Source of the DNA: Rhodothermales bacterium
GTDB taxonomy: Bacteria > Bacteroidota > Rhodothermia > Rhodothermales > JAHQVL01
NCBI GenBank assembly: GCA_034439735.1
Contig: JAWXAX010000167.1
Coordinates: 1 to 62,732, forward strand
DNA: 62,732 nucleotides
Direction: 5' to 3'
Part shown: piece after piece, positions 1 to 62,732 of the stretch
Position numbering within the stretch: the first letter of the stretch is position 1
Layout: each line of letters begins with the position of its first letter
Position numbers and translations under genes: made by a program
Notes under the pieces: generated by a model
Told to the model about the DNA's origin: nothing
The model's input: only the letters and a program-made list of their open reading frames with translations
Databases searched by the model: none

Positions 1-10
1 GTATTCAGAG

Positions 11-53
11 ACTCCCATACCCCCATACTCCCATACTCAAAAAACTCCCATCC
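11..53. repeat. Degenerate ACTCCCAT octamer tandem repeat next to the cytidylyltransferase stop codon
   Basis: actcccat acccccat actcccat actcaaaa aactcccat read directly; a partner arm could lie outside the window. Confidence 0.6.
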
Positions 54-770
54 TTAAAAGCTCTCAGACTCGGCCGTTGCCAGCCGCTCCTGCATGAGCG
101 CCTCGGCCATCTGGAACTGATAGGGATAATCGATATCCAGCGACCGTTCGGGCGGCATGGCATAGCCAACCATCGGTTCGTGGAAGAAGGTGCCGTTGGC
201 CAGGAAGCGCGTTACGGAGGCCATATACAGCGCACCGTTGGGGTGATAGGCCGTGTCGATCGACTGGCTGCGGGTGGTCCGAAGGTAGGTTTCCGGCTCG
301 CGCATCGCAAGGCCGGCGTCCTCCGCGATTGTCATCGCCAGCTGGGGCGGAAACTCGTAGTTCGTGACGGCGATGAGACTGACGTCTCCCGTCTGCCGTG
401 CGTACAGGGCCGCGGCGCGGCGCACGTCTTCCGCCGTCCGGAACGGGCAGGTCGGCAGCATGACGGCCACATGGTCGTAGCGCGTGTTCATGCCGTCTCG
501 CCGGAGGTATTCTTCGGCGACGCGAACCATCGGAACGGTGTCGCCGGCGAGACTGGCGGCGCGTTCGTCCGTGCCGGCGCCCCATTCTCGGGCCACGGCG
601 AGGATCTCGGCATCGTCGGACGAGACGACGACATCCGCGAACACACCCGAATCGATAGCGGCTTCGAGGGTGTAAGCCAGCAGCGGCTTGCCGGCGAGGG
701 GGAGGACGTTTTTGCGGGGCACGCGTCGTGAGCCGCCGCGGGCCGGAATGAGGCAAAGGATGTTGGACAT
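54..770 (-). CDS. neuA: CMP-nonulosonate synthetase (acylneuraminate cytidylyltransferase, NeuA/PseF/LegF family)
   Basis: C-terminal 238 aa of ORF 54..1934: MSNILCLIPARGGSRRVPRKN, LPTCPFR and SLDIDYPYQF motifs; ATG at 770. Confidence 0.9.
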   Translation of the reverse strand: MSNILCLIPARGGSRRVPRKNVLPLAGKPLLAYTLEAAIDSGVFADVVVSSDDAEILAVAREWGAGTDERAASLAGDTVPMVRVAEEYLRRDGMNTRYDHVAVMLPTCPFRTAEDVRRAAALYARQTGDVSLIAVTNYEFPPQLAMTIAEDAGLAMREPETYLRTTRSQSIDTAYHPNGALYMASVTRFLANGTFFHEPMVGYAMPPERSLDIDYPYQFQMAEALMQERLATAESESF

Positions 771-775
771 ACGCG

Positions 776-2266
776 TCAGGCCGGCAGCGCCGCCAGGGTT
801 TTGGTGAAACGGGAACGGATGAGGTGTGCGTCGCGCACGGACTGCCGGATGATGGTGCAGACGCGGTCCACATCCTCCAGGGAAAGGTCGTTTGAGGTTG
901 GCAGATTCATCCCGCGGGCGGCCAGGGACGCCGTCACCGGGAAGTCTCCGTGGGCATAGGGGATGTACGCCGGCTGGTCGTGCAGCGGGCAGAAGAAATT
1001 GCGGGTCTCGATACCGTGTTCGGCGAGCACGCTGCGGAGCGTATCGCGGTCGAGGCCCAGCACCGACTCGTCGATCAGGATCGAGTACAGCCAGAATATA
1101 TTCCGGGCCCAGGGCGCCTCCGGGGGCAGGATAATGCCGGGTAGATCGCCGAGGCCCCGGTTGTAGCGGTCGACGATTTCGAGGCGTTTCGCGAGAAACG
1201 CGTCCACGCGCTCCATCTGGGCGAGGCCGATGGCCGCCTGAATGTTGGTCATCCGATAATTGAAGCCGGCATAGAGGTGCCAGTAGCGCCGGCTTTTCTC
1301 CATCCCATGATCCCGCAGGATCGCCATTTTCTCGTGCAAACTGCGGCGGTTGGTGGTCACCATCCCCCCTTCCCCGGTCGTGATGACCTTGTTGGCGAAG
1401 AAGCTGAAGCAGCCCACGTCGCCGAACGTGCCCACCTGCCGGCCTTTGTACTCGGCCCCGAGCGCCTCGGCGCAGTCCTCGACGACAAACAGGTTGTGCC
1501 GGCGGGCAAGGTCCATGATCGGGTCCATGTCGCACGGATGGCCGTAGAGGTGGACCGGCATGATGGCGCGGGTGCGGACGGAGAGGGCCTCGCGGACGCC
1601 GGCGGCGCTGAGGGTCCAGGTGTCGGGGTCGACGTCGGCGAAGACGGGGATGGCGCCGGCGTGGATGACCGCGTTGGCCGAGGCGCCGAATGTGAGGTTC
1701 GGGACGATCACCTCGTCCCCGGGCCCGACGCCGAGGGCGACGAGGGCGAGGTGCAGCGCCGTGGTGCCGCTGGAGGTACAGAGCGCGTGTTCGCTGCCGA
1801 CATACGCCCGGAACGTCTCCTGAAACCGGTTGACGTATTCGCCCTGCGACGAGATCCAGTTGGTGGCGATGCAGTCGCTGACGTACTTGAGTTCGTTGCC
1901 GCCCAGTGCCGGCTGGGTGACGGGGAGCCGCCACATCTCGGCCCAGGAGATCAGGTCCACCGGCTGCCCGCGTTCGTTGAGGAGCGGCAGATGGCGGACG
2001 CGTTCGTTGAGGAGCTTGAGGTTGTCGGCACGGGCCGCGCCGGCCGAGCCGGCGGCGAAGGTGCGGTTCATGTAGCGCTCGATCGGCTCATCGAGCGTGG
2101 CGCCGGCAAGCAGGGCGCGGCGGACGTCGCCATCCGTGAAAAGCCCCACCATCACCCCCTCGTCATCGACGACAAAGACGACGCCGAAGATGCCCCGGTT
2201 CAGGGCGCGGAGCAGGCTCTCGACGGTGTCGGAATACCGCAGCAGGTTATCCGTGATTGATCGCAT
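776..2266 (-). CDS. CBS-pair plus DegT/DnrJ/EryC1/StrS PLP sugar aminotransferase (perosamine synthase/LegC-like)
   Basis: N-terminal GLFTDGDVRRALL CBS motif; SSGTTALHLAL, EDCAEALGA, FSFFANKVITTGEGGM, NYRMTNIQAAIG. Confidence 0.88.
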   Translation of the reverse strand: MRSITDNLLRYSDTVESLLRALNRGIFGVVFVVDDEGVMVGLFTDGDVRRALLAGATLDEPIERYMNRTFAAGSAGAARADNLKLLNERVRHLPLLNERGQPVDLISWAEMWRLPVTQPALGGNELKYVSDCIATNWISSQGEYVNRFQETFRAYVGSEHALCTSSGTTALHLALVALGVGPGDEVIVPNLTFGASANAVIHAGAIPVFADVDPDTWTLSAAGVREALSVRTRAIMPVHLYGHPCDMDPIMDLARRHNLFVVEDCAEALGAEYKGRQVGTFGDVGCFSFFANKVITTGEGGMVTTNRRSLHEKMAILRDHGMEKSRRYWHLYAGFNYRMTNIQAAIGLAQMERVDAFLAKRLEIVDRYNRGLGDLPGIILPPEAPWARNIFWLYSILIDESVLGLDRDTLRSVLAEHGIETRNFFCPLHDQPAYIPYAHGDFPVTASLAARGMNLPTSNDLSLEDVDRVCTIIRQSVRDAHLIRSRFTKTLAALPA

Positions 2267-3149
2267 GGAGTTGATGACGTTCGGGGTGAAGGATGCCGGC
2301 GACGAGATCGCGTTGTTCGAGCATCTGGCTGATCGACAGCCCGTAGGCTTCCAGGACAAGGGTCGCCTCGGGGAAATGCCGGACGATCGGCCAGAACCAG
2401 GAATTGGCGCGAACAGGCAGGTTCTGGTCGGCCCAGCCGTCGTTTTCGCTGAGGTGAAAGGCTTCGATGCGGTGGGCCAGCCGCAGGCAGAACTCGCTCG
2501 GCATGAAGTCGCACGTCTTACCTGAGACGATGAGGTGGCCGACATCGACGAGGACGCCGAGGTTGCGGTCGTTGAGGCGCGCGAAGAAGCGCTCGAAGTC
2601 CTCGGCGGTGACCATGAGGAGGTGCCGCGTGCCGATCGGCCGGCGGGCCTGCACGTTATTTTCGACGAGGAGGCGAACGCCCGTGGCGCAGGCGTAGGTG
2701 CTGAGCGTGGCCATGCTCTCGCAGAAGCGGTCGAACGCGCGTTCGTACGCGTCAGTGTCGATCCCTAGCGCCAGGACGGCCTGGGCGTCGGCGTCGCCGA
2801 GCTGCTGTGGCGTGAGGTCGGCCACGAAGCCGCCGTGGACACTGTAAAACGGGGCGTCGAGGGCGGCGCAGAGGTCGATGGCCTGGTGGCAGAGCGCAAG
2901 GCTGGCGGCGAGGGCCGGCTTTTCGTCGGCCGCGAGGTTGAGCACAAAGGGCGTTGCCGGCGGCGGGAAGTAGTTATGGACCAGGCATGGTGCGAGCGTC
3001 TCAAGGCGATGGCCGACTGTCTTAAGGTCGACCGGATCGAGCCCCGAGCTGAGTTCGAGGTGCCGGATATCGTGCCGGAGGCAATGGAAGACGATGTCGT
3101 CCAGCGAGCGTGTCCGAAACGCACCGGTCGAGAGGTAGACTTCCTTCAT
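2247..3149 (-). CDS. Sugar phosphate isomerase/epimerase-like TIM-barrel protein (AP endonuclease 2 fold)
   Basis: LVHNYFP, YSVHGG, LLVENN, LVDVGHL, FHLSENDG metal-ligand pattern; coupled to neighbouring genes. Confidence 0.75.
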   Translation of the reverse strand: MKEVYLSTGAFRTRSLDDIVFHCLRHDIRHLELSSGLDPVDLKTVGHRLETLAPCLVHNYFPPPATPFVLNLAADEKPALAASLALCHQAIDLCAALDAPFYSVHGGFVADLTPQQLGDADAQAVLALGIDTDAYERAFDRFCESMATLSTYACATGVRLLVENNVQARRPIGTRHLLMVTAEDFERFFARLNDRNLGVLVDVGHLIVSGKTCDFMPSEFCLRLAHRIEAFHLSENDGWADQNLPVRANSWFWPIVRHFPEATLVLEAYGLSISQMLEQRDLVAGILHPERHQLHAINHG

Positions 3150-3604
3150 GCGAGTTGCATTTGCATCATGGTGTGCCCGGTGCGCGGGCAGATGTCGAAG
3201 GCCGAGAAGCCGGCGTTGAGATAGGCCTGGAGGGCCGGCGCGTTGTCCGGATGCACCTTCAGCATCAGGGCCGCGACGTCGTTGCGCCGGCACCAGTCGA
3301 TGGCCTCGGCGAGGGCGCGGCTGGCGAGTCCGTGGCCGGCGGCCTCACGGGCTATAAAGACCCCGAACGAGGGCCGGGCGAAGCCGTCGTCGAATCCTCG
3401 GAGCATAAAAAACCCGACGAGCCGGTGTTCTTGCCGGAAGCCCCAATACCGGTCGCGCCGCGCGGAGGCGAGGCGTTCGGCGAGGGCGGCCGGTGTATTT
3501 GAGGTAAAGGGGACAAAATATCTGCCATACTCCGGCCCGTCCGCAGTCAGCAGGGCGGCCAGATCAGCGGCGTCGGCCGGGCGGAGTTCAGCGAGCGTCG
3601 GCAT
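3146..3604 (-). CDS. GNAT family N-acetyltransferase
   Basis: FGVFIAREAAGHGLAS acetyl-CoA motif A and VHPDNAPALQAYLNAGF motif B; ATG at 3604. Confidence 0.8.
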   Translation of the reverse strand: MPTLAELRPADAADLAALLTADGPEYGRYFVPFTSNTPAALAERLASARRDRYWGFRQEHRLVGFFMLRGFDDGFARPSFGVFIAREAAGHGLASRALAEAIDWCRRNDVAALMLKVHPDNAPALQAYLNAGFSAFDICPRTGHTMMQMQLA

Positions 3605-5588
3605 CGTCCATGGCCACCTGGTCCTCGGAAACGGGGGCGTTTGCGGGGATATCGCACAGCGCCACGCGGCCAATGAGGCGTTCGAAGAAGACCGGCGCGA
3701 GGCCTGTCGCCGGCCGTTTGAAGGTGAGCATCTCCGGCGTAATTCGGTCGCCCTGGCGGATGTGCGTCCGCGTGTAGACGCTGCGGCGCATGCCGGGCGC
3801 ATTCTTTTTTTCCACCTCCGACGGAATTTTAAGCCCGGACCCGAGCATACGCTCGGCCTCGCCGATGCGGTCTGCCAGGACCCGAAACGCCGCGGGGTCG
3901 ACCGAGCTGGCGTGGTCCGGCCCGGGCATCCGGGTATCGAGCGTGAAGTGTTTTTCGATGACGCACGCGCCCAGGGCAACTGCGCCGATGCAGGCGGTGT
4001 CGGTGAGGGTATGATCCGAATAGCCGACGAGCACGTCGAACGCGTCGCGCATGGTCTGCATCGCCCGGAGGTTGGTATCCTCGATGGTCGATGGGTAGTT
4101 GGTGGTGCACTGGAGGAGGACGAGCTGGTCGTTGCCGGCGCCGCGGATCGCATCTACCGCGTTCGACACCTCGTCGAGTGTCGCCATACCGGTTGATAGC
4201 AGGATCGGCTTGCCTTTACGCGCCACGTATTTCAAGAAGTAGGGCTCGGCGACATGCAGGGACGCGAGTTTAAACGCCGGCATCCCGAGGTCGTCCAGGA
4301 AGTCCACATCCTCTACGTTGTAAGGCGTGGAGAGCAGCAGGACGCCGGTGGCTTCCGCGATCTCCATCAACTCGGCGTAGGCGTCGGACGACAGTTCGAG
4401 CCGGCGCAGCATATCTATTTGCGACTCGCCTGGATCGGTCGACCGCAGTTGATAGGCCGCTTTCGGCGCCTCCACCGACGCGACGCGTTCGGCCTTGAAG
4501 GTTTGAAATTTGACGCACCGGGCGCCGGCATCGCGCGCGGCGAAGAGCAGCTGCGCGGCGATGCGAGGGTCGCCGTTGTGGTTAACGCCGGCTTCGGCGA
4601 TCACGAATACAGGATGGCCGGCTCCGAGGCGGATGCCGGCGATGTTGAGGGTTTTTTCCATGGTTCTTGTGCGTTGACCCGGGCGGTGAATCGGTTTGCG
4701 CGCGGGCGTACGGGAAGGTGCGTAATAGCCGGCGGAAGCGAGGTCGAGGCCGGCGAGGTGATCCAGGCGCCGGTTTCCCGATTGAAAATGGCGAAGGAGC
4801 CGATCCCCCATCCCGCCGGCCTTGAAATACCGCTGCCGATCCCGCTCAATGCCGGGGTCGACGCGCGCCGTATTGAGGCGCTGCTGCCGGGTGAGGTCAG
4901 CCAGGTCGTACCGCGAGGCGTCGGCCCCGATAAACGTCAGCAGGCGCGCCATTTCCCCCGTCTCAAGGTCGGATAAGCGTTCCATGACCGCGACGTGGAT
5001 CCGGGCGTCGGGTAGAGCGGACGCGTAGAGGTCGTAGGTAGCGGCAAAGTCGTAAAACCAGAGGGGGATGCGCTTCACGCCAGCGGCGAGGCAGGCACAG
5101 ATCCCGGCGGCATCCTGCTGGCACCGCGGGAAACTGCATTCCTGCGGCCGGGTCGAGAGGGCGTCTTCAATCGCATAGGGCGGAAAGGCCGGATTCCCCC
5201 GGTCGTGCGTGTACCGCGAAAACAGCAGCTGATCCTGCCGCCGGATGGAGAGCACGATGGCGCGGGGCAGGCCTTTTGTGAGCGCGGCGATGCGTTCGGC
5301 CGTTTGCCGCATGCGATACGGCCGCAGCAGGTTTTCGTGGGAGAGCAGGGTCGGCATCTCCGGGTGGCAGACGTCGTCGAACGCCCGCTGAAGCTTCGAC
5401 AGATCCGCCACGTCGTTCATCGCCAGGTCGTTGACAAACGCGGTAGGGTCTACGCCGCCTCGGGCGGTCAGGTAGTCGGGGGCGCGTCGGCCGGCGTAGT
5501 GCACCTCGTCAATCCGTGGGAAGATGGCGTTTTGCAGCCAGGTCGTCGCCGTCTTGTGGTACCCGATATGGAGGATGACTGGAGACAT
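3588..5588 (-). CDS. neuB: Sulfotransferase-family domain in frame with nonulosonate synthase (NeuB/PseI/LegI family); probable internal start at 4661
   Basis: N-part HIGYHKTATTWLQ (PAPS-binding loop), LLSHENL, SIRRQDQLLFSRY; C-part IAEAGVNHNG, VKFQTF, LSTGMA, QCTTNYP, GYSDHT, IEKHFTLD, SAF-domain RRSVY; no stop between the parts. Confidence 0.85.
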   Translation of the reverse strand: MSPVILHIGYHKTATTWLQNAIFPRIDEVHYAGRRAPDYLTARGGVDPTAFVNDLAMNDVADLSKLQRAFDDVCHPEMPTLLSHENLLRPYRMRQTAERIAALTKGLPRAIVLSIRRQDQLLFSRYTHDRGNPAFPPYAIEDALSTRPQECSFPRCQQDAAGICACLAAGVKRIPLWFYDFAATYDLYASALPDARIHVAVMERLSDLETGEMARLLTFIGADASRYDLADLTRQQRLNTARVDPGIERDRQRYFKAGGMGDRLLRHFQSGNRRLDHLAGLDLASAGYYAPSRTPARKPIHRPGQRTRTMEKTLNIAGIRLGAGHPVFVIAEAGVNHNGDPRIAAQLLFAARDAGARCVKFQTFKAERVASVEAPKAAYQLRSTDPGESQIDMLRRLELSSDAYAELMEIAEATGVLLLSTPYNVEDVDFLDDLGMPAFKLASLHVAEPYFLKYVARKGKPILLSTGMATLDEVSNAVDAIRGAGNDQLVLLQCTTNYPSTIEDTNLRAMQTMRDAFDVLVGYSDHTLTDTACIGAVALGACVIEKHFTLDTRMPGPDHASSVDPAAFRVLADRIGEAERMLGSGLKIPSEVEKKNAPGMRRSVYTRTHIRQGDRITPEMLTFKRPATGLAPVFFERLIGRVALCDIPANAPVSEDQVAMDDADAR

Positions 5589-5863
5589 GCCGCACGAAAT
5601 GAAAGGACGCGCCGTGGGATGACGGCGTCGCGCCGGCGGGGAGGTCAAGGACTATGCCACCAGGACCGCCGTCGGAGAATCGGCGCCCGTTGCCGCGAGG
5701 CGGGGGCAAAGACGACGTGGTGCCATCCTTTTTTGACCGATGGCTGGAAAGAATTGCCGGGTGATTCCCGGCAATCGGCGATTTCACGCCGACGGCGCCC
5801 CGGAATAGCTTTTGCGCTCGGGCCCTGGCATAAGCACATCCACGCATCCAACACTTCGATCCA

Positions 5864-6694
5864 ATGGCAACAATCCAGCAGAACAAGCAGGTGTGGGACG
5901 GATCCTACAACTGGCAAGAAAAGGGCAACGAATGGTCGGCCTCGTGGGGTGGCCCCGAGATGCAGTGGCAGGCCAGCCTCATGCCGCGCCTCTACCCCTT
6001 CCTTCCCGCTGCGTCCATCCTCGAGATCGCGCCGGGATATGGCCGCTGGACCCATTTTCTGAAGGACCACTGCCGGCAGCTGCAGCTTGTCGAGCTCTCC
6101 CAGGAATGCATCGACGCGTGTAAACAACGCTTCGCCGGCGAACGGCACATCGGCTACCACGTGAACGACGGGCTGTCGCTGTCGATGATCGCCGACGACA
6201 GCATCGACCTGGCGTTCAGCTTCGACTCGCTCGTGCACGCCGAGCAGGAGGTGATCACGGCCTACCTCCAGCAGCTCCGCCGCAAGCTCCGGAAGGACGG
6301 CGTGGCGTTCCTGCATCATTCGAACGTGGGCGCCTACGACAGCTACATCCAGTCGGTCAAGGGGATGTCGCCGCAGGAGTTCGAGGCGCTCGGGATCGTC
6401 CGGCCCGTCGACCACTGGCGGGCGCATAGCGTGAGCGCCACGAGTTTCGCGCAGGCGGCGCGGCAGGCCGGCCTGGCCTGCATCAACCAGGAAATGATCA
6501 ACTGGCTGGATACGCCGCTGACGATCGACTGCATCTCCATCGTCACCCAACCGGGCTCGCGGTTCGCGCGGCCGAATCGCGTCTTCCGCAACCCCCAGTT
6601 CATGGATGAGGCGGCACACGCCGCACGCATCGCCCGCGCCTACGGCTACGCCGAAAGCGCTCGCCCCTCCGCCATCGAGAACCTCGCCATCTGA
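5864..6694 (+). CDS. Class I SAM-dependent methyltransferase
   Basis: ILEIAPGYGRWT motif I, SIDLAFSFDSLVH, LRKDGVAFLH. Confidence 0.85.
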   Translation: MATIQQNKQVWDGSYNWQEKGNEWSASWGGPEMQWQASLMPRLYPFLPAASILEIAPGYGRWTHFLKDHCRQLQLVELSQECIDACKQRFAGERHIGYHVNDGLSLSMIADDSIDLAFSFDSLVHAEQEVITAYLQQLRRKLRKDGVAFLHHSNVGAYDSYIQSVKGMSPQEFEALGIVRPVDHWRAHSVSATSFAQAARQAGLACINQEMINWLDTPLTIDCISIVTQPGSRFARPNRVFRNPQFMDEAAHAARIARAYGYAESARPSAIENLAI

Positions 6695-6697
6695 CCC

Positions 6698-8866
6698 ATG
6701 ACCCCGGAACGCCCGAGTGAACCGCGGCTGCGGCTGCTGCACGTCCACACCTTCTACCCGGAGGCGACCGAGCAGCTCTACCGCGCGCAGCCCGCCCTGA
6801 AGGATACTTCCTTCGACACCCAGATTCAGGCCGTGCTCGACGACGGCGTGGCGGCGGCGCACATCTTCACGCCCTATCTGACGGAGCACGGCTACGATGC
6901 TCGCTTCGTCGTAGCGGACAACCCGTACGCACAAATCCAATGGCTGAATGAGCATCCCGCAGAGGCGAGGGGCATTAACCAGGCAACGTGGGTGCACGAT
7001 GTGGTGCGCCGGCAGGTCGGGTTTTACCGGCCGGACATTTTTTATACCTGCAACCCCGTGCTCTTCGACACCGCCTTCATCGCCTCGCTCCCCTACCGCC
7101 CCCGGCTGGTGGCCGGCTGGCGCGCGGCGGACATCGCGGCGGGGGCGGACTGGTCGGGGTATGACCTCGTCCTTTCCGGCCTCCCTCTTTTGCTGGATGC
7201 CGTCCGCGCCATGGGGGCGCGGCACACAGCCTACTTCTACCCGGGCATGCCAGGGGGGATCGTGGAGTCCGTGGCGGACATCAAACCCGAGCTAGATGTG
7301 CTCTTCACCGGCTCGTGGACGATCCAACAACACGACACCCGTAACCGGATGCTCGAGCGCGTGGCCCGCGAAGCGGCCTCGGCGACGGCGCCGTTTTCGT
7401 TCGCGCTGCACACCGACCCCGGCCATCTGCCCGTGCCCGAGGCGCTGCGGCCGTTTGTGCGCCGGCCCGTGTTCGGCCAGGCCATGCACCAGACCCTTCG
7501 GCGGGCGCGCATCGTGCTGGATGCACGGGCGGATCATAAGCTGCGGAGCCCGAAGGGGGATACCGACCTTGGCGGGGGCGATACCGTCAACATGCGGCTG
7601 TTCGAAGCCACCGGCGCCGGCGCGTTTTTGCTGACCCAGCACGTGCCCGACCTGCATCGCTTCTTCGAACCCGGCCATGAGATCGAGACCTACCGGAGCG
7701 CCGACGAGCTGATCGAGAAGATCCGCTATTTCCTGGCGCATCCGGCCGAGCGCGAGGCCATCGCCCGGCGCGGCCAGGAGCGCTGCCAACGCGAGTACGA
7801 CATGCGGGCGCGCGCCCGCGTGTTCGACCGACTTATGAGGATGTATCTGCCGGCCGCCAAATCGGCCCCCCGGCAAGATCAAGCGGCGGCGTCGGCTGTG
7901 CCAGCAGCCACGCCCGCCGCCGAATTCAAGGCGCCGTCGCCTTCGGAGCTCGAGGCACTGCTCCAGACGGCGATCCAGACGTTTAAAACCGGCCAGTACC
8001 AGGACGCCTTCCGGGCCGCCTCGCGCGCCAAGGCCATGCGGCTGCCGTTGCTCAATGTGGACTACCTCCGGGCAGCCTGCCTGCTGCATCTGGGCAAGCC
8101 GTTCGACGCCCGCGAGGCGCTGCGCGAAGAACTACACCACTTCCCGGACAACGAAAACGCGCGTGCCTTGCTCCAGCAGGTGCTGCAGACCGCGCCCGAC
8201 ACAAAAGCCATCGGCGACGCCGCGTTCCAGGAGCTGCTCGCGCTCGTCCGCCCCCACACCATGATGCCCGAGAAGCGGCTCTACAACCTGTACGCCATCG
8301 CGCGGCGGGTGTGTGAGCAGGATATTCCGGGGGATTTCGTGGAGTGTGGCGTCGCGCGCGGCGGGTCGACCGCCATGCTCGCCCTCGTCATCCAGCGCTA
8401 CAGCAAACGGCAGCGGCACCACTACGCGTTCGACACGTTCAGCGGGATGCCCGAGCCGACCGTTCACGACACCCAGAACGGCATACCGGCGGACGAAACC
8501 GGCTGGGGCACGGGCACCTGCGCCGGCTCCGTCGATGGCGTCCGCGAGGTCTGCGAAACCCTCGGCGTCGCCGAGTTCGTCTCCCTCGTACCGGGCTTTT
8601 TTGAGGATACGCTGGCCGGCCAGAAAGACGGCATCGGCCCCATCGCCCTGTTGCACCTGGATGCCGACTGGTACTCGTCCACCATGACGATCCTCAACGA
8701 GTTCTACGACCAGGTCGTCCCCGGCGGCGTCATGCAATTCGACGACTACGGATGCTGGGAAGGCTGCCAGAAAGCCACCGACGAATTTCAGCAATTCCGC
8801 GGCATCTCCTTCCCCCTTGAACCCGTCCCGGGCGACAACCAGGGGATGTGGATGCTGAAGGGATAG
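6698..8866 (+). CDS. CgeB-like GT-B glycosyltransferase + TPR + TylF/MycF/NovP O-methyltransferase fusion
   Basis: NMRLFEATGAGAFLLT and ELIEKIRYFLAHPAEREAIARRG; helical TPR-like middle; GDFVECGVARGGS, FDTFSGMP, LHLDADWYSST, FDDYGCWEGC. Confidence 0.85.
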   Translation: MTPERPSEPRLRLLHVHTFYPEATEQLYRAQPALKDTSFDTQIQAVLDDGVAAAHIFTPYLTEHGYDARFVVADNPYAQIQWLNEHPAEARGINQATWVHDVVRRQVGFYRPDIFYTCNPVLFDTAFIASLPYRPRLVAGWRAADIAAGADWSGYDLVLSGLPLLLDAVRAMGARHTAYFYPGMPGGIVESVADIKPELDVLFTGSWTIQQHDTRNRMLERVAREAASATAPFSFALHTDPGHLPVPEALRPFVRRPVFGQAMHQTLRRARIVLDARADHKLRSPKGDTDLGGGDTVNMRLFEATGAGAFLLTQHVPDLHRFFEPGHEIETYRSADELIEKIRYFLAHPAEREAIARRGQERCQREYDMRARARVFDRLMRMYLPAAKSAPRQDQAAASAVPAATPAAEFKAPSPSELEALLQTAIQTFKTGQYQDAFRAASRAKAMRLPLLNVDYLRAACLLHLGKPFDAREALREELHHFPDNENARALLQQVLQTAPDTKAIGDAAFQELLALVRPHTMMPEKRLYNLYAIARRVCEQDIPGDFVECGVARGGSTAMLALVIQRYSKRQRHHYAFDTFSGMPEPTVHDTQNGIPADETGWGTGTCAGSVDGVREVCETLGVAEFVSLVPGFFEDTLAGQKDGIGPIALLHLDADWYSSTMTILNEFYDQVVPGGVMQFDDYGCWEGCQKATDEFQQFRGISFPLEPVPGDNQGMWMLKG

Positions 8867-8870
8867 CTTC

Positions 8871-9108
8871 GCGTTCCAGGTTCAATGTTCTATGTTCAAG
8901 GGCTTGAGAAACTGTTGAGATTTGCGTTTTGCATAGTGAGCAAGTCATCCCCGCGCAGGCGGGGACCCAGAAAAATGTCAGTCTGAGGGCTGGATCCCCG
9001 CCTGCGCGGGGATGACTATGCCTTGGGTTGTGGAAATCTCAACAGTTTCTGAACCCTATATAAATCCCCTTTCACCCCTTGAACATCGAACCTTAACCCT
9101 TAAACCCT
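8871..9108. mobile_element. Nested non-autonomous element: heptamer arms enclosing a 17-bp terminal inverted repeat, which encloses a REP pair
   Basis: AGAAACTGTTGAGATTT 8907-8923 and its exact reverse complement 9034-9050; GTCATCCCCGCGCAGGCGGGGACCCA 8944-8969 and TGGATCCCCGCCTGCGCGGGGATGAC 8991-9016; outer GTTC(A/T)A heptamers versus TTGAAC heptamers. Confidence 0.7.
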
Positions 9109-9110
9109 CC

Positions 9111-11753
9111 ATGCCCTCCATCCTCCATCTCATTGAAGCCATGGACGCCGGCGGGGCTACGCGGGCGGCGTTAACGACAGCACGGGCGTCCGCGCGGCTC
9201 GGGCCGTATACGCACCGGATCGCGGGGCTCGGAGGCGTGTCGGACGAGGCGCGGGCGCTGGCGCGGGAGGCCGGCGTCGAGGTGGTGGCGCTGCCGGACA
9301 CGACGGCGCTGCACGCCGCCATCGAGGCGGCGGACGTTGTACAGATCGAGTGCTGGAATGCGCCGGCGGTGATGCAATTCGTCCGCTCGAACTTCCCGGC
9401 CTGCCGGCTGGCTGTGTGGCACCATGTGGCCGGTACCGCCGCGCCCCAGCTGATCTCCCCGGCCCTTGCGGCGATGGCGGACCTGACGATCGCCTGCAAC
9501 CCGTTCACCTTCGAAACCAACGCGATCTTCCATACGCTGCCGGAAGAAAAGAAGGCAATGGTGCTCGCGCCGGCGGACCTCGACCGGGTGAAGGATGTCG
9601 TGCCCCGGCCACACGCCGGCTTTAATGTCGGCTACATCGGTACCGTCAGCTTCGTCAAGATGCACCCCGAATACGTCCCGATGAGTGCGTCGATCCGGAT
9701 TCCGGATGTGCGCTTTGTCGTCTGCGGCAACGGGATCCAGGAGCAACTCCGCCAACAGGCGACGGCGCTGAACGCTGCGGATCGGTTTGATTTTAAGGGG
9801 TATGTGGAGGATATCGCCGGCGTGTTGGCCACGATGGACGTCTACGGCTACCCGCTTTGCCCCGAGACCTATGCCGCGGCCGAGCTTAACCTTCAGGAGG
9901 CGATGTACGCCGGCGTGCCGCCTGTCGTTTTCCCGTACGGCGGCGTCGTCCGCCTCATCGAGCATGAACAGACCGGGCTGATTGTCGATACGCCGGCCGC
10001 CTACCGCGACGCCGTCGAACACCTCTACCATCATCCCGAAGAACGCCTGCGCCTCGGCCGCAACGCCGCGGCACACGCCCGCGCCCACTTCGGCGCGGAA
10101 AACGCGGCGGTGGCGATGAATGCCTGTTATGAGCGGCTGATGGCCCAACCGCGCCGCCACCACGCCTGGTCCGGCGGCCCCTCCCCTTCGACGGCCCATA
10201 CGCTGGCGGACTCGCTCGGAGACGAGGGCGCGGACCTGACGACGAGCCTCGCCGGCCGCTGGTCCGCCCAGGTGCTCGCCGCCGACCGCCGGATCGGGGC
10301 CGCGAGTTTCCTTATGTACAATAGCGGCTATTACCGCTATGCCCGGCATGCGCCGACCGATGGCCACCTCCGCCTCTGGTGCGGTCTCTACCTGGAGGCC
10401 AACGGCGCGTCGGCGCAGGCGATCGGCGAATACGCCGCCGCGTTCCAGGCCGGGCTCCAGGACATCCGCCTCCAGTGGTATTTCGCGCGGACGCTCCGCG
10501 CCATGGGCGAACACGACAAGGCGCGGCCGATTTACGAGCGCCTCCGGGCCGGCGTGCAGGGGTTCGATGCGATGACGGGTGACGATGCGTATCGGCCGAA
10601 GCCGGCCGTCGCCGGAGCCCCGCCCCGGGTGACGGCGCTGGTATCGACTTACAACGCCGAGGCGTTTATCCAGGGTTGTATGGAAAACCTCGTAGGCCAG
10701 ACCCTTTTCGCAAAAGGCGGGCTCGAAATCGTCGTCGTCGACGCCGCGAGTCCCCAGAACGAACGGGCGGTTGTCGAGGCCTTCCAGCGCCGGCACGAGC
10801 GCATCCGCTACGTGCGTACGCCGGCGCGCGAGCCCCTTTACGCGAGCTGGAACCGCGGCATCGGGATGGCGGCCGGCAGCTACCTGACCAGCGCCAACAC
10901 CGACGACCGCCACCGCGCGGACGCCCTGGAGGTCATGGCCGATCTCCTGGACGAAAGCCCCGACATCGCCCTGGTGTATCCGGGCCAGATCGACACCAGC
11001 GTCCCGAATGAGACGTTTGTTACCACGTCCTCGAAGAAGCGCCTCGACTGGCCGGTGTACTCCTATCGCGAACTCGAGCGTCACTGCATCATCGGCTCCC
11101 AGCCGATGTGGCGGAAGCGGCTGCATGACGATTACGGGTTGTTTCGGGAGGAGTTGATCTCGGCCGGCGACTACGAGTTCTGGCTCCGTGTCGGCAAACA
11201 CGAGCCGTTTTACCGGTATCCGGGGACGCTGGGGCTGTATTATCGGAACCCCGCCGGCATCGAACACGGCGCGGCGACGGGCAAACGCGAGACGATCCGG
11301 ATCTGGGAGGAATACGGGATGTTCGACCGCGGCGTGTTGACGATCCTCGATGGCCAGCTCTTCTCCCGGGCGCACATCCAGCGGTATTTCCCGGAAGGAG
11401 GATACACGCCGGCGAAGACCCTCCCCGAGTACATCACCCGGTTCCAGGAAAGCCTCTCCCGCCGCGACCTAGCGCTGGCCACACGCATCGCCGACGAGGC
11501 CGTGAACGCTTTCCCGCGCGCGCCGTATCCGTTTGTGCTCCGCGCCATTTCATCGCGGATGCAGGGCCAGTTCGGGCCGGCGATCGAGGCGCTGGAGGCC
11601 TCGTTGAAGCTGGAGGAAAGCCCCGAGGCGCTGTACGAACTCATCCAGACCTCCCTCGCCACCGAACACCACACCGAGGCCCGCCGCGCCGGCGATTACC
11701 TCAAGCAGCGCTTCCCCGATTGGGCCGCGATGGTGGAAAAAATGGCGTTGTAA
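9111..11753 (+). CDS. Multidomain glycosyltransferase: GT4 + TPR + GT2 + TPR
   Basis: MDAGGATRA and ELNLQEAMYAGVPPV (GT4); VSTYNAEAFI, VVDAAS, NTDDR, GDYEFWLR (GT2); helical repeats between and after. Start moved to ATG 9111 because the upstream in-frame part is repeat DNA. Confidence 0.85.
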   Translation: MPSILHLIEAMDAGGATRAALTTARASARLGPYTHRIAGLGGVSDEARALAREAGVEVVALPDTTALHAAIEAADVVQIECWNAPAVMQFVRSNFPACRLAVWHHVAGTAAPQLISPALAAMADLTIACNPFTFETNAIFHTLPEEKKAMVLAPADLDRVKDVVPRPHAGFNVGYIGTVSFVKMHPEYVPMSASIRIPDVRFVVCGNGIQEQLRQQATALNAADRFDFKGYVEDIAGVLATMDVYGYPLCPETYAAAELNLQEAMYAGVPPVVFPYGGVVRLIEHEQTGLIVDTPAAYRDAVEHLYHHPEERLRLGRNAAAHARAHFGAENAAVAMNACYERLMAQPRRHHAWSGGPSPSTAHTLADSLGDEGADLTTSLAGRWSAQVLAADRRIGAASFLMYNSGYYRYARHAPTDGHLRLWCGLYLEANGASAQAIGEYAAAFQAGLQDIRLQWYFARTLRAMGEHDKARPIYERLRAGVQGFDAMTGDDAYRPKPAVAGAPPRVTALVSTYNAEAFIQGCMENLVGQTLFAKGGLEIVVVDAASPQNERAVVEAFQRRHERIRYVRTPAREPLYASWNRGIGMAAGSYLTSANTDDRHRADALEVMADLLDESPDIALVYPGQIDTSVPNETFVTTSSKKRLDWPVYSYRELERHCIIGSQPMWRKRLHDDYGLFREELISAGDYEFWLRVGKHEPFYRYPGTLGLYYRNPAGIEHGAATGKRETIRIWEEYGMFDRGVLTILDGQLFSRAHIQRYFPEGGYTPAKTLPEYITRFQESLSRRDLALATRIADEAVNAFPRAPYPFVLRAISSRMQGQFGPAIEALEASLKLEESPEALYELIQTSLATEHHTEARRAGDYLKQRFPDWAAMVEKMAL

Positions 11754-11774
11754 AGCCGATCCACGCCCCATCAC

Positions 11775-11858
11775 GTAGGTCGGGTTAGCGAAGCGTAACC
11801 CGGCGCTTGCTCCACGCTCCCTCGACCCCAATCGAAGCAAGGCGTAACCCGGCGTTAC
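11775..11858. repeat. GTAG-type REP palindrome plus a partial second copy
   Basis: GTAGGTCGGGTTAGCGAAGCGTAACCCGGC, with GCGTAACCCGGCG repeated near 11842; lies between convergent genes. Confidence 0.65.
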
Positions 11859-11870
11859 AAAATTCGCATT

Positions 11871-12374
11871 TCAATCCGCCAGACGCAGTTCAAATGGATT
11901 CGACACCCTGGATTCCAGCGGGGCCGGATAAAATTCCTCGGGTTGAGTGTACACCATCAGGCGAAGCCGAAACGTCCCTTCGATTGGGCCGACGAATTCC
12001 GGGCCGCAGTTCTGGTCCGGCAAACATGCATTGATCTCCCCCTCCAAGTCGATTGAAGCGCCAGGCATCAACTTCTTACGCGGACGATTGCACATCAATA
12101 TGTGGATGGGCGAATACACCATGACCCAGGTATCGTCTTGTTTGCGCACTAACGACGTAGATGTGGTGTGACAGCCAGGCAAAAAGACGGCGTCGAAAGA
12201 CGTGTTCGTAAACACCGACGGGATAGCTACATAGAGAAACCGCCGGCTATCTTCTCCGATGACGACCTCATAGCTGGCTTGCGACGTTTGAATCGCGTAG
12301 TCTTGCGCGAGAGTGACCAGCACCCAGGGAGTGGTCAGGAGCGATACGAGCAGTGAATGAGCGAGAAATCGCAT
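11871..12374 (-). CDS. Secreted hypothetical protein, beta-rich (possibly Ig-like), 4 Cys
   Basis: Signal-peptide-like N-terminus; 167 aa ORF, visibly lower GC than its neighbours. Confidence 0.6.
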   Translation of the reverse strand: MRFLAHSLLVSLLTTPWVLVTLAQDYAIQTSQASYEVVIGEDSRRFLYVAIPSVFTNTSFDAVFLPGCHTTSTSLVRKQDDTWVMVYSPIHILMCNRPRKKLMPGASIDLEGEINACLPDQNCGPEFVGPIEGTFRLRLMVYTQPEEFYPAPLESRVSNPFELRLAD

Positions 12375-12577
12375 AAGACTGATTTAATGTCAATCGAAAG
12401 CCCGATCGTTAGACCGTAATTCGAGTTCGAGAAAACCGGCCGCCAATACGCCATGAAGTTGCGGTGTGCCGCCGAGTGGTGTGAACACTAAAAACGCGTT
12501 GTCAGCTTAAACACACCACTCGTCGCCATCCATTTAAGCACTTCAGAAAAGGTTGAAAAAAGCTGTTTCTCCCGTCT

Positions 12578-12730
12578 CGTCTTCCCCAACTCGATTGGGG
12601 ATCCAAGCCATTCATGCAGCATTGCATGGATCCCCGCTTTCGCGAGGACGACGAACCTGGAGAATAGCGACATTGCAAAGAGTGGAAACCCACTAAAAAT
12701 CAGCATTGCGCAAATCCCAACAGTTTTTTA
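12578..12730. repeat. CGTC-type REP pair followed by the end motif of the 8.9 kb element
   Basis: CGTCTTCCCCAACTCGATTGGGGATCCA / TGGATCCCCGCTTTCGCGAGGACGACG; GCAAATCCCAACAGTTT at 12710. Confidence 0.65.
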
Positions 12731-12902
12731 TTCCCCCTCGACCACAAACGGCACCGAGCGCACCCAATCGCCCTCAGAACGTTTGTCCCTTGAAACCCTC
12801 AAGGCGAAACGATACACGCCGGCAGGTGCATGCGTAATCCGGATGACTTGCGAGATAGGATCCGAGAGTCATAACACACCAAATCAACCGGCGCCCCCCT
12901 TC

Positions 12903-13607
12903 TCACTCGGCCGGCGACAGCTGCGTGATCGGCGTTAGCGCCACCTTCCGGAACTCCACCTCCGCCCCTTCCGCCTGGAGCGCGATCTGCCCGCGGTCGA
13001 CCGTGGCGTTGAAGCCGTCGTTGACCAGGTCCCCGTTCAGCCAGACCCGCAGCGTGTTGCCCACGGTCTCGATCGTCATGGCATTCCATTCGCCGACCGG
13101 TCGCTCCGAACCGTCGGTGAGGTTGAGGATACGGCGGGCTTTGCCCTCGGTGATCCCCCATTCGGCGCGTGGCCCGCGCCGGGCCTCCATGTCCGGCACT
13201 TCGATGTCCTCGACGATCACCCAGAAGTCGCCGGCGTTTTCATGCAGCATCTGGACCTCGATGGACTTCGGAAACATCGCGTACAGGGCCCGAGGTGTCG
13301 AGGCGTGGACGAGCGCGCCGCAGTTGCCGGGTTCGCCGGCGAAGCGGTATTCGATTTCGAGCCGGTAGTTCTGGTGCACGTCATCCGTGATGAGATGGCC
13401 TTCCGGCGTGCCGGCGCTGACGAGCAGGCCGTCGCGCACGAAGAACGGGTTCTCGACGGCGCTTGTGTCCATCGCCGGGATGTCGATGTGCCAACCCGTC
13501 AGGTCGCGCCCGTTGAAGAGTGCGCGCGACTCGGGAGGGGCTTCGCAGCCGGCGGCGACGAGGAGGAGTACCAGGATGCCGGCTGGTTTTAAAAGGATGT
13601 TGTGCAT
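12903..13607 (-). CDS. DUF1080 (3-keto-disaccharide hydrolase-like) lipoprotein
   Basis: Lipobox-like VAAGC; LFNGRDLTGW, GEWNAMTI, VWLNGDLVN, GQIALQAEGAEVEFRK. Confidence 0.85.
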   Translation of the reverse strand: MHNILLKPAGILVLLLVAAGCEAPPESRALFNGRDLTGWHIDIPAMDTSAVENPFFVRDGLLVSAGTPEGHLITDDVHQNYRLEIEYRFAGEPGNCGALVHASTPRALYAMFPKSIEVQMLHENAGDFWVIVEDIEVPDMEARRGPRAEWGITEGKARRILNLTDGSERPVGEWNAMTIETVGNTLRVWLNGDLVNDGFNATVDRGQIALQAEGAEVEFRKVALTPITQLSPAE

Positions 13608-13631
13608 GGTGATGGTGACAAATGTGTGTGT

Positions 13632-13660
13632 GTAGAGATGCTCCACAGGAGCGTCTCTAC
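13632..13660. repeat. GTAG-type REP palindrome
   Basis: GTAGAGATGCTCC-ACA-GGAGCGTCTCTAC. Confidence 0.65.
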
Positions 13661-13701
13661 GAAATGGGTGCGGGCCGGCAATGAGCACATAAAACCCAAC
13701 G

Positions 13702-14082
13702 TCATCGCTTTTTCGCCGCCTTCCTTTCCAGGTTCTCGTGGAGGCGGGCGGCGGCGATGCGGGCGATGAGGTCGTACGGGATGGGTTCGCTCAAGGGCAG
13801 CTGGAGGTTGCCCTTTTCGCCGCGGTACCGGGCGATGTCCTTCTGGAGCTGCGCATCCCCTTTTACCGGAGGAAAGATGCCGATGTGTTTTTTAAACGCC
13901 GCGTAGTAGATCACCATACCATGTTGGGCGAAAGCCGGCATGCCGTAGCTGATCTTTTCGTCTGCTTCGGGAAGGGCTTTGCGCACCGTTGCCTGTAAGG
14001 TCCGCAGGATCTCCTGGATGTCGGGCGGGAAGCCGGCGATGTAGGCGTCGACGGTGGCGGGTTTGACGGGGGGTTCGTTCAT
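13702..14082 (-). CDS. DUF1801/YdhG-like protein
   Basis: TVDAYIAGFP, EKISYGMPAF, YAAFKKHIGIFP, KGNLQLPLSEPIPYDLI. Confidence 0.85.
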   Translation of the reverse strand: MNEPPVKPATVDAYIAGFPPDIQEILRTLQATVRKALPEADEKISYGMPAFAQHGMVIYYAAFKKHIGIFPPVKGDAQLQKDIARYRGEKGNLQLPLSEPIPYDLIARIAAARLHENLERKAAKKR

Positions 14083-14111
14083 AGGGATTTTGATAGATGA
14101 GCTGGTGGCCC

Positions 14112-15518
14112 TCAGAGCATCCATTCAAACGGGAGGAGCGCCAGCAGACGCACCTTCAGACGCCGGAATGCGGTTGTACCCGGTTCGATGGTATGGCGTT
14201 TCTTGCCCTCGGGAGTCCATTCGAGCCACTCGAGCCGGCCCTCCGGCGTGAGGTAGACCTCGTAGGCCGTGAGGGCAAACTCGGCGTCGAACACATGGCT
14301 AAGCCGGCGCGCGAGGTCAGGGCTATCCAGCAACAGCCCCATTTCCGTGTTAAACCGCGCGGACCGGGGGTCGAAGTTAAACGATCCCACGAACACATGC
14401 CGGTCGTCCAGCGCAAACGTCTTGGCGTGGAGGCTGGCGGCGGAACTGCCGCCGATGGACTCATGCGCACCGGTGGTATCGCCCCACCCGCGTTTGAGTT
14501 CAAACAATTGAACCCCGGCGCGGAGCAGCGCCTTGCGGCGTTTGGCGTAGCCGGCATGGACGGCCGTGACGTCCGTTGATTCCAGCGAGTTGGTGAGGAC
14601 GCGAACCTGGACGCCACGTTCGGACAGCCTCTTCAGCGTCGCCGTTCCCGCCGCCATCGGCACGAAGTAGGCCGACACCAGATCGAGGCGACGCACCGGT
14701 GAACCGATGTGTTCGAGCAGCTGTGTCAGGAGCAGCACCTCGGGGTGCTCATCGTGTCCCAGCGTTTTGAGAGGATCGTCGTAGAGGAGGTGGGCTTCTG
14801 TCCAGATCCATGCTCGTTTGCCCTCCTCCAATTCGGTCAAGATAGGCGTCTCGTAGAGGGCTTGCATGTAACCGGTCGAATCTGGATCCATCCGATTGGC
14901 CGTAAACTGATCCAACAGCCGCTCGCCCTCGGCCGGGCCGGCCGGCGGGACAAGCCGGGAGATGGGCGCGGCCAGGGTGCTGGTCCAGTAGAGGTCGAAC
15001 ATCGTCCCCGCTTCTTCCACTACCGCCCCGATCGCCAGCACATCGAGGTCGGTGAACGCCATTCCATCCCCCTCGGCGTAGTATTCGTTGCCCACGTTTC
15101 GGCCGCCAGTCACTATCGCCTTTCCGTCCACCGTGAGCGACTTGTTGTGCATCCTCCGATTGGAGCGCCAGAAATCCGTCAGCGCGTTCATATAACGCAG
15201 CTTGCGCCAGCGGAGCGGATTGTAGATGCGGACCTCGATGTTCGGGTGGGTGTCTAGCCCGGCGAGGGTAGGGTCGAGTTCCTCCGTGGTGCCGTCGTCT
15301 AGCAGGAGCCGGACGCGAACACCGCGCTCGGCGGCGCGCCACAACGCCTCGAACAGAAGGAGGCCCGATTGGTCTCCACGCCAGATGTAATAGAGGGCGT
15401 CGATCGTGTCCTGCGCCGCATCCACCAGTTGGTGGAGGGCAACGAAGGCCTGACGGGGGCCCGCAAGCGGGAAGATCCCCGTCTGGCCGGCGTGTTCGGT
15501 GGTAGCCGTGGAAAACAT
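14112..15518 (-). CDS. Phospholipase D family protein (cardiolipin synthase ClsC/YmdC-like)
   Basis: Two HKD motifs, RMHNKSLTVD and LHAKTFALD; GSFNFDPRSARFNTEMG. Confidence 0.9.
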   Translation of the reverse strand: MFSTATTEHAGQTGIFPLAGPRQAFVALHQLVDAAQDTIDALYYIWRGDQSGLLLFEALWRAAERGVRVRLLLDDGTTEELDPTLAGLDTHPNIEVRIYNPLRWRKLRYMNALTDFWRSNRRMHNKSLTVDGKAIVTGGRNVGNEYYAEGDGMAFTDLDVLAIGAVVEEAGTMFDLYWTSTLAAPISRLVPPAGPAEGERLLDQFTANRMDPDSTGYMQALYETPILTELEEGKRAWIWTEAHLLYDDPLKTLGHDEHPEVLLLTQLLEHIGSPVRRLDLVSAYFVPMAAGTATLKRLSERGVQVRVLTNSLESTDVTAVHAGYAKRRKALLRAGVQLFELKRGWGDTTGAHESIGGSSAASLHAKTFALDDRHVFVGSFNFDPRSARFNTEMGLLLDSPDLARRLSHVFDAEFALTAYEVYLTPEGRLEWLEWTPEGKKRHTIEPGTTAFRRLKVRLLALLPFEWML

Positions 15519-15526
15519 GGGCTGCA

Positions 15527-15597
15527 GGGTTTAAGGTTCGGGGTTTAAGGTTCAAAGACGCTCATTCATAGAACCTTGAACTTTTTAACCTTAAACC
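15527..15597. repeat. Inverted heptamer-repeat array (GGTTTAA/GGTTCAA versus TTGAACC/TTAAACC)
   Basis: Fills the gap between the SnoaL-like gene stop and the PLD start. Confidence 0.7.
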
Positions 15598-15599
15598 GT

Positions 15600-15968
15600 T
15601 CATCCCATGTGGTAGAAGTACTCTTCCCGCACGATTTTCCCGTTTTTGACCTGGAAGAGCCCGACCTCATCCATCTGCATCCGCCGGCCCGACGGTTTGT
15701 GGGTGATGTCGTACTGGAAGCCGACGATGAACCGGTCGTCGTGCGGCCACGGGCCAGTGACCGTGGCGGAATGGACGTCGTGATTGGCCACCCACCAGGC
15801 GGATTTGGCGCGGATGGCTTCGAGGCCGCGGGCTTCCCGCTCGGATCCCGGCGGCGCGCCGGCTTCGACGCTCATGGCGTCTTCCGCGAAGAGGGTGTTA
15901 ATGGCTTCGAGATTTTGACCCTGCCGGCAGAGGTCGGCCAGTTTGCGGGCAATGTCGAGGGTGGACAT
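15600..15968 (-). CDS. SnoaL-like / NTF2-family protein
   Basis: LFAEDAMSVEA, GLEAIRAK, EVGLFQVKNGKIVREEYFY. Confidence 0.8.
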   Translation of the reverse strand: MSTLDIARKLADLCRQGQNLEAINTLFAEDAMSVEAGAPPGSEREARGLEAIRAKSAWWVANHDVHSATVTGPWPHDDRFIVGFQYDITHKPSGRRMQMDEVGLFQVKNGKIVREEYFYHMG

Positions 15969-16098
15969 GGAGGCTACCTGCTATGGGTTGAACGGACCGA
16001 CAAGGACGGAGCCGGCGGCGATATACGCAAGGGGGAGATGGTAACGTCATGGAAACATAGCCCGGGCTCCTGTACGATGTAACGCCGAGGGCGCTCCC

Positions 16099-18054
16099 TC
16101 ACTCCATCTCCGGCGTCGCAGGCTTGTCGGCGAGGAGATGGTAGGTTTCGCTGGCTTTTTTGAACGTTTCGTGGTCGTCCAGTTGCCGGGCAGCGTGGGC
16201 GAGGGCGAGCCAGATGTCGGGGTCTTCCGGGAGGCGCCCGGTGGCATCCCGGAGCAGATCGAGCGCTTCGGCATGCCGGCCGGTATCCATGTAGAGCTTG
16301 CCGAGGCTGGTGAGAACCGCCGGCTCGTATGGCGCCTGGAGCCGGGCCTGTTCGAAGGCATTTAGGGCTGCTTCGCGATTTCCCGCGCGGAGGCGGATGA
16401 GGCCAAGGCGCACGAGCACCGTGAGCGGGGCGTGGGTTTCGTCGAACGAGGCAGAGAAGCGCTCGAGAAGTCGGGCGGATTCCTCCGTTCGGCCGGCCAT
16501 CGTCAGGATATCGTACAACTCCCACACCGGCTGGGCGTGCCGCGGAAAGACGCGCGCCAGTTCGCGCACCAGCGCTTCCGCCTCGGCCGGCTGAGCCGTT
16601 CGCAGCCTCCGCACAGCCCGGACCCCCTCCACCAGGCGCTCCTGTTCGGCCGTCTTCATGGCCGCGCAGGCCGCGATAATGTCCGGCATAGGCTCATCCC
16701 AGGCGTGGGCGTCGAGGCTGGCGCCCTGCCGGCACAACGCCAGCACAAGCCGCGCCAGCCGCTCGGCCGCGAGGCCGTCGGCGCTGTGGTTCACATCGGC
16801 CAGATGCTGGTTCTGGCGTTGGACGACGGCGCGCGCCCTGCCGGGGTCGGCCAGTAAGGATTCAATGGCCGCGGTCAGGTCGGGCAGCCGGCGCACCACC
16901 AGCGGGCCCACCAGCCCCTCGTGCGCGAGCGCGGCTTCGGGATCCATCGTCACCGCAATCACAGGGCGACGCCGAAGCATGGACTCGACTACGGCGTGCG
17001 AGGATTCGAGGCAGACGACCATATCCGCCGCCCGCACCGCATCGCCGTTCGAGCATCGCACGAGATAGACATCCCCATAGCCTTCTTCATCCAGCCACTT
17101 CTCGTAGTGTTTGCCCAGGCCGGCCACATCGGCGCCGGCGGCCACAAGGAGAGCCTCATCCTCCGCGGCCGGCTCGACGATCAGCTGGCACCCGCCCTGC
17201 ACGGCCCGGGTCGCTTGCAGAGCGGCTATGTGCAGCGCCATGGAAAAGCGGAAGCGCCGTGCAAAATCCGCCGACACGCCTTCAAACGGAGGCACCCGGA
17301 GGAGGATCACCGGGCGGTCCGGCGGCATCCCGAGCCGTAGTCGGGCCTCGTGCTTCTGCGTCCGTTGCTCATTTCCGCCCGCCCCGGGCTCCGCCTTTCC
17401 GGGCCAGCCCGTCACAAACACCTGGTCGGACGCTACGCCGGCCGCGACGAGTCGGTCGCGGTCGAGCCGGCTTCCCACCGCGGCGAAATCGGCAAACAGT
17501 GCCGGCTCCGCCACGGCCTCGAGGCCGCTGCCGTACCACCACTCGCCCAGGGCCAGCGTCGGCACCTGTGCTTCGCGGGCGAAATGGACCACCGCGCGCG
17601 AAGCGTCCGAATGGTCGTCGCCAACGACGATGAGGCGGACATCATACGCGTGCAGGACGCGTTTGAGGGTGTCGATTGCCAGCACCTGCTGCTCCAGCCG
17701 GCGGAGGAGCGAACGGAAGAACGGTTGCCCCACCTCGTGGAGCAACCCGCCGTCCGTCGAAGCGGCTCCGGGCGCCACCTCCGCGATCTTCATCAGTGTC
17801 AGGAGGGCGTTCACGCGCCGCGTGCTTTCGACGGCGGCGCGCTCGCGCAAGGGTAGCGAGGCAAAGGCGTGCCAGTCGATGCATGGGATGCCGGCCGCAT
17901 GCGCCGCATGCAGCGTCGGGCGGTCGCGCAGGGCGTCCGCTTCTTTGAGGATGGGCACATAGCCGGCTTCGGAGGCCGCCCGGAGCACCGACATGTACGC
18001 GTTCGCCACGCCGCTCGTCTCGTAGAACACGACGCCTTTTTTCATCTCACGCAT
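16099..18054 (-). CDS. GT-B-like protein (CDP-glycerol transferase/CMP-ulosonate transferase-like) with C-terminal TPRs
   Basis: AREAQVPTL, ADFAAVGS, VFVTGWP, ADMVVCLESSHAVVESMLRRRPVI, DGLAAERLA; TPR consensus in the last ~170 aa. Confidence 0.65.
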   Translation of the reverse strand: MREMKKGVVFYETSGVANAYMSVLRAASEAGYVPILKEADALRDRPTLHAAHAAGIPCIDWHAFASLPLRERAAVESTRRVNALLTLMKIAEVAPGAASTDGGLLHEVGQPFFRSLLRRLEQQVLAIDTLKRVLHAYDVRLIVVGDDHSDASRAVVHFAREAQVPTLALGEWWYGSGLEAVAEPALFADFAAVGSRLDRDRLVAAGVASDQVFVTGWPGKAEPGAGGNEQRTQKHEARLRLGMPPDRPVILLRVPPFEGVSADFARRFRFSMALHIAALQATRAVQGGCQLIVEPAAEDEALLVAAGADVAGLGKHYEKWLDEEGYGDVYLVRCSNGDAVRAADMVVCLESSHAVVESMLRRRPVIAVTMDPEAALAHEGLVGPLVVRRLPDLTAAIESLLADPGRARAVVQRQNQHLADVNHSADGLAAERLARLVLALCRQGASLDAHAWDEPMPDIIAACAAMKTAEQERLVEGVRAVRRLRTAQPAEAEALVRELARVFPRHAQPVWELYDILTMAGRTEESARLLERFSASFDETHAPLTVLVRLGLIRLRAGNREAALNAFEQARLQAPYEPAVLTSLGKLYMDTGRHAEALDLLRDATGRLPEDPDIWLALAHAARQLDDHETFKKASETYHLLADKPATPEME

Positions 18055-18466
18055 CCCCCTTGGCCTCTCGCCGATGCAGCGCCCACATGAAATACGGGAA
18101 GGATCCTTCCTCCAACAACTCGGCCAGCGGCACGCCTTCGTAGGTCAGTACGGCCCGGGCTTCGGGATGCGCCGCCCAGGACCGGGCTTCCTCCCGCGCC
18201 GCGGCGGCACGGGCGGCAACGACGTCACGCGGCTCCTCGGACCAGTGGCGGTCGAGCGCGGCGGCAATGTCTGCCGGCGTCACCCGCCAGCCGTTGCCGC
18301 AGGTCGCGCACGTACACGCCCCGACCGGTAGGCCGGCCACCGTCGGCAACAACGCCGCGTACACCGCCTGGCACGCCGCGCATCGCACGATGAGATAGGC
18401 GGCGTGCCGGCGGGGCTCGATGCCCAGAATCGTCGCCTCGGGTGAAAAGATCTTGGCCCTGGTCAT
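18047..18466 (-). CDS. Small hypothetical protein with CxxC...CxCxxC (zinc-ribbon-like)
   Basis: RCAACQ and ACTCATCG; ATG 18466 follows the upstream stop and its own stop overlaps the next start. Confidence 0.6.
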   Translation of the reverse strand: MTRAKIFSPEATILGIEPRRHAAYLIVRCAACQAVYAALLPTVAGLPVGACTCATCGNGWRVTPADIAAALDRHWSEEPRDVVAARAAAAREEARSWAAHPEARAVLTYEGVPLAELLEEGSFPYFMWALHRREAKGDA

Positions 18467-18470
18467 GCGG

Positions 18471-19883
18471 TCAACCCGTGGTTTCCGTCGGGATGAGTTG
18501 CGCAAGCGTTTCGCGGAGGGCGCCTTTCTGGAACAGGGCCGCCTTGCGGTCGCTCCGCTTCTCCATCGGCAGGGCCGAGAGAACCTTGCGGGTCTCGGTG
18601 ATCTGCTGGAAGAGCGAGTAGTGCTGCTCGATGAAATCGCGGTACGCCTTCGAACTGTAGATGTGCGACGTGACCATGCCCACGGCCTCGTCGACCGTAT
18701 TAAAAAGCACCTGTTCCGGCCAGATGCCGCCCGAGAACGGGAAGTTATGGACGACCGGCTTGATGCCGCAGGCCATCGCCTCGGCGATCGAGTAGCCAAA
18801 GCTCTCGTGCATCGAGGTGGAGAGGAGGAACTGCTTGTCCGACAGCCATCCACCGATGTCCTTCTGCCAGCCGTCGAACTGGACGTTGTTCGCGAGGCCC
18901 ATCTCCTTGATCATGTGGTTCCAGTAGATCTGCACCATCGGCTCCTGGAATTGGCCGGCGACATACAGCTTGTACCGAGCGTCGAAGCGGACGAGCTTGG
19001 CGAGGATTTGCAGGAGCAACGTCGGGTTTTTGCGGGAATGGATGTAGCCCACGCTGGCGAGGTTGAAGCCCGGGCTGCGCGGCGTGAACCGGTAGCGGTC
19101 GATCGCTACGCCGTTGCACACTACGGCCACCTGGACGCGGTCCTCGATCCCCGGCACGGTGCTGCGGAGGATCGTGATGAGGTGGTCGGTGACCAGCATC
19201 AGGGTGTCGATATTCTCCCACTGGACCTGCGCCGGCATCGGGGTGAAGACCTCGTAGCGATGCAGCCGGCAGACGATCGGCTTGCGGCGGGCGACTTCGA
19301 GGCGCGAGGCGTGGACCACGAGTTCGTCGCACCACTCGAACCAGCAGATATCGGCCTGCTCCATAAGCGGGGCGACCTCCTCGATCCGGGAGATGACGGC
19401 CTTCGTGACGTCGTAATGACGGTTGAGACCGCCGATGAGGTCGTCAAGGAACTGGTCGAAGCCGGCGCGGACGAACAGCGTCAGTTTCCGTTTGCCCATC
19501 GAGAGACCGGGTTCGACGCCGGGAATACGCTGTGGGACGGCGTCGATCTGGGCGAGCTGGTTGGCGTTCGCCACGAGGCGCGCTTTGCGGTACCATTCGA
19601 GCGCGTACGGGAAATCGGCCATCTGCTCGTACAGATTGCCCAGCAGGTAAAGCACTTCGAAGCGCTCCGGCGCCTGGGCGAGGGCGGCGAAAAGGCGTTC
19701 CTCGGCCTCGGGATACTGTTTCCGTTCGAGCGCGACGATCGCCCCCAGGAGGTAATAGCGCTCGTCCTGCCCGTAGGTCTTCCGCCACGTCGCCAGCAGC
19801 GCTTCCGCTTCCGAAAGCTGCCCGTTTTGAATGCAGGATTTGATGGTTTCTTTTGCGTCAAACTGTCGTTGATCCATGGCCAT
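18471..19883 (-). CDS. TPR + GT4 glycosyltransferase
   Basis: N-terminal TPRs (LYLLGNLYEQMADFPYALEWYRKA); CRLHRYE, GYIHSRKNP, ESFGYSIAEAMACGIKPV. Confidence 0.85.
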   Translation of the reverse strand: MAMDQRQFDAKETIKSCIQNGQLSEAEALLATWRKTYGQDERYYLLGAIVALERKQYPEAEERLFAALAQAPERFEVLYLLGNLYEQMADFPYALEWYRKARLVANANQLAQIDAVPQRIPGVEPGLSMGKRKLTLFVRAGFDQFLDDLIGGLNRHYDVTKAVISRIEEVAPLMEQADICWFEWCDELVVHASRLEVARRKPIVCRLHRYEVFTPMPAQVQWENIDTLMLVTDHLITILRSTVPGIEDRVQVAVVCNGVAIDRYRFTPRSPGFNLASVGYIHSRKNPTLLLQILAKLVRFDARYKLYVAGQFQEPMVQIYWNHMIKEMGLANNVQFDGWQKDIGGWLSDKQFLLSTSMHESFGYSIAEAMACGIKPVVHNFPFSGGIWPEQVLFNTVDEAVGMVTSHIYSSKAYRDFIEQHYSLFQQITETRKVLSALPMEKRSDRKAALFQKGALRETLAQLIPTETTG

Positions 19884-19913
19884 TGAGGGTGTTGTGAGAT
19901 GAAATAGGTAGCG

Positions 19914-20930
19914 TTAATTCCAGCCGGCGAGCCGTTTGAACTCGGCCGGCAGGAGGATTCGGTTGGATTCGAGCACGCGGAGCACCTCCCGCGACTCGTC
20001 GTCGGACGCGACGGGCTCCCGGCCGCCGAGGAGGTGTGCGATAAACGCCGCCGCCTCGCGGCCGCGGGTGTAAGAAGCCTGAAGGACGTCGCCCCGCTTG
20101 CGGAGCAGGTCTCGGAAGAGCGGCAGGCTCAGGCGCCTCATTTCGATCAGGTAGGTGGCTCCGACGCACATCGACACGAGGTGCATGGTGATTTTATCGA
20201 TCCCGTAGGTTTCGCGGGAAGACAGCGAGCCGTGCTGGACGAGCCGCATGTAGCGGCCGGCGCGCGCGATCCGCACCCGGCGCTCCGGGAAGCGGGCGCA
20301 GAGGCGGGCGAGGAAGACATAGTCTTCGCTCACCTTAAAAAACGATTCAGGCTCCGTGCCCCGCAGGTCGGCCGGCCGAAAGAGACTGCCGAGGGTCAGC
20401 ACCTGCATTTCGCCGGTGGCCACGAGGTAACAGAGCAGCTCGAAGCCGGTCTTGCCGTCGAACCCGCGGCGGTCGTACTGGAGGTTCATCTGGAGGGACT
20501 CGTTGAAGGCGAAGACCGCCGGCATGGCGGTGAAGAGCGCCGGGGCGTCCATGTCCATCAGCGCCGTCGCCTCATCCAGGAACGCATCCGCCTCGTTCAG
20601 GAAGTCGTCGTCGTCGCAGAACCCCATGTAGGGCGTGTCGGCCAGGGCGATGCCCGCGCCGCGGGTGCAGGCGACGCCGCGGTTGGTGTCGTAGTGATGG
20701 ATGTGGATGTCGGGCCGGCCAGCGGTCAGCAGGTCGAGGTCCGCCCTCGTCGTGGCGCTGGCGCCGTCGCAGACGATCTGGAGCGGCAGTCCATCCCACA
20801 GCCCCTCCTCCAGGTACAGGGAGAAATACCGGAGGCGGTCGAACAGCGGCATGACAAACGTCACGTCGGCGTGTCGACTGGCGCCTCGCGGCGTGGCGCG
20901 GGCTTTCTGGAGTTCGAGGATGCTGTTCAT
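19914..20930 (-). CDS. GT2 family glycosyltransferase
   Basis: VTFVMPLFDR, IVCDGAS, NRGVACTRGAGI, FCDDDD, SEDY. Confidence 0.8.
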   Translation of the reverse strand: MNSILELQKARATPRGASRHADVTFVMPLFDRLRYFSLYLEEGLWDGLPLQIVCDGASATTRADLDLLTAGRPDIHIHHYDTNRGVACTRGAGIALADTPYMGFCDDDDFLNEADAFLDEATALMDMDAPALFTAMPAVFAFNESLQMNLQYDRRGFDGKTGFELLCYLVATGEMQVLTLGSLFRPADLRGTEPESFFKVSEDYVFLARLCARFPERRVRIARAGRYMRLVQHGSLSSRETYGIDKITMHLVSMCVGATYLIEMRRLSLPLFRDLLRKRGDVLQASYTRGREAAAFIAHLLGGREPVASDDESREVLRVLESNRILLPAEFKRLAGWN

Positions 20931-21156
20931 AGGAAGGGCGATACAAGACGTGTGTTGGCCCCGAGGTCAAAAACCCTGCCATCGCCCGACAGGTCGCGCG
21001 GCAGGTCGTCGGCCGCACGCCGTAACGAACACCGGGCCGTTGCCGGTGCCTCGCCGGCCGATCGTCGGGCAATTTCCGCCCCTGATTCAGGAAACTTATG
21101 CCCGCATTCCGGAGGTGATTGGACCCCTGCGCGACGCAGATCCCCCCATGCCGGCA

Positions 21157-21172
21157 TGGCAAGTCTTTTGTA
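21157..21172 (+). promoter_or_regulatory. Sigma54 -24/-12 promoter of the flgF operon
   Basis: TGGCAA-GTCTT-TTGTA, 40 bp before the flgF ATG. Confidence 0.55.
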
Positions 21173-21212
21173 CATCCCCCCTCCACGCAACTCCTACACA
21201 TCGGTCACCTTC

Positions 21213-21935
21213 ATGCTGCTCCGACTCGAAAACAGCTATCAATCCATGACGTCGCACGTCCGCCAGGTGGAGCGGATCGCGAACAACCTCGCCAACGCCA
21301 GCACGGTCGGCTTCCGGAAGGACCGCTCATTCGTCGAGGTGCTGGCCGAGGGGCTCGACAAAGAAGAGTCACCCTACAGCACGCGCCAGCTCGGGCACTG
21401 GGTGGACCAGCAGCAGGGCAGCCTCGAGCAGACCGGCGGTTCGCTGGATGTGGCCCTGAACGGCGAAGGGTTCTTCGTTCTCTCCGACCCCGATACCGGG
21501 GCCACACGCTATACCCGCGCCGGCCATTTCCTCACGGATGAGGAGGGCACACTCCGCGCGCCGAACGGCCTCGTCGTCGAGGGCCAGGCCGGCCCGATCA
21601 CCATCCCCGAGGACGCGGTGACCGTCGAGATCCGCCGCAACGGCGACGTGATCGTGGACGACAGCCTGGTAGGGACCCTGCGCGTCGTCCGCTTCGACGC
21701 GCCGGAACAGCTGACCCGCATCGACGCGGCCTCGTTCCTCGCGAACGGTGTCGAACCGCAGGACATCGACGAGCCGGCCGTCATCCAGGGCCAGCTCGAA
21801 AACAGCAACGTAGACGCCGTCCGCGAGATGAGCGAACTCATCGCCTACAGCCGTCTCTTCGAAGCCCAACAAAAAACCCTGACCACCGTCGACGGCTACC
21901 TCGAACGCGCCACGCGCGAATTGAGCCGGTTCTGA
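21213..21935 (+). CDS. flgF: Flagellar basal-body rod protein FlgF
   Basis: IANNLANASTVGFRK, LDVALNGEGFF, YTRAGHF, LENSNVDAVREM. Confidence 0.88.
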   Translation: MLLRLENSYQSMTSHVRQVERIANNLANASTVGFRKDRSFVEVLAEGLDKEESPYSTRQLGHWVDQQQGSLEQTGGSLDVALNGEGFFVLSDPDTGATRYTRAGHFLTDEEGTLRAPNGLVVEGQAGPITIPEDAVTVEIRRNGDVIVDDSLVGTLRVVRFDAPEQLTRIDAASFLANGVEPQDIDEPAVIQGQLENSNVDAVREMSELIAYSRLFEAQQKTLTTVDGYLERATRELSRF

Positions 21936-22048
21936 TTGGTTACAGGTTTACAGGTTGCAGGTTACAGGTTCTCAAACTTGCTGCCTTCAACCTGTAAACC
22001 TGCAACCTGCAAACCTGCAAACCTGCAACTTTCCAACCTGCAACCAAC
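21936..22048. repeat. Inverted 7/8-mer repeat array (GGTT(A/G)CA versus AACCTGC/AAACCTGC)
   Basis: Occupies the whole flgF-flgG gap; the arms are reverse complements. Confidence 0.8.
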
Positions 22049-22834
22049 ATGTTAAGAGCACTCTGGACCGCCGCGCTGGGCATGCAAGCCCAGCAACAGG
22101 GCGTTGACAACATCGCCAATAACCTCGCCAACGCGAACACGACGGGGTACAAACACTCCAAGATCGTATTTCAGGACCTGCTGTATCAGACGGTCCGCGC
22201 CCCGAGTGAGGGAGACTCGGGGACGACGCAGCCGGCGACGTTGCAGATGGGCCATGGCGCCACGGCTATCGCCACCGTCCGCAATTTCCAACAGGGCGGC
22301 CTGACCGAGACGCAGAATCCGCTCGATATCGCCATCAACGGCGAGGGCTTCCTCCAGGTCACCCGGCAGGACGGCACGGTGGCCTACACCCGCGACGGCA
22401 CATTCACGCTGAACGCCGAGGGCACCATCGTCACCCAGAGCGGTCTCCGCCTGGAGCCCGAAATCTCGATCCCGCCAGATGCCAGCCGGGTGGATATTTC
22501 GCAGGATGGGGTGGTGATGGCCACGATCCCGGGGGATGTTACTCCCGTAGAACTCGGTCAGATCGAGCTCGCTCGTTTCAACAACGACAGCGGCTTGCTG
22601 GCCATCGGCGGCAACCTCTATGAGCAGACCAACGCCAGCGGCGAGCCCATCATCGGGACGCCTGGCCAGGAGGGTCTGGGTGGGTTGATCCAGGGCTATC
22701 TGGAGAACTCGAACGTGCAGGTGGTCCAGGAAATGGTCAACCTCATCACGGCCCAGCGCGCCTACGAATTGAACACGAAGGTGGTTACCACGGCCGACCA
22801 GATGCTGCAGCAGGCCAACCAGATTAAGCGGTAA
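22049..22834 (+). CDS. flgG: Flagellar distal rod protein FlgG
   Basis: MLRALWTAALGMQAQQ, FQDLLYQ, LENSNVQVVQEMVNLITAQRAYELN. Confidence 0.95.
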   Translation: MLRALWTAALGMQAQQQGVDNIANNLANANTTGYKHSKIVFQDLLYQTVRAPSEGDSGTTQPATLQMGHGATAIATVRNFQQGGLTETQNPLDIAINGEGFLQVTRQDGTVAYTRDGTFTLNAEGTIVTQSGLRLEPEISIPPDASRVDISQDGVVMATIPGDVTPVELGQIELARFNNDSGLLAIGGNLYEQTNASGEPIIGTPGQEGLGGLIQGYLENSNVQVVQEMVNLITAQRAYELNTKVVTTADQMLQQANQIKR

Positions 22835-22844
22835 TTAAGGCAAC

Positions 22845-23645
22845 ATGAAAAAGGCAAAAGGCAAAATCGGGTTTGTACGGGGTCCGCGGTTTATGTGGAA
22901 CTTCCCCCTTCGTGGGGCGCCTTTTGCCCTTTGCCTTTCTTGTTTTTCCTTTTTCCTTTCCTCTTTTGCCTTTTGCCTTCCTTCCCCGGCGCAGCCGGGC
23001 AAGGCGCGGATTCTAGCGGCGGCGCGGGCCGCGCTGGATGCCGCGTATCCCGAGCAGGCCGGCCGGCTTGACGTACGGCTGGTGCGGACAGGGGGCGAAC
23101 TCCCGGACGACGGCCCGCTCCGCCTCGTGCTGCCCCCCGGCAACGCCCTCCCCCGGGGCAGGCTTCAGGCCGACCTCGAACGACAAGAGGTTGATGGCAT
23201 CTGGCTGGAAAGCGGCTGGGCGCAGATCTATATCGCCCATTTTGACTCGGTCGCCACGCCGATCCGTACAGTCAACAAAGACGAAAAGATCGACTCCGGG
23301 GATGTGGCCTTTGCCTGGATTGAAACCACACGGTTTGCCGGGGAGCCGCTTACGCCGGCCCTCTTCCGCGAACTGGCGGTCGGACCGCTCTTCGCACATC
23401 GGCACCTCGGCGCGGACCGCGCCCTGCAGCGTGACGACGTGCGGCCGGCGTACGCGGCAACCACCGGAGAACCGGTGGAGATGACGTACCGGCGGGAGCG
23501 CCTGCTCCTTTCGATCAAAGGCCAGGCCCGATCGCAGGGCTTTGTCGGCGACAGCATTCGGCTGTATGCGCCGGCGACCAAAACCATGTATAAAGTCCGC
23601 CTCACCGGCCCCGGCGCCGCGGAGTGGATCGAAACCTTGAAGTAA
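22845..23645 (+). CDS. flgA: P-ring formation chaperone FlgA
   Basis: Position between flgG and flgH; SAF-like region and GQARSQGFVGDSIRL C-terminus. Confidence 0.8.
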   Translation: MKKAKGKIGFVRGPRFMWNFPLRGAPFALCLSCFSFFLSSFAFCLPSPAQPGKARILAAARAALDAAYPEQAGRLDVRLVRTGGELPDDGPLRLVLPPGNALPRGRLQADLERQEVDGIWLESGWAQIYIAHFDSVATPIRTVNKDEKIDSGDVAFAWIETTRFAGEPLTPALFRELAVGPLFAHRHLGADRALQRDDVRPAYAATTGEPVEMTYRRERLLLSIKGQARSQGFVGDSIRLYAPATKTMYKVRLTGPGAAEWIETLK

Positions 23646-23648
23646 CCC

Positions 23649-24263
23649 ATGAAAAACGCCCGACGCATCCTGATCCTTAGCGGACTCGTGACGTTGTCCT
23701 TCCTCTTCCCCTCCCTGTCCGCGGCCCAGCGCTCCATGTTCGCCGACATCAAGGCCTATCGGATCGGGGATGCGATCACGATCAACCTGGCCGAGCGGAC
23801 CGCCGCCGAGCGCGAGAGCCAGTGGGAGCGCAGCAGCCGGTCCAACCTCGACAGCGGCAGCAGCCTCGACGCCGGCGCCACGCTGAACGGGCAATTCGGC
23901 GTAAACGCCTCGTTTCAGAATGACGCCGAGCGGAGAAACGGAAGCGTTCAGTCGGACCTTCTCCGGGGCACCATGACGGCGCTCATCGTCGCCGTGGATT
24001 CGCTTTCGGGCAACCTGGTCGTCCAGGGCGAACGCAGCCTCAATGTGAACGGCGAGACGCACTTGATGGAGGTGCGCGGGATGGTGCGGCCGTTCGACAT
24101 CCTCGGCGACAACTCCGTCCTCTCGTACCAGCTGGCCAACGCCAACATCGTCTACAAACGCGCCGGCGGCGTCAAGCGCGCCTTCCTCGGCCCCGGCGCC
24201 ATCACGGGCATCGCGACGGTGATCGCCATCGGAGCGGCCGCCTATGTCGGGATGCAACAGTAG
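23649..24263 (+). CDS. flgH: Flagellar L-ring protein FlgH
   Basis: FADIKAYRIGDAITI, GNLVVQGER, VRGMVRPFDI, NSVLSYQLANANI. Confidence 0.9.
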   Translation: MKNARRILILSGLVTLSFLFPSLSAAQRSMFADIKAYRIGDAITINLAERTAAERESQWERSSRSNLDSGSSLDAGATLNGQFGVNASFQNDAERRNGSVQSDLLRGTMTALIVAVDSLSGNLVVQGERSLNVNGETHLMEVRGMVRPFDILGDNSVLSYQLANANIVYKRAGGVKRAFLGPGAITGIATVIAIGAAAYVGMQQ

Positions 24264-24471
24264 GGACACGACACATCGTGTCCCTACCTGAAGACCGCAC
24301 ATTCCCTTCAGGCCTGTCATCCCCAACTCGATGGGGGGATCCATTCAAGGCGGGATGGTGCCATGGATTACATCGTAAGTCGCTTCGCTCGTTTCCCGCC
24401 TTCGCGGGAGCCTGCCCCCGGCTTTGACCGGGGGATGACGAATAGAGTGTAGTGCAATTCTCAACGGTTCC
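24260..24471. repeat. REP cluster: GTAG palindrome, CGTC-type pair with internal hairpin insertions, and the shared end motif
   Basis: GTAGGGACACGA-CACA-TCGTGTCCCTAC 24260-24287; GTCATCCCCAACTCGATGGGGGGATCCA at 24316; CCCCCGG-CTTTGA-CCGGGGG-ATGACG to 24440; GCAATTCTCAACGGTT at 24454. Confidence 0.65.
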
Positions 24472-24480
24472 TTCGAAAAA

Positions 24481-25617
24481 ATGCACATTCCCCTTTTATC
24501 CTCTCCGACCGTAGTGCTGGTCGTGGCGCTGCTCGCGGCGGTAGCGCCGGCGGCGCGGGCGCAGAATGCCGGCGAAGTGCGGCTCAAGGATCTGGTTTCG
24601 ATCGAGTCGACCTCCCCGACCCAGTTGACGGGCTACGGCCTCGTCGTGGGCCTGGACCGCACCGGCGACCGGGCCCGCGGGGAGCGCGGCTCGCCCCACA
24701 CGATCCGCAGCATCGCCAACATGTTGCAGCGGTTCGGGATCGCCGTGGACCCCGAGCAGCTCGCCTCCCGCAACGCGGCGGCCGTCATCGTCACCGCCGT
24801 GCTGGACCCCTTCAGTAGCCCCGGGAGCCTCATCGACGCCACGGTGTCCGCCATCGGGGACGCCACGAGTCTTTCGGGCGGCATCCTGATCCAGACGCCC
24901 CTCCAGAACCCGATCACCGGCGAGGTATTCGCCATGGCGCAGGGCCCGATCTCGACCGGCTCTGTGCTTGCCTCCAGCCTGGGCTCGTCGGTGAAGATCA
25001 ATCATACCAACACGGGCCGCATCCCCAACGGGGCGCTCGTGTCACGGCAGGTGCCACTCAACTTCGCGAACCGGACGGATATCGGGTTGCTCATCAAGGA
25101 GCCCGACTTCACCAACGCCACACGGGTCGCCGAGGCGATCAACGGCCTTTATGCGGACGCCGCGACGGTAGAGCACGCCGGCCTCGTGCGGGTCCTGATG
25201 CCGCCCGACGTGGGCGGCGTGCCTGGTCTGATGGCCTCGCTGGAGGATTTGCGGATCAGCGTCGACGTGCCGGCGCGGCTGGTCGTCAACGAGCGGTCCG
25301 GCATCATCGTCGCCGGCGGCAACGTCCGCGTCAGCGAGGTGATGCTCACGTACGGCAGCATCGTCATCTCCACGCAGGTGGATCCCTTCGTCTCTCAACC
25401 GAACCCCCTCGCCCAGGGCCAAACCGTCCAGGGCGCCGCCGGCACGGCCAACATCGAAGAAAGTGGCACCCGCTCCGTCGTTCTCGCCCCGAACTCGGAC
25501 GTCAACCAGCTCGCCGCTGCCCTCAACGAACTCGGCCTCACGGCCCGCGACGTGATCGGCATCTTCCAGGCGATTGAACGTGCCGGGGCGTTGCAAGGCG
25601 AACTGATCATCTTATGA
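24481..25617 (+). CDS. flgI: Flagellar P-ring protein FlgI
   Basis: RLKDL, QLTGYGLVVGLDRTGD, GDATSLSGG, GALQGELIIL. Confidence 0.95.
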   Translation: MHIPLLSSPTVVLVVALLAAVAPAARAQNAGEVRLKDLVSIESTSPTQLTGYGLVVGLDRTGDRARGERGSPHTIRSIANMLQRFGIAVDPEQLASRNAAAVIVTAVLDPFSSPGSLIDATVSAIGDATSLSGGILIQTPLQNPITGEVFAMAQGPISTGSVLASSLGSSVKINHTNTGRIPNGALVSRQVPLNFANRTDIGLLIKEPDFTNATRVAEAINGLYADAATVEHAGLVRVLMPPDVGGVPGLMASLEDLRISVDVPARLVVNERSGIIVAGGNVRVSEVMLTYGSIVISTQVDPFVSQPNPLAQGQTVQGAAGTANIEESGTRSVVLAPNSDVNQLAAALNELGLTARDVIGIFQAIERAGALQGELIIL

Positions 25618-25681
25618 GTCAAGGACTATTACCTATTAAAAATTGAACATTACACAGGTACACATTAAACCGCATCGCCCC

Positions 25682-26059
25682 ATGTCCATCCAACCTCTTT
25701 CTCCCGACCCGGCGCGCGGCGCCAGCCCGGACTTGCTCGGCCGCGCTTCCAACCCCGAGGAGGCGGCGAAGGCGTTTGAGCACGTGCTCGTGCAGCAATT
25801 CGTGAAGACCCTCACGGATCCACTCTTCAAGACATCGCTCAGCGGCGACGAGGGGCCGGGTTGGATGAAGGCCTACGGCGACACCCAGCGGTCTATGCTG
25901 ACCGACGTGTTGACAGGGCACCTGGTCGACGAGAAGACCTTCGGCCTGGCCGACCTCCTCCTATCGCAATGGCAACGCCAGGCCGGCGCCGAAGACCCTT
26001 CTGACATCGCCGCCTCAGACGCCGACGGCGCGGCCTCTATCAAGCCCTTAACGCCCTGA
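25682..26059 (+). CDS. flgJ: Single-domain rod-capping FlgJ (no muramidase domain)
   Basis: EAAKAFEHVLVQQFVK and FGLADLLLSQW; follows flgI. Confidence 0.8.
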   Translation: MSIQPLSPDPARGASPDLLGRASNPEEAAKAFEHVLVQQFVKTLTDPLFKTSLSGDEGPGWMKAYGDTQRSMLTDVLTGHLVDEKTFGLADLLLSQWQRQAGAEDPSDIAASDADGAASIKPLTP

Positions 26060-26063
26060 TCCC

Positions 26064-26621
26064 ATGGAACTGCCGACTCCTGCCCTCGCCACCGACACGC
26101 TCCTCGATCAATCCCGGCGCCTCGCGGGGAAGCTCGACGAGCACCGGGCCGCCTTGCGCGCCCTCGAAGCCAGCATCGAGGCCCAGATGGCCGCGATGCG
26201 GACGCGTGAATCCGCCGAGGTGCGCGAGACGACGCTGTCGGCGAACGACCGGCTGCATGCCCTGACAAGGCTGTACGAAGAGCAGGAAGCGCTGATGGCC
26301 GGCATCGCCGCGTCGCTGGGCTGGGAGGATGATCGGCCCTCGATCGTCAAGCTGGCCGCGCATCTCGAGCAGGTTCGCGGCGGCGAGGAAACCGCCCGGG
26401 CGCTGCTCGAAACCCGCACGGCCATCACCGAGCTGGCCGCGGTGACACGCGAAAAGAGCGAAGAGCTGGCCTATACGCTGCAATACGCCCTTCATCTGGG
26501 CAAAGAGCTGATCCAGGCGGTGCAAGCCGTCCATCAACCCGTCCCGATCTCCCTGTACACGCCTCGCGGTAAGACCACGATCGGCGGTAAAACGCGCCCC
26601 ATCGTCAACCGAATGGGGTAA
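26064..26621 (+). CDS. flgN: FlgN-like export chaperone
   Basis: Helical protein directly before flgK, with C-terminal YTPRGK. Confidence 0.7.
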   Translation: MELPTPALATDTLLDQSRRLAGKLDEHRAALRALEASIEAQMAAMRTRESAEVRETTLSANDRLHALTRLYEEQEALMAGIAASLGWEDDRPSIVKLAAHLEQVRGGEETARALLETRTAITELAAVTREKSEELAYTLQYALHLGKELIQAVQAVHQPVPISLYTPRGKTTIGGKTRPIVNRMG

Positions 26622-26669
26622 GCCGTCCGTCCGGACCGCCCTTCGCACCACGCCCAAGCAGAGCCTATC

Positions 26670-28070
26670 ATGAGCATCAACCAGCTAATCGAGCTCACGC
26701 GGAGGTCCTTCCGCACGACCAGCGCCGTCATCAACACGATCGGCCAGAATATCGCCAACGAGAACACCGAAGGCTTCTCGCGCCGGCGTGTGACGCTCGA
26801 ATCGGCGTCAAGCGCGAGCGCGGGCGTGCAGATTTACACCCCGATGGGGTCCGCGACGGGCATCGGCGTTTCGATCAACGACATCGACCGGGTGCGGGAC
26901 CAGGTGCTGGCCGCGGCGACCTGGGAGGCGAACGCCGGCCTCGGAGCGTCCGATGAAGAAGCGCGCATCATGAGCGCGCTCGAGAACCTCTTCCCCATCA
27001 ACAGCGACGCGTCCCTGTCGAACCTGCTCAACAACTTCTGGAACGGGTGGAGCGATGTCGCCGACACGCCGACCAACCTGTCGGCCCGCGTTTCCCTTCA
27101 GAACCGCGCCGAGAGCCTCGCGCTGGCGATGAATCGGATCTCGACCGACATCGACCGCCTCCAGGACGATAGCATCGTAGAGCTCGCTCAGACGGTTGAG
27201 GACTTCAACACCCGGCTCGACGAGCTGGCCCGGCTCAACCAGCGCATTGCGAGCGGGCGGGCGGGCAACGCGCCCGACCTGGCCGGCGAGGACCGGCGCG
27301 ACCAGCTCATCAAAGAGATGTCCGAGATGGCGCCCCTGCAGGTTCGGGTGGACGACCAGCATATGTATAACGTCACGATCCAGGGCATGGTCGTGCTCCA
27401 GGGGGATACCGTCGAACACCTCGAGCTGGACACCTCCGGCGTGCTGCCGACCCTCTCGTACGAGACCACCGGGATCTCCTTTAACCCGACGCCCGGCGAT
27501 GACGGCCGGCTCGGCGCCCTCATGCGCGCTCTGACCGTCGCCTACCCGGATGCGCGCCAGGAGCTGGACGATCTCGCGGCCGCGCTGGTGGACCGGATCA
27601 ACACCCTTCATTCCGGGGGCTTCGGCATCAACGGGAGCACAGGCCTCAACTTCTTTGACCCGGCCGGCGTAACGGCCGGCTCGATCGCGCTTTCCGCCGA
27701 CATCGACGACCCCCGCGCCATCGCCGCCTCCGATGACCCCGACCCGACTGTCCAGAGCGATAACGACGTCGCTCTGGCCATCCTGGCCGAACGGCTCGTC
27801 GATCAGGCTGGCCTCGGCAACCAGACCTTCGAAAACCATGCGGTTAACTTGACCAGCGGCATCGGCGCGCAGGTGGAGCGCGCAAACGATCAGTACGAGG
27901 GGCATCTGGCCGTCGTGAACTATCTCGGCGCACTCGAACGCGGCGTGTCCGCCGTGTCGATCAACGATGAGCTTGCCAATCTCATTCTCTATCAGCAGAC
28001 CTTCGCCGCCGCCGCCCGCGTCCTGGGCACCGCGCAGACGATGATGGATACACTGCTGGCCCTGCCATGA
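26670..28070 (+). CDS. flgK: Hook-associated protein FlgK
   Basis: IGQNIANENTEGFSRR, DRRDQL, VSINDELANLILYQQTFAAAARV. Confidence 0.93.
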   Translation: MSINQLIELTRRSFRTTSAVINTIGQNIANENTEGFSRRRVTLESASSASAGVQIYTPMGSATGIGVSINDIDRVRDQVLAAATWEANAGLGASDEEARIMSALENLFPINSDASLSNLLNNFWNGWSDVADTPTNLSARVSLQNRAESLALAMNRISTDIDRLQDDSIVELAQTVEDFNTRLDELARLNQRIASGRAGNAPDLAGEDRRDQLIKEMSEMAPLQVRVDDQHMYNVTIQGMVVLQGDTVEHLELDTSGVLPTLSYETTGISFNPTPGDDGRLGALMRALTVAYPDARQELDDLAAALVDRINTLHSGGFGINGSTGLNFFDPAGVTAGSIALSADIDDPRAIAASDDPDPTVQSDNDVALAILAERLVDQAGLGNQTFENHAVNLTSGIGAQVERANDQYEGHLAVVNYLGALERGVSAVSINDELANLILYQQTFAAAARVLGTAQTMMDTLLALP

Positions 28071-28125
28071 CGTATCTCCGCGGCACATTACCCTCTGCAT
28101 TCTAAACCCTGAATCCCAACGCATC

Positions 28126-29073
28126 ATGAGTATGGAATCCAGCGCCGTATCGCGCGCCATGAGCCTTTCGACGGTCGCCTTCCAGGGCAACCTGCTCAAC
28201 AAGCAGCGCAACCTGGCGATCGCGCAGGAGCAGCTCACCTCGGGCCTCCGGATCAACCGCGCATCCGACGACGCCGCTGGCTACGCCCGGGCCCGGCAGT
28301 ACGAGCAGTTGCAGAACCGCTACGACCAGTACGAGCGCTCGATGGGGGTGGCCCGGAGCTGGGTCGACCAAACGAGCGACAACCTGGAGGGGCTGGCCAA
28401 TCTGTTCGCCGAGGCCTACGAAAGCAGTGTCCGCGCCACGAATGAGTCACTCGACGATGGAGAGCGCGACACGATCGCCTCGCTGGTGGACACCCTGATG
28501 GGAAGCACGATCGACCTACTGAACGAGCAGATCGACGACGAGTACCTCTACGCCGGCACCCGCTCCACCGTCAAGCCCTTCGCCATCGACGCGACCGATC
28601 CTACGGCCGACACGGCCGGCGTCGTGTATTACGGAAACGACCAGCCACGCCCGCGGGCGATCGGGCCGGACGTCACGATGGACGTCGCGGTGAGCGGGGA
28701 CCAGGTGGTCAATGTCGATCGGGACGGCGACGGGGTCACCGACTTCACGATCACCGAGGCCCTTCAGAACCTGGCCGATGCCCTGCGCTCGAACGACACC
28801 GAGGCCATCGCCAGCAGCGTCGGCAAGATCCAGGGAGCGCTGGACCACCTGGTGGAACTGACCTCCGAGATTGGCACCCGGGGTAATAAACTGACCCTGG
28901 CCGAGGATCAGCTGCTGGACGCCGGCACGACCATCGCCCAGCACCGGTCGCGTATCGAGGACGCCGACTTCGCCGAGACGATCATCGCCCTTCAGAAGAC
29001 CCAGGCCGACCTCGAGAATTCGCTCCAGATCGCCGGCCGCATCCTCAGCGTCTCGCTGCTTAATTACATTTAG
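28126..29073 (+). CDS. flgL: Hook-associated protein FlgL
   Basis: LTSGLRINRASDD, YLYAGTRS, IEDADFAE, SLLNYI. Confidence 0.9.
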   Translation: MSMESSAVSRAMSLSTVAFQGNLLNKQRNLAIAQEQLTSGLRINRASDDAAGYARARQYEQLQNRYDQYERSMGVARSWVDQTSDNLEGLANLFAEAYESSVRATNESLDDGERDTIASLVDTLMGSTIDLLNEQIDDEYLYAGTRSTVKPFAIDATDPTADTAGVVYYGNDQPRPRAIGPDVTMDVAVSGDQVVNVDRDGDGVTDFTITEALQNLADALRSNDTEAIASSVGKIQGALDHLVELTSEIGTRGNKLTLAEDQLLDAGTTIAQHRSRIEDADFAETIIALQKTQADLENSLQIAGRILSVSLLNYI

Positions 29074-29184
29074 CGGCTCTTCCATGATTGGTTACGCGAA
29101 AGGGTCGTGGCTCCAGGAGCTCGTCATCTTATCACATCCAGGAACCTGACACCTGTAACCCGTAACCTGTAACCCATTACTCAC

Positions 29185-30036
29185 ATGCGCTCCGCCTCCT
29201 CCCTCTCTACCGGCCCATCCTTTTTGTCGGCCTACCGGCTTCCGGTTCTGACGCTTCCCGAGACGACCCGGCTGCCGGATATCGCGCCGGACGTCCTGCC
29301 GGCGGTGATGCACAAGGACGCCGACCCTCGCAATATCTCGCTGCGGATGATTCTCGGGGACAAGCTCCCGTTGCCAGACCAGGATCAAGCCGCTATGCAT
29401 GCCGCTCTCGCCGCGTCGTTCCTACAGGCTGGCGACCTGAAGAAGGCGCGCCGCCACGCCGAGCAGTCGGTTGCGTTTTACCGCAAACAGTGGGCGGGGC
29501 ACCGGGTCCTGGTGGACGTACTCATGGCGCATAAGGGGTTTGTAGAAGCAGCCGCGGTGATCGCCGGCTTCAAGCCGCCCGCGAAACCGGCGGCGTGGGA
29601 CCGGGCGCTGCCGCTCCGAGAGTGGAATTTATGCGCGGCGGCCTGCGCGTGGCGGCTCAAGGCGTGGGACACCGTCGCCGAACGGTTGGCCGAGGCGTTC
29701 CCGGAGGGGCTCGCATCGATGCCGGCCGCCCTCCTGGAGGACTATTTCCGGCTCACACTCTACCGCAACCAGCCCGACGAAGCCGGCCGCGTCGCCGCGA
29801 CGCTCATGACCACCAACACACTCGAATTCAATGACGAATTACTCCAGACCCTGGTGCAGCAGGGGTGGACGCAGCAGGCGCTCCCCCTCTACCGCTCCGC
29901 CTTCACCAAGGACCCCCGGAACCAGTTGCTCCGCCGGCGCCTTGTGGCGCTGTGTATTCGCGAAGGCAACATCGAGGAAGCGCGCCGGCTGACGGCGCCT
30001 GGCGCCCTGGATATGAACGCCCGCGCGAGCTCCTGA
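29185..30036 (+). CDS. TPR-like hypothetical protein
   Basis: All-helical 283 aa ORF with DPRNQLLRRRLVALCIREGNIEEARR. Confidence 0.65.
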   Translation: MRSASSLSTGPSFLSAYRLPVLTLPETTRLPDIAPDVLPAVMHKDADPRNISLRMILGDKLPLPDQDQAAMHAALAASFLQAGDLKKARRHAEQSVAFYRKQWAGHRVLVDVLMAHKGFVEAAAVIAGFKPPAKPAAWDRALPLREWNLCAAACAWRLKAWDTVAERLAEAFPEGLASMPAALLEDYFRLTLYRNQPDEAGRVAATLMTTNTLEFNDELLQTLVQQGWTQQALPLYRSAFTKDPRNQLLRRRLVALCIREGNIEEARRLTAPGALDMNARASS

Positions 30037-30055
30037 TTCCTTACGACTCGTTACG

Positions 30056-30088
30056 AAAGCCGGCGCAGCCCCCTGTGCCGGCTTTTTT
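30056..30088 (+). terminator. Intrinsic terminator of the flgF operon
   Basis: AAAGCCGGCGCAG-ccc-CTGTGCCGGC-TTTTTT. Confidence 0.75.
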
Positions 30089-30183
30089 GCGTTCCCCCGC
30101 GATTCTCCTCAAAACGCTCAACGCCCAAACGTGCAACGCATCAACGCCGATCCATCTACACAATCATTTTTGTAAGCATCGCC

Positions 30184-30210
30184 TTAAGGCAGGACAGGGC
30201 ACGACGATAC
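30184..30210 (+). promoter_or_regulatory. Sigma28-type promoter of flagellin 1
   Basis: TTAA-N15-GACGATAC. Confidence 0.65.
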
Positions 30211-30270
30211 AATTTTCAGAATGATCTTTCACGCCAGAACCGAACCATTCACAAACCAAACAACACGACC

Positions 30271-31104
30271 ATGGGAGCATTTGGAGATCTGTCTCGCATT
30301 AATACCAACGTCCAATCGATGGGCGCTTTGAATCAGTTGTACCGCACGAACATGAACCTCGGCATGCGGCAGTTTCGGCTGGCCAGCGGCAGCAGGATCA
30401 ACCAGGCGGAGGACGATTCAGCCGGTTACTCTATCTCGCAGAAGCTGGGAGCCCGGCTTCGCGGTCAGGCTCAGGCCCTCTCGAACATCGGCGACGCCAA
30501 AAGCATGTTGACGGTGGCCGAGGGCGCTTTGAACACCATCATGGACATCCTCGCCACGATGAAAGAGAAGGTGATCCAGGGCGGCAACGACACACTGGGC
30601 AGCGAAGAACGCTCCCTCGTGAAGTCCCAGTTGAACAGCCTTTCCACGGAGATCAACTCCGTGATCAGCAGCGCGCTGTTCCTGAGCCGCGGCATCTTTT
30701 CGTCGACCGCACTTAGCTTTATGGTCGGCCCGTCCAGCAATCACCTGTTCCAGGTGGCCGTAGGCGCCATATCGGCCGGCGGACTGGGCGTAGGCTCGGC
30801 CAACCTCGCGGTGGCATCGGCCCAATCGGCGGCGGCGTCGTTGGGCGGAATTGACCGTAGCATTTCTACCATTGCGAGCATCATGGCCGGCCTGGGTAAC
30901 TCCCAACTGGCGCTGAGCTATAAGCAAGATAACCTTTCCACCTCGATCATCACCAACGAGTCGGCCAAGAGTCGTATCTCCGACGCCGACTTTGCCAAGG
31001 AGCAAATGGAGATCGCCAAGCTGCAGATTCTGCAGCAGACGGGGCTCAACGCGCTGGTTAACGCCAACGTAGCGCCCCAGTCGATCCTTGCGTTACTCCA
31101 GTAG
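30271..31104 (+). CDS. fliC: Flagellin 1 (minimal, 277 aa)
   Basis: RINTN, RLASGSRINQAEDDSAG, AEGAL, SRISDADFAKE, ILQQTG. Confidence 0.95.
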   Translation: MGAFGDLSRINTNVQSMGALNQLYRTNMNLGMRQFRLASGSRINQAEDDSAGYSISQKLGARLRGQAQALSNIGDAKSMLTVAEGALNTIMDILATMKEKVIQGGNDTLGSEERSLVKSQLNSLSTEINSVISSALFLSRGIFSSTALSFMVGPSSNHLFQVAVGAISAGGLGVGSANLAVASAQSAAASLGGIDRSISTIASIMAGLGNSQLALSYKQDNLSTSIITNESAKSRISDADFAKEQMEIAKLQILQQTGLNALVNANVAPQSILALLQ

Positions 31105-31315
31105 GCGGATGAAACGAGGAAGGCGGCCTTCGGGCCGCCAACCTGAAATCACCCCCGAGGACCCGTTCCCGCCGCCGATCCCTCTCTCGCAAACGGAGGC
31201 CGGCACGCGGGGACACAAGGACCCAATAACAAAGTGAGTCCGGGGCGGTGCTCGCACCACCACCCCGAACCCCACTCACTCCTAGCCAATAACCAACACA
31301 AACGGAGGAAGGAAC

Positions 31316-32143
31316 ATGGCATTCGGAGATTTAACTCGCATTAACACCAACATTCAATCGATGCAATCGCTCTTCGAGCTGCAGAAATCGAATTCCGAAC
31401 TTGGAATGCGACAGCTGCGACTCGCAACGGGCACCCGCATCAACAGCGCCGAACAGGACTCGGCCGGATTCTCGATCGGCACGAAGCTCGAATCGCGTGT
31501 CCGCGGTCAGGCGCAGGCGCTGGCGAATATTGGTGATGCGAAAAGTATGTTGACAATTGCCGAAGGCAGCCTGGGCACCATTCAGGAAATCCTGATGACC
31601 ATGAAGGAAAAGGTGATCCAGGGCGCCAACGACACGGTCGGTAGTTTCGAGCGAACGCTGATCAACAATCAGCTCAAGGCGCTCTCGACTGAAATCAACT
31701 CGATTATCAGTACTTCGACGTTCAACGGCGTGTCCGTATTCACCGCCGGCACCTTCTCTTTCCAGGTCGGCGCCAGCAGCTCGGATACGTTCGCTGTGAC
31801 AGTTGGAGCTATTTCGGCCGGCGCGCTCGGTGTATCGTCCACCTCGTTGAACGTATCGTCCGCAGCATCCGCGACGGGATCGCTCTCCGGAATCGATAAC
31901 GCCATCGATTCCATCGCCAGCACACTGGGCAGCCTGGGTGACAACCAGTTGGCGCTCTCCTTCAAGGAGGAGAACCTCAACATCAACATGATCAACCAGG
32001 AATCGGCCCGCAGCCGGATCATGGACGCCGACTTCGCCAAAGAACAGATCGAGATCGTGAAGCTGCAGATCCTGCAGCAGACCGGTATCGCCGCTGTCTC
32101 GCAGGCGAACACGGGTCCGCAGATCGTGCTGTCCCTGCTCTAG
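31316..32143 (+). CDS. fliC: Flagellin 2 (minimal, 275 aa)
   Basis: RLATGTRINSAEQDSAG, STFNG, FQVGA, SRIMDADFAKE; strong GGAGG RBS. Confidence 0.95.
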   Translation: MAFGDLTRINTNIQSMQSLFELQKSNSELGMRQLRLATGTRINSAEQDSAGFSIGTKLESRVRGQAQALANIGDAKSMLTIAEGSLGTIQEILMTMKEKVIQGANDTVGSFERTLINNQLKALSTEINSIISTSTFNGVSVFTAGTFSFQVGASSSDTFAVTVGAISAGALGVSSTSLNVSSAASATGSLSGIDNAIDSIASTLGSLGDNQLALSFKEENLNINMINQESARSRIMDADFAKEQIEIVKLQILQQTGIAAVSQANTGPQIVLSLL

Positions 32144-32215
32144 GGGTTTAAACCCAGAAACGGGACGGTTCTGGCAAGCATGCTCCCGTGGGTCGGCAGA
32201 CCCACCGGTCTGCCG

Positions 32216-32256
32216 AGAACACCCCTCCGAGAAATCGGGGGGGTGTTCTTTATTTT
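32216..32256. terminator. Hairpin terminator between convergent flagellin 2 and the GT2 gene
   Basis: AGAACACCCCTCCGA-GAAA-TCGGGGGGGTGTTCT followed by TTATTTT. Confidence 0.7.
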
Positions 32257-32271
32257 CAGGGGGACGCCTCA

Positions 32272-33447
32272 TCAAACACCCACGCTGGCCCGGGCGAAAG
32301 CCCCTTGCAGCGCCGTGATATAGGTTTGGACGACCTGAGGATCGTACGCCCCTTCCGCGCTCAGCGCCTCGAAGGCACGCGCCTGTTTTTCCAGCCCGAT
32401 GCCGCGGCATGCGAGGGTCAGGTGTCGCAGCAGGATGCTCGGATTGATGACAAATCGGATGTACGCACCGGTCTGTTCGCTGATCGTGTAGGACTGAAGC
32501 AGCATGAGCATGCCGTCTTCCGTCTGCCCTGCGCGGATCAGTGCGATCCCCGTCAGATAGTACCCTACCGGCTCGCGCGGATTCAGGGCCAGCATTTCGT
32601 TGCAGTGCACGAGCGTCTCGGGGTACCGCTGGAGGCGCATCTCCGTCTGGGCGCCCAGAAGCCGTGTGTAATAGGCATTCTCGGGCGTCAATTTCGAATA
32701 GTCGATGCTGCGGAATAGCCGCGCAGCCTCTTCATTTCGCCGCATGATGTAATAGATGAGGCCGAGCTGGTAGCCGTAGTAGGCGCGGTAGATGTCCGAC
32801 CGGGGATGGTCGTATTCCTGGCGGAGGAGGTCGATGCGCGTCTTGTATTTCTTGACCATCTCGGGCTCGGAGAGCGCGTAGCCGGTGTGCACGATCTCGG
32901 CGTCGAGGCGGACGATCTGCCGTCCGGTCTGCTTGGCGTGCGCGGCGATGGCCTCCATCACCTGGTTGTGGACGCTCCCCATGTACCGGATGTCCGGATG
33001 ATTCCGGAGGATCCGCTCCTGCCAGAACACATCGGCCTCGACGACATTCGCCTCGCCGAGCAGGTTCTTGACCGGCAGCAGCATGGCGGCGTAGTCGAGC
33101 AGGCCGAGGCTTTCGCGGATGCGTTTCCAGGCCGCCGGCTGCTCGATGTACTCGTCCCCATCGAGGATGAGGATGAAGTCCGACGTCGCCAGGTTCAGGC
33201 TATGGTTGCGCGCGAGGGCGAACGAGCCCGGCCACACAATCTCGTCGTATACGTCGGCATAACGACGTGCGATGGCCTGCGTACCGTCGGTCGACCCGGT
33301 ATCGACGATCACAATCTCGTCGATATGCGGGCGGGCGAACGCCAGACACTTTTCAAGCGTCTTCGACTCGTTCTTGACGATCATGCACAGGGACAGGCTC
33401 GGCGCGGCGCCGACAGAGCGTGGCATCGGGGTCTGTTGCGTCATCAT
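32272..33447 (-). CDS. GT2 + TPR glycosyltransferase (flagellin O-glycosyltransferase type)
   Basis: LSLCMIVKNE, VDTGSTDGT, FALARN, LDGDE, VHNQ, IVHTGY, then TPRs; adjacent to the flagellins. Confidence 0.88.
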   Translation of the reverse strand: MMTQQTPMPRSVGAAPSLSLCMIVKNESKTLEKCLAFARPHIDEIVIVDTGSTDGTQAIARRYADVYDEIVWPGSFALARNHSLNLATSDFILILDGDEYIEQPAAWKRIRESLGLLDYAAMLLPVKNLLGEANVVEADVFWQERILRNHPDIRYMGSVHNQVMEAIAAHAKQTGRQIVRLDAEIVHTGYALSEPEMVKKYKTRIDLLRQEYDHPRSDIYRAYYGYQLGLIYYIMRRNEEAARLFRSIDYSKLTPENAYYTRLLGAQTEMRLQRYPETLVHCNEMLALNPREPVGYYLTGIALIRAGQTEDGMLMLLQSYTISEQTGAYIRFVINPSILLRHLTLACRGIGLEKQARAFEALSAEGAYDPQVVQTYITALQGAFARASVGV

Positions 33448-33501
33448 CTATTCAGTGCTGGACGTTTCGCGTTGAACGGTTTGGCCGTTTGACTTGCTTG
33501 A

Positions 33502-34008
33502 TCAGAGCGTTGACAAACCGGCCGGCTCGTTCGAGAACTGCATGGCCTTATGATAATACTGCTCGGCAGCGCTCTCCTTCTCGAACGTTTGGCAGGCTTC
33601 GGCGGCGTAGTAGTAGACCTGGGCCGGGTCGACCTGGAAGTGGAACGGCTCGGTCCGCTCGGCCTCGCCGTCCAGCAGCTCGGCTGCGAACACCAGCATC
33701 TCAGCGCCGCTGCGGTGATGACCTTCCGCCCACAACGCCTGGCCGGCGAGGTGGTGAATGAGGGGTTCGTTTTCGGCCAGGTCCAGCGCGGCGTCCGCGT
33801 GATACATGGCCTGTTTATACCGTTCCTGCAAGATGCAGAGTTGCAGCGCCAGGACGCGCGCCGCAAGGGCATCGTCCGGCTCCACGCGTTCGATCGCCTC
33901 GTAGTCGATCCGCTCGAACAACTCGCCGGCGCGATCGAGGTCGCCGCTCTCCAGGGCGTTTTGCGCCGCGCTGAACTGTGCAAATGCTTCTTTCGAACGA
34001 TCTTCCAT
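33502..34008 (-). CDS. TPR protein
   Basis: Helical repeats, e.g. IHHLAGQALWAEG and VYYYAAEAC. Confidence 0.7.
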   Translation of the reverse strand: MEDRSKEAFAQFSAAQNALESGDLDRAGELFERIDYEAIERVEPDDALAARVLALQLCILQERYKQAMYHADAALDLAENEPLIHHLAGQALWAEGHHRSGAEMLVFAAELLDGEAERTEPFHFQVDPAQVYYYAAEACQTFEKESAAEQYYHKAMQFSNEPAGLSTL

Positions 34009-34216
34009 GGTGCTCTTTGGGCTGGTGTTATAGAGAGTACGAACCCGAGAATCGGTTGCCCGGCCGTCGAATCCTCGAGCAGCCGCCGGCGCATTCCGGG
34101 CGTTTGATGGGGCCTTGAAGCCTTAAGCGTGCCAAATTGTGATGAACCCGCCACCGAATGCCTCCTTGTCCGGGTTTTGCCATGGCCTTGAGCGCAAGAA
34201 TCGTTGCGGGCTGCAT

Positions 34217-34243
34217 TTAAGAACTTGATTTCGTATCCGATAG
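34217..34243 (+). promoter_or_regulatory. Sigma28-type promoter of fliS-fliD-fliT
   Basis: TTAA-N15-TCCGATAG. Confidence 0.6.
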
Positions 34244-34400
34244 CTTTCTAGTGCGCCTGGCAGACCGCCGCGAACTTCGGTAGAAAACGCGTTGGCGCTG
34301 GAAATTTCTTCCCCACAATCGGACCCTCCATACGGGATTTCCAGCGCGCTATCGGCGCTGCCGGCGTGTATGCGACTCATCATCCTAACGGGTACTGAAT

Positions 34401-34736
34401 ATGTACAGTAAGCACGCATCGGCTCAGTATCAGAGGCAAGATGTGTTATCGGCCTCTCCTGCACAGCTGATCGCCAAGCTTTACGACCTCGCGGTCCTCG
34501 CGTGCCACACGGGCGACCGTATCAAGCTGCGAAAAATCCTGATCGAACTGATCTCCTCCCTCAACTTCGAGGACGGGGGCGATCTGTCCGTTCGTCTCTC
34601 CCAGATCTACGAATTCTGCATGCGCGAGAGCATCTCCGGCGACCTCAACCTGGTCCATGAGATGCTCGACGACCTGCGGACGACGTGGAAACAGGGCTTC
34701 CTGGTGAATGCGACGGTGCCTCAATCCGCCGGCTGA
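34401..34736 (+). CDS. fliS: Flagellin chaperone FliS
   Basis: YQRQDVLSASPAQLIAKLYD, LISSLNFEDGGDLSVRLSQIYEF, LRTTW. Confidence 0.9.
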   Translation: MYSKHASAQYQRQDVLSASPAQLIAKLYDLAVLACHTGDRIKLRKILIELISSLNFEDGGDLSVRLSQIYEFCMRESISGDLNLVHEMLDDLRTTWKQGFLVNATVPQSAG

Positions 34737-34777
34737 AACCTTCTGCCCGATTGACCTTTCCTTGACCGCTCACCACT

Positions 34778-36262
34778 ATGCTGAACAGCTCCGCCCTTCA
34801 GGCCTTCCGCCAGTCGGATCCGTACGAGGTCCTCATCTCCAATATCATCCTGCTGGAAAGCCAGAACCGGCAAAACCTGGAAGTCGAAAAACTCGCTCGA
34901 GAAACCCAGAAAAGCGTCCTCGGCGACCTCGGCAGCCGGCTGTCCGCCCTAGACGCCATCCTCGAACGCCTGACCGACCCGATCTCACATCCCTTCGATG
35001 GCCGGTCGATCGCGCTAGACAGCACGACCGGATTTACGGCCACCACGACGGATAACGCGGCCTTCGGGTCGCATAACATACTCGTAAACCGACTGGCCTC
35101 TTCGGACACCCGGCTCTCAAGTAAACATATTGCCTCGGCTACCTCGATCGTCAACGCCCTCGGCTCGGGGAATAAGTCTTTCACGATCAGCATAGCAAAC
35201 CCGACCGAGGACGACCCGGACGCCCGCGAGTCTATCGCCATCTCGGTCAACATCACCGGCAGCACGGACGAAGAAGTCCTCACTCAGATCTCAAGCGCGA
35301 TCAACACGGCCATGCTCGGGGCCATCAACAGCGAGACCATCGACCGCGACAACCGGTCTTACTCCTCGGTCATCAAGGAGACCACCGGCACCGCGCGGCT
35401 CTCGTTACGAGCCGGCCAGACAGGATATGGGAACCGACTCGAGTTCGCGGCCGACCCGGACGGCCTTCTCGCCCAGCTCGGCATCAGCAACAATGCGCTG
35501 GCCGCGGGCGGCGTCGGCGGATTCGCGACCGTCGTGGGCACCAGCGAGGAGACTTCCGAGCTAAACTCCAAATTCGTGCTGGACGGGCTGACGATCTACC
35601 GGGATTCCAACCTGGTCACGGATGCCCTCGAAGGCGTTTCGTTCACGCTGCGCCAGGTCACGACCGACCCCAGCGGCTTTACGGTAGCGCCTGATTCTTC
35701 GGGGATTGAGCAAGAGGTGGCGGACTTCATCCAGAAGTATAACGATATCTTGAGCTACGTCAAGAGTAAAAGCCTGGTGGATGGCGAATCGGGGGCGAGG
35801 GGCACTTTTGCTGGCGACACGGCCTTCACTTCGCTCCGTTTCAACATGCGCGAGGACCTCGTGAGGCTGGTCCCCGGCCAGCCGCTCGGCAGCCCACGCC
35901 AGATCACCGACCTCGGCATCAAGGTCAATACGGATGGCTCACTGAAGCTCGAAGACGCCGATGCGCTCATCGCGGCCGTCGAGGAGGACCCGGATGCCGT
36001 GCGCTCCTTCTTCGCCGGCGACGACGGCGTAGGCACTCGCCTGGCCGCCCGGATGGACGAATACCTGGGATTCCGGGGCGTCATCAAGCAACGTGAACTC
36101 AGCACGGACGAACGCATCCGTTCCCTCAACCACGACATAGCGGACGAAGACGACCGCCTCGCGCGCCGCGAAGACCGCCTGCGCGCCGAGTTCGCGAGAC
36201 TCCAGCAAGCGCTCACCCTCTATCAGGGCCAATCAGCCAGCCTGTCGGCCTTCGGACGTTGA
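34778..36262 (+). CDS. fliD: Filament cap protein FliD
   Basis: LDGLTIYRDSNLVTDALEGVSFTL, FIQKYND, LGIKVNTDGSLKL, RLRAEFARLQ. Confidence 0.92.
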   Translation: MLNSSALQAFRQSDPYEVLISNIILLESQNRQNLEVEKLARETQKSVLGDLGSRLSALDAILERLTDPISHPFDGRSIALDSTTGFTATTTDNAAFGSHNILVNRLASSDTRLSSKHIASATSIVNALGSGNKSFTISIANPTEDDPDARESIAISVNITGSTDEEVLTQISSAINTAMLGAINSETIDRDNRSYSSVIKETTGTARLSLRAGQTGYGNRLEFAADPDGLLAQLGISNNALAAGGVGGFATVVGTSEETSELNSKFVLDGLTIYRDSNLVTDALEGVSFTLRQVTTDPSGFTVAPDSSGIEQEVADFIQKYNDILSYVKSKSLVDGESGARGTFAGDTAFTSLRFNMREDLVRLVPGQPLGSPRQITDLGIKVNTDGSLKLEDADALIAAVEEDPDAVRSFFAGDDGVGTRLAARMDEYLGFRGVIKQRELSTDERIRSLNHDIADEDDRLARREDRLRAEFARLQQALTLYQGQSASLSAFGR

Positions 36263-36263
36263 C

Positions 36264-36605
36264 ATGACGTATACCCTTCACCAGATGCTGGGGCTCGGGC
36301 AGCGTATCCTCCACGCCCTGGACAACGACGAGCTCGATACCTTCTTCCTGTTGTTCGATCAGCGCGAACACCTGCTGGAGGCGCTGGCGGAGCAAGACGC
36401 GGAGGGCGCCCTCTCGACGCCGGCCTGCCGCGCCCTCCTGCGCAAACTCGAACGCCAGGAGCAAACCATCGGCGATGCGCTTGCGGCCAAGGAACAGGAA
36501 AAGGAGCGACAGATCCACGAGCTGCAGCATCAGAAAAAAGCCCGGCGCACGTACGCCTCCCCCCGTGTGCCCCCCCAATGGCTCAACCCCGGCCTGACCG
36601 GCTAA
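36264..36605 (+). CDS. FliT-like helical chaperone
   Basis: 113 aa helical ORF directly after fliD; LFDQREHLL and ARRTY. Confidence 0.6.
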   Translation: MTYTLHQMLGLGQRILHALDNDELDTFFLLFDQREHLLEALAEQDAEGALSTPACRALLRKLERQEQTIGDALAAKEQEKERQIHELQHQKKARRTYASPRVPPQWLNPGLTG

Positions 36606-36911
36606 CGGCCTCCCCTACCGACCGCCCGCGCTCATCGATCCACACGGCGCACCACCGCGCCGGCAAAAAGAGTGGCGTCTCGCCCTGTTTCTGGCATATC
36701 TTATGTAACTATTCCCTCAGGAACGCGCCCCATGCGGGCTTTTGCTGTACCCTGAACCGGAACAGGCGTTTTTTTGAGCCCTTGGCCAGGCATGTTTTTC
36801 ATGTATGCGGCACAATTCGCCGCACGTACCGACATGCTGGCGCTTCCGGTCGACACCCGGGCCGTTATGGAACGCGATCGGGTGGGCTCGTAGTCTTAGC
36901 GACATGCCATC

Positions 36912-37286
36912 ATGAACATCGGGAACATCAACAAAGGAGGCCTCTCCCAGTCTAATCCGCTCAATCATCGGAAGATCGAGAAGACGGACCATGAAGGGCG
37001 CCAGCCCGCCCGGCCAGGCAACGATAAGGACGAAGCCCCGCACCGCGACAGCGTAGCCATTTCCGAAGCCGGCCGCCGGGCCCTCGAGGAGGAGCAGCGC
37101 AAGATGCAGGACCTGGACATGGCACGCCGCGTCTATGACGCCGAGGGCGCGTTGTCCGACGAGCGCCGGCAGGAAATCATGGCGCGGATCCAGTCGCAGT
37201 ATTACAAAAACCCGGCGGTTATCGATCAGATCGTTGCGCGCCTCGGGGATGACCTCGGCGCCCCTTCCGACGGCTCGCTGGCGTAG
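36912..37286 (+). CDS. flgM: Anti-sigma28 factor FlgM
   Basis: DSVAISEAGR and ERRQEIMARIQSQYY. Confidence 0.8.
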   Translation: MNIGNINKGGLSQSNPLNHRKIEKTDHEGRQPARPGNDKDEAPHRDSVAISEAGRRALEEEQRKMQDLDMARRVYDAEGALSDERRQEIMARIQSQYYKNPAVIDQIVARLGDDLGAPSDGSLA

Positions 37287-37350
37287 GGTTTCGAGTTCCG
37301 GGTTCGAGGTTACATGCCATTGAACCTCACACCCGCAACATTGTACCCTT

Positions 37351-37815
37351 TTACCCCATGATAAAATCCTTCGATCGAGAGCCTCCCCGGTCGTCGGGGG
37401 TGGAGCCGGCGCGATCTTTCATCGCGGTGTTCAGGATTTCCGTCAGCTCGCTCGCGCGCACCGGCTTGGCCAGGTAGTAGTCGGCGCCGGAATTACGTCC
37501 GCGCATCTCGCCCAGTCGGGAGGCGGATCCCGTCACCATCACGATCGGAATGCTGTTCAGGTCGGGGTTTTCCTTGATCGCTTCCGTCGTCGCGTAGCCG
37601 TGCATCCCTTTCATGTGCACGTCGCACAGGATAACATCCGGCAAGTTCTTGGCCGCGGCATCGTACCCCTGCGCGCCATCTTCGGCGGTGAACACTTCGT
37701 AGTTGAGCTGGCGGAGCAAGTGTCCGACGACCTCCCTGAACGTGCGATCGTCGTCGATGATCAGGACGCGTTGCCGCCTGGCGTCTTTTCCCTGGGATTG
37801 CGCTTCTTGAGCCAT
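37351..37815 (-). CDS. Single-domain response regulator
   Basis: VLIIDDD, PDVILCDVHM, IPIVMVTG, GADYYLAKP. Confidence 0.88.
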   Translation of the reverse strand: MAQEAQSQGKDARRQRVLIIDDDRTFREVVGHLLRQLNYEVFTAEDGAQGYDAAAKNLPDVILCDVHMKGMHGYATTEAIKENPDLNSIPIVMVTGSASRLGEMRGRNSGADYYLAKPVRASELTEILNTAMKDRAGSTPDDRGGSRSKDFIMG

Positions 37816-37944
37816 GGTTCGTGCGAGTTGAAGGCCTGTATGGACGGGTAGATCCGATACATGACGTATCGACCATCGGCGCACCCCTTAATCCTGACGC
37901 GCTGCCCGCCCATTCCCTCACTCGTCGTCGAGCCCCCAAAACAT

Positions 37945-37983
37945 AACGAGGCGCCGCCAATTTCCGGCAGCGCCTCGTTTTTT
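37945..37983. terminator. Hairpin terminator downstream of the sigma54 activator
   Basis: AACGAGGCGCCGCC-aatttcc-GGCAGCGCCTCGTT with A/T tails. Confidence 0.6.
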
Positions 37984-38011
37984 ATGGGTATCCCATGACG
38001 GTGTGCGATCC

Positions 38012-39418
38012 TCACCCCATGAACCCGCTTTCGCGGTAGCGGCGGAGCTTGTTTCGGATCGTACGCGCGCTGATCCCCAGCTTTTCGGCGGCGCGCTGCT
38101 GGTTGTTGTTGGCTTCCGCGAGCGCCTTCATGATCATGATGCGCTCCATGTCCTCGATCGTCTGCGGATTGCCCTGCGGCCCCGCCCCAGCGCTCGTTTC
38201 GTGGGGCTCGGCATCCTGGAAGAAGTCGTTGAACACATCGTCGGCATTGATCACCGTGCGTTCGGCGGACAGGATGACCCCGCGCTGGATGACGTTTTCG
38301 AGCTGGCGTACGTTACCGGGCCAGGGGAACGTCTGCAATTTGGCGGTCAGATCCTCGGCGGCCGTCTTCGCCGGCAGGTCGTACAGCTGGCAATACTTTT
38401 CGATGAAATGCTCGGTGAGCAGCGGCACATCCGAAAGGCGTTCGCGGAGAGACGGCACCGTGAGCGGGAAGACCGAGAGGCGATGGAACAGGTCCTCCCG
38501 GAAGATGCCCGTCCTGATCGCCTCGTTGAGGTTCCGGTTGCTCGTCGCGATCACGCGGACGTCCACCTTCTTCACCTCGGACGAGCCGATCTTCTGAAAT
38601 TCGTTTTCCTGGAGCACGCGAAGCAGTTTGGCCTGCACGACGAGGTCGATTTCCGTGATCTCATCCAGCAACAGGGTTCCGCCGTGGGCGACTTCGAAGG
38701 CGCCGACCATGTCGTCGATGGCGCCGGTGAAGGCGCCCTTCCGGTGGCCGAAGAGGTGGCTTTCGACGAGCTCGCGGGGCAGGTTCGCGCAATTGAGCGT
38801 GACGTATGGGCCGTTCGCCCGGTCGCTCATCTGATGGAGGAGCTTCGCGAGGATCTCCTTACCGGTGCCGCTTTCGCCCTGGATGAACACCGGGGCTTTG
38901 TTCTGGCTGACGCGCGGCATCAGCTTACGAAGGTTGCGAATCGACTGGTGTTCGCCGATGTATCGCACCTGACGAACCTTGGCCCGTGCCGCGGTGCCTT
39001 TCCGGGTACGGGGCTGCGTTTCGTCTGCTTCCTCCTGGTCCTCATCGCGGGAGCGGGCCAGGCACTGCTGCACCCGCTCCACCAGCTCGGTGGTCGAGAA
39101 CGGCTTGGGGATGTAGTCTATCGCCCCATTCTGCATGGTGCGGACGGCGTGTTGGACGTTGTGGTGCGCGGTGATCATGATCACCCGGGTACGGGGGTAC
39201 TCCTGGCGAATGTGAGCGAGCAACTCGAGACCGTCGACATCCGGCATCATGAAGTCTGTCACGACCAAATCGTACGCCTGGCGTTTTAATTCGGCGATGG
39301 CCTGGCCGGCGTCCGAACAGCATTTGACGCGCATACCATGGCGTGAAAACAACCGCTCGAAAAGACCGTGCAAGAGTTGCTCGTCGTCAACAAATAGTAT
39401 CTGTGCCTGTTGCTCCAT
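38012..39418 (-). CDS. Sigma54-dependent NtrC-family response regulator (FlbD/FleR/FlgR-like flagellar activator)
   Basis: Receiver domain, GESGTGKE, ESHLFGHRKGAFTGA, LLLDEI, WPGNVRQL, Fis-type HTH. Confidence 0.92.
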   Translation of the reverse strand: MEQQAQILFVDDEQLLHGLFERLFSRHGMRVKCCSDAGQAIAELKRQAYDLVVTDFMMPDVDGLELLAHIRQEYPRTRVIMITAHHNVQHAVRTMQNGAIDYIPKPFSTTELVERVQQCLARSRDEDQEEADETQPRTRKGTAARAKVRQVRYIGEHQSIRNLRKLMPRVSQNKAPVFIQGESGTGKEILAKLLHQMSDRANGPYVTLNCANLPRELVESHLFGHRKGAFTGAIDDMVGAFEVAHGGTLLLDEITEIDLVVQAKLLRVLQENEFQKIGSSEVKKVDVRVIATSNRNLNEAIRTGIFREDLFHRLSVFPLTVPSLRERLSDVPLLTEHFIEKYCQLYDLPAKTAAEDLTAKLQTFPWPGNVRQLENVIQRGVILSAERTVINADDVFNDFFQDAEPHETSAGAGPQGNPQTIEDMERIMIMKALAEANNNQQRAAEKLGISARTIRNKLRRYRESGFMG

Positions 39419-39979
39419 CTAGGTACTGCCGTGGCTAAGTAAAAAGCTTCAGATGGCGGCCGCGTTCAGCTGGTGAACGGCGCACCCATCCCTATGAATT
39501 GAACTGTGGCGGGCAGCCTGGCTCCCCGCCTAGAAGACGTGCTTGGTCGGCGTGTGAACGACCGCGTTCAAATCCTGTACCGCTACCGAATACATGCGCC
39601 ATCGCTAGAGGTGCGGCGGACCGGCGCAGGGCCATCTCTGGAGAGCTCCCGCACGTGTGTTCGAGCGTTACGTCAGGCTGAACCATGGGCCAGTGCCCAA
39701 CCCCCGACTCCTTGCGCGATCGCTAAAATACCGTCACAACGAAATGAACAGATCACGGAATCCCGCCGAAGATGCGTCAATAGTATGACGCAGGATATGC
39801 CCCACGACGGGTCCCGGTTGTCGGGGGACTGGTAACGATCTGCCCGGCTATTGTTCCGACGCCGTTCAAAATCCACCGCCCCCTTCCCGGCGCCGGCCGG
39901 CCGAGAAGCCACCTGCAAATCGGCAACTATTTCCCCGAAGCAGGCTGTTTTCTGCCCCCATGTTTTTCCTCGCGCCGGC

Positions 39980-40006
39980 TTAAGCCCGCCCGGAGCCGGC
40001 CGATAC
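39980..40006 (+). promoter_or_regulatory. Sigma28-type promoter upstream of flgB
   Basis: TTAA-N15-GCCGATAC. Confidence 0.55.
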
Positions 40007-40087
40007 TTGCCCTCTATGGATTATTCGTCCCTCCGATGCGGGCGATTGCCGACATCTCCCGTGGCCGGCCCTGGCTACCCCCGTACG

Positions 40088-40103
40088 TGGCACGATGGTT
40101 GAA
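40088..40103 (+). promoter_or_regulatory. Sigma54 promoter of the flgB operon
   Basis: TGGCAC-GATGG-TTGAA. Confidence 0.55.
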
Positions 40104-40150
40104 TTCCGGCACTGGACCGTCACCAATCATACACGTTACGCCCTTCCATC

Positions 40151-40516
40151 ATGGAACCAGGAAAGATCATCGACCCCCCGCTCATGGAGACCGACCGCGT
40201 ACACCTGCTGCGGAATGCCCTTCAGGCGTACAACTGGCGGCTCAAGGCGCTCTCCAGCAACATGGCCAACCTCGACACGCCGGGCTATCAACGCCTCTCG
40301 GTGGCGTTCGAGGAAAAGCTCCAGGAAGTCCGCCACGCCATTCCCGGCCTCCGCGATGTGGTGGATGTAAAGCCCCGCATGCAGGTCCACGACGATGTCC
40401 CGATCATCGAGGACGAACTGATGAACCTGGCGGACGTGCAGATGCGCGGCCAGTTCAGCACGCGGGCGCTCCACGATCACTTCGAGATGGTCCGCATCGG
40501 CATCACCGGCCGCTAA
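40151..40516 (+). CDS. flgB: Rod protein FlgB
   Basis: LSSNMANLDTPGYQRLSVAFEEKL. Confidence 0.9.
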   Translation: MEPGKIIDPPLMETDRVHLLRNALQAYNWRLKALSSNMANLDTPGYQRLSVAFEEKLQEVRHAIPGLRDVVDVKPRMQVHDDVPIIEDELMNLADVQMRGQFSTRALHDHFEMVRIGITGR

Positions 40517-40550
40517 CCACCCCTCCCTTCACTCTGTACGCCGCACGACC

Positions 40551-41051
40551 ATGCTTATCAACAAACACACCTTCAGCGTCTTCCACACCGTGGCCCGTGG
40601 CCTCGAAGCGCAGCGGCTGGCCATCAGCGCCTCCACCGACAACATCGCCAACGCCACGACCACGCGGAAGGCCGACGGTACGATGTATGCCATGAAGCGC
40701 CCCGTACACGAAGTGCCCGACGACCGGTACCGCCGCTTCGACAACATGCTCAACCAGATGCAGAGCTCGATGGCGACGCCGGACGGCCAGCACTTTGATG
40801 GCACCTCCCTACGCCGCCGGCTGCACGAAGCGGAGATGGGCCCGACGACTTCCATCGAGGACGATGCGGTCTACCGCACCGAATTCGACCCCTCGCACCC
40901 CCATGCCGACGAAAACGGATATGTCCTGTATCCGGACGTCAACGTGGTGGAGGAAATGGCCCGTCTGATCTCGGCCAATCGCATCTACGACGCCAACCTC
41001 TCGGCTTTCCAGACCTCCAAGGAGGTGATCAAGCGGACGCTCGAGATCTAA
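40551..41051 (+). CDS. flgC: Rod protein FlgC
   Basis: GLEAQRL, NIANATTT, FDPSHPHADENGYVLYPDVNVVEEM. Confidence 0.95.
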   Translation: MLINKHTFSVFHTVARGLEAQRLAISASTDNIANATTTRKADGTMYAMKRPVHEVPDDRYRRFDNMLNQMQSSMATPDGQHFDGTSLRRRLHEAEMGPTTSIEDDAVYRTEFDPSHPHADENGYVLYPDVNVVEEMARLISANRIYDANLSAFQTSKEVIKRTLEI

Positions 41052-41094
41052 CGCCCCGCCGCCTCTTTTGTGAATCCGTATCGCGACCAATCCT

Positions 41095-41475
41095 ATGAAC
41101 AACGGCATCCCTCCCTTTCGACCTACCGGCCCCGATTTCGATCAACGGCCGGCGTCCCGCACGGGCGCCGACTCCGAACCTGATGCCGCTGATGTGGCCA
41201 GAGGAGCGACCTCCGCCCCCGAGCCGGCCCCACCGACCGCGCGTACACGTCCCGCCGATGCCGCGGACGCCGCCTTTGGCGCCGCGCTCGATGGCGCCCT
41301 GGACCGTGCCGCCGGCACCGACCACGCGGCGGACCTCACGCCGGACGAACAGCAGATGATCCTGCGGTACTTCCCCGAAGCGCCAGGCCTCGCCCTGCGC
41401 CTCTACGATCAGACCTCCGCCTCCCGAAAAGTCGACCCCGGCGCTATCGGCGCGCGGGTCGACCTCCGCGGCTGA
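41095..41475 (+). CDS. Hypothetical protein in the flagellar operon
   Basis: Fills the flgC-fliE gap; low-complexity N-terminus, LTPDEQQMILRYFP, C-terminal GARVDLRG. Confidence 0.6.
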   Translation: MNNGIPPFRPTGPDFDQRPASRTGADSEPDAADVARGATSAPEPAPPTARTRPADAADAAFGAALDGALDRAAGTDHAADLTPDEQQMILRYFPEAPGLALRLYDQTSASRKVDPGAIGARVDLRG

Positions 41476-41530
41476 TTCGACGCCTCTCACCTTCCCCGTA
41501 CGATAATCCCTTCTTAGACCAGGAATCGCG

Positions 41531-41854
41531 ATGCTCGTCGCCCAACTCCAACGCCTACACGACGCCTATCTCTTCGGAACCGACGAACCCGGCGCCCTCC
41601 CCCGCATCCAGACCCCGGGGGACACCGAACCGAAACACCACTTCGCGAACGCCCTGAAATCGGCCATCGACCAGGTGGACGACGCGCACACCGCTTCAGG
41701 CCAGCAGGTCGAGGCCTTCATCGCCGGCGAACAGGAAAACCTACACGAGGTGATGATCTCGATGAACCAGGCCCGGCTCTCCTTCCAGCTCATGGTGGAA
41801 GTCCGCAACAAACTCGTGGATGCGTACCACGAGCTGTTCAGGATGCAGATCTAG
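41531..41854 (+). CDS. fliE: FliE
   Basis: NLHEVMISMNQARLSFQLMVEVRNKLVDAYHELFRMQI. Confidence 0.95.
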   Translation: MLVAQLQRLHDAYLFGTDEPGALPRIQTPGDTEPKHHFANALKSAIDQVDDAHTASGQQVEAFIAGEQENLHEVMISMNQARLSFQLMVEVRNKLVDAYHELFRMQI

Positions 41855-41857
41855 TTG

Positions 41858-41923
41858 GTTTAAAGGGTAAGGTTCAAGGTTTAATGTGATGAAGACATGC
41901 CTTGAGCCTTGAACATTGAACAT
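41858..41923. repeat. Inverted heptamer-repeat array
   Basis: ggtttaa agggtaa ggttcaa ggtttaa ... ccttgag ccttgaa cattgaa cat, between fliE and fliF. Confidence 0.7.
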
Positions 41924-41945
41924 CGATGGTGAACGACAGCAGTAG

Positions 41946-43589
41946 ATGGATACTTTCCTCAAGAACATAACGGCCTTCTTCGGCCGGCTTTCGATCGGAC
42001 AACGCATCGCCATCGGAACGGTGGTGGTCGGCACGATCGCCGCCATGGTGGGGCTCACCGTCTGGTTTCAGCAGGCAAACTTCACGCTATTATTCGGCAA
42101 CCTGCCCGAAACAGCCGCCAGCCAGGTCGTGGAGATCCTCCAGAACGAGGAGATCGAGTACAAGCTCAAGGACGGCGGAACGGCGATCTTCGTCCCAAAC
42201 GAACTGGTGTACGACCTCCGCCTCCGATTCGCCCGCGAGGGCATCATCTCGGACGGCGTGACGGGGTATGAGATCTTCGATCAGACCACGCTCGGGATGA
42301 CCGACTTCATGCAGAAGCTCAACCTCCGGCGCGCGCTGGAAGGCGAGCTCTCCCGCACGATTTCCAGCATCGACCAGGTCGAGGCGGCGCGCGTCCATCT
42401 CGTGATCCCGGAACGGTCCCCTTTTCGTGAATCGCAAAACAACGCCACGTCCTCCGTCGTCCTGGAGCTGAAGCCGGGCGCGCGGCTTTCCGAGGCGAAC
42501 ATCCAGGGCATCACCGCACTCGTCGCCGGCGCGGTCGAGGGGTTGGAGGCGTCGGACGTGAACATTATCGATACCGCCGGCAAGATGCTCTCGAACCCGG
42601 ACGGCGACGATGGCGATACCCGGCTCACGTCCACCCAGATGCGGCTGCAGCAGGAAAAGGAGCAGCATCTGGCCGCCAAGGCGCAGTCCCTGTTGGACGA
42701 GATGCTCGGCGCCGGCAATGGCATCATCCGCTTGAACCTGGAGCTCGACTTCTCCCGGTCGGTCACCGAGAATAACCAGATCGACCCCGAGAGCCAGACC
42801 GTCATCGCCGAAGAGCGTCTCGAGGAGGAGGGGGATGCGGACAATGCCAGCTCATCGGTCAAGAATTACGAGGTGAGCCGGACGGTGCAGACGATCGAGA
42901 AGTCGGTGGGCGACATCGCCTACCTGTCCGTCTCGGTCATCCTCAACTACCAGAAAGTCCCCCCGCCGGCGGATCCGCCTGAAGCGCTCCCCACGTATGA
43001 GCCCCACAGCGACGCCCAGATCGGGCAGATCGAGTCGCTGATCAAGGAGTCGGTGGGCTGGCGTGGCGACCGCGGCGATGGCTTCGCGATCAGCCAGCTC
43101 CGCTTCGACACCACGATGGACGACCAGCTGGCGCAGCAATTACTCGAGGAGAAAAAGCGCGAGCAGATCGAGATGTATGTCCGGTACGGCCTCATGGTGC
43201 TGGCGCTCGGCATCGCGTTCTGGCTGATCCGGACGGCGACGCAGAAGGCAAAGGAGGTCGCCGGCCTCCAAGCCGCCGGCCCACAGGGTCAGCTGCTTAG
43301 CCAATCGAACGCCATCGGCCCGGATGGCAAGCCGCAGTTGACGTCGGGTACCGGAGCGCAGCGCACTCGAACGGGCGCCAATGGCGAGCAGGAAGACCTC
43401 ATCCTCATCGACGATGTCTACACCAGCACCTTGTCCCCCGAAGCCAAGGCGCGCCTCAAAGCCAAACACAAGATGTTGGCCGACATGATCGAGTCGATCA
43501 AGGCCAATCCCGAAGAAGCCGCGAACCTGCTACGCAACTGGTTGGTGGCCGATAAGATGAAGGAGAACAACAAAGTGTCCGCTACCTAA
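41946..43589 (+). CDS. fliF: MS-ring protein FliF
   Basis: GYEIFDQTTLGMTDF, RALEGELSRTI, ARVHLVIPERSPF; two transmembrane segments. Confidence 0.95.
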   Translation: MDTFLKNITAFFGRLSIGQRIAIGTVVVGTIAAMVGLTVWFQQANFTLLFGNLPETAASQVVEILQNEEIEYKLKDGGTAIFVPNELVYDLRLRFAREGIISDGVTGYEIFDQTTLGMTDFMQKLNLRRALEGELSRTISSIDQVEAARVHLVIPERSPFRESQNNATSSVVLELKPGARLSEANIQGITALVAGAVEGLEASDVNIIDTAGKMLSNPDGDDGDTRLTSTQMRLQQEKEQHLAAKAQSLLDEMLGAGNGIIRLNLELDFSRSVTENNQIDPESQTVIAEERLEEEGDADNASSSVKNYEVSRTVQTIEKSVGDIAYLSVSVILNYQKVPPPADPPEALPTYEPHSDAQIGQIESLIKESVGWRGDRGDGFAISQLRFDTTMDDQLAQQLLEEKKREQIEMYVRYGLMVLALGIAFWLIRTATQKAKEVAGLQAAGPQGQLLSQSNAIGPDGKPQLTSGTGAQRTRTGANGEQEDLILIDDVYTSTLSPEAKARLKAKHKMLADMIESIKANPEEAANLLRNWLVADKMKENNKVSAT

Positions 43590-43654
43590 CGGACGACGAT
43601 CACGCCAGAACCGGCCCCCGGGGCCGGCCGAGCAACGCCTCCAGCGAATAGGAC

Positions 43655-44776
43655 ATGGCAACAGCTACAGCGACACCACCCAAAAAAGAAGCGGCAAAAC
43701 CCCAGCCTCAAGCGCCTGCCGCGGCCGCCGCAGGCGAAGAAAACAAGCTGACGCCCGCGGAGGTCACGGAAATCGTCAAGCGGCTCTCCGGCGCGCAAAA
43801 AGCCGCCGTCCTCCTGGTGGCGATCGGCACGGAGGCCGCCAGCGCCGTCATCAAACACCTCAACGACGACGAAGTGGAGCGCATCTCCGTGGAAATCGCT
43901 CGGATGCGCAACACGGCCAGCGAGGTCGTGGAGGGGGTGCTGCTCGAATTCAGGGACCTGGGCTGGGCGCAGGAGTTCATCGCGCAGGGCGGCGTCACGT
44001 TCGCCCGCGACGCCCTGGCCGCGGCCCTCGGAACGCGCCGCGCCGAGGAGATCATGATGCGCGTCGAGGCGGCGATGGAGGTCTCGGCCTTCCACCTCCT
44101 CCAGACGGTCGAAACCAGCCAGTTGACCAGCTTCCTGCAGAACGAACATCCGCAGACGGCCGCCCTGATCCTCGCCCATCTCAACCCGCGTAAATCGGCC
44201 GAGATCATCTCGAACTTCGAGGCGGAGGTCCAGAATGAAATCATCTTCCGGCTCGCGACAATGGGGAAGACCTCGCCGGCCCTGCTCAGCGACGTCGAGG
44301 AAGTCATACGCCAGCAGATCGGATCACTCTTCGGCACCGAGTTGAGCGCCGCCGGCGGCATCGAGGCCGTAGCCCAGATCCTCAACAACACCAGCCGGGC
44401 CGCCGAGAAAAACATCCTCGAGGGCCTGACGGAGCGCGACAACGACCTCGCGATGTCGATCAAGGCGCTCATGTTTGTCTTTGACGATCTGGTGAACATC
44501 TCGGACCGCGACCTCCAACGTATCCTCGTCGAGGTCGAACAGCGCGACCTGGCCCTCAGCCTCAAAGGCGCCTCGGAAAACCTCAAGGCCAAGATGCTCG
44601 GCAATATCAGCCAGCGCGCCGCCGACGGCATCCGCGAAGAGCTCGAGCTCATGGGGCCCGTCCGCGTCAGCGATGTAGAAGAATCCCAGCGCCGCATCAT
44701 CGAAGTCGCCCAGCAACTCGAAGAACAGGAAGAGATCAGCCTCTCGCGTGGCGGTCAGACGGAAGTACTGCTCTAA
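43655..44776 (+). CDS. fliG: Motor switch protein FliG
   Basis: LSGAQKAAVLL, EHPQTAALIL, MFVFDDL, GPVRVSDVEESQ. Confidence 0.95.
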   Translation: MATATATPPKKEAAKPQPQAPAAAAAGEENKLTPAEVTEIVKRLSGAQKAAVLLVAIGTEAASAVIKHLNDDEVERISVEIARMRNTASEVVEGVLLEFRDLGWAQEFIAQGGVTFARDALAAALGTRRAEEIMMRVEAAMEVSAFHLLQTVETSQLTSFLQNEHPQTAALILAHLNPRKSAEIISNFEAEVQNEIIFRLATMGKTSPALLSDVEEVIRQQIGSLFGTELSAAGGIEAVAQILNNTSRAAEKNILEGLTERDNDLAMSIKALMFVFDDLVNISDRDLQRILVEVEQRDLALSLKGASENLKAKMLGNISQRAADGIREELELMGPVRVSDVEESQRRIIEVAQQLEEQEEISLSRGGQTEVLL

Positions 44777-44837
44777 CAGGGGGCTTCAAGGTCAACATTT
44801 TATACATTAGACCTTGACCCCAGAACCTTAAACCCCA

Positions 44838-45728
44838 ATGGTATCCCCGATCATCAAGAAGGACCGTGTAGACGCGCGGAGCATGCCTTTTGAAGACATG
44901 CCGGAGCGGTCCAGCGTGATCCTGCGGGGCGCACGCGTCATGGAATCCCCGGGGGTGCGGGAATTTAACCTGGACCGGAGGATCATCCGCGGCGAGGAGG
45001 CGCGATTCGACGCCCTGCCCATGACGTATATCGAGATTTCGCAGGACAAAGGCCACGGCGAGCATCGGCCGCCGGCGGAAGTGGTGCTCAGCACCGAAGA
45101 ACAGCTGGCGCTACAGGAGGCGGGCTGGGAAAAAAGGCTGAAGATAGAAGTCGAGGCGGCGCGCGACGCGGGGTATGAAGCTGGCCGGCGCGAAACGACG
45201 GAGCGGCTGGAGACCGCCTTCACCGCCAGTCGCCAGGCCCTGCTCGACGACACCTCGCGCATCCAGCGGCTCTGGGGGGATCTCGTCGAAAAAAGCGAGC
45301 CCATCCTCCTGGAGATGACGCTCGATCTGCTGGAGGCCATCCTGCACCAGCCGCTCCCCGAACCGGTCGTGGGCATCGTCGAAAATGCGTTGTTAACCAC
45401 CCTCGAGGTGTTCTCGCGCGATATACCGATCCGGCTCTCTCTCAACTCGATCGACTACCTGCGGCTGCAGGAGAGCGGGTTGGTAATGCATGTCGGCAAC
45501 CTCTTTCCAAAGCTTGTGTGGGATCCCCAGCCCGACCATCGCGAGGGCGATTGGATCGCCCATTCGCCTGAGATGATGATTCGCAGCATCGTATCGGAAG
45601 CCATACAGCATCTGAAGGATCGCTTCGGGCTCCTCGAACCCCACAGCCGCACGGCGCGAGCCTCCGCGCAGGCGACGGGCGACCCTGCCGGCGACCCGGA
45701 CGCCGCACCCCTCTCCGATCTTCCCTGA
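44838..45728 (+). CDS. fliH: FliH-like export ATPase regulator
   Basis: Position between fliG and fliI; AARDAGYEAG (AxxxGxxxG) repeat. Confidence 0.75.
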   Translation: MVSPIIKKDRVDARSMPFEDMPERSSVILRGARVMESPGVREFNLDRRIIRGEEARFDALPMTYIEISQDKGHGEHRPPAEVVLSTEEQLALQEAGWEKRLKIEVEAARDAGYEAGRRETTERLETAFTASRQALLDDTSRIQRLWGDLVEKSEPILLEMTLDLLEAILHQPLPEPVVGIVENALLTTLEVFSRDIPIRLSLNSIDYLRLQESGLVMHVGNLFPKLVWDPQPDHREGDWIAHSPEMMIRSIVSEAIQHLKDRFGLLEPHSRTARASAQATGDPAGDPDAAPLSDLP

Positions 45729-45734
45729 CGCTCC

Positions 45735-47063
45735 ATGTCCTTCCTTTCCCATTGCCAGGCGCGCCTCCGCCAGATGCGGCCGGCGATCCAGACATACGGG
45801 CGCGTGCAGTCCGTGATAGGCCTCCTCATCGAAGCCAGCTCCGTCCAGGCCGCCGTCGGCGAGGTCTGTTACATCTACGAAAGCGATCATCCACGGAGCC
45901 GGCGCATCAAGGCCGAGGTCGTGGGCGTCCGCGGCGAAACCAGCATCCTGATGCCGCTCGAGGTGACGATCGGGCTTCGTGCCGGCTGCCTCGTCCAACG
46001 CTCGGCCATTCCACTGACGATCCAGGTTGGTGAAGCCCTGCTAGGGCGTGTGATCGATGCCAACGGGCACCCGATCGACAACAAAGGCCCCCTCCTCCTC
46101 GACGACGCACAGCAGGTCCACCGCGAACCGCCCTCCCCCATGGAGCGTCGGATGATCGACACCGCGCTGCCGACCGGCGTACGCGCCATCGACGCCATGC
46201 TGACGCTCGGGCGCGGCCAGCGAATCGGCATCTTCTCAGGATCCGGCGTCGGCAAGAGTACACTGTTGGGGATGATCGCGCGTAATGCCCGGGCCGACGT
46301 CAACGTGATCGGGCTGATCGGGGAACGCGGCCGCGAGGTGCAGGAATTCATCGTCGACAACCTCGGTGAAGAAGGCCTGGCGCGATCCGTCGTCGTCGCC
46401 GTCACGGGGGACCAGGCCGCCATGCACCGCGTCAAGGGCGCCAGTGTGACGCTGGCCATCGCGGAGTTTTTCCGAGACCTGGGCAAGGACGTGTTGCTCA
46501 TGATGGACTCCGTCACGCGTGTCGCGATGGCGCAACGGGAGATCGGCCTCGCTGTCGGCGAGCCGCCGACGACGCGCGGCTACACGCCCAGCGTATTTGC
46601 CATGCTCCCCCGGCTCCTCGAGCGCGCGGGCCCCGGTACCCGCGGCACCATAACGGGCATCTTTACGGTGCTGGTGGATAGCGACGACATGAACGACCCG
46701 ATCAGCGACGCCGTCCGCGGCATCCTGGATGGCCACATCGTGCTCAGCCGGCGCATCGCCGAATCCGGCCACTACCCGGCCATCGATGTGCTCCAGAGCG
46801 TGAGCCGGCTCATGCCGCGAGTGACGGCCCGTGAAGATCAGGCGGTAGCCACGCGCGCGCGCCAGCTGCTCGCCGCGTACCAGTCAATCGAAGACCTGCT
46901 GCGTATCGGCGCCTACGAAAAAGGCTCCGACCCGACGACGGACCGCGCCATCGCCGCCCACGGCCCACTCAAGCGCTTCCTGCAACAAAGTATGCACGAA
47001 GCCGCCTCCACCCGCCCGATCGAAGCCCTGCGGCAGGCCCTCCAGGAAGGCGCAAACGGGTGA
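45735..47063 (+). CDS. fliI: Flagellar export ATPase FliI
   Basis: GSGVGKST, GERGREV, MDSVTR, LDGHIVLSR. Confidence 0.95.
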   Translation: MSFLSHCQARLRQMRPAIQTYGRVQSVIGLLIEASSVQAAVGEVCYIYESDHPRSRRIKAEVVGVRGETSILMPLEVTIGLRAGCLVQRSAIPLTIQVGEALLGRVIDANGHPIDNKGPLLLDDAQQVHREPPSPMERRMIDTALPTGVRAIDAMLTLGRGQRIGIFSGSGVGKSTLLGMIARNARADVNVIGLIGERGREVQEFIVDNLGEEGLARSVVVAVTGDQAAMHRVKGASVTLAIAEFFRDLGKDVLLMMDSVTRVAMAQREIGLAVGEPPTTRGYTPSVFAMLPRLLERAGPGTRGTITGIFTVLVDSDDMNDPISDAVRGILDGHIVLSRRIAESGHYPAIDVLQSVSRLMPRVTAREDQAVATRARQLLAAYQSIEDLLRIGAYEKGSDPTTDRAIAAHGPLKRFLQQSMHEAASTRPIEALRQALQEGANG

Positions 47064-47169
47064 TACCAGTGAGGCCACGAGATTTCATGTCCCTACTCTG
47101 CGCTTCGCCTGTAGCGTCAATTTTTCCTGCCCCCTCGCCAATCACGATTCGCATTACTCGCTAATCAAT

Positions 47170-47185
47170 TGGCCGGCCATTTGCA
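47170..47185 (+). promoter_or_regulatory. Sigma54 promoter upstream of fliJ
   Basis: TGGCCG-GCCAT-TTGCA. Confidence 0.55.
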
Positions 47186-47235
47186 CAAATCATTATTAAC
47201 CGGCAGGACGCCGCTTTCCAGGCGTTTCGGTCCTT

Positions 47236-47697
47236 ATGTACGGAAAGAAATTTCGCTTCTCCCTGTCGAGTGTGCTGCGTGTGCGGTCACATGAAACGGA
47301 CCAGGCCCAAAAGGCCCTCGCGGCGGCGCTGAAAAAGCGGATGGCGCAAGAAAAAAAGGTAGCGGAAGCCGCAAGCGATATCGACCGCCTCCAACAGGGG
47401 TCTGTCTCACTCCAAACGGCCGTGACGGCGGCCTGGTTGAGGCAGGCGGACGGTCTGCGACTCGATGCGCAGCGGCGCCTCGGCCTCGAGGAGAAGCGCC
47501 TCAAACATTGCCTTCGCGAAGAACAACAGGCGCGTCGCGACCTCGTAACGCGCCGCAGCGCGGAACAGGCGCTCGAAACCCTGCGAGACATCGAAAAACA
47601 ACGGTTTCAACAAGCCGAGCAGTACGCCGACAACAAACGCCTGGAAGAGCAGGCCCTTGATGTATTTCGGCGAAAAAACGTAGCTGATAAGTCATGA
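47236..47697 (+). CDS. fliJ: FliJ
   Basis: KKFRFSLSSVLRVR, coiled coil; follows fliI. Confidence 0.85.
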   Translation: MYGKKFRFSLSSVLRVRSHETDQAQKALAAALKKRMAQEKKVAEAASDIDRLQQGSVSLQTAVTAAWLRQADGLRLDAQRRLGLEEKRLKHCLREEQQARRDLVTRRSAEQALETLRDIEKQRFQQAEQYADNKRLEEQALDVFRRKNVADKS

Positions 47698-48374
47698 AGA
47701 TTTTAATTGCAGTCGTAGCAAGCCTCGCCTTTTTTGCGCTCGGGCTCATTGGTACCTACATGGCCATGCCGGCCCTGGCGCCCAAGATCGTCGAGGAAAG
47801 CACGGCGCGTCTCGACAGCCTGGACCGCATCGATCGCCACGAAAGCCTCGACCTGGTCCATAATCCTCCCGATCCGATGCCCATGCCTGTCGCCCTGAGG
47901 GACTCGCTCGGCAACGTCCTTGTGGACTCACTCGGCAATTTACTGCTGGACTCAACGGCCTTCGCGTTTCCAGCGTCTATGGATCCATCGCTCGACACAG
48001 TGATCGCTGCACTGCGCGATTCTCTTCAGGATATCCATTTCCGACTGTCCATCGAGCAGGAGACCCAGAAGCTGCTCCAACAGCGGATCGGCGAGATGGA
48101 AGCCCGGTGGGAAGTGCTACAACAGCGATTTGATGAGGCGCGGCAGATGAGCGGTACCCTGGTGAAGCTGGAGGATGGCGAACTCGGCGCCCTGCTCGGC
48201 AAACTGGACATGGGCGTCATCGAAGCCATATACCTGGAGGCGTCAGCCCGAAATCGAACGCGCCTCCTCCAGATGTTGCCGGCCGAGAAAGCCTCGATCC
48301 TCGTCAACAAACTGGCCTCTCCCCAGCCGACTCTTGCAGAGCAAACCTCTCAGGCGACGACGCCGGTCAATTAG
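47694..48374 (+). CDS. MotE/FlbB-like membrane-anchored protein
   Basis: N-terminal TM, coiled coil, MgtE_N-like C-terminus (LLQMLPAEKASILV); lies between fliJ and fliK. Confidence 0.65.
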   Translation: MKILIAVVASLAFFALGLIGTYMAMPALAPKIVEESTARLDSLDRIDRHESLDLVHNPPDPMPMPVALRDSLGNVLVDSLGNLLLDSTAFAFPASMDPSLDTVIAALRDSLQDIHFRLSIEQETQKLLQQRIGEMEARWEVLQQRFDEARQMSGTLVKLEDGELGALLGKLDMGVIEAIYLEASARNRTRLLQMLPAEKASILVNKLASPQPTLAEQTSQATTPVN

Positions 48375-48404
48375 CCGACCTCCCCTTCCCGTCCCTTATA
48401 CGCC

Positions 48405-49847
48405 ATGGATTCCTTATTACCCCTCCAGCCCTTCGACGAGGCGCACGCTTCCAGCCAGGCGGAGCCCCAAAAAGAGGCCCCGGCTGGTGGCTTCGATGCC
48501 CTGTTCGGCCAGGCGGTCCAGGCCTTGCCTCCGATCCCGGCCGATACGAGTTCGAAACGAGCGGCCGAAGTCGCCGCTCGGGAATCCGTCATGCCCTCCT
48601 CAAAACAGGCGACACCCGAGACGAAACGTTCGAGCGGCCAGAATCCTGAAAGCCTCCTCGAGGCGCTTCGCACGACGCGCGAGCCGGCGGGTCCGTCACC
48701 CGACAAAACTGCCGCGCGCGCCGGGGCGCCTTTGACTCCAACGGAGAGCACGTTGAGGGAGGCTCGCGCCGTGTTGCGTGAAGCTGCCGGATGGCGTGAA
48801 ACCAGAGGGTTACGCGAAGGCGATCGCATCATCCCGGGCATCACGATTCGAGTGGCCCATGAACAAGCTGCTACGGCCCCCTCAACAGGCGATGTGGCCA
48901 CTCCGAACGATAACGCGATGCTCAGGCAGCTAGCAGCGCTGCGGACTACGATGCCCATGGCGCAGGCACTCTCGCGCATGACCGAGGCCATGGTCCACGG
49001 CCCGGTCCACCCCGATGCAACAACGACTGCCGACGGAACGACCAAACGCGTTCCCGACGGTCAATCCGAGAAAAGGGCGCTGGCACGTGGCCGGCCCGAG
49101 ACGCAGGCTCTGCGGCCACAATCCGGGATGGATAAAGCGCCCGCGCCCCTGGTGACGGACCCTTCCGTATCTGTTAAGCCCCGGGTCTCGCGCGTGGAAG
49201 ACGACCGGCGCGCGCCGTACGTCGAACACGCCCAGCCGCCGGTGCCGCACACCGCGCCGAAGGAAACGCCAGCGGACGCGTCCAGGGCAACGATGGCTGC
49301 CGAACGCCCGGATGCGCGGGGCGAAAAACAAGCTGAGCGACCGGCGGGATCCACGCTGTCCTCTTCACGCGGCAGCGACTTGCAGGCCCCTATGGGCACT
49401 GAAAAAGCGGCTCGCTCGGGTGGCGCCAGGGCCACGCAAGTGCCCGAGTGGGTGCAGGCATTGCTGGACCGCACGCCAGAGCCCGCGGCAGCCGGCGGCT
49501 GGAAAACCCTCGAAATGCAACTCGATCAGGGCGACGGCACCGTCACCATCAACGTGTTGCGCAACCCGGAGAAAGTCGTCGTCAGCGTCGAGTTTTCGGA
49601 CCCGGCGATGCGGGCCCAGAGTGAAGCACAGACGGCCCAGATCGTCGATGCGCTCCAGATGCACTATCAAGCCGATGTAGATTTTTCGTTCACCCAGTCG
49701 GGTAGCGGATCGGTCTTCGATCAGACGCCGGCGCGAGCGCGGGCCGGGCGACACGACAGCGAGCGCGGCGCGACAGCCGGCCCCGAGGCGAAAACACCCG
49801 AACCGGCCAGGGCCGGCATCGACGGCCAGTACGTGTGGGTAGGCTGA
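48405..49847 (+). CDS. fliK: Hook-length control protein FliK
   Basis: Long Pro/Ala-rich disordered region, then WKTLEMQLDQGDGTVTINV domain; precedes flgD. Confidence 0.75.
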   Translation: MDSLLPLQPFDEAHASSQAEPQKEAPAGGFDALFGQAVQALPPIPADTSSKRAAEVAARESVMPSSKQATPETKRSSGQNPESLLEALRTTREPAGPSPDKTAARAGAPLTPTESTLREARAVLREAAGWRETRGLREGDRIIPGITIRVAHEQAATAPSTGDVATPNDNAMLRQLAALRTTMPMAQALSRMTEAMVHGPVHPDATTTADGTTKRVPDGQSEKRALARGRPETQALRPQSGMDKAPAPLVTDPSVSVKPRVSRVEDDRRAPYVEHAQPPVPHTAPKETPADASRATMAAERPDARGEKQAERPAGSTLSSSRGSDLQAPMGTEKAARSGGARATQVPEWVQALLDRTPEPAAAGGWKTLEMQLDQGDGTVTINVLRNPEKVVVSVEFSDPAMRAQSEAQTAQIVDALQMHYQADVDFSFTQSGSGSVFDQTPARARAGRHDSERGATAGPEAKTPEPARAGIDGQYVWVG

Positions 49848-49876
49848 CGACTTTTCATCACAGACACATCATCCCC

Positions 49877-50548
49877 ATGTTAATCCCAGAATTGAGTAAC
49901 TCGCTCGATCCGCGGTCGGCCGCTTCGCCGGTCAGCAACGACACGCTGGACCGGGACGACTTCCTGTTGCTCCTTGTGACCCAGCTAAGCAACCAGGACC
50001 CGCTGAACCCGATGGACGGGCAACAGTTCGCGGCCCAGCTGGCGCAGTTCTCCTCGCTCGAACAGCTGATCAACATCAACGACGGCATGGCGACTAACGC
50101 CCAGCTGAACGGGTTGCTGGCCCAGAGCATCAACTCGGGTGTCGCCGCCGGCCTGATCGGCAAGGAGGTCGAAGCCGTCGGCGATACCTTCACCTTCAAC
50201 GGAGAGGAGAGCCAGACGATGCACTACGAGTTGGAACATGCGGCGGCGGCCGTTTCAATCGATGTGTTCGACGAAGCGGGCCGGAAGGTGCGGACGATCG
50301 ACGCCGGCCCTCAAGGCAAGGGCGAACGTAGCGGCGCCTGGGACGGCAAGGACGAGGCCGGCGAGACGGTGCCCGCCGGGAAATACACGTTCAAAGTCAA
50401 CGCCACCGATAGTACTGGCGCCAGCATTACGGCCACACAGCTCATGCGCGGCACCGTGGACCGCGTCAGCTTCAGCCAGGGCGGCATTCTGCTCTGGATC
50501 GGCGACGAGTCCATCGTGATGGGCAACGTACGATCCGTGATCGGCTGA
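49877..50548 (+). CDS. flgD: Hook cap protein FlgD
   Basis: FLLLLVTQLSNQDPLNPMD, AQLAQFSSLEQ, WDGKDEAG. Confidence 0.95.
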   Translation: MLIPELSNSLDPRSAASPVSNDTLDRDDFLLLLVTQLSNQDPLNPMDGQQFAAQLAQFSSLEQLININDGMATNAQLNGLLAQSINSGVAAGLIGKEVEAVGDTFTFNGEESQTMHYELEHAAAAVSIDVFDEAGRKVRTIDAGPQGKGERSGAWDGKDEAGETVPAGKYTFKVNATDSTGASITATQLMRGTVDRVSFSQGGILLWIGDESIVMGNVRSVIG

Positions 50549-50560
50549 CGGCAATAATAC

Positions 50561-50670
50561 GTTTAAGGTTTAAGGTTTAAGGTTTAAGGTTTAAACGTAT
50601 AACACCAACTCACACGTTGCACGTTTCACTTTTCACTTTGCCTTTTGCCTTTTCCCTTTTGCACTTCTTC
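50561..50670. repeat. Heptamer arrays: GTTTAAG x4 plus a partial unit, then CTTTT(G/C)(C/A) units
   Basis: Read directly in the flgD-flgE gap. Confidence 0.75.
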
Positions 50671-50704
50671 TAACTCGCACCTCACCCATTAAAACACCAT
50701 ACAC

Positions 50705-51976
50705 ATGATACGTTCATTAACCAGCGGAGTCTCCGGACTTGTGAATCACCAGACACGCATGGATGTCGTTGGTAACAACATTGCGAACGTCAACACCATT
50801 GCGTTCAAGCGGAGCCGCACCGCATTTAATGAGATGCTTGCCCAAGAGGTATCCAGCAATTCGTTTAACGCCTCGTACGTCGGGCTCGGAATAGGACTCA
50901 ACGCGATTGACGTGAGCTGGACTCAGGGCGCACTCGAGACGACGAACAATCCGACCGATCTCGCTATCAGCGGCGACGGCTTCTTTATCGTCCGCGACGG
51001 GCCGCGCGAGCTGCTGACGCGTTCCGGCAACTTCACCTTTAACCGCGCCGGCGAACTGATCACCCCCAGCGGCCTCAAAGTACAGGGCTTCGCGATCGAC
51101 AAGACCACCGGCCTCCCCGACATGACCCAGTTGAGCGACGTCTCCATCGACCTGGCGGCCGGATCGCCGCCGCGCTTCACATCCGAGGTGTCCGTCGCCG
51201 GCAACCTGGACGCCGCGATGTCCGACAACGGTGGCGTCGCCCCGGAAACGTACGAAATGTCTACCATCGTCTTCGACGAGCAGGGCAACAAGTACCCGAT
51301 GGTCTTCTCCTTCGAGAAGATAAGCGCGGACGGCGCGGACCCCGACCAGTTCCAGGTCACCGTCACCGGCGACCCAGCGGCGGCGCCGTTTGGCGGTGCA
51401 TCGACCGTTTTCACGGTCGAGTTCGGCACAGACGGCCTGCTCCAATCGGTTGATGGCGTCGCCACGACCGACCCGGCCTTCGCCCTCCCGACGATTGGCT
51501 GGGACCCAGCCTTTGTAAACATCACAGGCGCGGACGCGATCGAGATCGACCTCTCGGGCATAACTCATTTCCGTGAGACCAGTTCGGTGGTCGTGACCGA
51601 TCAGAACGGCACGTCCTCCGGCAAGTTGGTGGGCTTCGGGTTCAACCTCGATGGTATACTCGAGCTCAACTTCGACAATGGCCATCAGGTGGAGGTGTTC
51701 CAGCTTGCGATGGGCAACGCCAACAACATCAGGGGCCTCGAGACCCTGGGCAATAACCTGTATAGCGCCACCGAGAACTCCGGCATTATCAAACGCGGCC
51801 GTGCCGGCGTCGAAATGAGCGCGGACATTGTGTCCGGGGCGCTTGAGATGAGCAACGTGGACCTCACGAACGAATTCGCCGAGATGATCAAAACGCAGCG
51901 CGGCTTCCAGGCGGCGGCGCGTGTGATCCGGACGGCGGACGAACTGCTGACGGAAATCGTGAACTTGAAGCGGTAG
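50705..51976 (+). CDS. flgE: Hook protein FlgE
   Basis: GVSGL, MDVVGNNIANVNT, DLAISGDGFF, LEMSNVDLTNEF, QRGFQA. Confidence 0.95.
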   Translation: MIRSLTSGVSGLVNHQTRMDVVGNNIANVNTIAFKRSRTAFNEMLAQEVSSNSFNASYVGLGIGLNAIDVSWTQGALETTNNPTDLAISGDGFFIVRDGPRELLTRSGNFTFNRAGELITPSGLKVQGFAIDKTTGLPDMTQLSDVSIDLAAGSPPRFTSEVSVAGNLDAAMSDNGGVAPETYEMSTIVFDEQGNKYPMVFSFEKISADGADPDQFQVTVTGDPAAAPFGGASTVFTVEFGTDGLLQSVDGVATTDPAFALPTIGWDPAFVNITGADAIEIDLSGITHFRETSSVVVTDQNGTSSGKLVGFGFNLDGILELNFDNGHQVEVFQLAMGNANNIRGLETLGNNLYSATENSGIIKRGRAGVEMSADIVSGALEMSNVDLTNEFAEMIKTQRGFQAAARVIRTADELLTEIVNLKR

Positions 51977-51998
51977 ACCGGGCGTTCGCGCCAGGCCG

Positions 51999-52031
51999 GC
52001 CCCGCATCTCCAGGGATGCGGGGCTTTTTTT
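51999..52031 (+). terminator. Intrinsic terminator after flgE
   Basis: GCCCCGCATC-tccagg-GATGCGGGGC-TTTTTTT. Confidence 0.85.
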
Positions 52032-52058
52032 ATGGCCGGCGGAATCTCATCTGACGCA

Positions 52059-52086
52059 TTAAGCGGTCCACGACCCCCGACGATAC
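52059..52086 (+). promoter_or_regulatory. Sigma28-type promoter of the che operon
   Basis: TTAAG-N15-GACGATAC. Confidence 0.6.
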
Positions 52087-52144
52087 CCCCGGTTATCATG
52101 CCCCCGACCCCCGGACAACCGGACGACGCCTACCAGGTACTCCT

Positions 52145-52636
52145 ATGAGCCCGCATCCCGACGACCATTCCAACCTCCTTCAGATCGTCAGCTTCGTCAT
52201 CGGAGAAGAAGAGTTTGGCGTAGATATCCTCAACGTACAGGAGATCATCCGCCCTGTCGAGATCACGCGGGTGCCCAATACGGCCGACTTCGTCGTCGGG
52301 GTGATCAACCTCCGGGGCAAGATCGTCCCCGTCGTCGACCTGCGAAAACGGTTCGGGATGCCGCGGCGCGAACGCGACAAGAATACCCGCATCGTCGTCA
52401 TCGAAATCCAGGACCAGGTGGTCGGCTTCATGATCGACATGGTCCGACAAGTCATCCGCCTGGACCGTGGCACCATCGAGCCGCCCCCCGAACTCGCCAC
52501 GGGCAAAGGCGCCCAGTACATCCGCGGCGTGGCGCGCCTGGACGATCGTCTCCTCACCCTTATCGACCTCGAAGTACTGCTGCGCGACGACACGCAGGCC
52601 GTGCTAGATTCCGTCCCGCAACGCGCCGCCGCCTGA
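52145..52636 (+). CDS. cheW: CheW
   Basis: FGVDILNVQEII, GVINLRGKIVPVVDLRKRF. Confidence 0.95.
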   Translation: MSPHPDDHSNLLQIVSFVIGEEEFGVDILNVQEIIRPVEITRVPNTADFVVGVINLRGKIVPVVDLRKRFGMPRRERDKNTRIVVIEIQDQVVGFMIDMVRQVIRLDRGTIEPPPELATGKGAQYIRGVARLDDRLLTLIDLEVLLRDDTQAVLDSVPQRAAA

Positions 52637-52644
52637 GATTCCTC

Positions 52645-53502
52645 ATGTCTACACTCGACCACTTGGCCCTCACGCTGACCGACGAGTTGTTTGAGCAATT
52701 CCGGCAATTGATCTACTCGAAGACGGGGATCTATTTTCAGGACAACAAACGCTACCTGCTCGAAACACGCCTCGGCAAGCGCCTGCTCGAACTCGGTTAT
52801 CCGGATTTCAAGACCTATTTCGATCTCTTGAGCCGGCGCAACAACCCGCAAGAAATCCCGACGTGCGTGAACATCCTCACGATCAACGAGACGTTTTTCT
52901 TCCGTGCCATCCGCCAGTTCGAGATCCTCGAAACGGAGATCCTCCCCAAAATCGTCGCCTCGCGGCTCAAGCAAACCAAAAATGTGGTGCGCCTCTGGAG
53001 CGCAGCCTGTTCGAGCGGAGAGGAGGCCTACACGCTGGCCATGATTCTCAACGAGCGCTTCAAGACGCGTTTCCCACAGGTGCGTTTCGACATCGTCGGC
53101 ACGGACATCAACACGGAGGTGCTGGCCCGCGCCGAAGAAGGAGTGTACAGCGCGTATGCCATCCGAAACGTCCCGCCGGCGTATCTGGCCAACTATTTCA
53201 AGAAGGAAAACGACCTGTACCACCTCTCGCCGGAGATCAAAAAGATGGTGCGTTTTCGCCGGCTGAACCTGTTCGACCGGGCCGAGATGCTCGGCATGTC
53301 CGGCATCGATATCGCCTTCTGCGCCAACGTGCTCATCTACTTCGACCGCCAGTCCAAAAGCCAGGCCGTCACCTCCATATATAACAGCATAAACCCGGAA
53401 GGGTGCTTCTTCCTCGGCTACTCGGAAAATCTGTACGGGATCGAGCATGGCTTCGTCCCGCTCCGCATGGACGGCATCATGATTTACCGACGGGAACGCT
53501 GA
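52645..53502 (+). CDS. cheR: Chemotaxis methyltransferase CheR
   Basis: TINETFFFR, WSAACSSGEEAYTLAM, GTDIN, FCANVLIYFD. Confidence 0.93.
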   Translation: MSTLDHLALTLTDELFEQFRQLIYSKTGIYFQDNKRYLLETRLGKRLLELGYPDFKTYFDLLSRRNNPQEIPTCVNILTINETFFFRAIRQFEILETEILPKIVASRLKQTKNVVRLWSAACSSGEEAYTLAMILNERFKTRFPQVRFDIVGTDINTEVLARAEEGVYSAYAIRNVPPAYLANYFKKENDLYHLSPEIKKMVRFRRLNLFDRAEMLGMSGIDIAFCANVLIYFDRQSKSQAVTSIYNSINPEGCFFLGYSENLYGIEHGFVPLRMDGIMIYRRER

Positions 53503-53675
53503 CGCGCCGGCCGGCGCGGCGGCGCCAGAATTGTCCCCGAAACAAGTTATTCCAACCCGCCAGCGTCCGATACCCGTCCTATGGAAGACCGTCTGCGTCG
53601 AAACACGGCAGCGTCCACCCGTGATCGCCTGAGATCCATCACGAATTGCCTGAACCCCTGTTAATGGAGACAGTT

Positions 53676-54047
53676 ATGAAGTTTCTAGTCGTAGACGATT
53701 CGCCCACGATGCGCCGAATTGTGTGCAATGCCTTGATGGAAATCGGATACACCGACCTCACCGAGGCGGAAGATGGCCAGAAGGCGATGGATAAATTGAC
53801 CTCCGAAGAGGTCGACTTCGTGATCACAGACTGGAATATGCCGGTCATGAACGGCCTGGAGCTGACAAGGAGCATCCGCAAACACGAGACATTGGGCAAT
53901 CTCCCGATCCTCATGGTGACAACGCGCGGCTTGAAAGAGGATGTCCTCTCCGCCATGCAGGCCAAAGTGAACAACTACGTCATCAAGCCTTTCACGCCCG
54001 ACATTCTGCGGGACAAGATCGACATGATTCTTAAAATCGGTTCGTGA
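53676..54047 (+). CDS. cheY: CheY
   Basis: FLVVDDSPTMRRI, ITDWNMPVMNG, ILMVTT, YVIKPF. Confidence 0.93.
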   Translation: MKFLVVDDSPTMRRIVCNALMEIGYTDLTEAEDGQKAMDKLTSEEVDFVITDWNMPVMNGLELTRSIRKHETLGNLPILMVTTRGLKEDVLSAMQAKVNNYVIKPFTPDILRDKIDMILKIGS

Positions 54048-54048
54048 G

Positions 54049-54855
54049 ATGGCAATGAATAACGCGACAGACATACAGCGGACCCTCGACCGGCTCGACG
54101 AGCTGCGATCGATCTTTGTCCTGGGCCAGCGTGCCGTCCCTTTCATCGAAGAGGTAGTGCTCCTGATCAAGGACATGTCCCCCCTTCTGGAGAACATCAA
54201 CGGCTCACTACAGGATAGCGCCAGCAAACTTCCCAGCGCGTCTTCTCAGCTCGAAAGCGTCTCGCAGGCTACCGAGATGGCCACCACGGAGATCCTCAAC
54301 CTGGTCGACCTTGCGCTGATGAAGTGCAACGAACTGGGCAAACGGATAGAAGCGACCGGCGCCCACGTGGCCCATGTGCGCGGCGAGAACCTCTCGTTCA
54401 AAAAGGTGCTGGAGGATACGCTCGGCCTGGCATGGCCGGCGGTTGCCGCGGCCTACGAATCCCACGCCGGAGTCCAGGAATCCTCGCTGCGCGCGATGGA
54501 AAAAAGCCTTGGCACCCAGCAAGAAGCCGTCAATGTACTCAAGGAAGGCATGACGCAAATCATGATGTCGCTCCAGGTGCAGGACATCACGTCCCAGCAG
54601 ATCGCATCGGTGAACCACCTGATCCACACCACGCGGGAGCGGCTCAACAAGCTCACGGAGAACCTCGGTGCACGGTCGGTCGACGAGTATGACGATGTCA
54701 ACCTCCGGCTCCAGAGCGGCGCCACGTTCGATTCCAACGCCCGCTACGACCTCCCCGGGCTGCGCGAGGTCACCGAACCGGAGCTAGCCGAATTCGACTC
54801 AGCCGGCGACTTCGCCACGATGGGCGATATCGACGCGCTCTTCGCCAACCAGTAA
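54049..54855 (+). CDS. cheZ: CheZ-like phosphatase
   Basis: ATEMATTEIL, IMMSLQVQDITSQQI (DxxxQ) and C-terminal DIDALF; lies between cheY and cheA. Confidence 0.78.
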   Translation: MAMNNATDIQRTLDRLDELRSIFVLGQRAVPFIEEVVLLIKDMSPLLENINGSLQDSASKLPSASSQLESVSQATEMATTEILNLVDLALMKCNELGKRIEATGAHVAHVRGENLSFKKVLEDTLGLAWPAVAAAYESHAGVQESSLRAMEKSLGTQQEAVNVLKEGMTQIMMSLQVQDITSQQIASVNHLIHTTRERLNKLTENLGARSVDEYDDVNLRLQSGATFDSNARYDLPGLREVTEPELAEFDSAGDFATMGDIDALFANQ

Positions 54856-54891
54856 TCGGCCTTCCGCTGTGCGCACGCCGACGAGATTCCG

Positions 54892-57186
54892 ATGGCTGAG
54901 AAACACCCGAAGACCGACGTAACCCCATCGATCGAAGATCGGTTTGCGGACGAAGCGCTCACGACAATCGAGCACGCGCGCGACGTCCTCATCCGACTCG
55001 CGGAGGGGGTAGAAACCGCCGGCGCTTTCGGCGATGTCGCCCGGGCGATCTTCTCGCTGAACGGAGCCGCCGAACTGTTCGACCTCGAGCAGATCAAAAC
55101 GCTCACCCGCAGCTTCTGCAACGCCGCCACGGCCCTGCGCGATGCCGGAGCCGGCCTCGATGAGGCCGAAGCTCGTACACTCCTGACAGCCCTCGACGCC
55201 CTTGCCGAACTGATCGAGCACATGCGCACCGGGAACGAAGAGCCGGTGTTTATCACCTCGCTCGTCGCCGACCTGGATGCCCTGCCAACCCGCAGCGCTC
55301 CTCAGGCGCCCGCGCCGGACGCGACGCTGGCGAAAGCGGCCGAGCCGGCGGTAGATCCCGACCAAGAAGACGCGCCCGAGCTCGAGAACGTACTTGTCGA
55401 CGGCACGCACCCGATCCACTCGGAGGACTTTCGCGAAATCGTCGAAAGCTTCGTGGTGGAAGCCACCGAGATCCTCGATAACCTGGATAATAAGCTCCTC
55501 ATCCTCGAGGAGCATCAGCAGGATAAGGTCCTGGTCGACGAAATCTTCCGGGACGTGCACACGGTGAAGGCTTCCGCCGGCTTCATGAACCTGCAGCAGC
55601 TGAGCCACATCACCCACCACTTCGAGGACGTGCTGAATCGCCTGCGTCGCGGCGACATCGAGTTCCATCCGGCCATGATGGACGTGATGTTCGAGGCGTA
55701 CGATCAGATGAAGGTGCTTGCCCTCCAGGTCAAGAACCAGAAACTCGCCGTCGTCAAGCAGGGGCACCTCATCAAGAAATTATCCGCCATCTCCTCCGGC
55801 ACGTTTAAGCCCGAGAAGGCCGCCGGACTGCGCCGGAAAAGTAGCGAACCGGACGCCTCGGATGATGCGGCCCCCGAAGAACACGAACCTGCCGCCGACG
55901 CATCGCGGACGGATGGGGGGGCCGGCCGGCCGGCCGGCGCGGCGACTCCGAACCGCGCGCTCGACCGATCGACCGAGACCATCCGCGTGGAAGTCCACCG
56001 CCTCGACACGCTGATGAACCTCGTCGGCGAGCTGGTGCTGAACCGCAACCGGCTCGTCCAGATCACCGAGGACCTGAACTCGTCGCTCAGCGACGAGCTC
56101 CTGCGTGGGCTGCTCGAAACGAGCGCACAGCTGGACTTCATCACGACGGAGCTGCAGACGGGCGTCATGCATACCCGCATGGTGCAGATCGGCCGCATCT
56201 TCAACAAATTCCCCCGCGTCGTGCGGGACCTGGCGCGGTCGACCGACAAGGAGATCGTGCTGATGATCGAGGGCGCCGAGACCGAGCTCGACAAGTCGCT
56301 AACCGAAGAAATCGGTGACCCGCTCGTACACCTGCTTCGAAACTCCGTTGACCACGGCATCGAGATCCCGGCCACGCGTATCGCCGCCGGCAAGCCGCCC
56401 GTCGGCACGATCCGGCTGGTGGCCCGTCAGGAGGGCAATAACATCATCATCGAGGTCTCCGACGACGGCGCCGGCATCAACGTCGACCGCGTCAAGCGGA
56501 AGGCTGCCGAGAAGAACCTGGTCACCGAAGCCGAAGCCGCGGAGATGAGCGATGCGGACGCCTTCCTGCTCACCTTCATACCCGGCTTCAGCACGGCCGA
56601 CAAGATCAGCAGCATCTCCGGCCGCGGGGTGGGCATGGATGTCGTCAAGACACACATCGCCCGGCTGAACGGCAGCATCGCCATCCACTCCGAGATGGGA
56701 AAGGGCTCGACTGTGACGCTGAAACTCCCGCTCACGCTGGCCATCAAGCAGAGCCTGCTCGTGCGTCAGAGCGACGAGACGTTTGCCATCCCGTTGCACT
56801 CGGTCGTCGAGGTGGTTGGGATGGAGCACCATCGGATCGACGCGATCAACGGACGCGAAGTGCTCCGGCTGCGCGAGCGGATCCTGCCGCTGGTGTACAT
56901 CAGCGATATCCTGGGTCTCGATCGTCGTAAGGATGTAAAGAACAGCTACGCCGTCGTCATTGGCCTGGCCCACCAGCGGGTGGGCCTGATCGTGGAAGAT
57001 CTGGTCGGGCAAAAGGAAGTCGTAATCAAACCACTTGGAAATTATCTGAAAAAGATCCCCGGCATCGCCGGCTCCACCATCCTGGGCGACGGTCGGGTGA
57101 TCATGATCCTCGATGTGGCCGAGTTGATCCGCCTGGAGCAGGCGCGCCCGCGTACACGCGCGACGTCTCCCCGCGCCATCGCCTAA
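54892..57186 (+). CDS. cheA: Chemotaxis kinase CheA with an extra degenerate N-terminal Hpt domain
   Basis: FRDVHTVK, LMNLVGELV, HLLRNSVDHGIE, DDGAGI, SGRGVGMDVV, CheW-like C-terminus. Confidence 0.95.
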   Translation: MAEKHPKTDVTPSIEDRFADEALTTIEHARDVLIRLAEGVETAGAFGDVARAIFSLNGAAELFDLEQIKTLTRSFCNAATALRDAGAGLDEAEARTLLTALDALAELIEHMRTGNEEPVFITSLVADLDALPTRSAPQAPAPDATLAKAAEPAVDPDQEDAPELENVLVDGTHPIHSEDFREIVESFVVEATEILDNLDNKLLILEEHQQDKVLVDEIFRDVHTVKASAGFMNLQQLSHITHHFEDVLNRLRRGDIEFHPAMMDVMFEAYDQMKVLALQVKNQKLAVVKQGHLIKKLSAISSGTFKPEKAAGLRRKSSEPDASDDAAPEEHEPAADASRTDGGAGRPAGAATPNRALDRSTETIRVEVHRLDTLMNLVGELVLNRNRLVQITEDLNSSLSDELLRGLLETSAQLDFITTELQTGVMHTRMVQIGRIFNKFPRVVRDLARSTDKEIVLMIEGAETELDKSLTEEIGDPLVHLLRNSVDHGIEIPATRIAAGKPPVGTIRLVARQEGNNIIIEVSDDGAGINVDRVKRKAAEKNLVTEAEAAEMSDADAFLLTFIPGFSTADKISSISGRGVGMDVVKTHIARLNGSIAIHSEMGKGSTVTLKLPLTLAIKQSLLVRQSDETFAIPLHSVVEVVGMEHHRIDAINGREVLRLRERILPLVYISDILGLDRRKDVKNSYAVVIGLAHQRVGLIVEDLVGQKEVVIKPLGNYLKKIPGIAGSTILGDGRVIMILDVAELIRLEQARPRTRATSPRAIA

Positions 57187-57221
57187 CCGAGGGGTATACT
57201 CCACCTCGTCCAGGAACCACC

Positions 57222-57995
57222 CTGATTCGCCTTCTGATCGTCGATGACTCTTCGTTCATGCGAACGACCCTCAGCCAGTTGCTCGACGCCGAGCCGGACA
57301 TCACCGTGGTGGGTACCGCAAGGGACGGCGTGGAGGCGCTGGAACAGGCGCGTGTGCTCAAACCGGATGCATCACCATGGATGTGAGGATGCCGAACATG
57401 GACGGCATCTCGGCGGTCCAGCAGATCATGAGCGCGCACCCGTGTCCGATCCTCATGTTCAGCTCGCTGATGCAGGAAGGCGCCGAGACCACGCTGAAAG
57501 CCCTCAACGCCGGCGCGATCGGCTTCATCACCAAAGAGCGCTCGTTTGTGCGTGCGAGCGGGGCGATATCGTCCGGACCTGGTCACCAAGATCAAGTCCA
57601 TCCACAGCGCCCGCTCCGGCATCTTTCACAGCGCCCGCCCGGCGGGGGCCACGGCGACGGCACCCCCGGGCGTCCCGTTTTCAGGGGCCGACCTCGTCGT
57701 ACTCGGCATCTCCACAGGTGGCCCGCTTTCCCTACAGAAGGTGATTCCGCTGCTGCCAGCGCATTTCCCCTTGCCCATCATCATCGTGCAGCACATGCCG
57801 CCCAAGTTCACCAAGACCCTGGCCGACAGCCTGAATGCGCAAAGCGCGATCAGCGTCGTCGAGGGCGTCGACGGCATGGCGCTGCGGCCCGGGACCGTGT
57901 GCATCGCCCCGGGAGGCAACGACAGCATCGTGGTTCGCAGCGGCGGGCAGATGCAGCTTCAGGTACTGAAGCCCATGAGCGCCTCGCGACGTTAA
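57222..57995 (+). pseudogene. cheB: cheB remnant: non-ATG start, two frameshifts, 3' truncation
   Basis: [13 protein letters not shown]...[11 protein letters not shown]...GFITK and GISTGGP...IVQHMP...IAPGG lie in different frames; RPSVD and GxDG region absent. Confidence 0.85.
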
Positions 57996-58018
57996 CATTC
58001 TCTTTTCGACGCCGATAC
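57992..58018 (+). promoter_or_regulatory. Sigma28-type promoter of motAB
   Basis: TTAA-N15-GCCGATAC. Confidence 0.65.
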
Positions 58019-58126
58019 CCCGAACAGCCCGGCCAGCGGTCCCAACCGGGAGGAACGCAGTGCTGAAGGCGTCAGGATCGAACCCGTACTGTCTGGTCAC
58101 GATGGCATTCTCACGAACGTAGCACC

Positions 58127-58912
58127 ATGGAAAAATCAACGATCGCCGGTATCGGCGCGGGGCTTGTGCTCGTCTACGGGGCCATTTTCATGGGCACGGG
58201 ATGGATCACCTTCTTCGATCCCGCCTCCTTCATGCTTGTGCTTGGTGGCGCCACCGCCGGCATGATGGTGAACTTCACGTTCGACCAGTTGAAGACCGTG
58301 CCGGCCGCGTTTAAAGACTTCCTCTCGTTCTCCGTCCCCCCCATGGGCAAGTACATCGAGGAGTTCGGCGAGCTCTCGCGTATCGCGCGCCGGGAAGGGC
58401 TGCTGGCGCTCGACCGCCGGCTCGAGGAAATCCAGGACCCCTTCTTGAAATTCGGTCTGGAGATGGCGGTCGACGGCATCGACGAGCGCGAGATCGACGA
58501 GATGATGCAGGCCAACCTGCAGACCGAGCTGAACGAACGCTCCTTCTCGGTCAAGATGTTTACAGCCTTTGGGGCCAACGCGCCGGCCTTCGGCATGATC
58601 GGGACGCTCATCGGCCTCATCCAGATGATGGGCAACCTTTCGGATCCCTCGCAGATCGGCGCCGGCATGGCCGTGGCTCTTGTGACGACCTTCCTGGGCT
58701 CGCTCTTCGCCAACTTGATGTTCCTGCCCATCGCCGAAAAACGCAAGCTCCAGGTGGCCGCCCTGCTCCGCCAGCGCGAACTGGTCCGGACCGGTGTGCT
58801 CGCCATCGTCCGCGGCGACAGCCCCAGCATGATCCAGAAACGGCTCCAGCTGCTGCTGACCTCGGCCGAACGCAGCTCCGTCGCCACCCCGGTCCAGGCG
58901 GAAGAAGTGTAG
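58127..58912 (+). CDS. motA: Stator subunit MotA (PomA/MotP-like)
   Basis: ARREGLLALD, APAFGMIGTLIGLI, MAVALVTTFLG. Confidence 0.93.
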   Translation: MEKSTIAGIGAGLVLVYGAIFMGTGWITFFDPASFMLVLGGATAGMMVNFTFDQLKTVPAAFKDFLSFSVPPMGKYIEEFGELSRIARREGLLALDRRLEEIQDPFLKFGLEMAVDGIDEREIDEMMQANLQTELNERSFSVKMFTAFGANAPAFGMIGTLIGLIQMMGNLSDPSQIGAGMAVALVTTFLGSLFANLMFLPIAEKRKLQVAALLRQRELVRTGVLAIVRGDSPSMIQKRLQLLLTSAERSSVATPVQAEEV

Positions 58913-58915
58913 GGC

Positions 58916-58975
58916 TGGTCGATGGTCGATGGTTCCATCACCAATCGCTACTCGCTAATCGCTACTCGCTAATCC
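58916..58975. repeat. Heptamer arrays (TGGTCGA; TCGCTA(A/C)) in the motA-motB gap
   Basis: tggtcga tggtcga tggtt ccatc acc aa tcgctac tcgctaa tcgctac tcgctaa. Confidence 0.7.
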
Positions 58976-58976
58976 A

Positions 58977-59714
58977 ATGGCCAAGATAGAAGAAGAACCC
59001 GCCCCATCCGCCCCGTTCTGGCTGGTGACCTATGGGGACATGGTGACGCTGCTGCTGACGTTTTTCGTGATGATCGTCGCCATGTCCGAGATCAAGAAGG
59101 ATAAGATGATGGAGGCGATGAGTTACTTCAATGGGCGAAACAGCGTGTTTAATAACGCCCAGCCGGTGCCGGTCATCCCCCAGAAGGATCCTAAAGAGAT
59201 TGAGGAGGAGAAACGCGAACAGGCGGATCGGGTGGAGGCGCTAATTGACTTCATAGAGACGGAAGGGTTGCAAGGGAGCGTCCAGGTGAACTACGAAGAG
59301 TCGACCGTGCACATCGTGATCACCGACTCGGTCATGTTTTCCTCCGGCAGCTCGCAACTGCTGGGCACGGCGCAGCGGGTGCTGGCCAAAGTTGCGGGGG
59401 TGGCCGCGGATACCAGCAACACGCTTACGGTGATCGGGCACACGGATAACATTCCGATTCGCACGTCCGCCTTCCCGTCCAACTGGGAGCTTTCGGCGTC
59501 CCGCGCGGCGTCCGTGGTTCGGTTCTTGCTGACGCAGTCCTCAGCCCTGCCGGCGGACCATTATCAGGCCATCGGAAGGGGTGAATTCCAGCCTGTGGCC
59601 ACCAACCGAACCCCGGATGGCCGTAGCCGGAATCGTCGCATCGAACTCCTAATTAGTTTGAACCAATGGCAGAATCAGACGCAGCAAAAGGAGCGGGAGG
59701 TACTGACCCCATAG
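58977..59714 (+). CDS. motB: Stator subunit MotB (OmpA-like domain)
   Basis: WLVTYGDMVTLLLTFFVM, GHTDN, SNWELSASRA, NRRIE. Confidence 0.93.
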   Translation: MAKIEEEPAPSAPFWLVTYGDMVTLLLTFFVMIVAMSEIKKDKMMEAMSYFNGRNSVFNNAQPVPVIPQKDPKEIEEEKREQADRVEALIDFIETEGLQGSVQVNYEESTVHIVITDSVMFSSGSSQLLGTAQRVLAKVAGVAADTSNTLTVIGHTDNIPIRTSAFPSNWELSASRAASVVRFLLTQSSALPADHYQAIGRGEFQPVATNRTPDGRSRNRRIELLISLNQWQNQTQQKEREVLTP

Positions 59715-60211
59715 CTGGCGAAACGACCAAGGAAAAAGGAGGCGGGTTCCTGATGATCTTGTTGCCCATCCTGCTGGTATCCGCCGGCGGCGGCGCCTAT
59801 CTGTCGTACGCGAATTACCCGACCATCGCGCAGATGGTGTACAATTTCGGCATCGAAGAAGAGGGCTCGGCGGAAGAAGAGGCCGGCGGGGAGGATGCCG
59901 GGATCCAGTACGGCGAGTTTTTGGAGCTGACCGATATCATCGTCAACCCGGCCGACTCAAACGGCCGCCGGCTGCTGATGGTAAGCCTTGGCATCGAGTC
60001 CATCGAGCCCACGCTGCTCGAAAGCATCACTGCCCGCGAGATGGTCGTCCGCGACACCATCATCAAGATCCTGGGCCGGCGTACGGTGGAGGACCTGGCC
60101 GCCATCGAACAACGCAACGTCATCAAGGGCGAGTTGCTCCAGGCCGTGAATGGCGTCCTGACGGAAGGCCAGATCAGCCGGCTATATTTCACACAGTACG
60201 TCCTCCAGTAA
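59666..60211 (+). CDS. fliL: FliL
   Basis: TM segment, IIVNPAD, VRDTII, LYFTQYVLQ. Confidence 0.9.
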   Translation: MAESDAAKGAGGTDPIAGETTKEKGGGFLMILLPILLVSAGGGAYLSYANYPTIAQMVYNFGIEEEGSAEEEAGGEDAGIQYGEFLELTDIIVNPADSNGRRLLMVSLGIESIEPTLLESITAREMVVRDTIIKILGRRTVEDLAAIEQRNVIKGELLQAVNGVLTEGQISRLYFTQYVLQ

Positions 60212-60243
60212 CGCCCCCGGGCGAAGGCAAATCTCCGATACAC

Positions 60244-61266
60244 ATGTCCAAACTGCTCAATCAGAACGAGATCGATGCCCTCCTGGGCGTGAGCGATGAG
60301 AACGAGGCCAAAAATCTGGACCTCGACGAACTCAATTCACTCCTGCTTGCGGATCTTCACCGCAACGTCAGTCCCTACAATTTTAAACGTCCGCGTCTGT
60401 TCTCCCAGGATCAGATGCGTGTGATGAACCAGGTGCATGAGGCGTTCGCCCGCGACCTGTCGGTGTACCTCTCCGCGCAACTCCGCACCATCGTCGAGAT
60501 CACGCTGACCGCGATGGACCAGGTGCTCTACTCAGAGTTCGTGATGTCCAGCGCGCACCCGTCGGCGTTATTCGTCGTCGAGGTGGTGGACCGCGGACAG
60601 CAGTTGGTGTTCGAGATGGACCCGCGGCTCGTGATCTTCACGATCGAGAAGCTGTTCGGCGGGCCGGGTCGATTCCTGCGGAAGCCGCGGGAGACCTCGC
60701 AAATCGAGCAACGAATCATGAGCAAGGTGATGGCGCGCGCCTTCCAGGAGTTAGAGAAGGCGTGGTCGCAGGTGGCCGAGATGCAGTTCAAGGAAACGGC
60801 CTTCGAATCCAACGCCGAGTTCGTGCAGATCATCCCCGGCTCCGAGCCGGCGATCATCGGCACCTTCGAGGTGCGGGTCTACGAACACCACTCGTTCATG
60901 AACGTCTGTTACCCGTACATCATGCTCGAACGGGTGCTGGGACGCGCCGGCATGAAGCAATGGCTTACCAGCGCGACCTCTGAAGTGGGCAAAGACGTAC
61001 GCGACGAATACAACTTCACGCTCCGGACTATGGACGTGACCATGCGCGCCGAGCTGGGTAAAGCGACTCTGAGCATCACCGACCTGATGGGCCTGACGGA
61101 GGGAGATGTGATTTTACTTAAGAACAGAGCCGACGAGCCGATACAGGTATTCGTAGGAGAACTGCCAAAATTCAGGGCTAGCGCGGGCAAATCTGGCAAT
61201 CAGCGCGCGATCCGTGTCGTTGATGTTTTACCAACTGATTTATTAGGGACCAGTAATCATGACTGA
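60244..61266 (+). CDS. fliM: FliM
   Basis: LNQNEIDALL, YNFKRP, LFGGPG, AELGKA. Confidence 0.93.
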   Translation: MSKLLNQNEIDALLGVSDENEAKNLDLDELNSLLLADLHRNVSPYNFKRPRLFSQDQMRVMNQVHEAFARDLSVYLSAQLRTIVEITLTAMDQVLYSEFVMSSAHPSALFVVEVVDRGQQLVFEMDPRLVIFTIEKLFGGPGRFLRKPRETSQIEQRIMSKVMARAFQELEKAWSQVAEMQFKETAFESNAEFVQIIPGSEPAIIGTFEVRVYEHHSFMNVCYPYIMLERVLGRAGMKQWLTSATSEVGKDVRDEYNFTLRTMDVTMRAELGKATLSITDLMGLTEGDVILLKNRADEPIQVFVGELPKFRASAGKSGNQRAIRVVDVLPTDLLGTSNHD

Positions 61267-62158
61267 TTCGCAGATCCTGTCGCATTATGCCGATCAGGCT
61301 GCCGAAAGCCTGAGCGATTTTGTCGGCACTCTCCTCGGAAAAGAAGCGCTCGTGACAACCCGACCGCCGGCGCATGTGACGCCGGCCGATGTGTCGAGTG
61401 AGGCGGCGGCCCAGTATACGGTGCTCAGTAAAGGGACCGGGAATGAGGCGTTTGCGGTGCAGCTGCCGGCCGACTGGCTGGCGCCGTTCTCGCAGGCCAT
61501 GCTCGGCATCGAGCTCTCGCCCACCGATCCGGATTCGGCGGACCTCTTCGTCGAACTGGCCTCGCAGGCGTTCGGCGCGGTGCGCAACGTCCTCGGACGC
61601 AGCGTCTCCATCCCCGAGGTATACTTCGAGGCCCTCGCGCCGGGTGCGCCCGTGCCGGCGGACCGCCTGCAGGCGAACCTCGTCCGGATCCCCTTCGACC
61701 TCCGCACCGAGGCCGGCTCGTTCACCGGCAGCATCACGTTGTCCGACGCGATCCTTTCCGCATTACCCGTACCTCCTTCCGAAACTGCAGAAGTCGTCAT
61801 GCCAGGATCTCCGTCACCCGCTAAAAAGCCGCCTGTCGATGTCTCACAGGCCTCGTTCCCCGATCTGGGAAGAGAACGCATTGTCAACGAAGGCGGCGGT
61901 GGCAACTTCCAGATGCTCGCCGAAGTGGAGTTAAACGTCACGGTCGAACTCGGCCGGCGTAACATCCCGCTCTCCGATGTGCTCCGTCTGACGACAGGTA
62001 GCGTCATCGAGCTCGAAAAGCTGGTGGGCGAACCGTTGGAGATCTACGCCAACGGACGACTCATCGCCGAGGGGGAGGCCGTGGTGATCGACGAGCAGTT
62101 CGGCGTTCGCGTCACCAACCTGGCGGCGGCCCGTCAGCGCGCCGGCGCCTTTATGTAG
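61259..62158 (+). CDS. fliN: FliN/FliY-type switch protein (degenerate CheC-like N-domain plus SpoA domain)
   Basis: VTVELGR, GSVIELEKLVGEPLEIYANG, GEAVVIDEQFGVRVT. Confidence 0.88.
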   Translation: MTDSQILSHYADQAAESLSDFVGTLLGKEALVTTRPPAHVTPADVSSEAAAQYTVLSKGTGNEAFAVQLPADWLAPFSQAMLGIELSPTDPDSADLFVELASQAFGAVRNVLGRSVSIPEVYFEALAPGAPVPADRLQANLVRIPFDLRTEAGSFTGSITLSDAILSALPVPPSETAEVVMPGSPSPAKKPPVDVSQASFPDLGRERIVNEGGGGNFQMLAEVELNVTVELGRRNIPLSDVLRLTTGSVIELEKLVGEPLEIYANGRLIAEGEAVVIDEQFGVRVTNLAAARQRAGAFM

Positions 62159-62168
62159 GCGTGCCGGC

Positions 62169-62184
62169 TGGCACCGTATTCGCA
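62169..62184 (+). promoter_or_regulatory. Sigma54 promoter upstream of fliO
   Basis: TGGCAC-CGTAT-TCGCA. Confidence 0.65.
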
Positions 62185-62259
62185 ATCGGGTTCATGCCCG
62201 TCCAGCGCTTGCCCTTCGTGGCGGCGGCGCTTCACTTCGCATGAACAACGTGCCAGCCT

Positions 62260-62732
62260 GTGAGCAAATTCTTCCCCTTCACCCCCCCGCCCCCTACCAC
62301 GGCCTCGCCGTCGCAGGTAAATCGATCGGTCCTGAAGCGGATTATCTTTTTTGCCGCCGCCCTGCTGTTGCTCTGGGTGGCGCTGCAGCTCAAGCCGGCC
62401 CCCGGCCCGATCCGCGACACGTCCAGCCTCTACTCCGAAAACACCGGCGCGGCTGCCCCCGAAGCCGTAGCCGATGAACCCGCGCCGTTTCGGGTCGCCC
62501 CCCTCCTGACAGCCCTCGTGCTGGCCGCGTTGCTGGGATTCGCCTATTACCGCTACCGGCATACCGGAGCGGTCTCCGAGGCGTCTCACCCCATCGAACT
62601 CATCGCCCAGCAGTCCCTCGGGCCCGGCCAGGAACTGCGTATCGTGCGCTGCGCCGGCCCGACGCTCCTCCTCGGGGTGACGTCCAATCAGATCTCGCTC
62701 ATCGACCGCCTCCCCGCCGACCTCCCCGAAAC
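62260..62732 (+). CDS. fliO: FliO/FliZ, runs off the window end
   Basis: Own translation from GTG 62260: two hydrophobic segments, then IELIAQQSLGPGQELRIVRC and LLLGVTSNQISLI. Confidence 0.8.
   Translation, partial: MSKFFPFTPPPPTTASPSQVNRSVLKRIIFFAAALLLLWVALQLKPAPGPIRDTSSLYSENTGAAAPEAVADEPAPFRVAPLLTALVLAALLGFAYYRYRHTGAVSEASHPIELIAQQSLGPGQELRIVRCAGPTLLLGVTSNQISLIDRLPADLPE

Follow-up and report, generated by a model that had tools for sequence, protein, structure and literature searches.

The question raised by this locus is whether a sulfotransferase and a nonulosonate synthase that share one reading frame form a working unit or were joined by accident. The frame lies in the window (the whole stretch of DNA analysed; 62,732 nucleotides of contig JAWXAX010000167.1 from a Rhodothermales bacterium) and runs without a stop for 666 aa on the minus strand, from an ATG at 5588 to a stop ending at 3588. 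An earlier reading made from the letters only (the sequence-only reading) had claimed one in-frame ORF with a GYY motif, a 20-codon linker and a NeuB ATG at 4661, and had named the halves a sulfotransferase and a nonulosonate synthase; the positions were confirmed and both names are correct, the first by fold match and the second by Pfam matches to NeuB and SAF. The sulfotransferase–NeuB frame is real in the DNA and has the following parts.

3588..5588, minus strand: fused ORF of 666 aa, comprising a sulfotransferase-fold domain, a 20-aa linker and NeuB/SAF (open frame, Pfam, bridging contigs).
4722..5588, minus strand: sulfotransferase-fold domain, aa 1–289, complete on the model, Cys4 subfamily (profile, model, conservation).
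4722..4730, minus strand: GYY codons, at which stand-alone family members usually end and where the lost stop probably lay; TAT-TAC within GYY occupies 4727–4722.
4662..4721, minus strand: 60-nt linker (20 codons) of non-coding composition, likely to be a former intergenic spacer or 5' region of neuB.
3588..4661, minus strand: neuB1 (357 aa), which has a start-like ATG of its own at position 4661 (Pfam, alignment, start context).

The sulfotransferase domain

As judged from the model, the N-half is an intact PAPS-sulfotransferase fold and the domain is complete. Searched as a single sequence, it gave no match in Pfam (first 309 residues; PF00685/PF13469) or in the PDB. Among 74 aligned relatives, 43 match PF00685 at E ≤ 0.01, and the profile of this 74-sequence family matches PDB sulfotransferases, with E values of 9e-16 for 3rnl and about 1e-6 for heparan 3-O-sulfotransferases. 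An AlphaFold (AF2) model built on the family alignment has a pLDDT of 94.4 and superimposes on the heparan 3-O-sulfotransferase 3bd9 with a Z score of 17.9 and an r.m.s.d. of 3.0 for 225 aligned residues. The Z scores for 3bd9, 7sce, 3rnl and 1nst are 16.7–17.9, the top five structural matches are all sulfotransferases (Z 15.9–17.9), Foldseek matches the N-half to sulfotransferases with a probability of 1.0, and an atlas search with the N-half returned sulfotransferase or hypothetical clusters. The motifs are located as follows.

5532..5570, minus strand: loop of aa 7–19 with K12, T15 and T16 retained, which we take to be the 5'-phosphosulfate-binding loop.
5202..5243, minus strand: R116...S124, presumably the 3'-phosphate-binding motif, followed by the subfamily motif R-x-x-H-D.
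5091..5138, minus strand: Cys4 insert C151-x-F-P-x-C156...C164-x-C166, predicted to bind metal; invariant in 14/14 close sequences.

The names 5'-PSB (Lys/Thr loop) and 3'-PB (Arg...Ser) are our own assignments for these motifs; K12, T15, T16, R116 and S124 are all present and conserved across the family. The heparan 3-OST, NDST and Alicyclobacillus 3rnl types share the fold and both PAPS-binding motifs with the N-half, but identity is only ∼16%, the N-half has no Pfam match, and its Cys4 insert is missing from the aligned stretches of 3rnl and 3-OST-3. The closest relative is 40% identical (150 matches listed of 254 at E ≤ 0.001, from 1.84 billion representatives). The signature C-x-[WFY]-P-x-C...C-x-C, 3' of the 3'-phosphate motif, occurs in 49 of the 150 matches listed and does not vary in the close alignment of 14 rows; that the four cysteines bind a metal is a guess. 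Of the 39 columns that 37 Cys-motif relatives conserve, 38 are retained in the N-half, and its codon use is host-like.

The NeuB domain and its operon

Residues 310–666 correspond to NeuB and SAF, with a Pfam E value of 2.5e-86 over residues 350–658 (NeuB 350–586, SAF 601–658); the scores for PF03102 (289.5 bits) and SAF (43 bits) are both above the cut-off. Residues E332, H526, E545, H547 and R625, which we take to be the catalytic-motif residues of the NeuB family, are invariant in the NeuB alignment, and the closest PDB matches are 8h2c, 1vli and 1xuu at E values of about 1e-52. Since neuB1 scores below the cut-offs of both the NeuB_NnaB equivalog TIGR03569 (382.4 against 399.65) and the PseI equivalog TIGR03586 (278.5 against 340.25), its sugar product is left without a class assignment. 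The neighbouring genes are given below.

3146..3604, minus strand: GNAT N-acetyltransferase, overlapping the end of neuB1.
2247..3149, minus strand: xylose-isomerase-like TIM-barrel protein.
776..2266, minus strand: CBS + DegT/DnrJ aminotransferase.
54..770, minus strand: NeuA/PseF-like cytidylyltransferase.
5864..11753, plus strand: methyltransferase, glycosyltransferase–TPR–TylF protein and GT4–GT2–TPR glycosyltransferase, divergent, in the same glycosylation island.

The operon thus reads ST-neuB1, GNAT, TIM-barrel, CBS-DegT, neuA and, judging from synteny with the congener G002, is likely to continue on contig C231, which encodes a DHDPS-like protein, a second NeuB and a protein of 527 aa. 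The protein shares the TIM-barrel and SAF layout and the conserved motifs of NeuB-family synthases (PF03102 + SAF; NeuB/SiaC, LegI, PseI, SpsE), and as in those systems the operon includes NeuA, aminotransferase and acetyltransferase genes; unlike them, it bears an N-terminal sulfotransferase, and the operon adds the DHDPS-like gene and a second, divergent NeuB. In the operon stretch seen there is no NeuC- or PseB/LegB-like gene. Next to the operon lie the TPR glycosyltransferases and a flagellar cluster that encodes two flagellins (30271 and 31316); no protein among those scanned matched a Maf/FlmG-type transferase family. A 607-aa frame on contig C88 carries ATP-sulfurylase and APS-kinase and represents the PAPS synthase.

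Cys4 sulfotransferases and ulosonate gene clusters

We examined 118 loci, comprising the best 80 of 393 from a genome scan, 37 from a metagenome pattern scan and one from G006. A sulfotransferase is present in 93 of these (of the 37 metagenome pattern matches, 25 turned out to be other proteins and were left out), forming 12 Cys-motif groups and 65 other groups at 60% identity. A CMP-ulosonate-synthetase-like gene accompanied by a DHDPS-like gene lies in the fetched flank of seven of the 12 Cys4 groups and in none of the 65 others, and NeuA or NeuB in 7/12 versus 1/65; these contrasts are biased because the Cys4 and control loci come mostly from different scans, and the Fisher p of 2.5e-6 overstates the association owing to kinship and uneven sampling, so that the counts are relied on here. 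The seven linked groups span differently labelled taxa and use NeuB as synthase in four cases and a KdsA/DAHP-like enzyme in three; five of the seven have no detected gene closer to the CMP-synthetase than the sulfotransferase, which is fused in none of the linked loci. Five Cys4 groups, two of them on contigs shorter than 8 kb, have no ulosonate genes within reach, and one Cys4 group lies near glmS/glmU. By gene neighbourhood, the Cys4 sulfotransferases are tied to ulosonate pathways, and the link between sulfotransferase and ulosonate pathway drawn in the sequence-only reading holds (7/12 versus 0/65 locus groups).

The slot upstream of neuB

In the congeners G001 and G002 and in the family member G004 neuB is unfused; neuB1 is about 84–85%, about 79–80% and 65% identical to these genes, respectively. 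G002 is syntenic throughout, with the sulfotransferase missing. Directly before its neuB it keeps a stretch resembling the upstream DNA and first seven codons of the gene (0 of 1000 shuffles as good), and the seven-codon remnant is in frame with neuB. This remnant indicates that the sulfotransferase gene was probably present before the split and later lost from G002 by deletion. In G001 the slot holds a frameshifted methyltransferase-like gene and other gene remnants (identified by eye; no Pfam match), and tblastn of the G001, G002 and G004 loci found no credible sulfotransferase remnants. The slot in front of neuB is volatile, and both congeners retain the pathway with the sulfotransferase gene gone.

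Proposed function

We consider it fairly probable that a Cys4 sulfotransferase was joined to neuB by stop loss and sulfates a ulosonate glycan without needing the fusion. Translation of the operon would yield two products, the 666-aa chimera starting at ATG 5588 and free NeuB starting at ATG 4661. NeuB would condense PEP with an N-acylhexosamine that the aminotransferase and acetyltransferase encoded alongside would supply, and NeuA would activate the product. The sulfotransferase would take PAPS from the fused ATP-sulfurylase/APS-kinase and may sulfate the ulosonate, either as the CMP-sugar or once it has been transferred, or else an adjacent sugar in the glycan; this glycan would most likely decorate the flagellins of the adjoining cluster. 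The two domains would act independently of each other, and the fusion may have been tolerated because NeuB commonly accepts N-terminal partners. The likely substrate of the enzyme is a ulosonate-containing glycan.

The sulfotransferase might instead be a passenger in a fast-turnover tailoring slot, serving another acceptor or being near loss, with no role in nonulosonate metabolism. The turnover of the slot (deletion in G002, remnants in G001), the pathway kept by both congeners without the gene, the five of 12 Cys4 groups without nearby ulosonate genes and the best structural matches, which are glucosamine 3-O/N-sulfotransferases, are consistent with this explanation. Against it, the domain shows no decay, with all but one of the conserved columns retained, and the enrichment near NeuA and DHDPS-like genes is strong and extends across differently labelled taxa; we regard the passenger role as improbable, although it is the best of the alternatives.

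A bolder extension of the preferred reading is that the Cys4 sulfotransferases constitute a new bacterial family of ulosonate O-sulfotransferases, functionally matching the vertebrate Wscd1/2, in which a cassette of NeuA, a DHDPS-like protein and a NeuB/KdsA-like synthase would give sulfated eight- or nine-carbon acidic sugars, the window holding a Rosetta-stone fusion with a sulfated nonulosonate on flagellin; this we put forward only tentatively, as a speculation that may well fail. O-Sulfation of sialic acid is known in animals, in which, according to the accessible part of PMC9304399, Wscd1 and Wscd2 act on sialoglycans and not on CMP-Sia. The PAPS-dependent sulfation of a nine-carbon acidic sugar is the chemistry proposed here; Wscd1/Wscd2 are, however, Golgi enzymes acting on sialoglycans, and their likeness to the protein in the window is functional only. 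Sialylated and sulfated glycoconjugates have been found in sludge, where the bacterial sulfotransferases responsible are poorly known, as stated in the accessible part of PMC10483923. Our literature search, which covered mostly open-access papers and chiefly their listings and abstracts, found no bacterial nonulosonate or ulosonate sulfotransferase and no Cys4 sulfotransferase subfamily.

The fusion by itself is a curiosity, confined to one lineage, with a spacer-like linker and a partner that fuses readily. The weightier lead is the Cys4 subfamily tied to ulosonate cassettes, which offers concrete enzymes to assay and, if these are active, a tool for making sulfated sialosides.

Search for other fusions

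The sulfotransferase–NeuB fusion is so far unique as judged from sequence comparisons, with no second copy found in the searches run. Homologues spanning both domains were searched for as the sequence-only reading had proposed, and none with both domains was found. Queried against proteins of 366–1166 aa, the N-half recovered only itself from 4829 candidates; its profile, run against proteins of 596–2000 aa (∼8000 candidates scored), recovered itself and one 742-aa protein without NeuB. Of its 150 best relatives 148 are at most 366 aa long, and none of the 150 matches listed contains NeuB. From the other side, the search gave 360 NeuB proteins of 626 aa or more (∼8000 candidates scored), 120 of them listed. 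The sulfotransferase profile matched none of the other 119; more than 200 aa precede NeuB in 89 of them, and the partners are NeuC, NeuA, oxidoreductases, radical-SAM and other domains. At E ≤ 1e-25, none of 284 other genomes of the order (at most eight candidates scored per genome) matched the Cys4 profile, and neither plasmids nor viral contigs yielded a match. An atlas search with the whole protein gave no usable feature match and, by structure, only other NeuB fusions.

Three candidates were set aside. The match of G006 to a broad profile is a free-standing protein of 312 aa that has no Cys4 insert and fails the Cys4 profile at 1e-25. Neither of the long NeuB frames, from G029 and G016, is fused to a sulfotransferase, the latter resembling (by eye) a cytidylyltransferase-type fusion.

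Other NeuB fusions (NeuC-, NeuA-, oxidoreductase-, radical-SAM- and TIM-barrel-NeuB) likewise place a pathway neighbour in one chain, but recur in many proteins, whereas the fusion in the window turned up a single time and its linker resembles a spacer. The NeuB–TIM fusion of Leptospira is known (PMC3438082, accessible part). The main text of PMC8208679 contains neither 'fusion' nor 'sulfo', and a search of mostly open-access papers, chiefly of their listings and abstracts, showed none that describes a sulfotransferase–NeuB fusion.

The linker and the origin of the fusion

Codons 290–309 score lowest of the 33 20-codon windows of the ORF; their score falls in the bottom 0.23% of this genome's coding windows, at a level typical of the DNA that precedes starts. 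The 3' end of the linker weakly resembles the non-coding DNA before neuB in G001 (22 of 1000 shuffles as good), and no likeness was found to the DNA upstream of neuB in G002 or G004 (432 and 671 of 1000 shuffles as good, respectively). Scored for its upstream context, the NeuB ATG outranks ATG 5588, 99.9% of internal ATGs and 79% of held-out true starts; this score partly measures non-coding composition and is thus not independent of the linker score. The internal ATG 393 also scores 5.6 for start context.

A GY-like motif matching residues 287–288 lies at most four residues from the end in 27 of 39 full-length Cys-motif relatives. Natural tails of 8–28 residues occur in six of the 39 and the end motif is absent in a further six, so that a natural tail reaching neuB is possible. 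An open linker is unsurprising, because 72% of shuffles of its 60 nt are stop-free in frame; a lost stop with a one-in-three chance of frame would produce a fusion of this kind in about a quarter of cases. Two changes separate the GCA codon that follows TAC from any stop, and the exact lost stop therefore cannot be placed. Taken together, the sequence comparisons suggest that the fusion is recent and accidental, probably through stop loss in one lineage, and that two products are likely, the 666-aa chimera and free NeuB from ATG 4661. A lost stop or two isoforms, given only as a caveat in the sequence-only reading, is thus the better reading of the locus; the contigs compared show no stop allele.

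The opposite view is that the fusion was selected, the sulfotransferase docking on NeuB and channelling sulfation of the nascent nonulosonate or its hexosamine precursor. Both domains are intact, the frame is identical in four runs, the subfamily is tied to ulosonate clusters, and pathway fusions to NeuB are common (Leptospira NeuB–TIM; PMC3438082, accessible part); the in-frame remnant in G002 could also mean an older fusion, but arises with a one-in-three chance. This view has to accommodate a fusion that is a singleton in the searches run, a linker without coding-like adaptation and an internal start context that is retained. In addition, stand-alone relatives adjoin the CMP-synthetase gene, unfused to neuB, and three of the seven linked groups have a KdsA/DAHP-like synthase in place of NeuB; Wscd1/2 also act after glycosyl transfer, not on CMP-Sia (accessible part of PMC9304399). 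We therefore find selection for the fusion distinctly unlikely, and the channelled synthesis suggested earlier is unsupported. A single-sequence AlphaFold model of the whole 666-aa protein had a pLDDT of 34 and was uninformative.

Integrity of the junction

The sequence-only reading had proposed a check of reads at 4660–4730, and had held that separate genes in all relatives together with a stop at the junction would speak against a fusion. All relatives seen do have separate genes, but no compared contig carries the stop. Contigs from runs X1, X2, X5 and X7 (four of seven runs compared) bridge positions 4660–4730 with zero differences and no stop-carrying allele, whereas those of X6, X8 and X9 do not bridge them; the junction is thus open in four runs, as read from assembled contigs, which hide rare alleles, rather than from raw reads. 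The bridging runs were separately assembled at depths of 4.7–29.5. X1, X2 and X5 are possible sources of this DNA, X7 (depth 4.7) is not flagged as one, and all of the junction runs are microbial-mat samples from 2018 that may belong to one campaign. An assembly error, or a minority allele in a population with two genes, would also account for the open junction, since contigs drop rare variants and three bridging runs may be the genome's own source; given the same junction in four separate assemblies, this is very improbable, and an assembly artefact is unlikely. The exact 666-aa protein is on record in five contigs.

Ulosonate cassettes and the second NeuB

A CMP-ulosonate synthetase, a DHDPS/aldolase-like gene and a synthase form a recurring cassette (loci L034, L035, L036, L016, L115, L122, L123, L124, L130 and L131), in which the synthase is either NeuB or a KdsA/DAHP-like protein; the DHDPS-like partner may define an undescribed ulosonate pathway. 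NeuB is present twice per cassette in L034–L036 and L016. A second, divergent NeuB was located at two loci:

L115:955-1980, second NeuB
L016:16184-17233, second NeuB

It shares ∼30% identity with NeuB1, the synthase half of the fused frame, and in the alignment displays an altered N-terminal motif and a loop after the second strand that is shortened by a 14-residue deletion. At L122, an intein interrupts GDP-mannose 4,6-dehydratase (1925-4171) and the same locus carries a GT29 sialyltransferase-like gene (10636-11256).

Sulfotransferase loci and the region upstream of neuB

Divergent Cys-rich sulfotransferase members (L130:6016-6996 and L134:4986-6017) have an altered P-loop and variant cysteine spacing; that of L130 nonetheless lies within a NeuB/DHDPS/NeuA cluster. 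At L075:2870-5118 a non-Cys4 sulfotransferase is located ∼160 nt upstream of neuB, with the two genes unfused, and is a second, independent case of sulfotransferase–neuB adjacency.

In the congener G002, the corresponding upstream region (L003:1440-1500) retains a seven-codon relic, in frame with neuB, that resembles the sulfotransferase N-terminus and in which the ATG start codon is changed to ACG. That of the congener G001 (L018:1990-2830) contains frameshifted gene remnants on both strands, one of which looks methyltransferase-like on visual inspection; short tandem repeats of 12 nt immediately precede the neuB start.

PAPS supply and the flagellar cluster

The window genome encodes a PAPS-supply fusion:

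G000:C88:14490-15611 (L113, L114), ATP-sulfurylase/APS-kinase fusion, single 607-aa frame

A large flagellar/chemotaxis cluster occupies window positions 20034-62155, with two flagellins, both short (275–277 aa), and several TPR-bearing glycosyltransferases were noted with it (16102-20930 and 32275-33447).

Follow-up and report, generated by a model that had tools for sequence, protein, structure and literature searches.

Inverted arrays of 7-8-bp words, found at gene junctions throughout a Rhodothermales genome, appear to be copied between loci as DNA, with a four-helix-bundle gene that carries the same arms as the likely master and competence as the likely route; this is a tentative reading, to which we give somewhat less than even credence. 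Since an excess of 7-bp repeats was first noticed in bacterial genomes, it has been without a mechanism, and the very large PF05635/TIGR02436 family, to which the four-helix-bundle proteins belong, has yielded structures but no function so far. A predicted promoter in common with DNA-uptake genes and repeated placement behind radC point to a condition (competence), a candidate ligand (the cognate words on single-stranded DNA) and partner proteins, and these long-unexplained repeats likely spread during natural transformation, by a mechanism that we infer. The heptamer repeat class and its polarity are already in print (accessible portions of PMC4692102 and PMC4679880), and what is new here is the junction-level turnover, the negative tests of scars and of RNA strand, the passenger sequence, the competence promoter and the adjacency to radC; the sequence-only reading that this analysis followed up did not see the competence link.

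The window, meaning the whole 62,732-nt stretch analysed (contig C167), belongs to genome G000 (5.14 Mb in 304 contigs; assembly 98% complete) and carries a flagellar gene cluster. Gene boundaries were taken from our own dicodon caller, which gave 4023 genes in G000. Word families are named by example, A1 being the unit of 21938-21970, A2 that of 50561-50594, B that of 22849-22866, C the complement of 58945-58974 and D that of 58916-58933 (Table 1). The earlier description of 21936-22048 as two arms filling the gap between the flgF stop and the flgG start was borne out, and the predicted RNA fold of this interval has a z of -6.0, with none of 200 shuffles equally stable. At 17.5 arms per 100 kb, the window ranks second in array density among the 43 contigs longer than 30 kb (median 7.3), and a search of the window against Rfam gave no match at the gathering score.

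Table 1. Arrays and neighbouring features in the window, in order of position.
Position	Strand	Feature	Remarks
11..38	+	Single period-8 arm	At contig end, after stop of minus-strand gene
8871..8900	+	Left arm, family A2	Past stop of TylF/glycosyltransferase gene
8906..9051	.	Nested loop insert	REP-type doublet (8944-9016) in its own inverted wrapper; separate repeat family
9052..9108	+	Right arm, A2 complement	Before glycosyltransferase start
15527..15597	.	Inverted pair, family A2	Composite of period 14; both neighboring genes on the minus strand
21213..21935	+	flgF	Upstream gene of focal junction; from gene calls
21938..21970	+	Left G-rich arm, family A1	Period 7, about 4.6 copies; 3 nt past flgF stop
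21971..21983	.	Short loop	Between focal arms
21984..22045	+	Right C-rich arm, A1 complement	Mixed 7/8-nt words; ends 3 nt before flgG ATG
22049..22834	+	flgG	
22849..22866	+	Left arm, family B	Within flgA ORF; Lys-rich first residues if the ATG at 22845 is used
22919..22979	+	Right arm, family B complement	Translated in frame, makes up the hydrophobic core of the FlgA signal peptide (predicted)
25620..25670	+	Decayed right arm	Follows flgI
29144..29174	+	Single right arm, family A1	Precedes gene at 29185
37286..37339	.	Degenerate inverted pair	Flanked by convergent genes; array in G001, none in G002
41858..41926	.	Inverted pair, family A2	fliE-fliF; longer same-family version in G001
44784..44835	.	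Degenerate inverted pair	After fliG
50561..50666	.	Mismatched pair	flgD-flgE; left A2 (50561-50594, perfect), right B (50613-50666)
58916..58974	.	Mismatched pair	motA-motB; left D (58916-58933), right C (58937-58974)

Thirteen sites in the window had been listed as arrays, seven of them as clear and six as one-armed or mismatched, and each was compared with 300 dinucleotide shuffles for inverted complementarity and for period-7/8 repetition. Both labels held, as complementarity was significant at all seven clear sites (p 0.003-0.027) and at none of the other six. Period-7/8 repetition was significant at nine of the thirteen; the arrays at 15527, 37286 and 44784 are inverted and too degenerate to score as exact repeats of that period. 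Twelve of the listed sites pass on periodicity or complementarity, and 47140-47168 passes on neither. Two of the clear cases require amendment: that at 8871-9108 is an inverted pair, but a nested doublet (8944-9016), which we take to be of REP type, sits between its arms, and that at 22848-22980 is a real array but lies inside the 5' end of flgA (22845-23645), not between genes, where it encodes a signal-peptide-like N-terminus. Such recruitment of right arms as signal peptides, FlgA being one example, is a clear host use of the arms. Hydrophobic N-termini are likewise encoded by in-frame right arms on contigs C143, C178, C232, C295 and C299, and the predicted FlgA signal peptide is arm-derived in G000 and in its relatives G001 and G002, from different words in each.

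The mismatched flgD-flgE pair is identical in kind in G001, and at the junction after flgI (25620-25670) G001 has a pair of family D that encloses a REP-type insert, and G002 has a family-A2 pair. The REP-type doublets of the window lie at 8906-9051 and at about 24264-24480; the wrapper motif of the former and a related motif have 38 copies in the genome, often nested in heptamer pairs. On contig C284 (2417-3835), IS-like ORF fragments stand between matched family-B arms, the loop again being used for insertion.

Across G000, 5-mer identity at a lag of 7 occurs at 8.6 per kb of intergenic DNA, where shuffles give 1.3; lags of 8, 14, 15 and 21 show echoes, and the sharp lag-7 signal is confined to intergenic DNA. 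Arms scoring at least 11 number 444 in intergenic and 54 in coding DNA, in support of a non-random placement relative to gene boundaries; within one set of 110 contigs, lags 7/8 give 161 intergenic arms and lags 10/11 give 7. Complementarity between arms likewise exceeds controls, since 116 of the 147 G-then-C pairs no more than 300 nt apart are complementary, compared with 24% under permutation, and the other 31 are not. No complementary pair has the reverse, C-rich-first order, against the 116 that begin with the G-rich arm. G-rich arms start within -30 to +8 nt of a stop in 207 of 243 cases, and in plus-strand co-directional gaps 97% of 61 start no more than 20 nt from the stop; C-rich arms run up to the next start, 66% of 79 ending no more than 20 nt from it, or to a convergent stop. 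Among gaps of 40-150 nt, divergent ones are depleted of arrays (3/92), compared with convergent (40/176) and co-directional (89/961) ones. Stop codons at array junctions show no excess of change (26/58 against 124/336, p = 0.31), which led us to reject overwriting by the arrays and counts against the main model.

Loops have a median length of 23 nt, and 49 of 60 match nothing elsewhere, most of the other 11 being nested repeats, so that whole pairs are not copied as fixed units. The vocabulary is closed: in each family the top eight words account for 81-84% of the words, each word recurs at many sites, and G000 holds at least six word families that are not of G4 type. It had been noted that the unit differs by site and the period is kept, and this extends to the whole genome, where several word families share period 7/8 and the G-then-C layout.

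The sequence-only reading had offered RNA processing stems that tune subunit stoichiometry as one function for the pairs. In a fuller form of this explanation, the pairs would be RNA stems under selection that adjust cistron levels in operons, acting either as RNase III sites or as protectors of 3' ends, with the four-helix-bundle protein as their RNA-binding partner. The stable predicted hairpins (z = -6), the starts at stop codons, the depletion of divergent gaps, the position kept between congeners, the density of arrays in the flagellar-operon window and the history of the protein family, first known from rRNA intervening sequences (whence its Pfam name), are all in keeping with it. The mRNA strand, however, shows no G-U bias (45 against 49), the sense strand is the more stable in only 24 of 68 pairs, and mismatches that are symmetric between strands fit a DNA-level process. 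A fifth of close pairs (31 of 147) cannot pair, and mismatched pairs persist across genomes at flgD-flgE and motA-motB. Few or no such arms are found at the same flagellar junctions in most other genera, and in the cassettes (armed four-helix-bundle genes) of family f1 the left arm contains the predicted promoter, so that the cassette transcript would lack the stem. Selected RNA stems are therefore quite unlikely, though an incidental RNA effect may occur at single sites.

Among 403 junctions orthologous with G001, arrays are present in both genomes at 51, in G000 only at 15, in G001 only at 25 and in neither at 312, a sharing far above chance; this comparison covers 0.82 of 5.7 Mb, and many contigs were picked for matches to A1, B or C patterns, a choice that inflates the G001 array counts but not A2. 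The arm family has switched in 17 of 68 comparable arms, and among pairs whose two arms could be called in G000 and G001 alike, 12 are unchanged, 5 have changed in both arms and none in one. The comparison with G002 (170 junctions, 0.44 of 6.3 Mb) gave 12 arrays in common, and 13 and 10 private ones. At least seven sites have A1 in G000 opposite A2 in G001, with no reverse case among the rows listed, and the A2-to-A1 direction in G000 rests on these rows, on flgF-flgG, on the flagellar cluster and on motif density. The A1/A2 motifs number 82/32 per Mb in G000, 35/80 in G001 and 31/72 in G002, which amounts to a lineage dialect.

At flgF-flgG, the two congeners (G001 and G002) have A2 in both arms against A1 in G000, and in most of the other 23 genomes the spacer is plain. 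A one-arm change is seen at motA-motB, where the right arm is kept in three genomes and the left arm is different in each. Congeners differ freely in array length, only G001 has a pair at the junction after 62158, and presence/absence junctions inspected by eye point to replacement, with no clear target-site duplication in genomes only 79-85% identical. In G002 the whole flgF-flgG junction block of ~130 bp (L006), arms included, is tandemly duplicated.

A 50-bp non-repetitive passenger was found in 17 A1-type arms on 14 contigs, in one orientation (18 BLAST matches, one spurious removed), and the same query did not find it in the G001 and G002 subsets. A kept position with a replaced unit, usually in both arms, and a passenger common to 17 unlinked arms favor copying between loci over local slippage, in support of the earlier remark that simple slippage does not readily explain the arrays. 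The passenger could instead be an independent small element targeting A1 arms, a point counted against the main model.

Arms might also arise without any dedicated protein, if slippage lengthened them, template switching harmonized the two arms and ordinary ectopic gene conversion, aided by the uptake of kin DNA in transformation, spread the commonest word; the cassette would then be one passenger at recombination-prone sites that took the competence promoter for its own sake. This account, which we regard as unlikely, draws on the free variation of array lengths, on the usual joint change of both arms, on loops that take other inserts such as REP-type doublets, and on two results given below, namely the weak genome-level correlation with the gene (p = 0.095) and the lack of a cassette for family A1. 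It does not account for a period that stays at 7-8, for the absolute order of G-rich before C-rich arms (116 against 0), for the correspondence between unit families and protein clades across genomes or for the keeping of arms at 64 of 78 four-helix-bundle genes.

Those genes figured in the sequence-only reading as genes flanked by similar arms in surface-structure operons and absent from this stretch, a link said to need checking. None was indeed found in the window, and the link is upheld in the genome, where the TIGR02436 profile matches two full-length genes (and one further gene weakly) that both carry arms of the same families: the gene on C176 has family-B arms on both sides, and that on C138 has a family-C left arm and ends at the edge of its contig. 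A custom profile detected only these two genes and one suffix-type gene in G000, with no further cassettes and no gene remnants in loops, and in this assembly (304 contigs, 98% complete) it found no A1-armed cassette, though A1 is the most abundant family; G001 and G002 each hold an A2-armed cassette. One solved relative was found, 2RLD, in five chains (E 8e-11).

The four-helix-bundle family is present in 31 of 41 genomes. Among 78 of its genes, taken as a part of all matches, a repeated heptamer unit occurs at 64, and on both sides at 54 by a loose count. Heptamer units group with protein clades on a tree that has few columns and many open forks and includes orthologous loci, and units within two differences of each other make up 38% of cross-genome pairs at a protein identity of at least 50%, against 11% at less than 30%; such tracking is expected from block inheritance alone, which weighs against the main model. 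Genomes with the gene have 15 arms in 413 kb and those without it 6 in 448 kb (per-genome p = 0.095); several gene-bearing genomes have no arms in the 20-30 kb sampled, and the genus of G000 is an extreme. Outside family f1, cassettes are mostly promoterless, co-directional and inside operons. A longer four-helix-bundle variant on contig C15 (6146-6277, L003) has no arms in 250 nt and a near-identical copy in G001; a gene related to it is found in G002, with the promoter motif described below, and the orthologous G000 site is without it.

The same cassettes bear on the proposal that empty pairs are the scars of cassettes that lost their gene, or future landing pads. In its favor, four relatives are filled at argS-pheA where G000 and G001 have an empty pair, and the pair at secA-recN encloses a promoter motif. 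When the junctions filled in a relative were restricted to the 24 whose two neighbors map to adjacent G000 genes, however, an empty pair stood at only one of them, which is not above the background of 10% (268/2619). Filled alleles were found neither at flgF-flgG in 26 loci nor at any window junction in two congeners, the sites that are filled in two congeners are clean in G000, the loops hold no gene remnants by the custom profile, and hundreds of pairs face two or three genes. The scar reading is largely refuted, and we consider scars or landing pads very unlikely.

Synthesis at broken ends was also considered, in which a telomerase-like or retron-like polymerase would add G-rich words to both 3' ends of a break before these were joined. 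Such a process would give the strict G-then-C order (116 against 0) together with the 31 mismatched pairs, the unique loops and the closed vocabulary, and the four-helix-bundle fold is related to Avd, the accessory protein of diversity-generating retroelements. It is nevertheless highly improbable, as PF00078 reverse transcriptase has no match in G000 (assembly 98% complete), no template RNA was identified and Rfam has no match in the window, and a 50-bp passenger would be hard to make by word addition.

Copying linked to competence, which is the reading we prefer, draws on a bipartite motif, AGGKTAY-N16/17-YGTCT, that lies between the left arm and the ORF in cassette flanks. A matrix scan of G000 gave 40 matches, 37 of them intergenic. 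The 20 annotated downstream genes include recA, comEC, radC, dprA, comEA, ssb, and recJ, along with a UvrD-like helicase, DUF2851, RAYT-like, two Uma2, GIY-YIG, and winged-helix genes, a weak peptidase match and five genes without family; recN and comM also lie downstream of motif matches, and more GIY-YIG-like ORFs behind the motif were recognized by eye only. The motif is conserved upstream of radC across the order (27 of 30). A matrix retrained on radC upstreams, with seed words informed by the motif already seen and a radC set that includes f1 genomes, scored at least 11 upstream of 14 of 19 family-f1 four-helix-bundle genes and of 6 of 58 outside f1, with no antisense or downstream match and 1 in 166 controls, and it found 8 of 29 dprA upstreams. 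The own-promoter link is mostly confined to this one family, which is counted against the main model. A predicted competence promoter for this order has been obtained. Judged by the common upstream motif, the four-helix-bundle gene is a candidate member of the competence regulon, its co-induction being a prediction, and several repeat-associated gene families (RAYT-like, GIY-YIG, and Uma2) would fall into the same putative regulon. The view that the motif is an outward promoter borne by the cassette was rejected, as the motif occurs genome-wide with only 3 of 39 matches near arms, and scores on the sense strand only.

At the secA-recN junction of G000 (C254, L090), a family-B pair encloses the motif and ~150 nt of non-coding DNA; this layout recurs in G001, and G002 has an A2 pair after a weaker motif. 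The motif also abuts REP-type hairpins on C20, C118, and C184. A1 words resemble its upstream box, such that some arrays score as promoters, and at L030 the upstream box is embedded in an arm.

A four-helix-bundle gene directly follows radC in 4 of the 38 radC-bearing genomes of the order (G030, G024, G040, and G027), and these genes fall in three separate clades. The same adjacency in G094, from another order, brings the number to five genomes in all, the phylum-level cases being taken from coordinates among 150 of 273 four-helix-bundle matches listed. With ~5 genes among ~3500 per genome, we would expect well under one such case by chance. No cassette adjoins dprA in 30 loci. Mobile elements insert into or regulate competence genes, according to the accessible part of a published account (PMC12378983), so the adjacency to radC could reflect exploitation as well as function.

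In the mechanism that we propose, the motif would be an alternative-sigma promoter from which the four-helix-bundle gene is turned on along with comEA, comEC, comM, dprA, radC, recA, and ssb. The protein, possibly a pentamer by its likeness to 2RLD, would bind its cognate words on single-stranded DNA, and arm-bearing DNA of this kind, whether incoming or displaced, would enter intergenic DNA by pasting or gene conversion. The search for a reverse transcriptase was negative and the protein is not known to be catalytic, so this step would fall to host recombination proteins or to co-regulated nucleases (RAYT-like, GIY-YIG, and Uma2). Selection would leave arms where coding sequence and promoters are spared, and now and then a right arm would be recruited as a signal peptide. 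The relation between arms and gene would resemble that of REP to RAYT without the transposase, with hundreds of empty copies per two or three master genes. A more specific version, in which these proteins supply the trans-acting factor that bacterial heptamer repeats have lacked, the protein is a competence-induced, word-specific ssDNA-binding pentamer and transformation writes and rewrites the arms with one word family per clade, is doubtful. If true, it would define a class of selfish repeat that has no transposase and relies on the host machinery of DNA uptake, and the promoter would unite the gene of the arms with RAYT-, GIY-YIG-, and Uma2-type genes in one competence-timed guild.

Known systems share some of these traits. 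In REP/REPIN-RAYT systems, hundreds of intergenic inverted repeats near stops accompany a few master genes flanked by their own family; the families are lineage-specific and nest, the unit is one palindrome of 20-40 bp and the gene is an HUH transposase. G000 similarly has many intergenic copies per master gene (444 arms, two full-length genes), but its arms are tandem 7/8-nt words rather than a single palindrome with a conserved foot, and the flanked genes encode TIGR02436/PF05635 four-helix bundles rather than an HUH (Y1) transposase; a separate RAYT-like gene lies under the same motif (NF047646, below cut-off). Unlike MITEs, the copies have no conserved internal sequence (49 of 60 loops without match), and unlike diversity-generating retroelements with Avd, they have no reverse transcriptase partner in G000. 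The two cassette genes belong to the protein family of 23S rRNA intervening sequences (PF05635/TIGR02436), but their neighbors are protein genes, not 23S rRNA, and the competence-type motif precedes genes of family f1; the arrangement of a PF05635 ORF between arms is absent from the window, complete on C176 and limited to the left arm on C138, at the contig end. DNA uptake sequences consist of one word spread through coding DNA, unlike the several word families and the 444 intergenic against 54 coding arms described here. Cyanobacterial STRR form a heptamer-run class akin to the Beggiatoaceae repeats.

Closest in form are the intergenic heptamers of Xanthomonas and Nostoc, whose G-rich strand is the sense strand no more than 50 bp after stops and the antisense strand before starts, which are rare between divergent genes and form 70-75 convergent inverted pairs per genome; long arrays occur at different genes in two species, and no role was found for the repeats (PMC4692102, accessible text). 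The G000 arrays belong to this heptamer class in their intergenic period-7 runs, polarity, rarity in divergent gaps and convergent inverted pairs, and differ in having at least six non-G4 word families against one G-quadruplex-forming word (PMC4692102, same portion); the accessible text of that report mentions neither four-helix-bundle genes nor DNA uptake. The accessible part of PMC4679880 describes direct repeats of a single heptamer in Beggiatoaceae, Cyanobacteria, and Bacteroidetes, and proposes that they act in translation. Like these, G000 has heptamer runs that end just before starts, with a sporadic phylogenetic spread and no evident mechanism, but in G000 the inverted arms are paired, units are replaced at orthologous sites and there is a candidate cognate gene. 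The gamma-proteobacterial CRP-S/Sxy competence regulon comprises com genes, rec2/comEC, dprA, radC, comM, and ssb (PMC1635313, accessible portion); the motif-led gene set of G000 is that of known competence regulons, with a bipartite sigma-type motif against CRP-S (PMC1635313). In the literature searched, the scope of which left most subscription papers and supplements outside, neither a competence link for heptamer arrays or four-helix-bundle genes nor TIGR02436 by name was found.

Two further observations concern the flagellar window. The cheB-like gene (57244-58066) has a frameshift near 57370 relative to the continuous frame in G001 and G002, which is either real or an assembly error. Two non-coding stretches, one following the two flagellin genes (32144-32271) and one separating them (31105-31315), seem, by eye, to be conserved in three genomes above the coding average; they contain hairpins without an Rfam match and are candidate regulatory RNAs.
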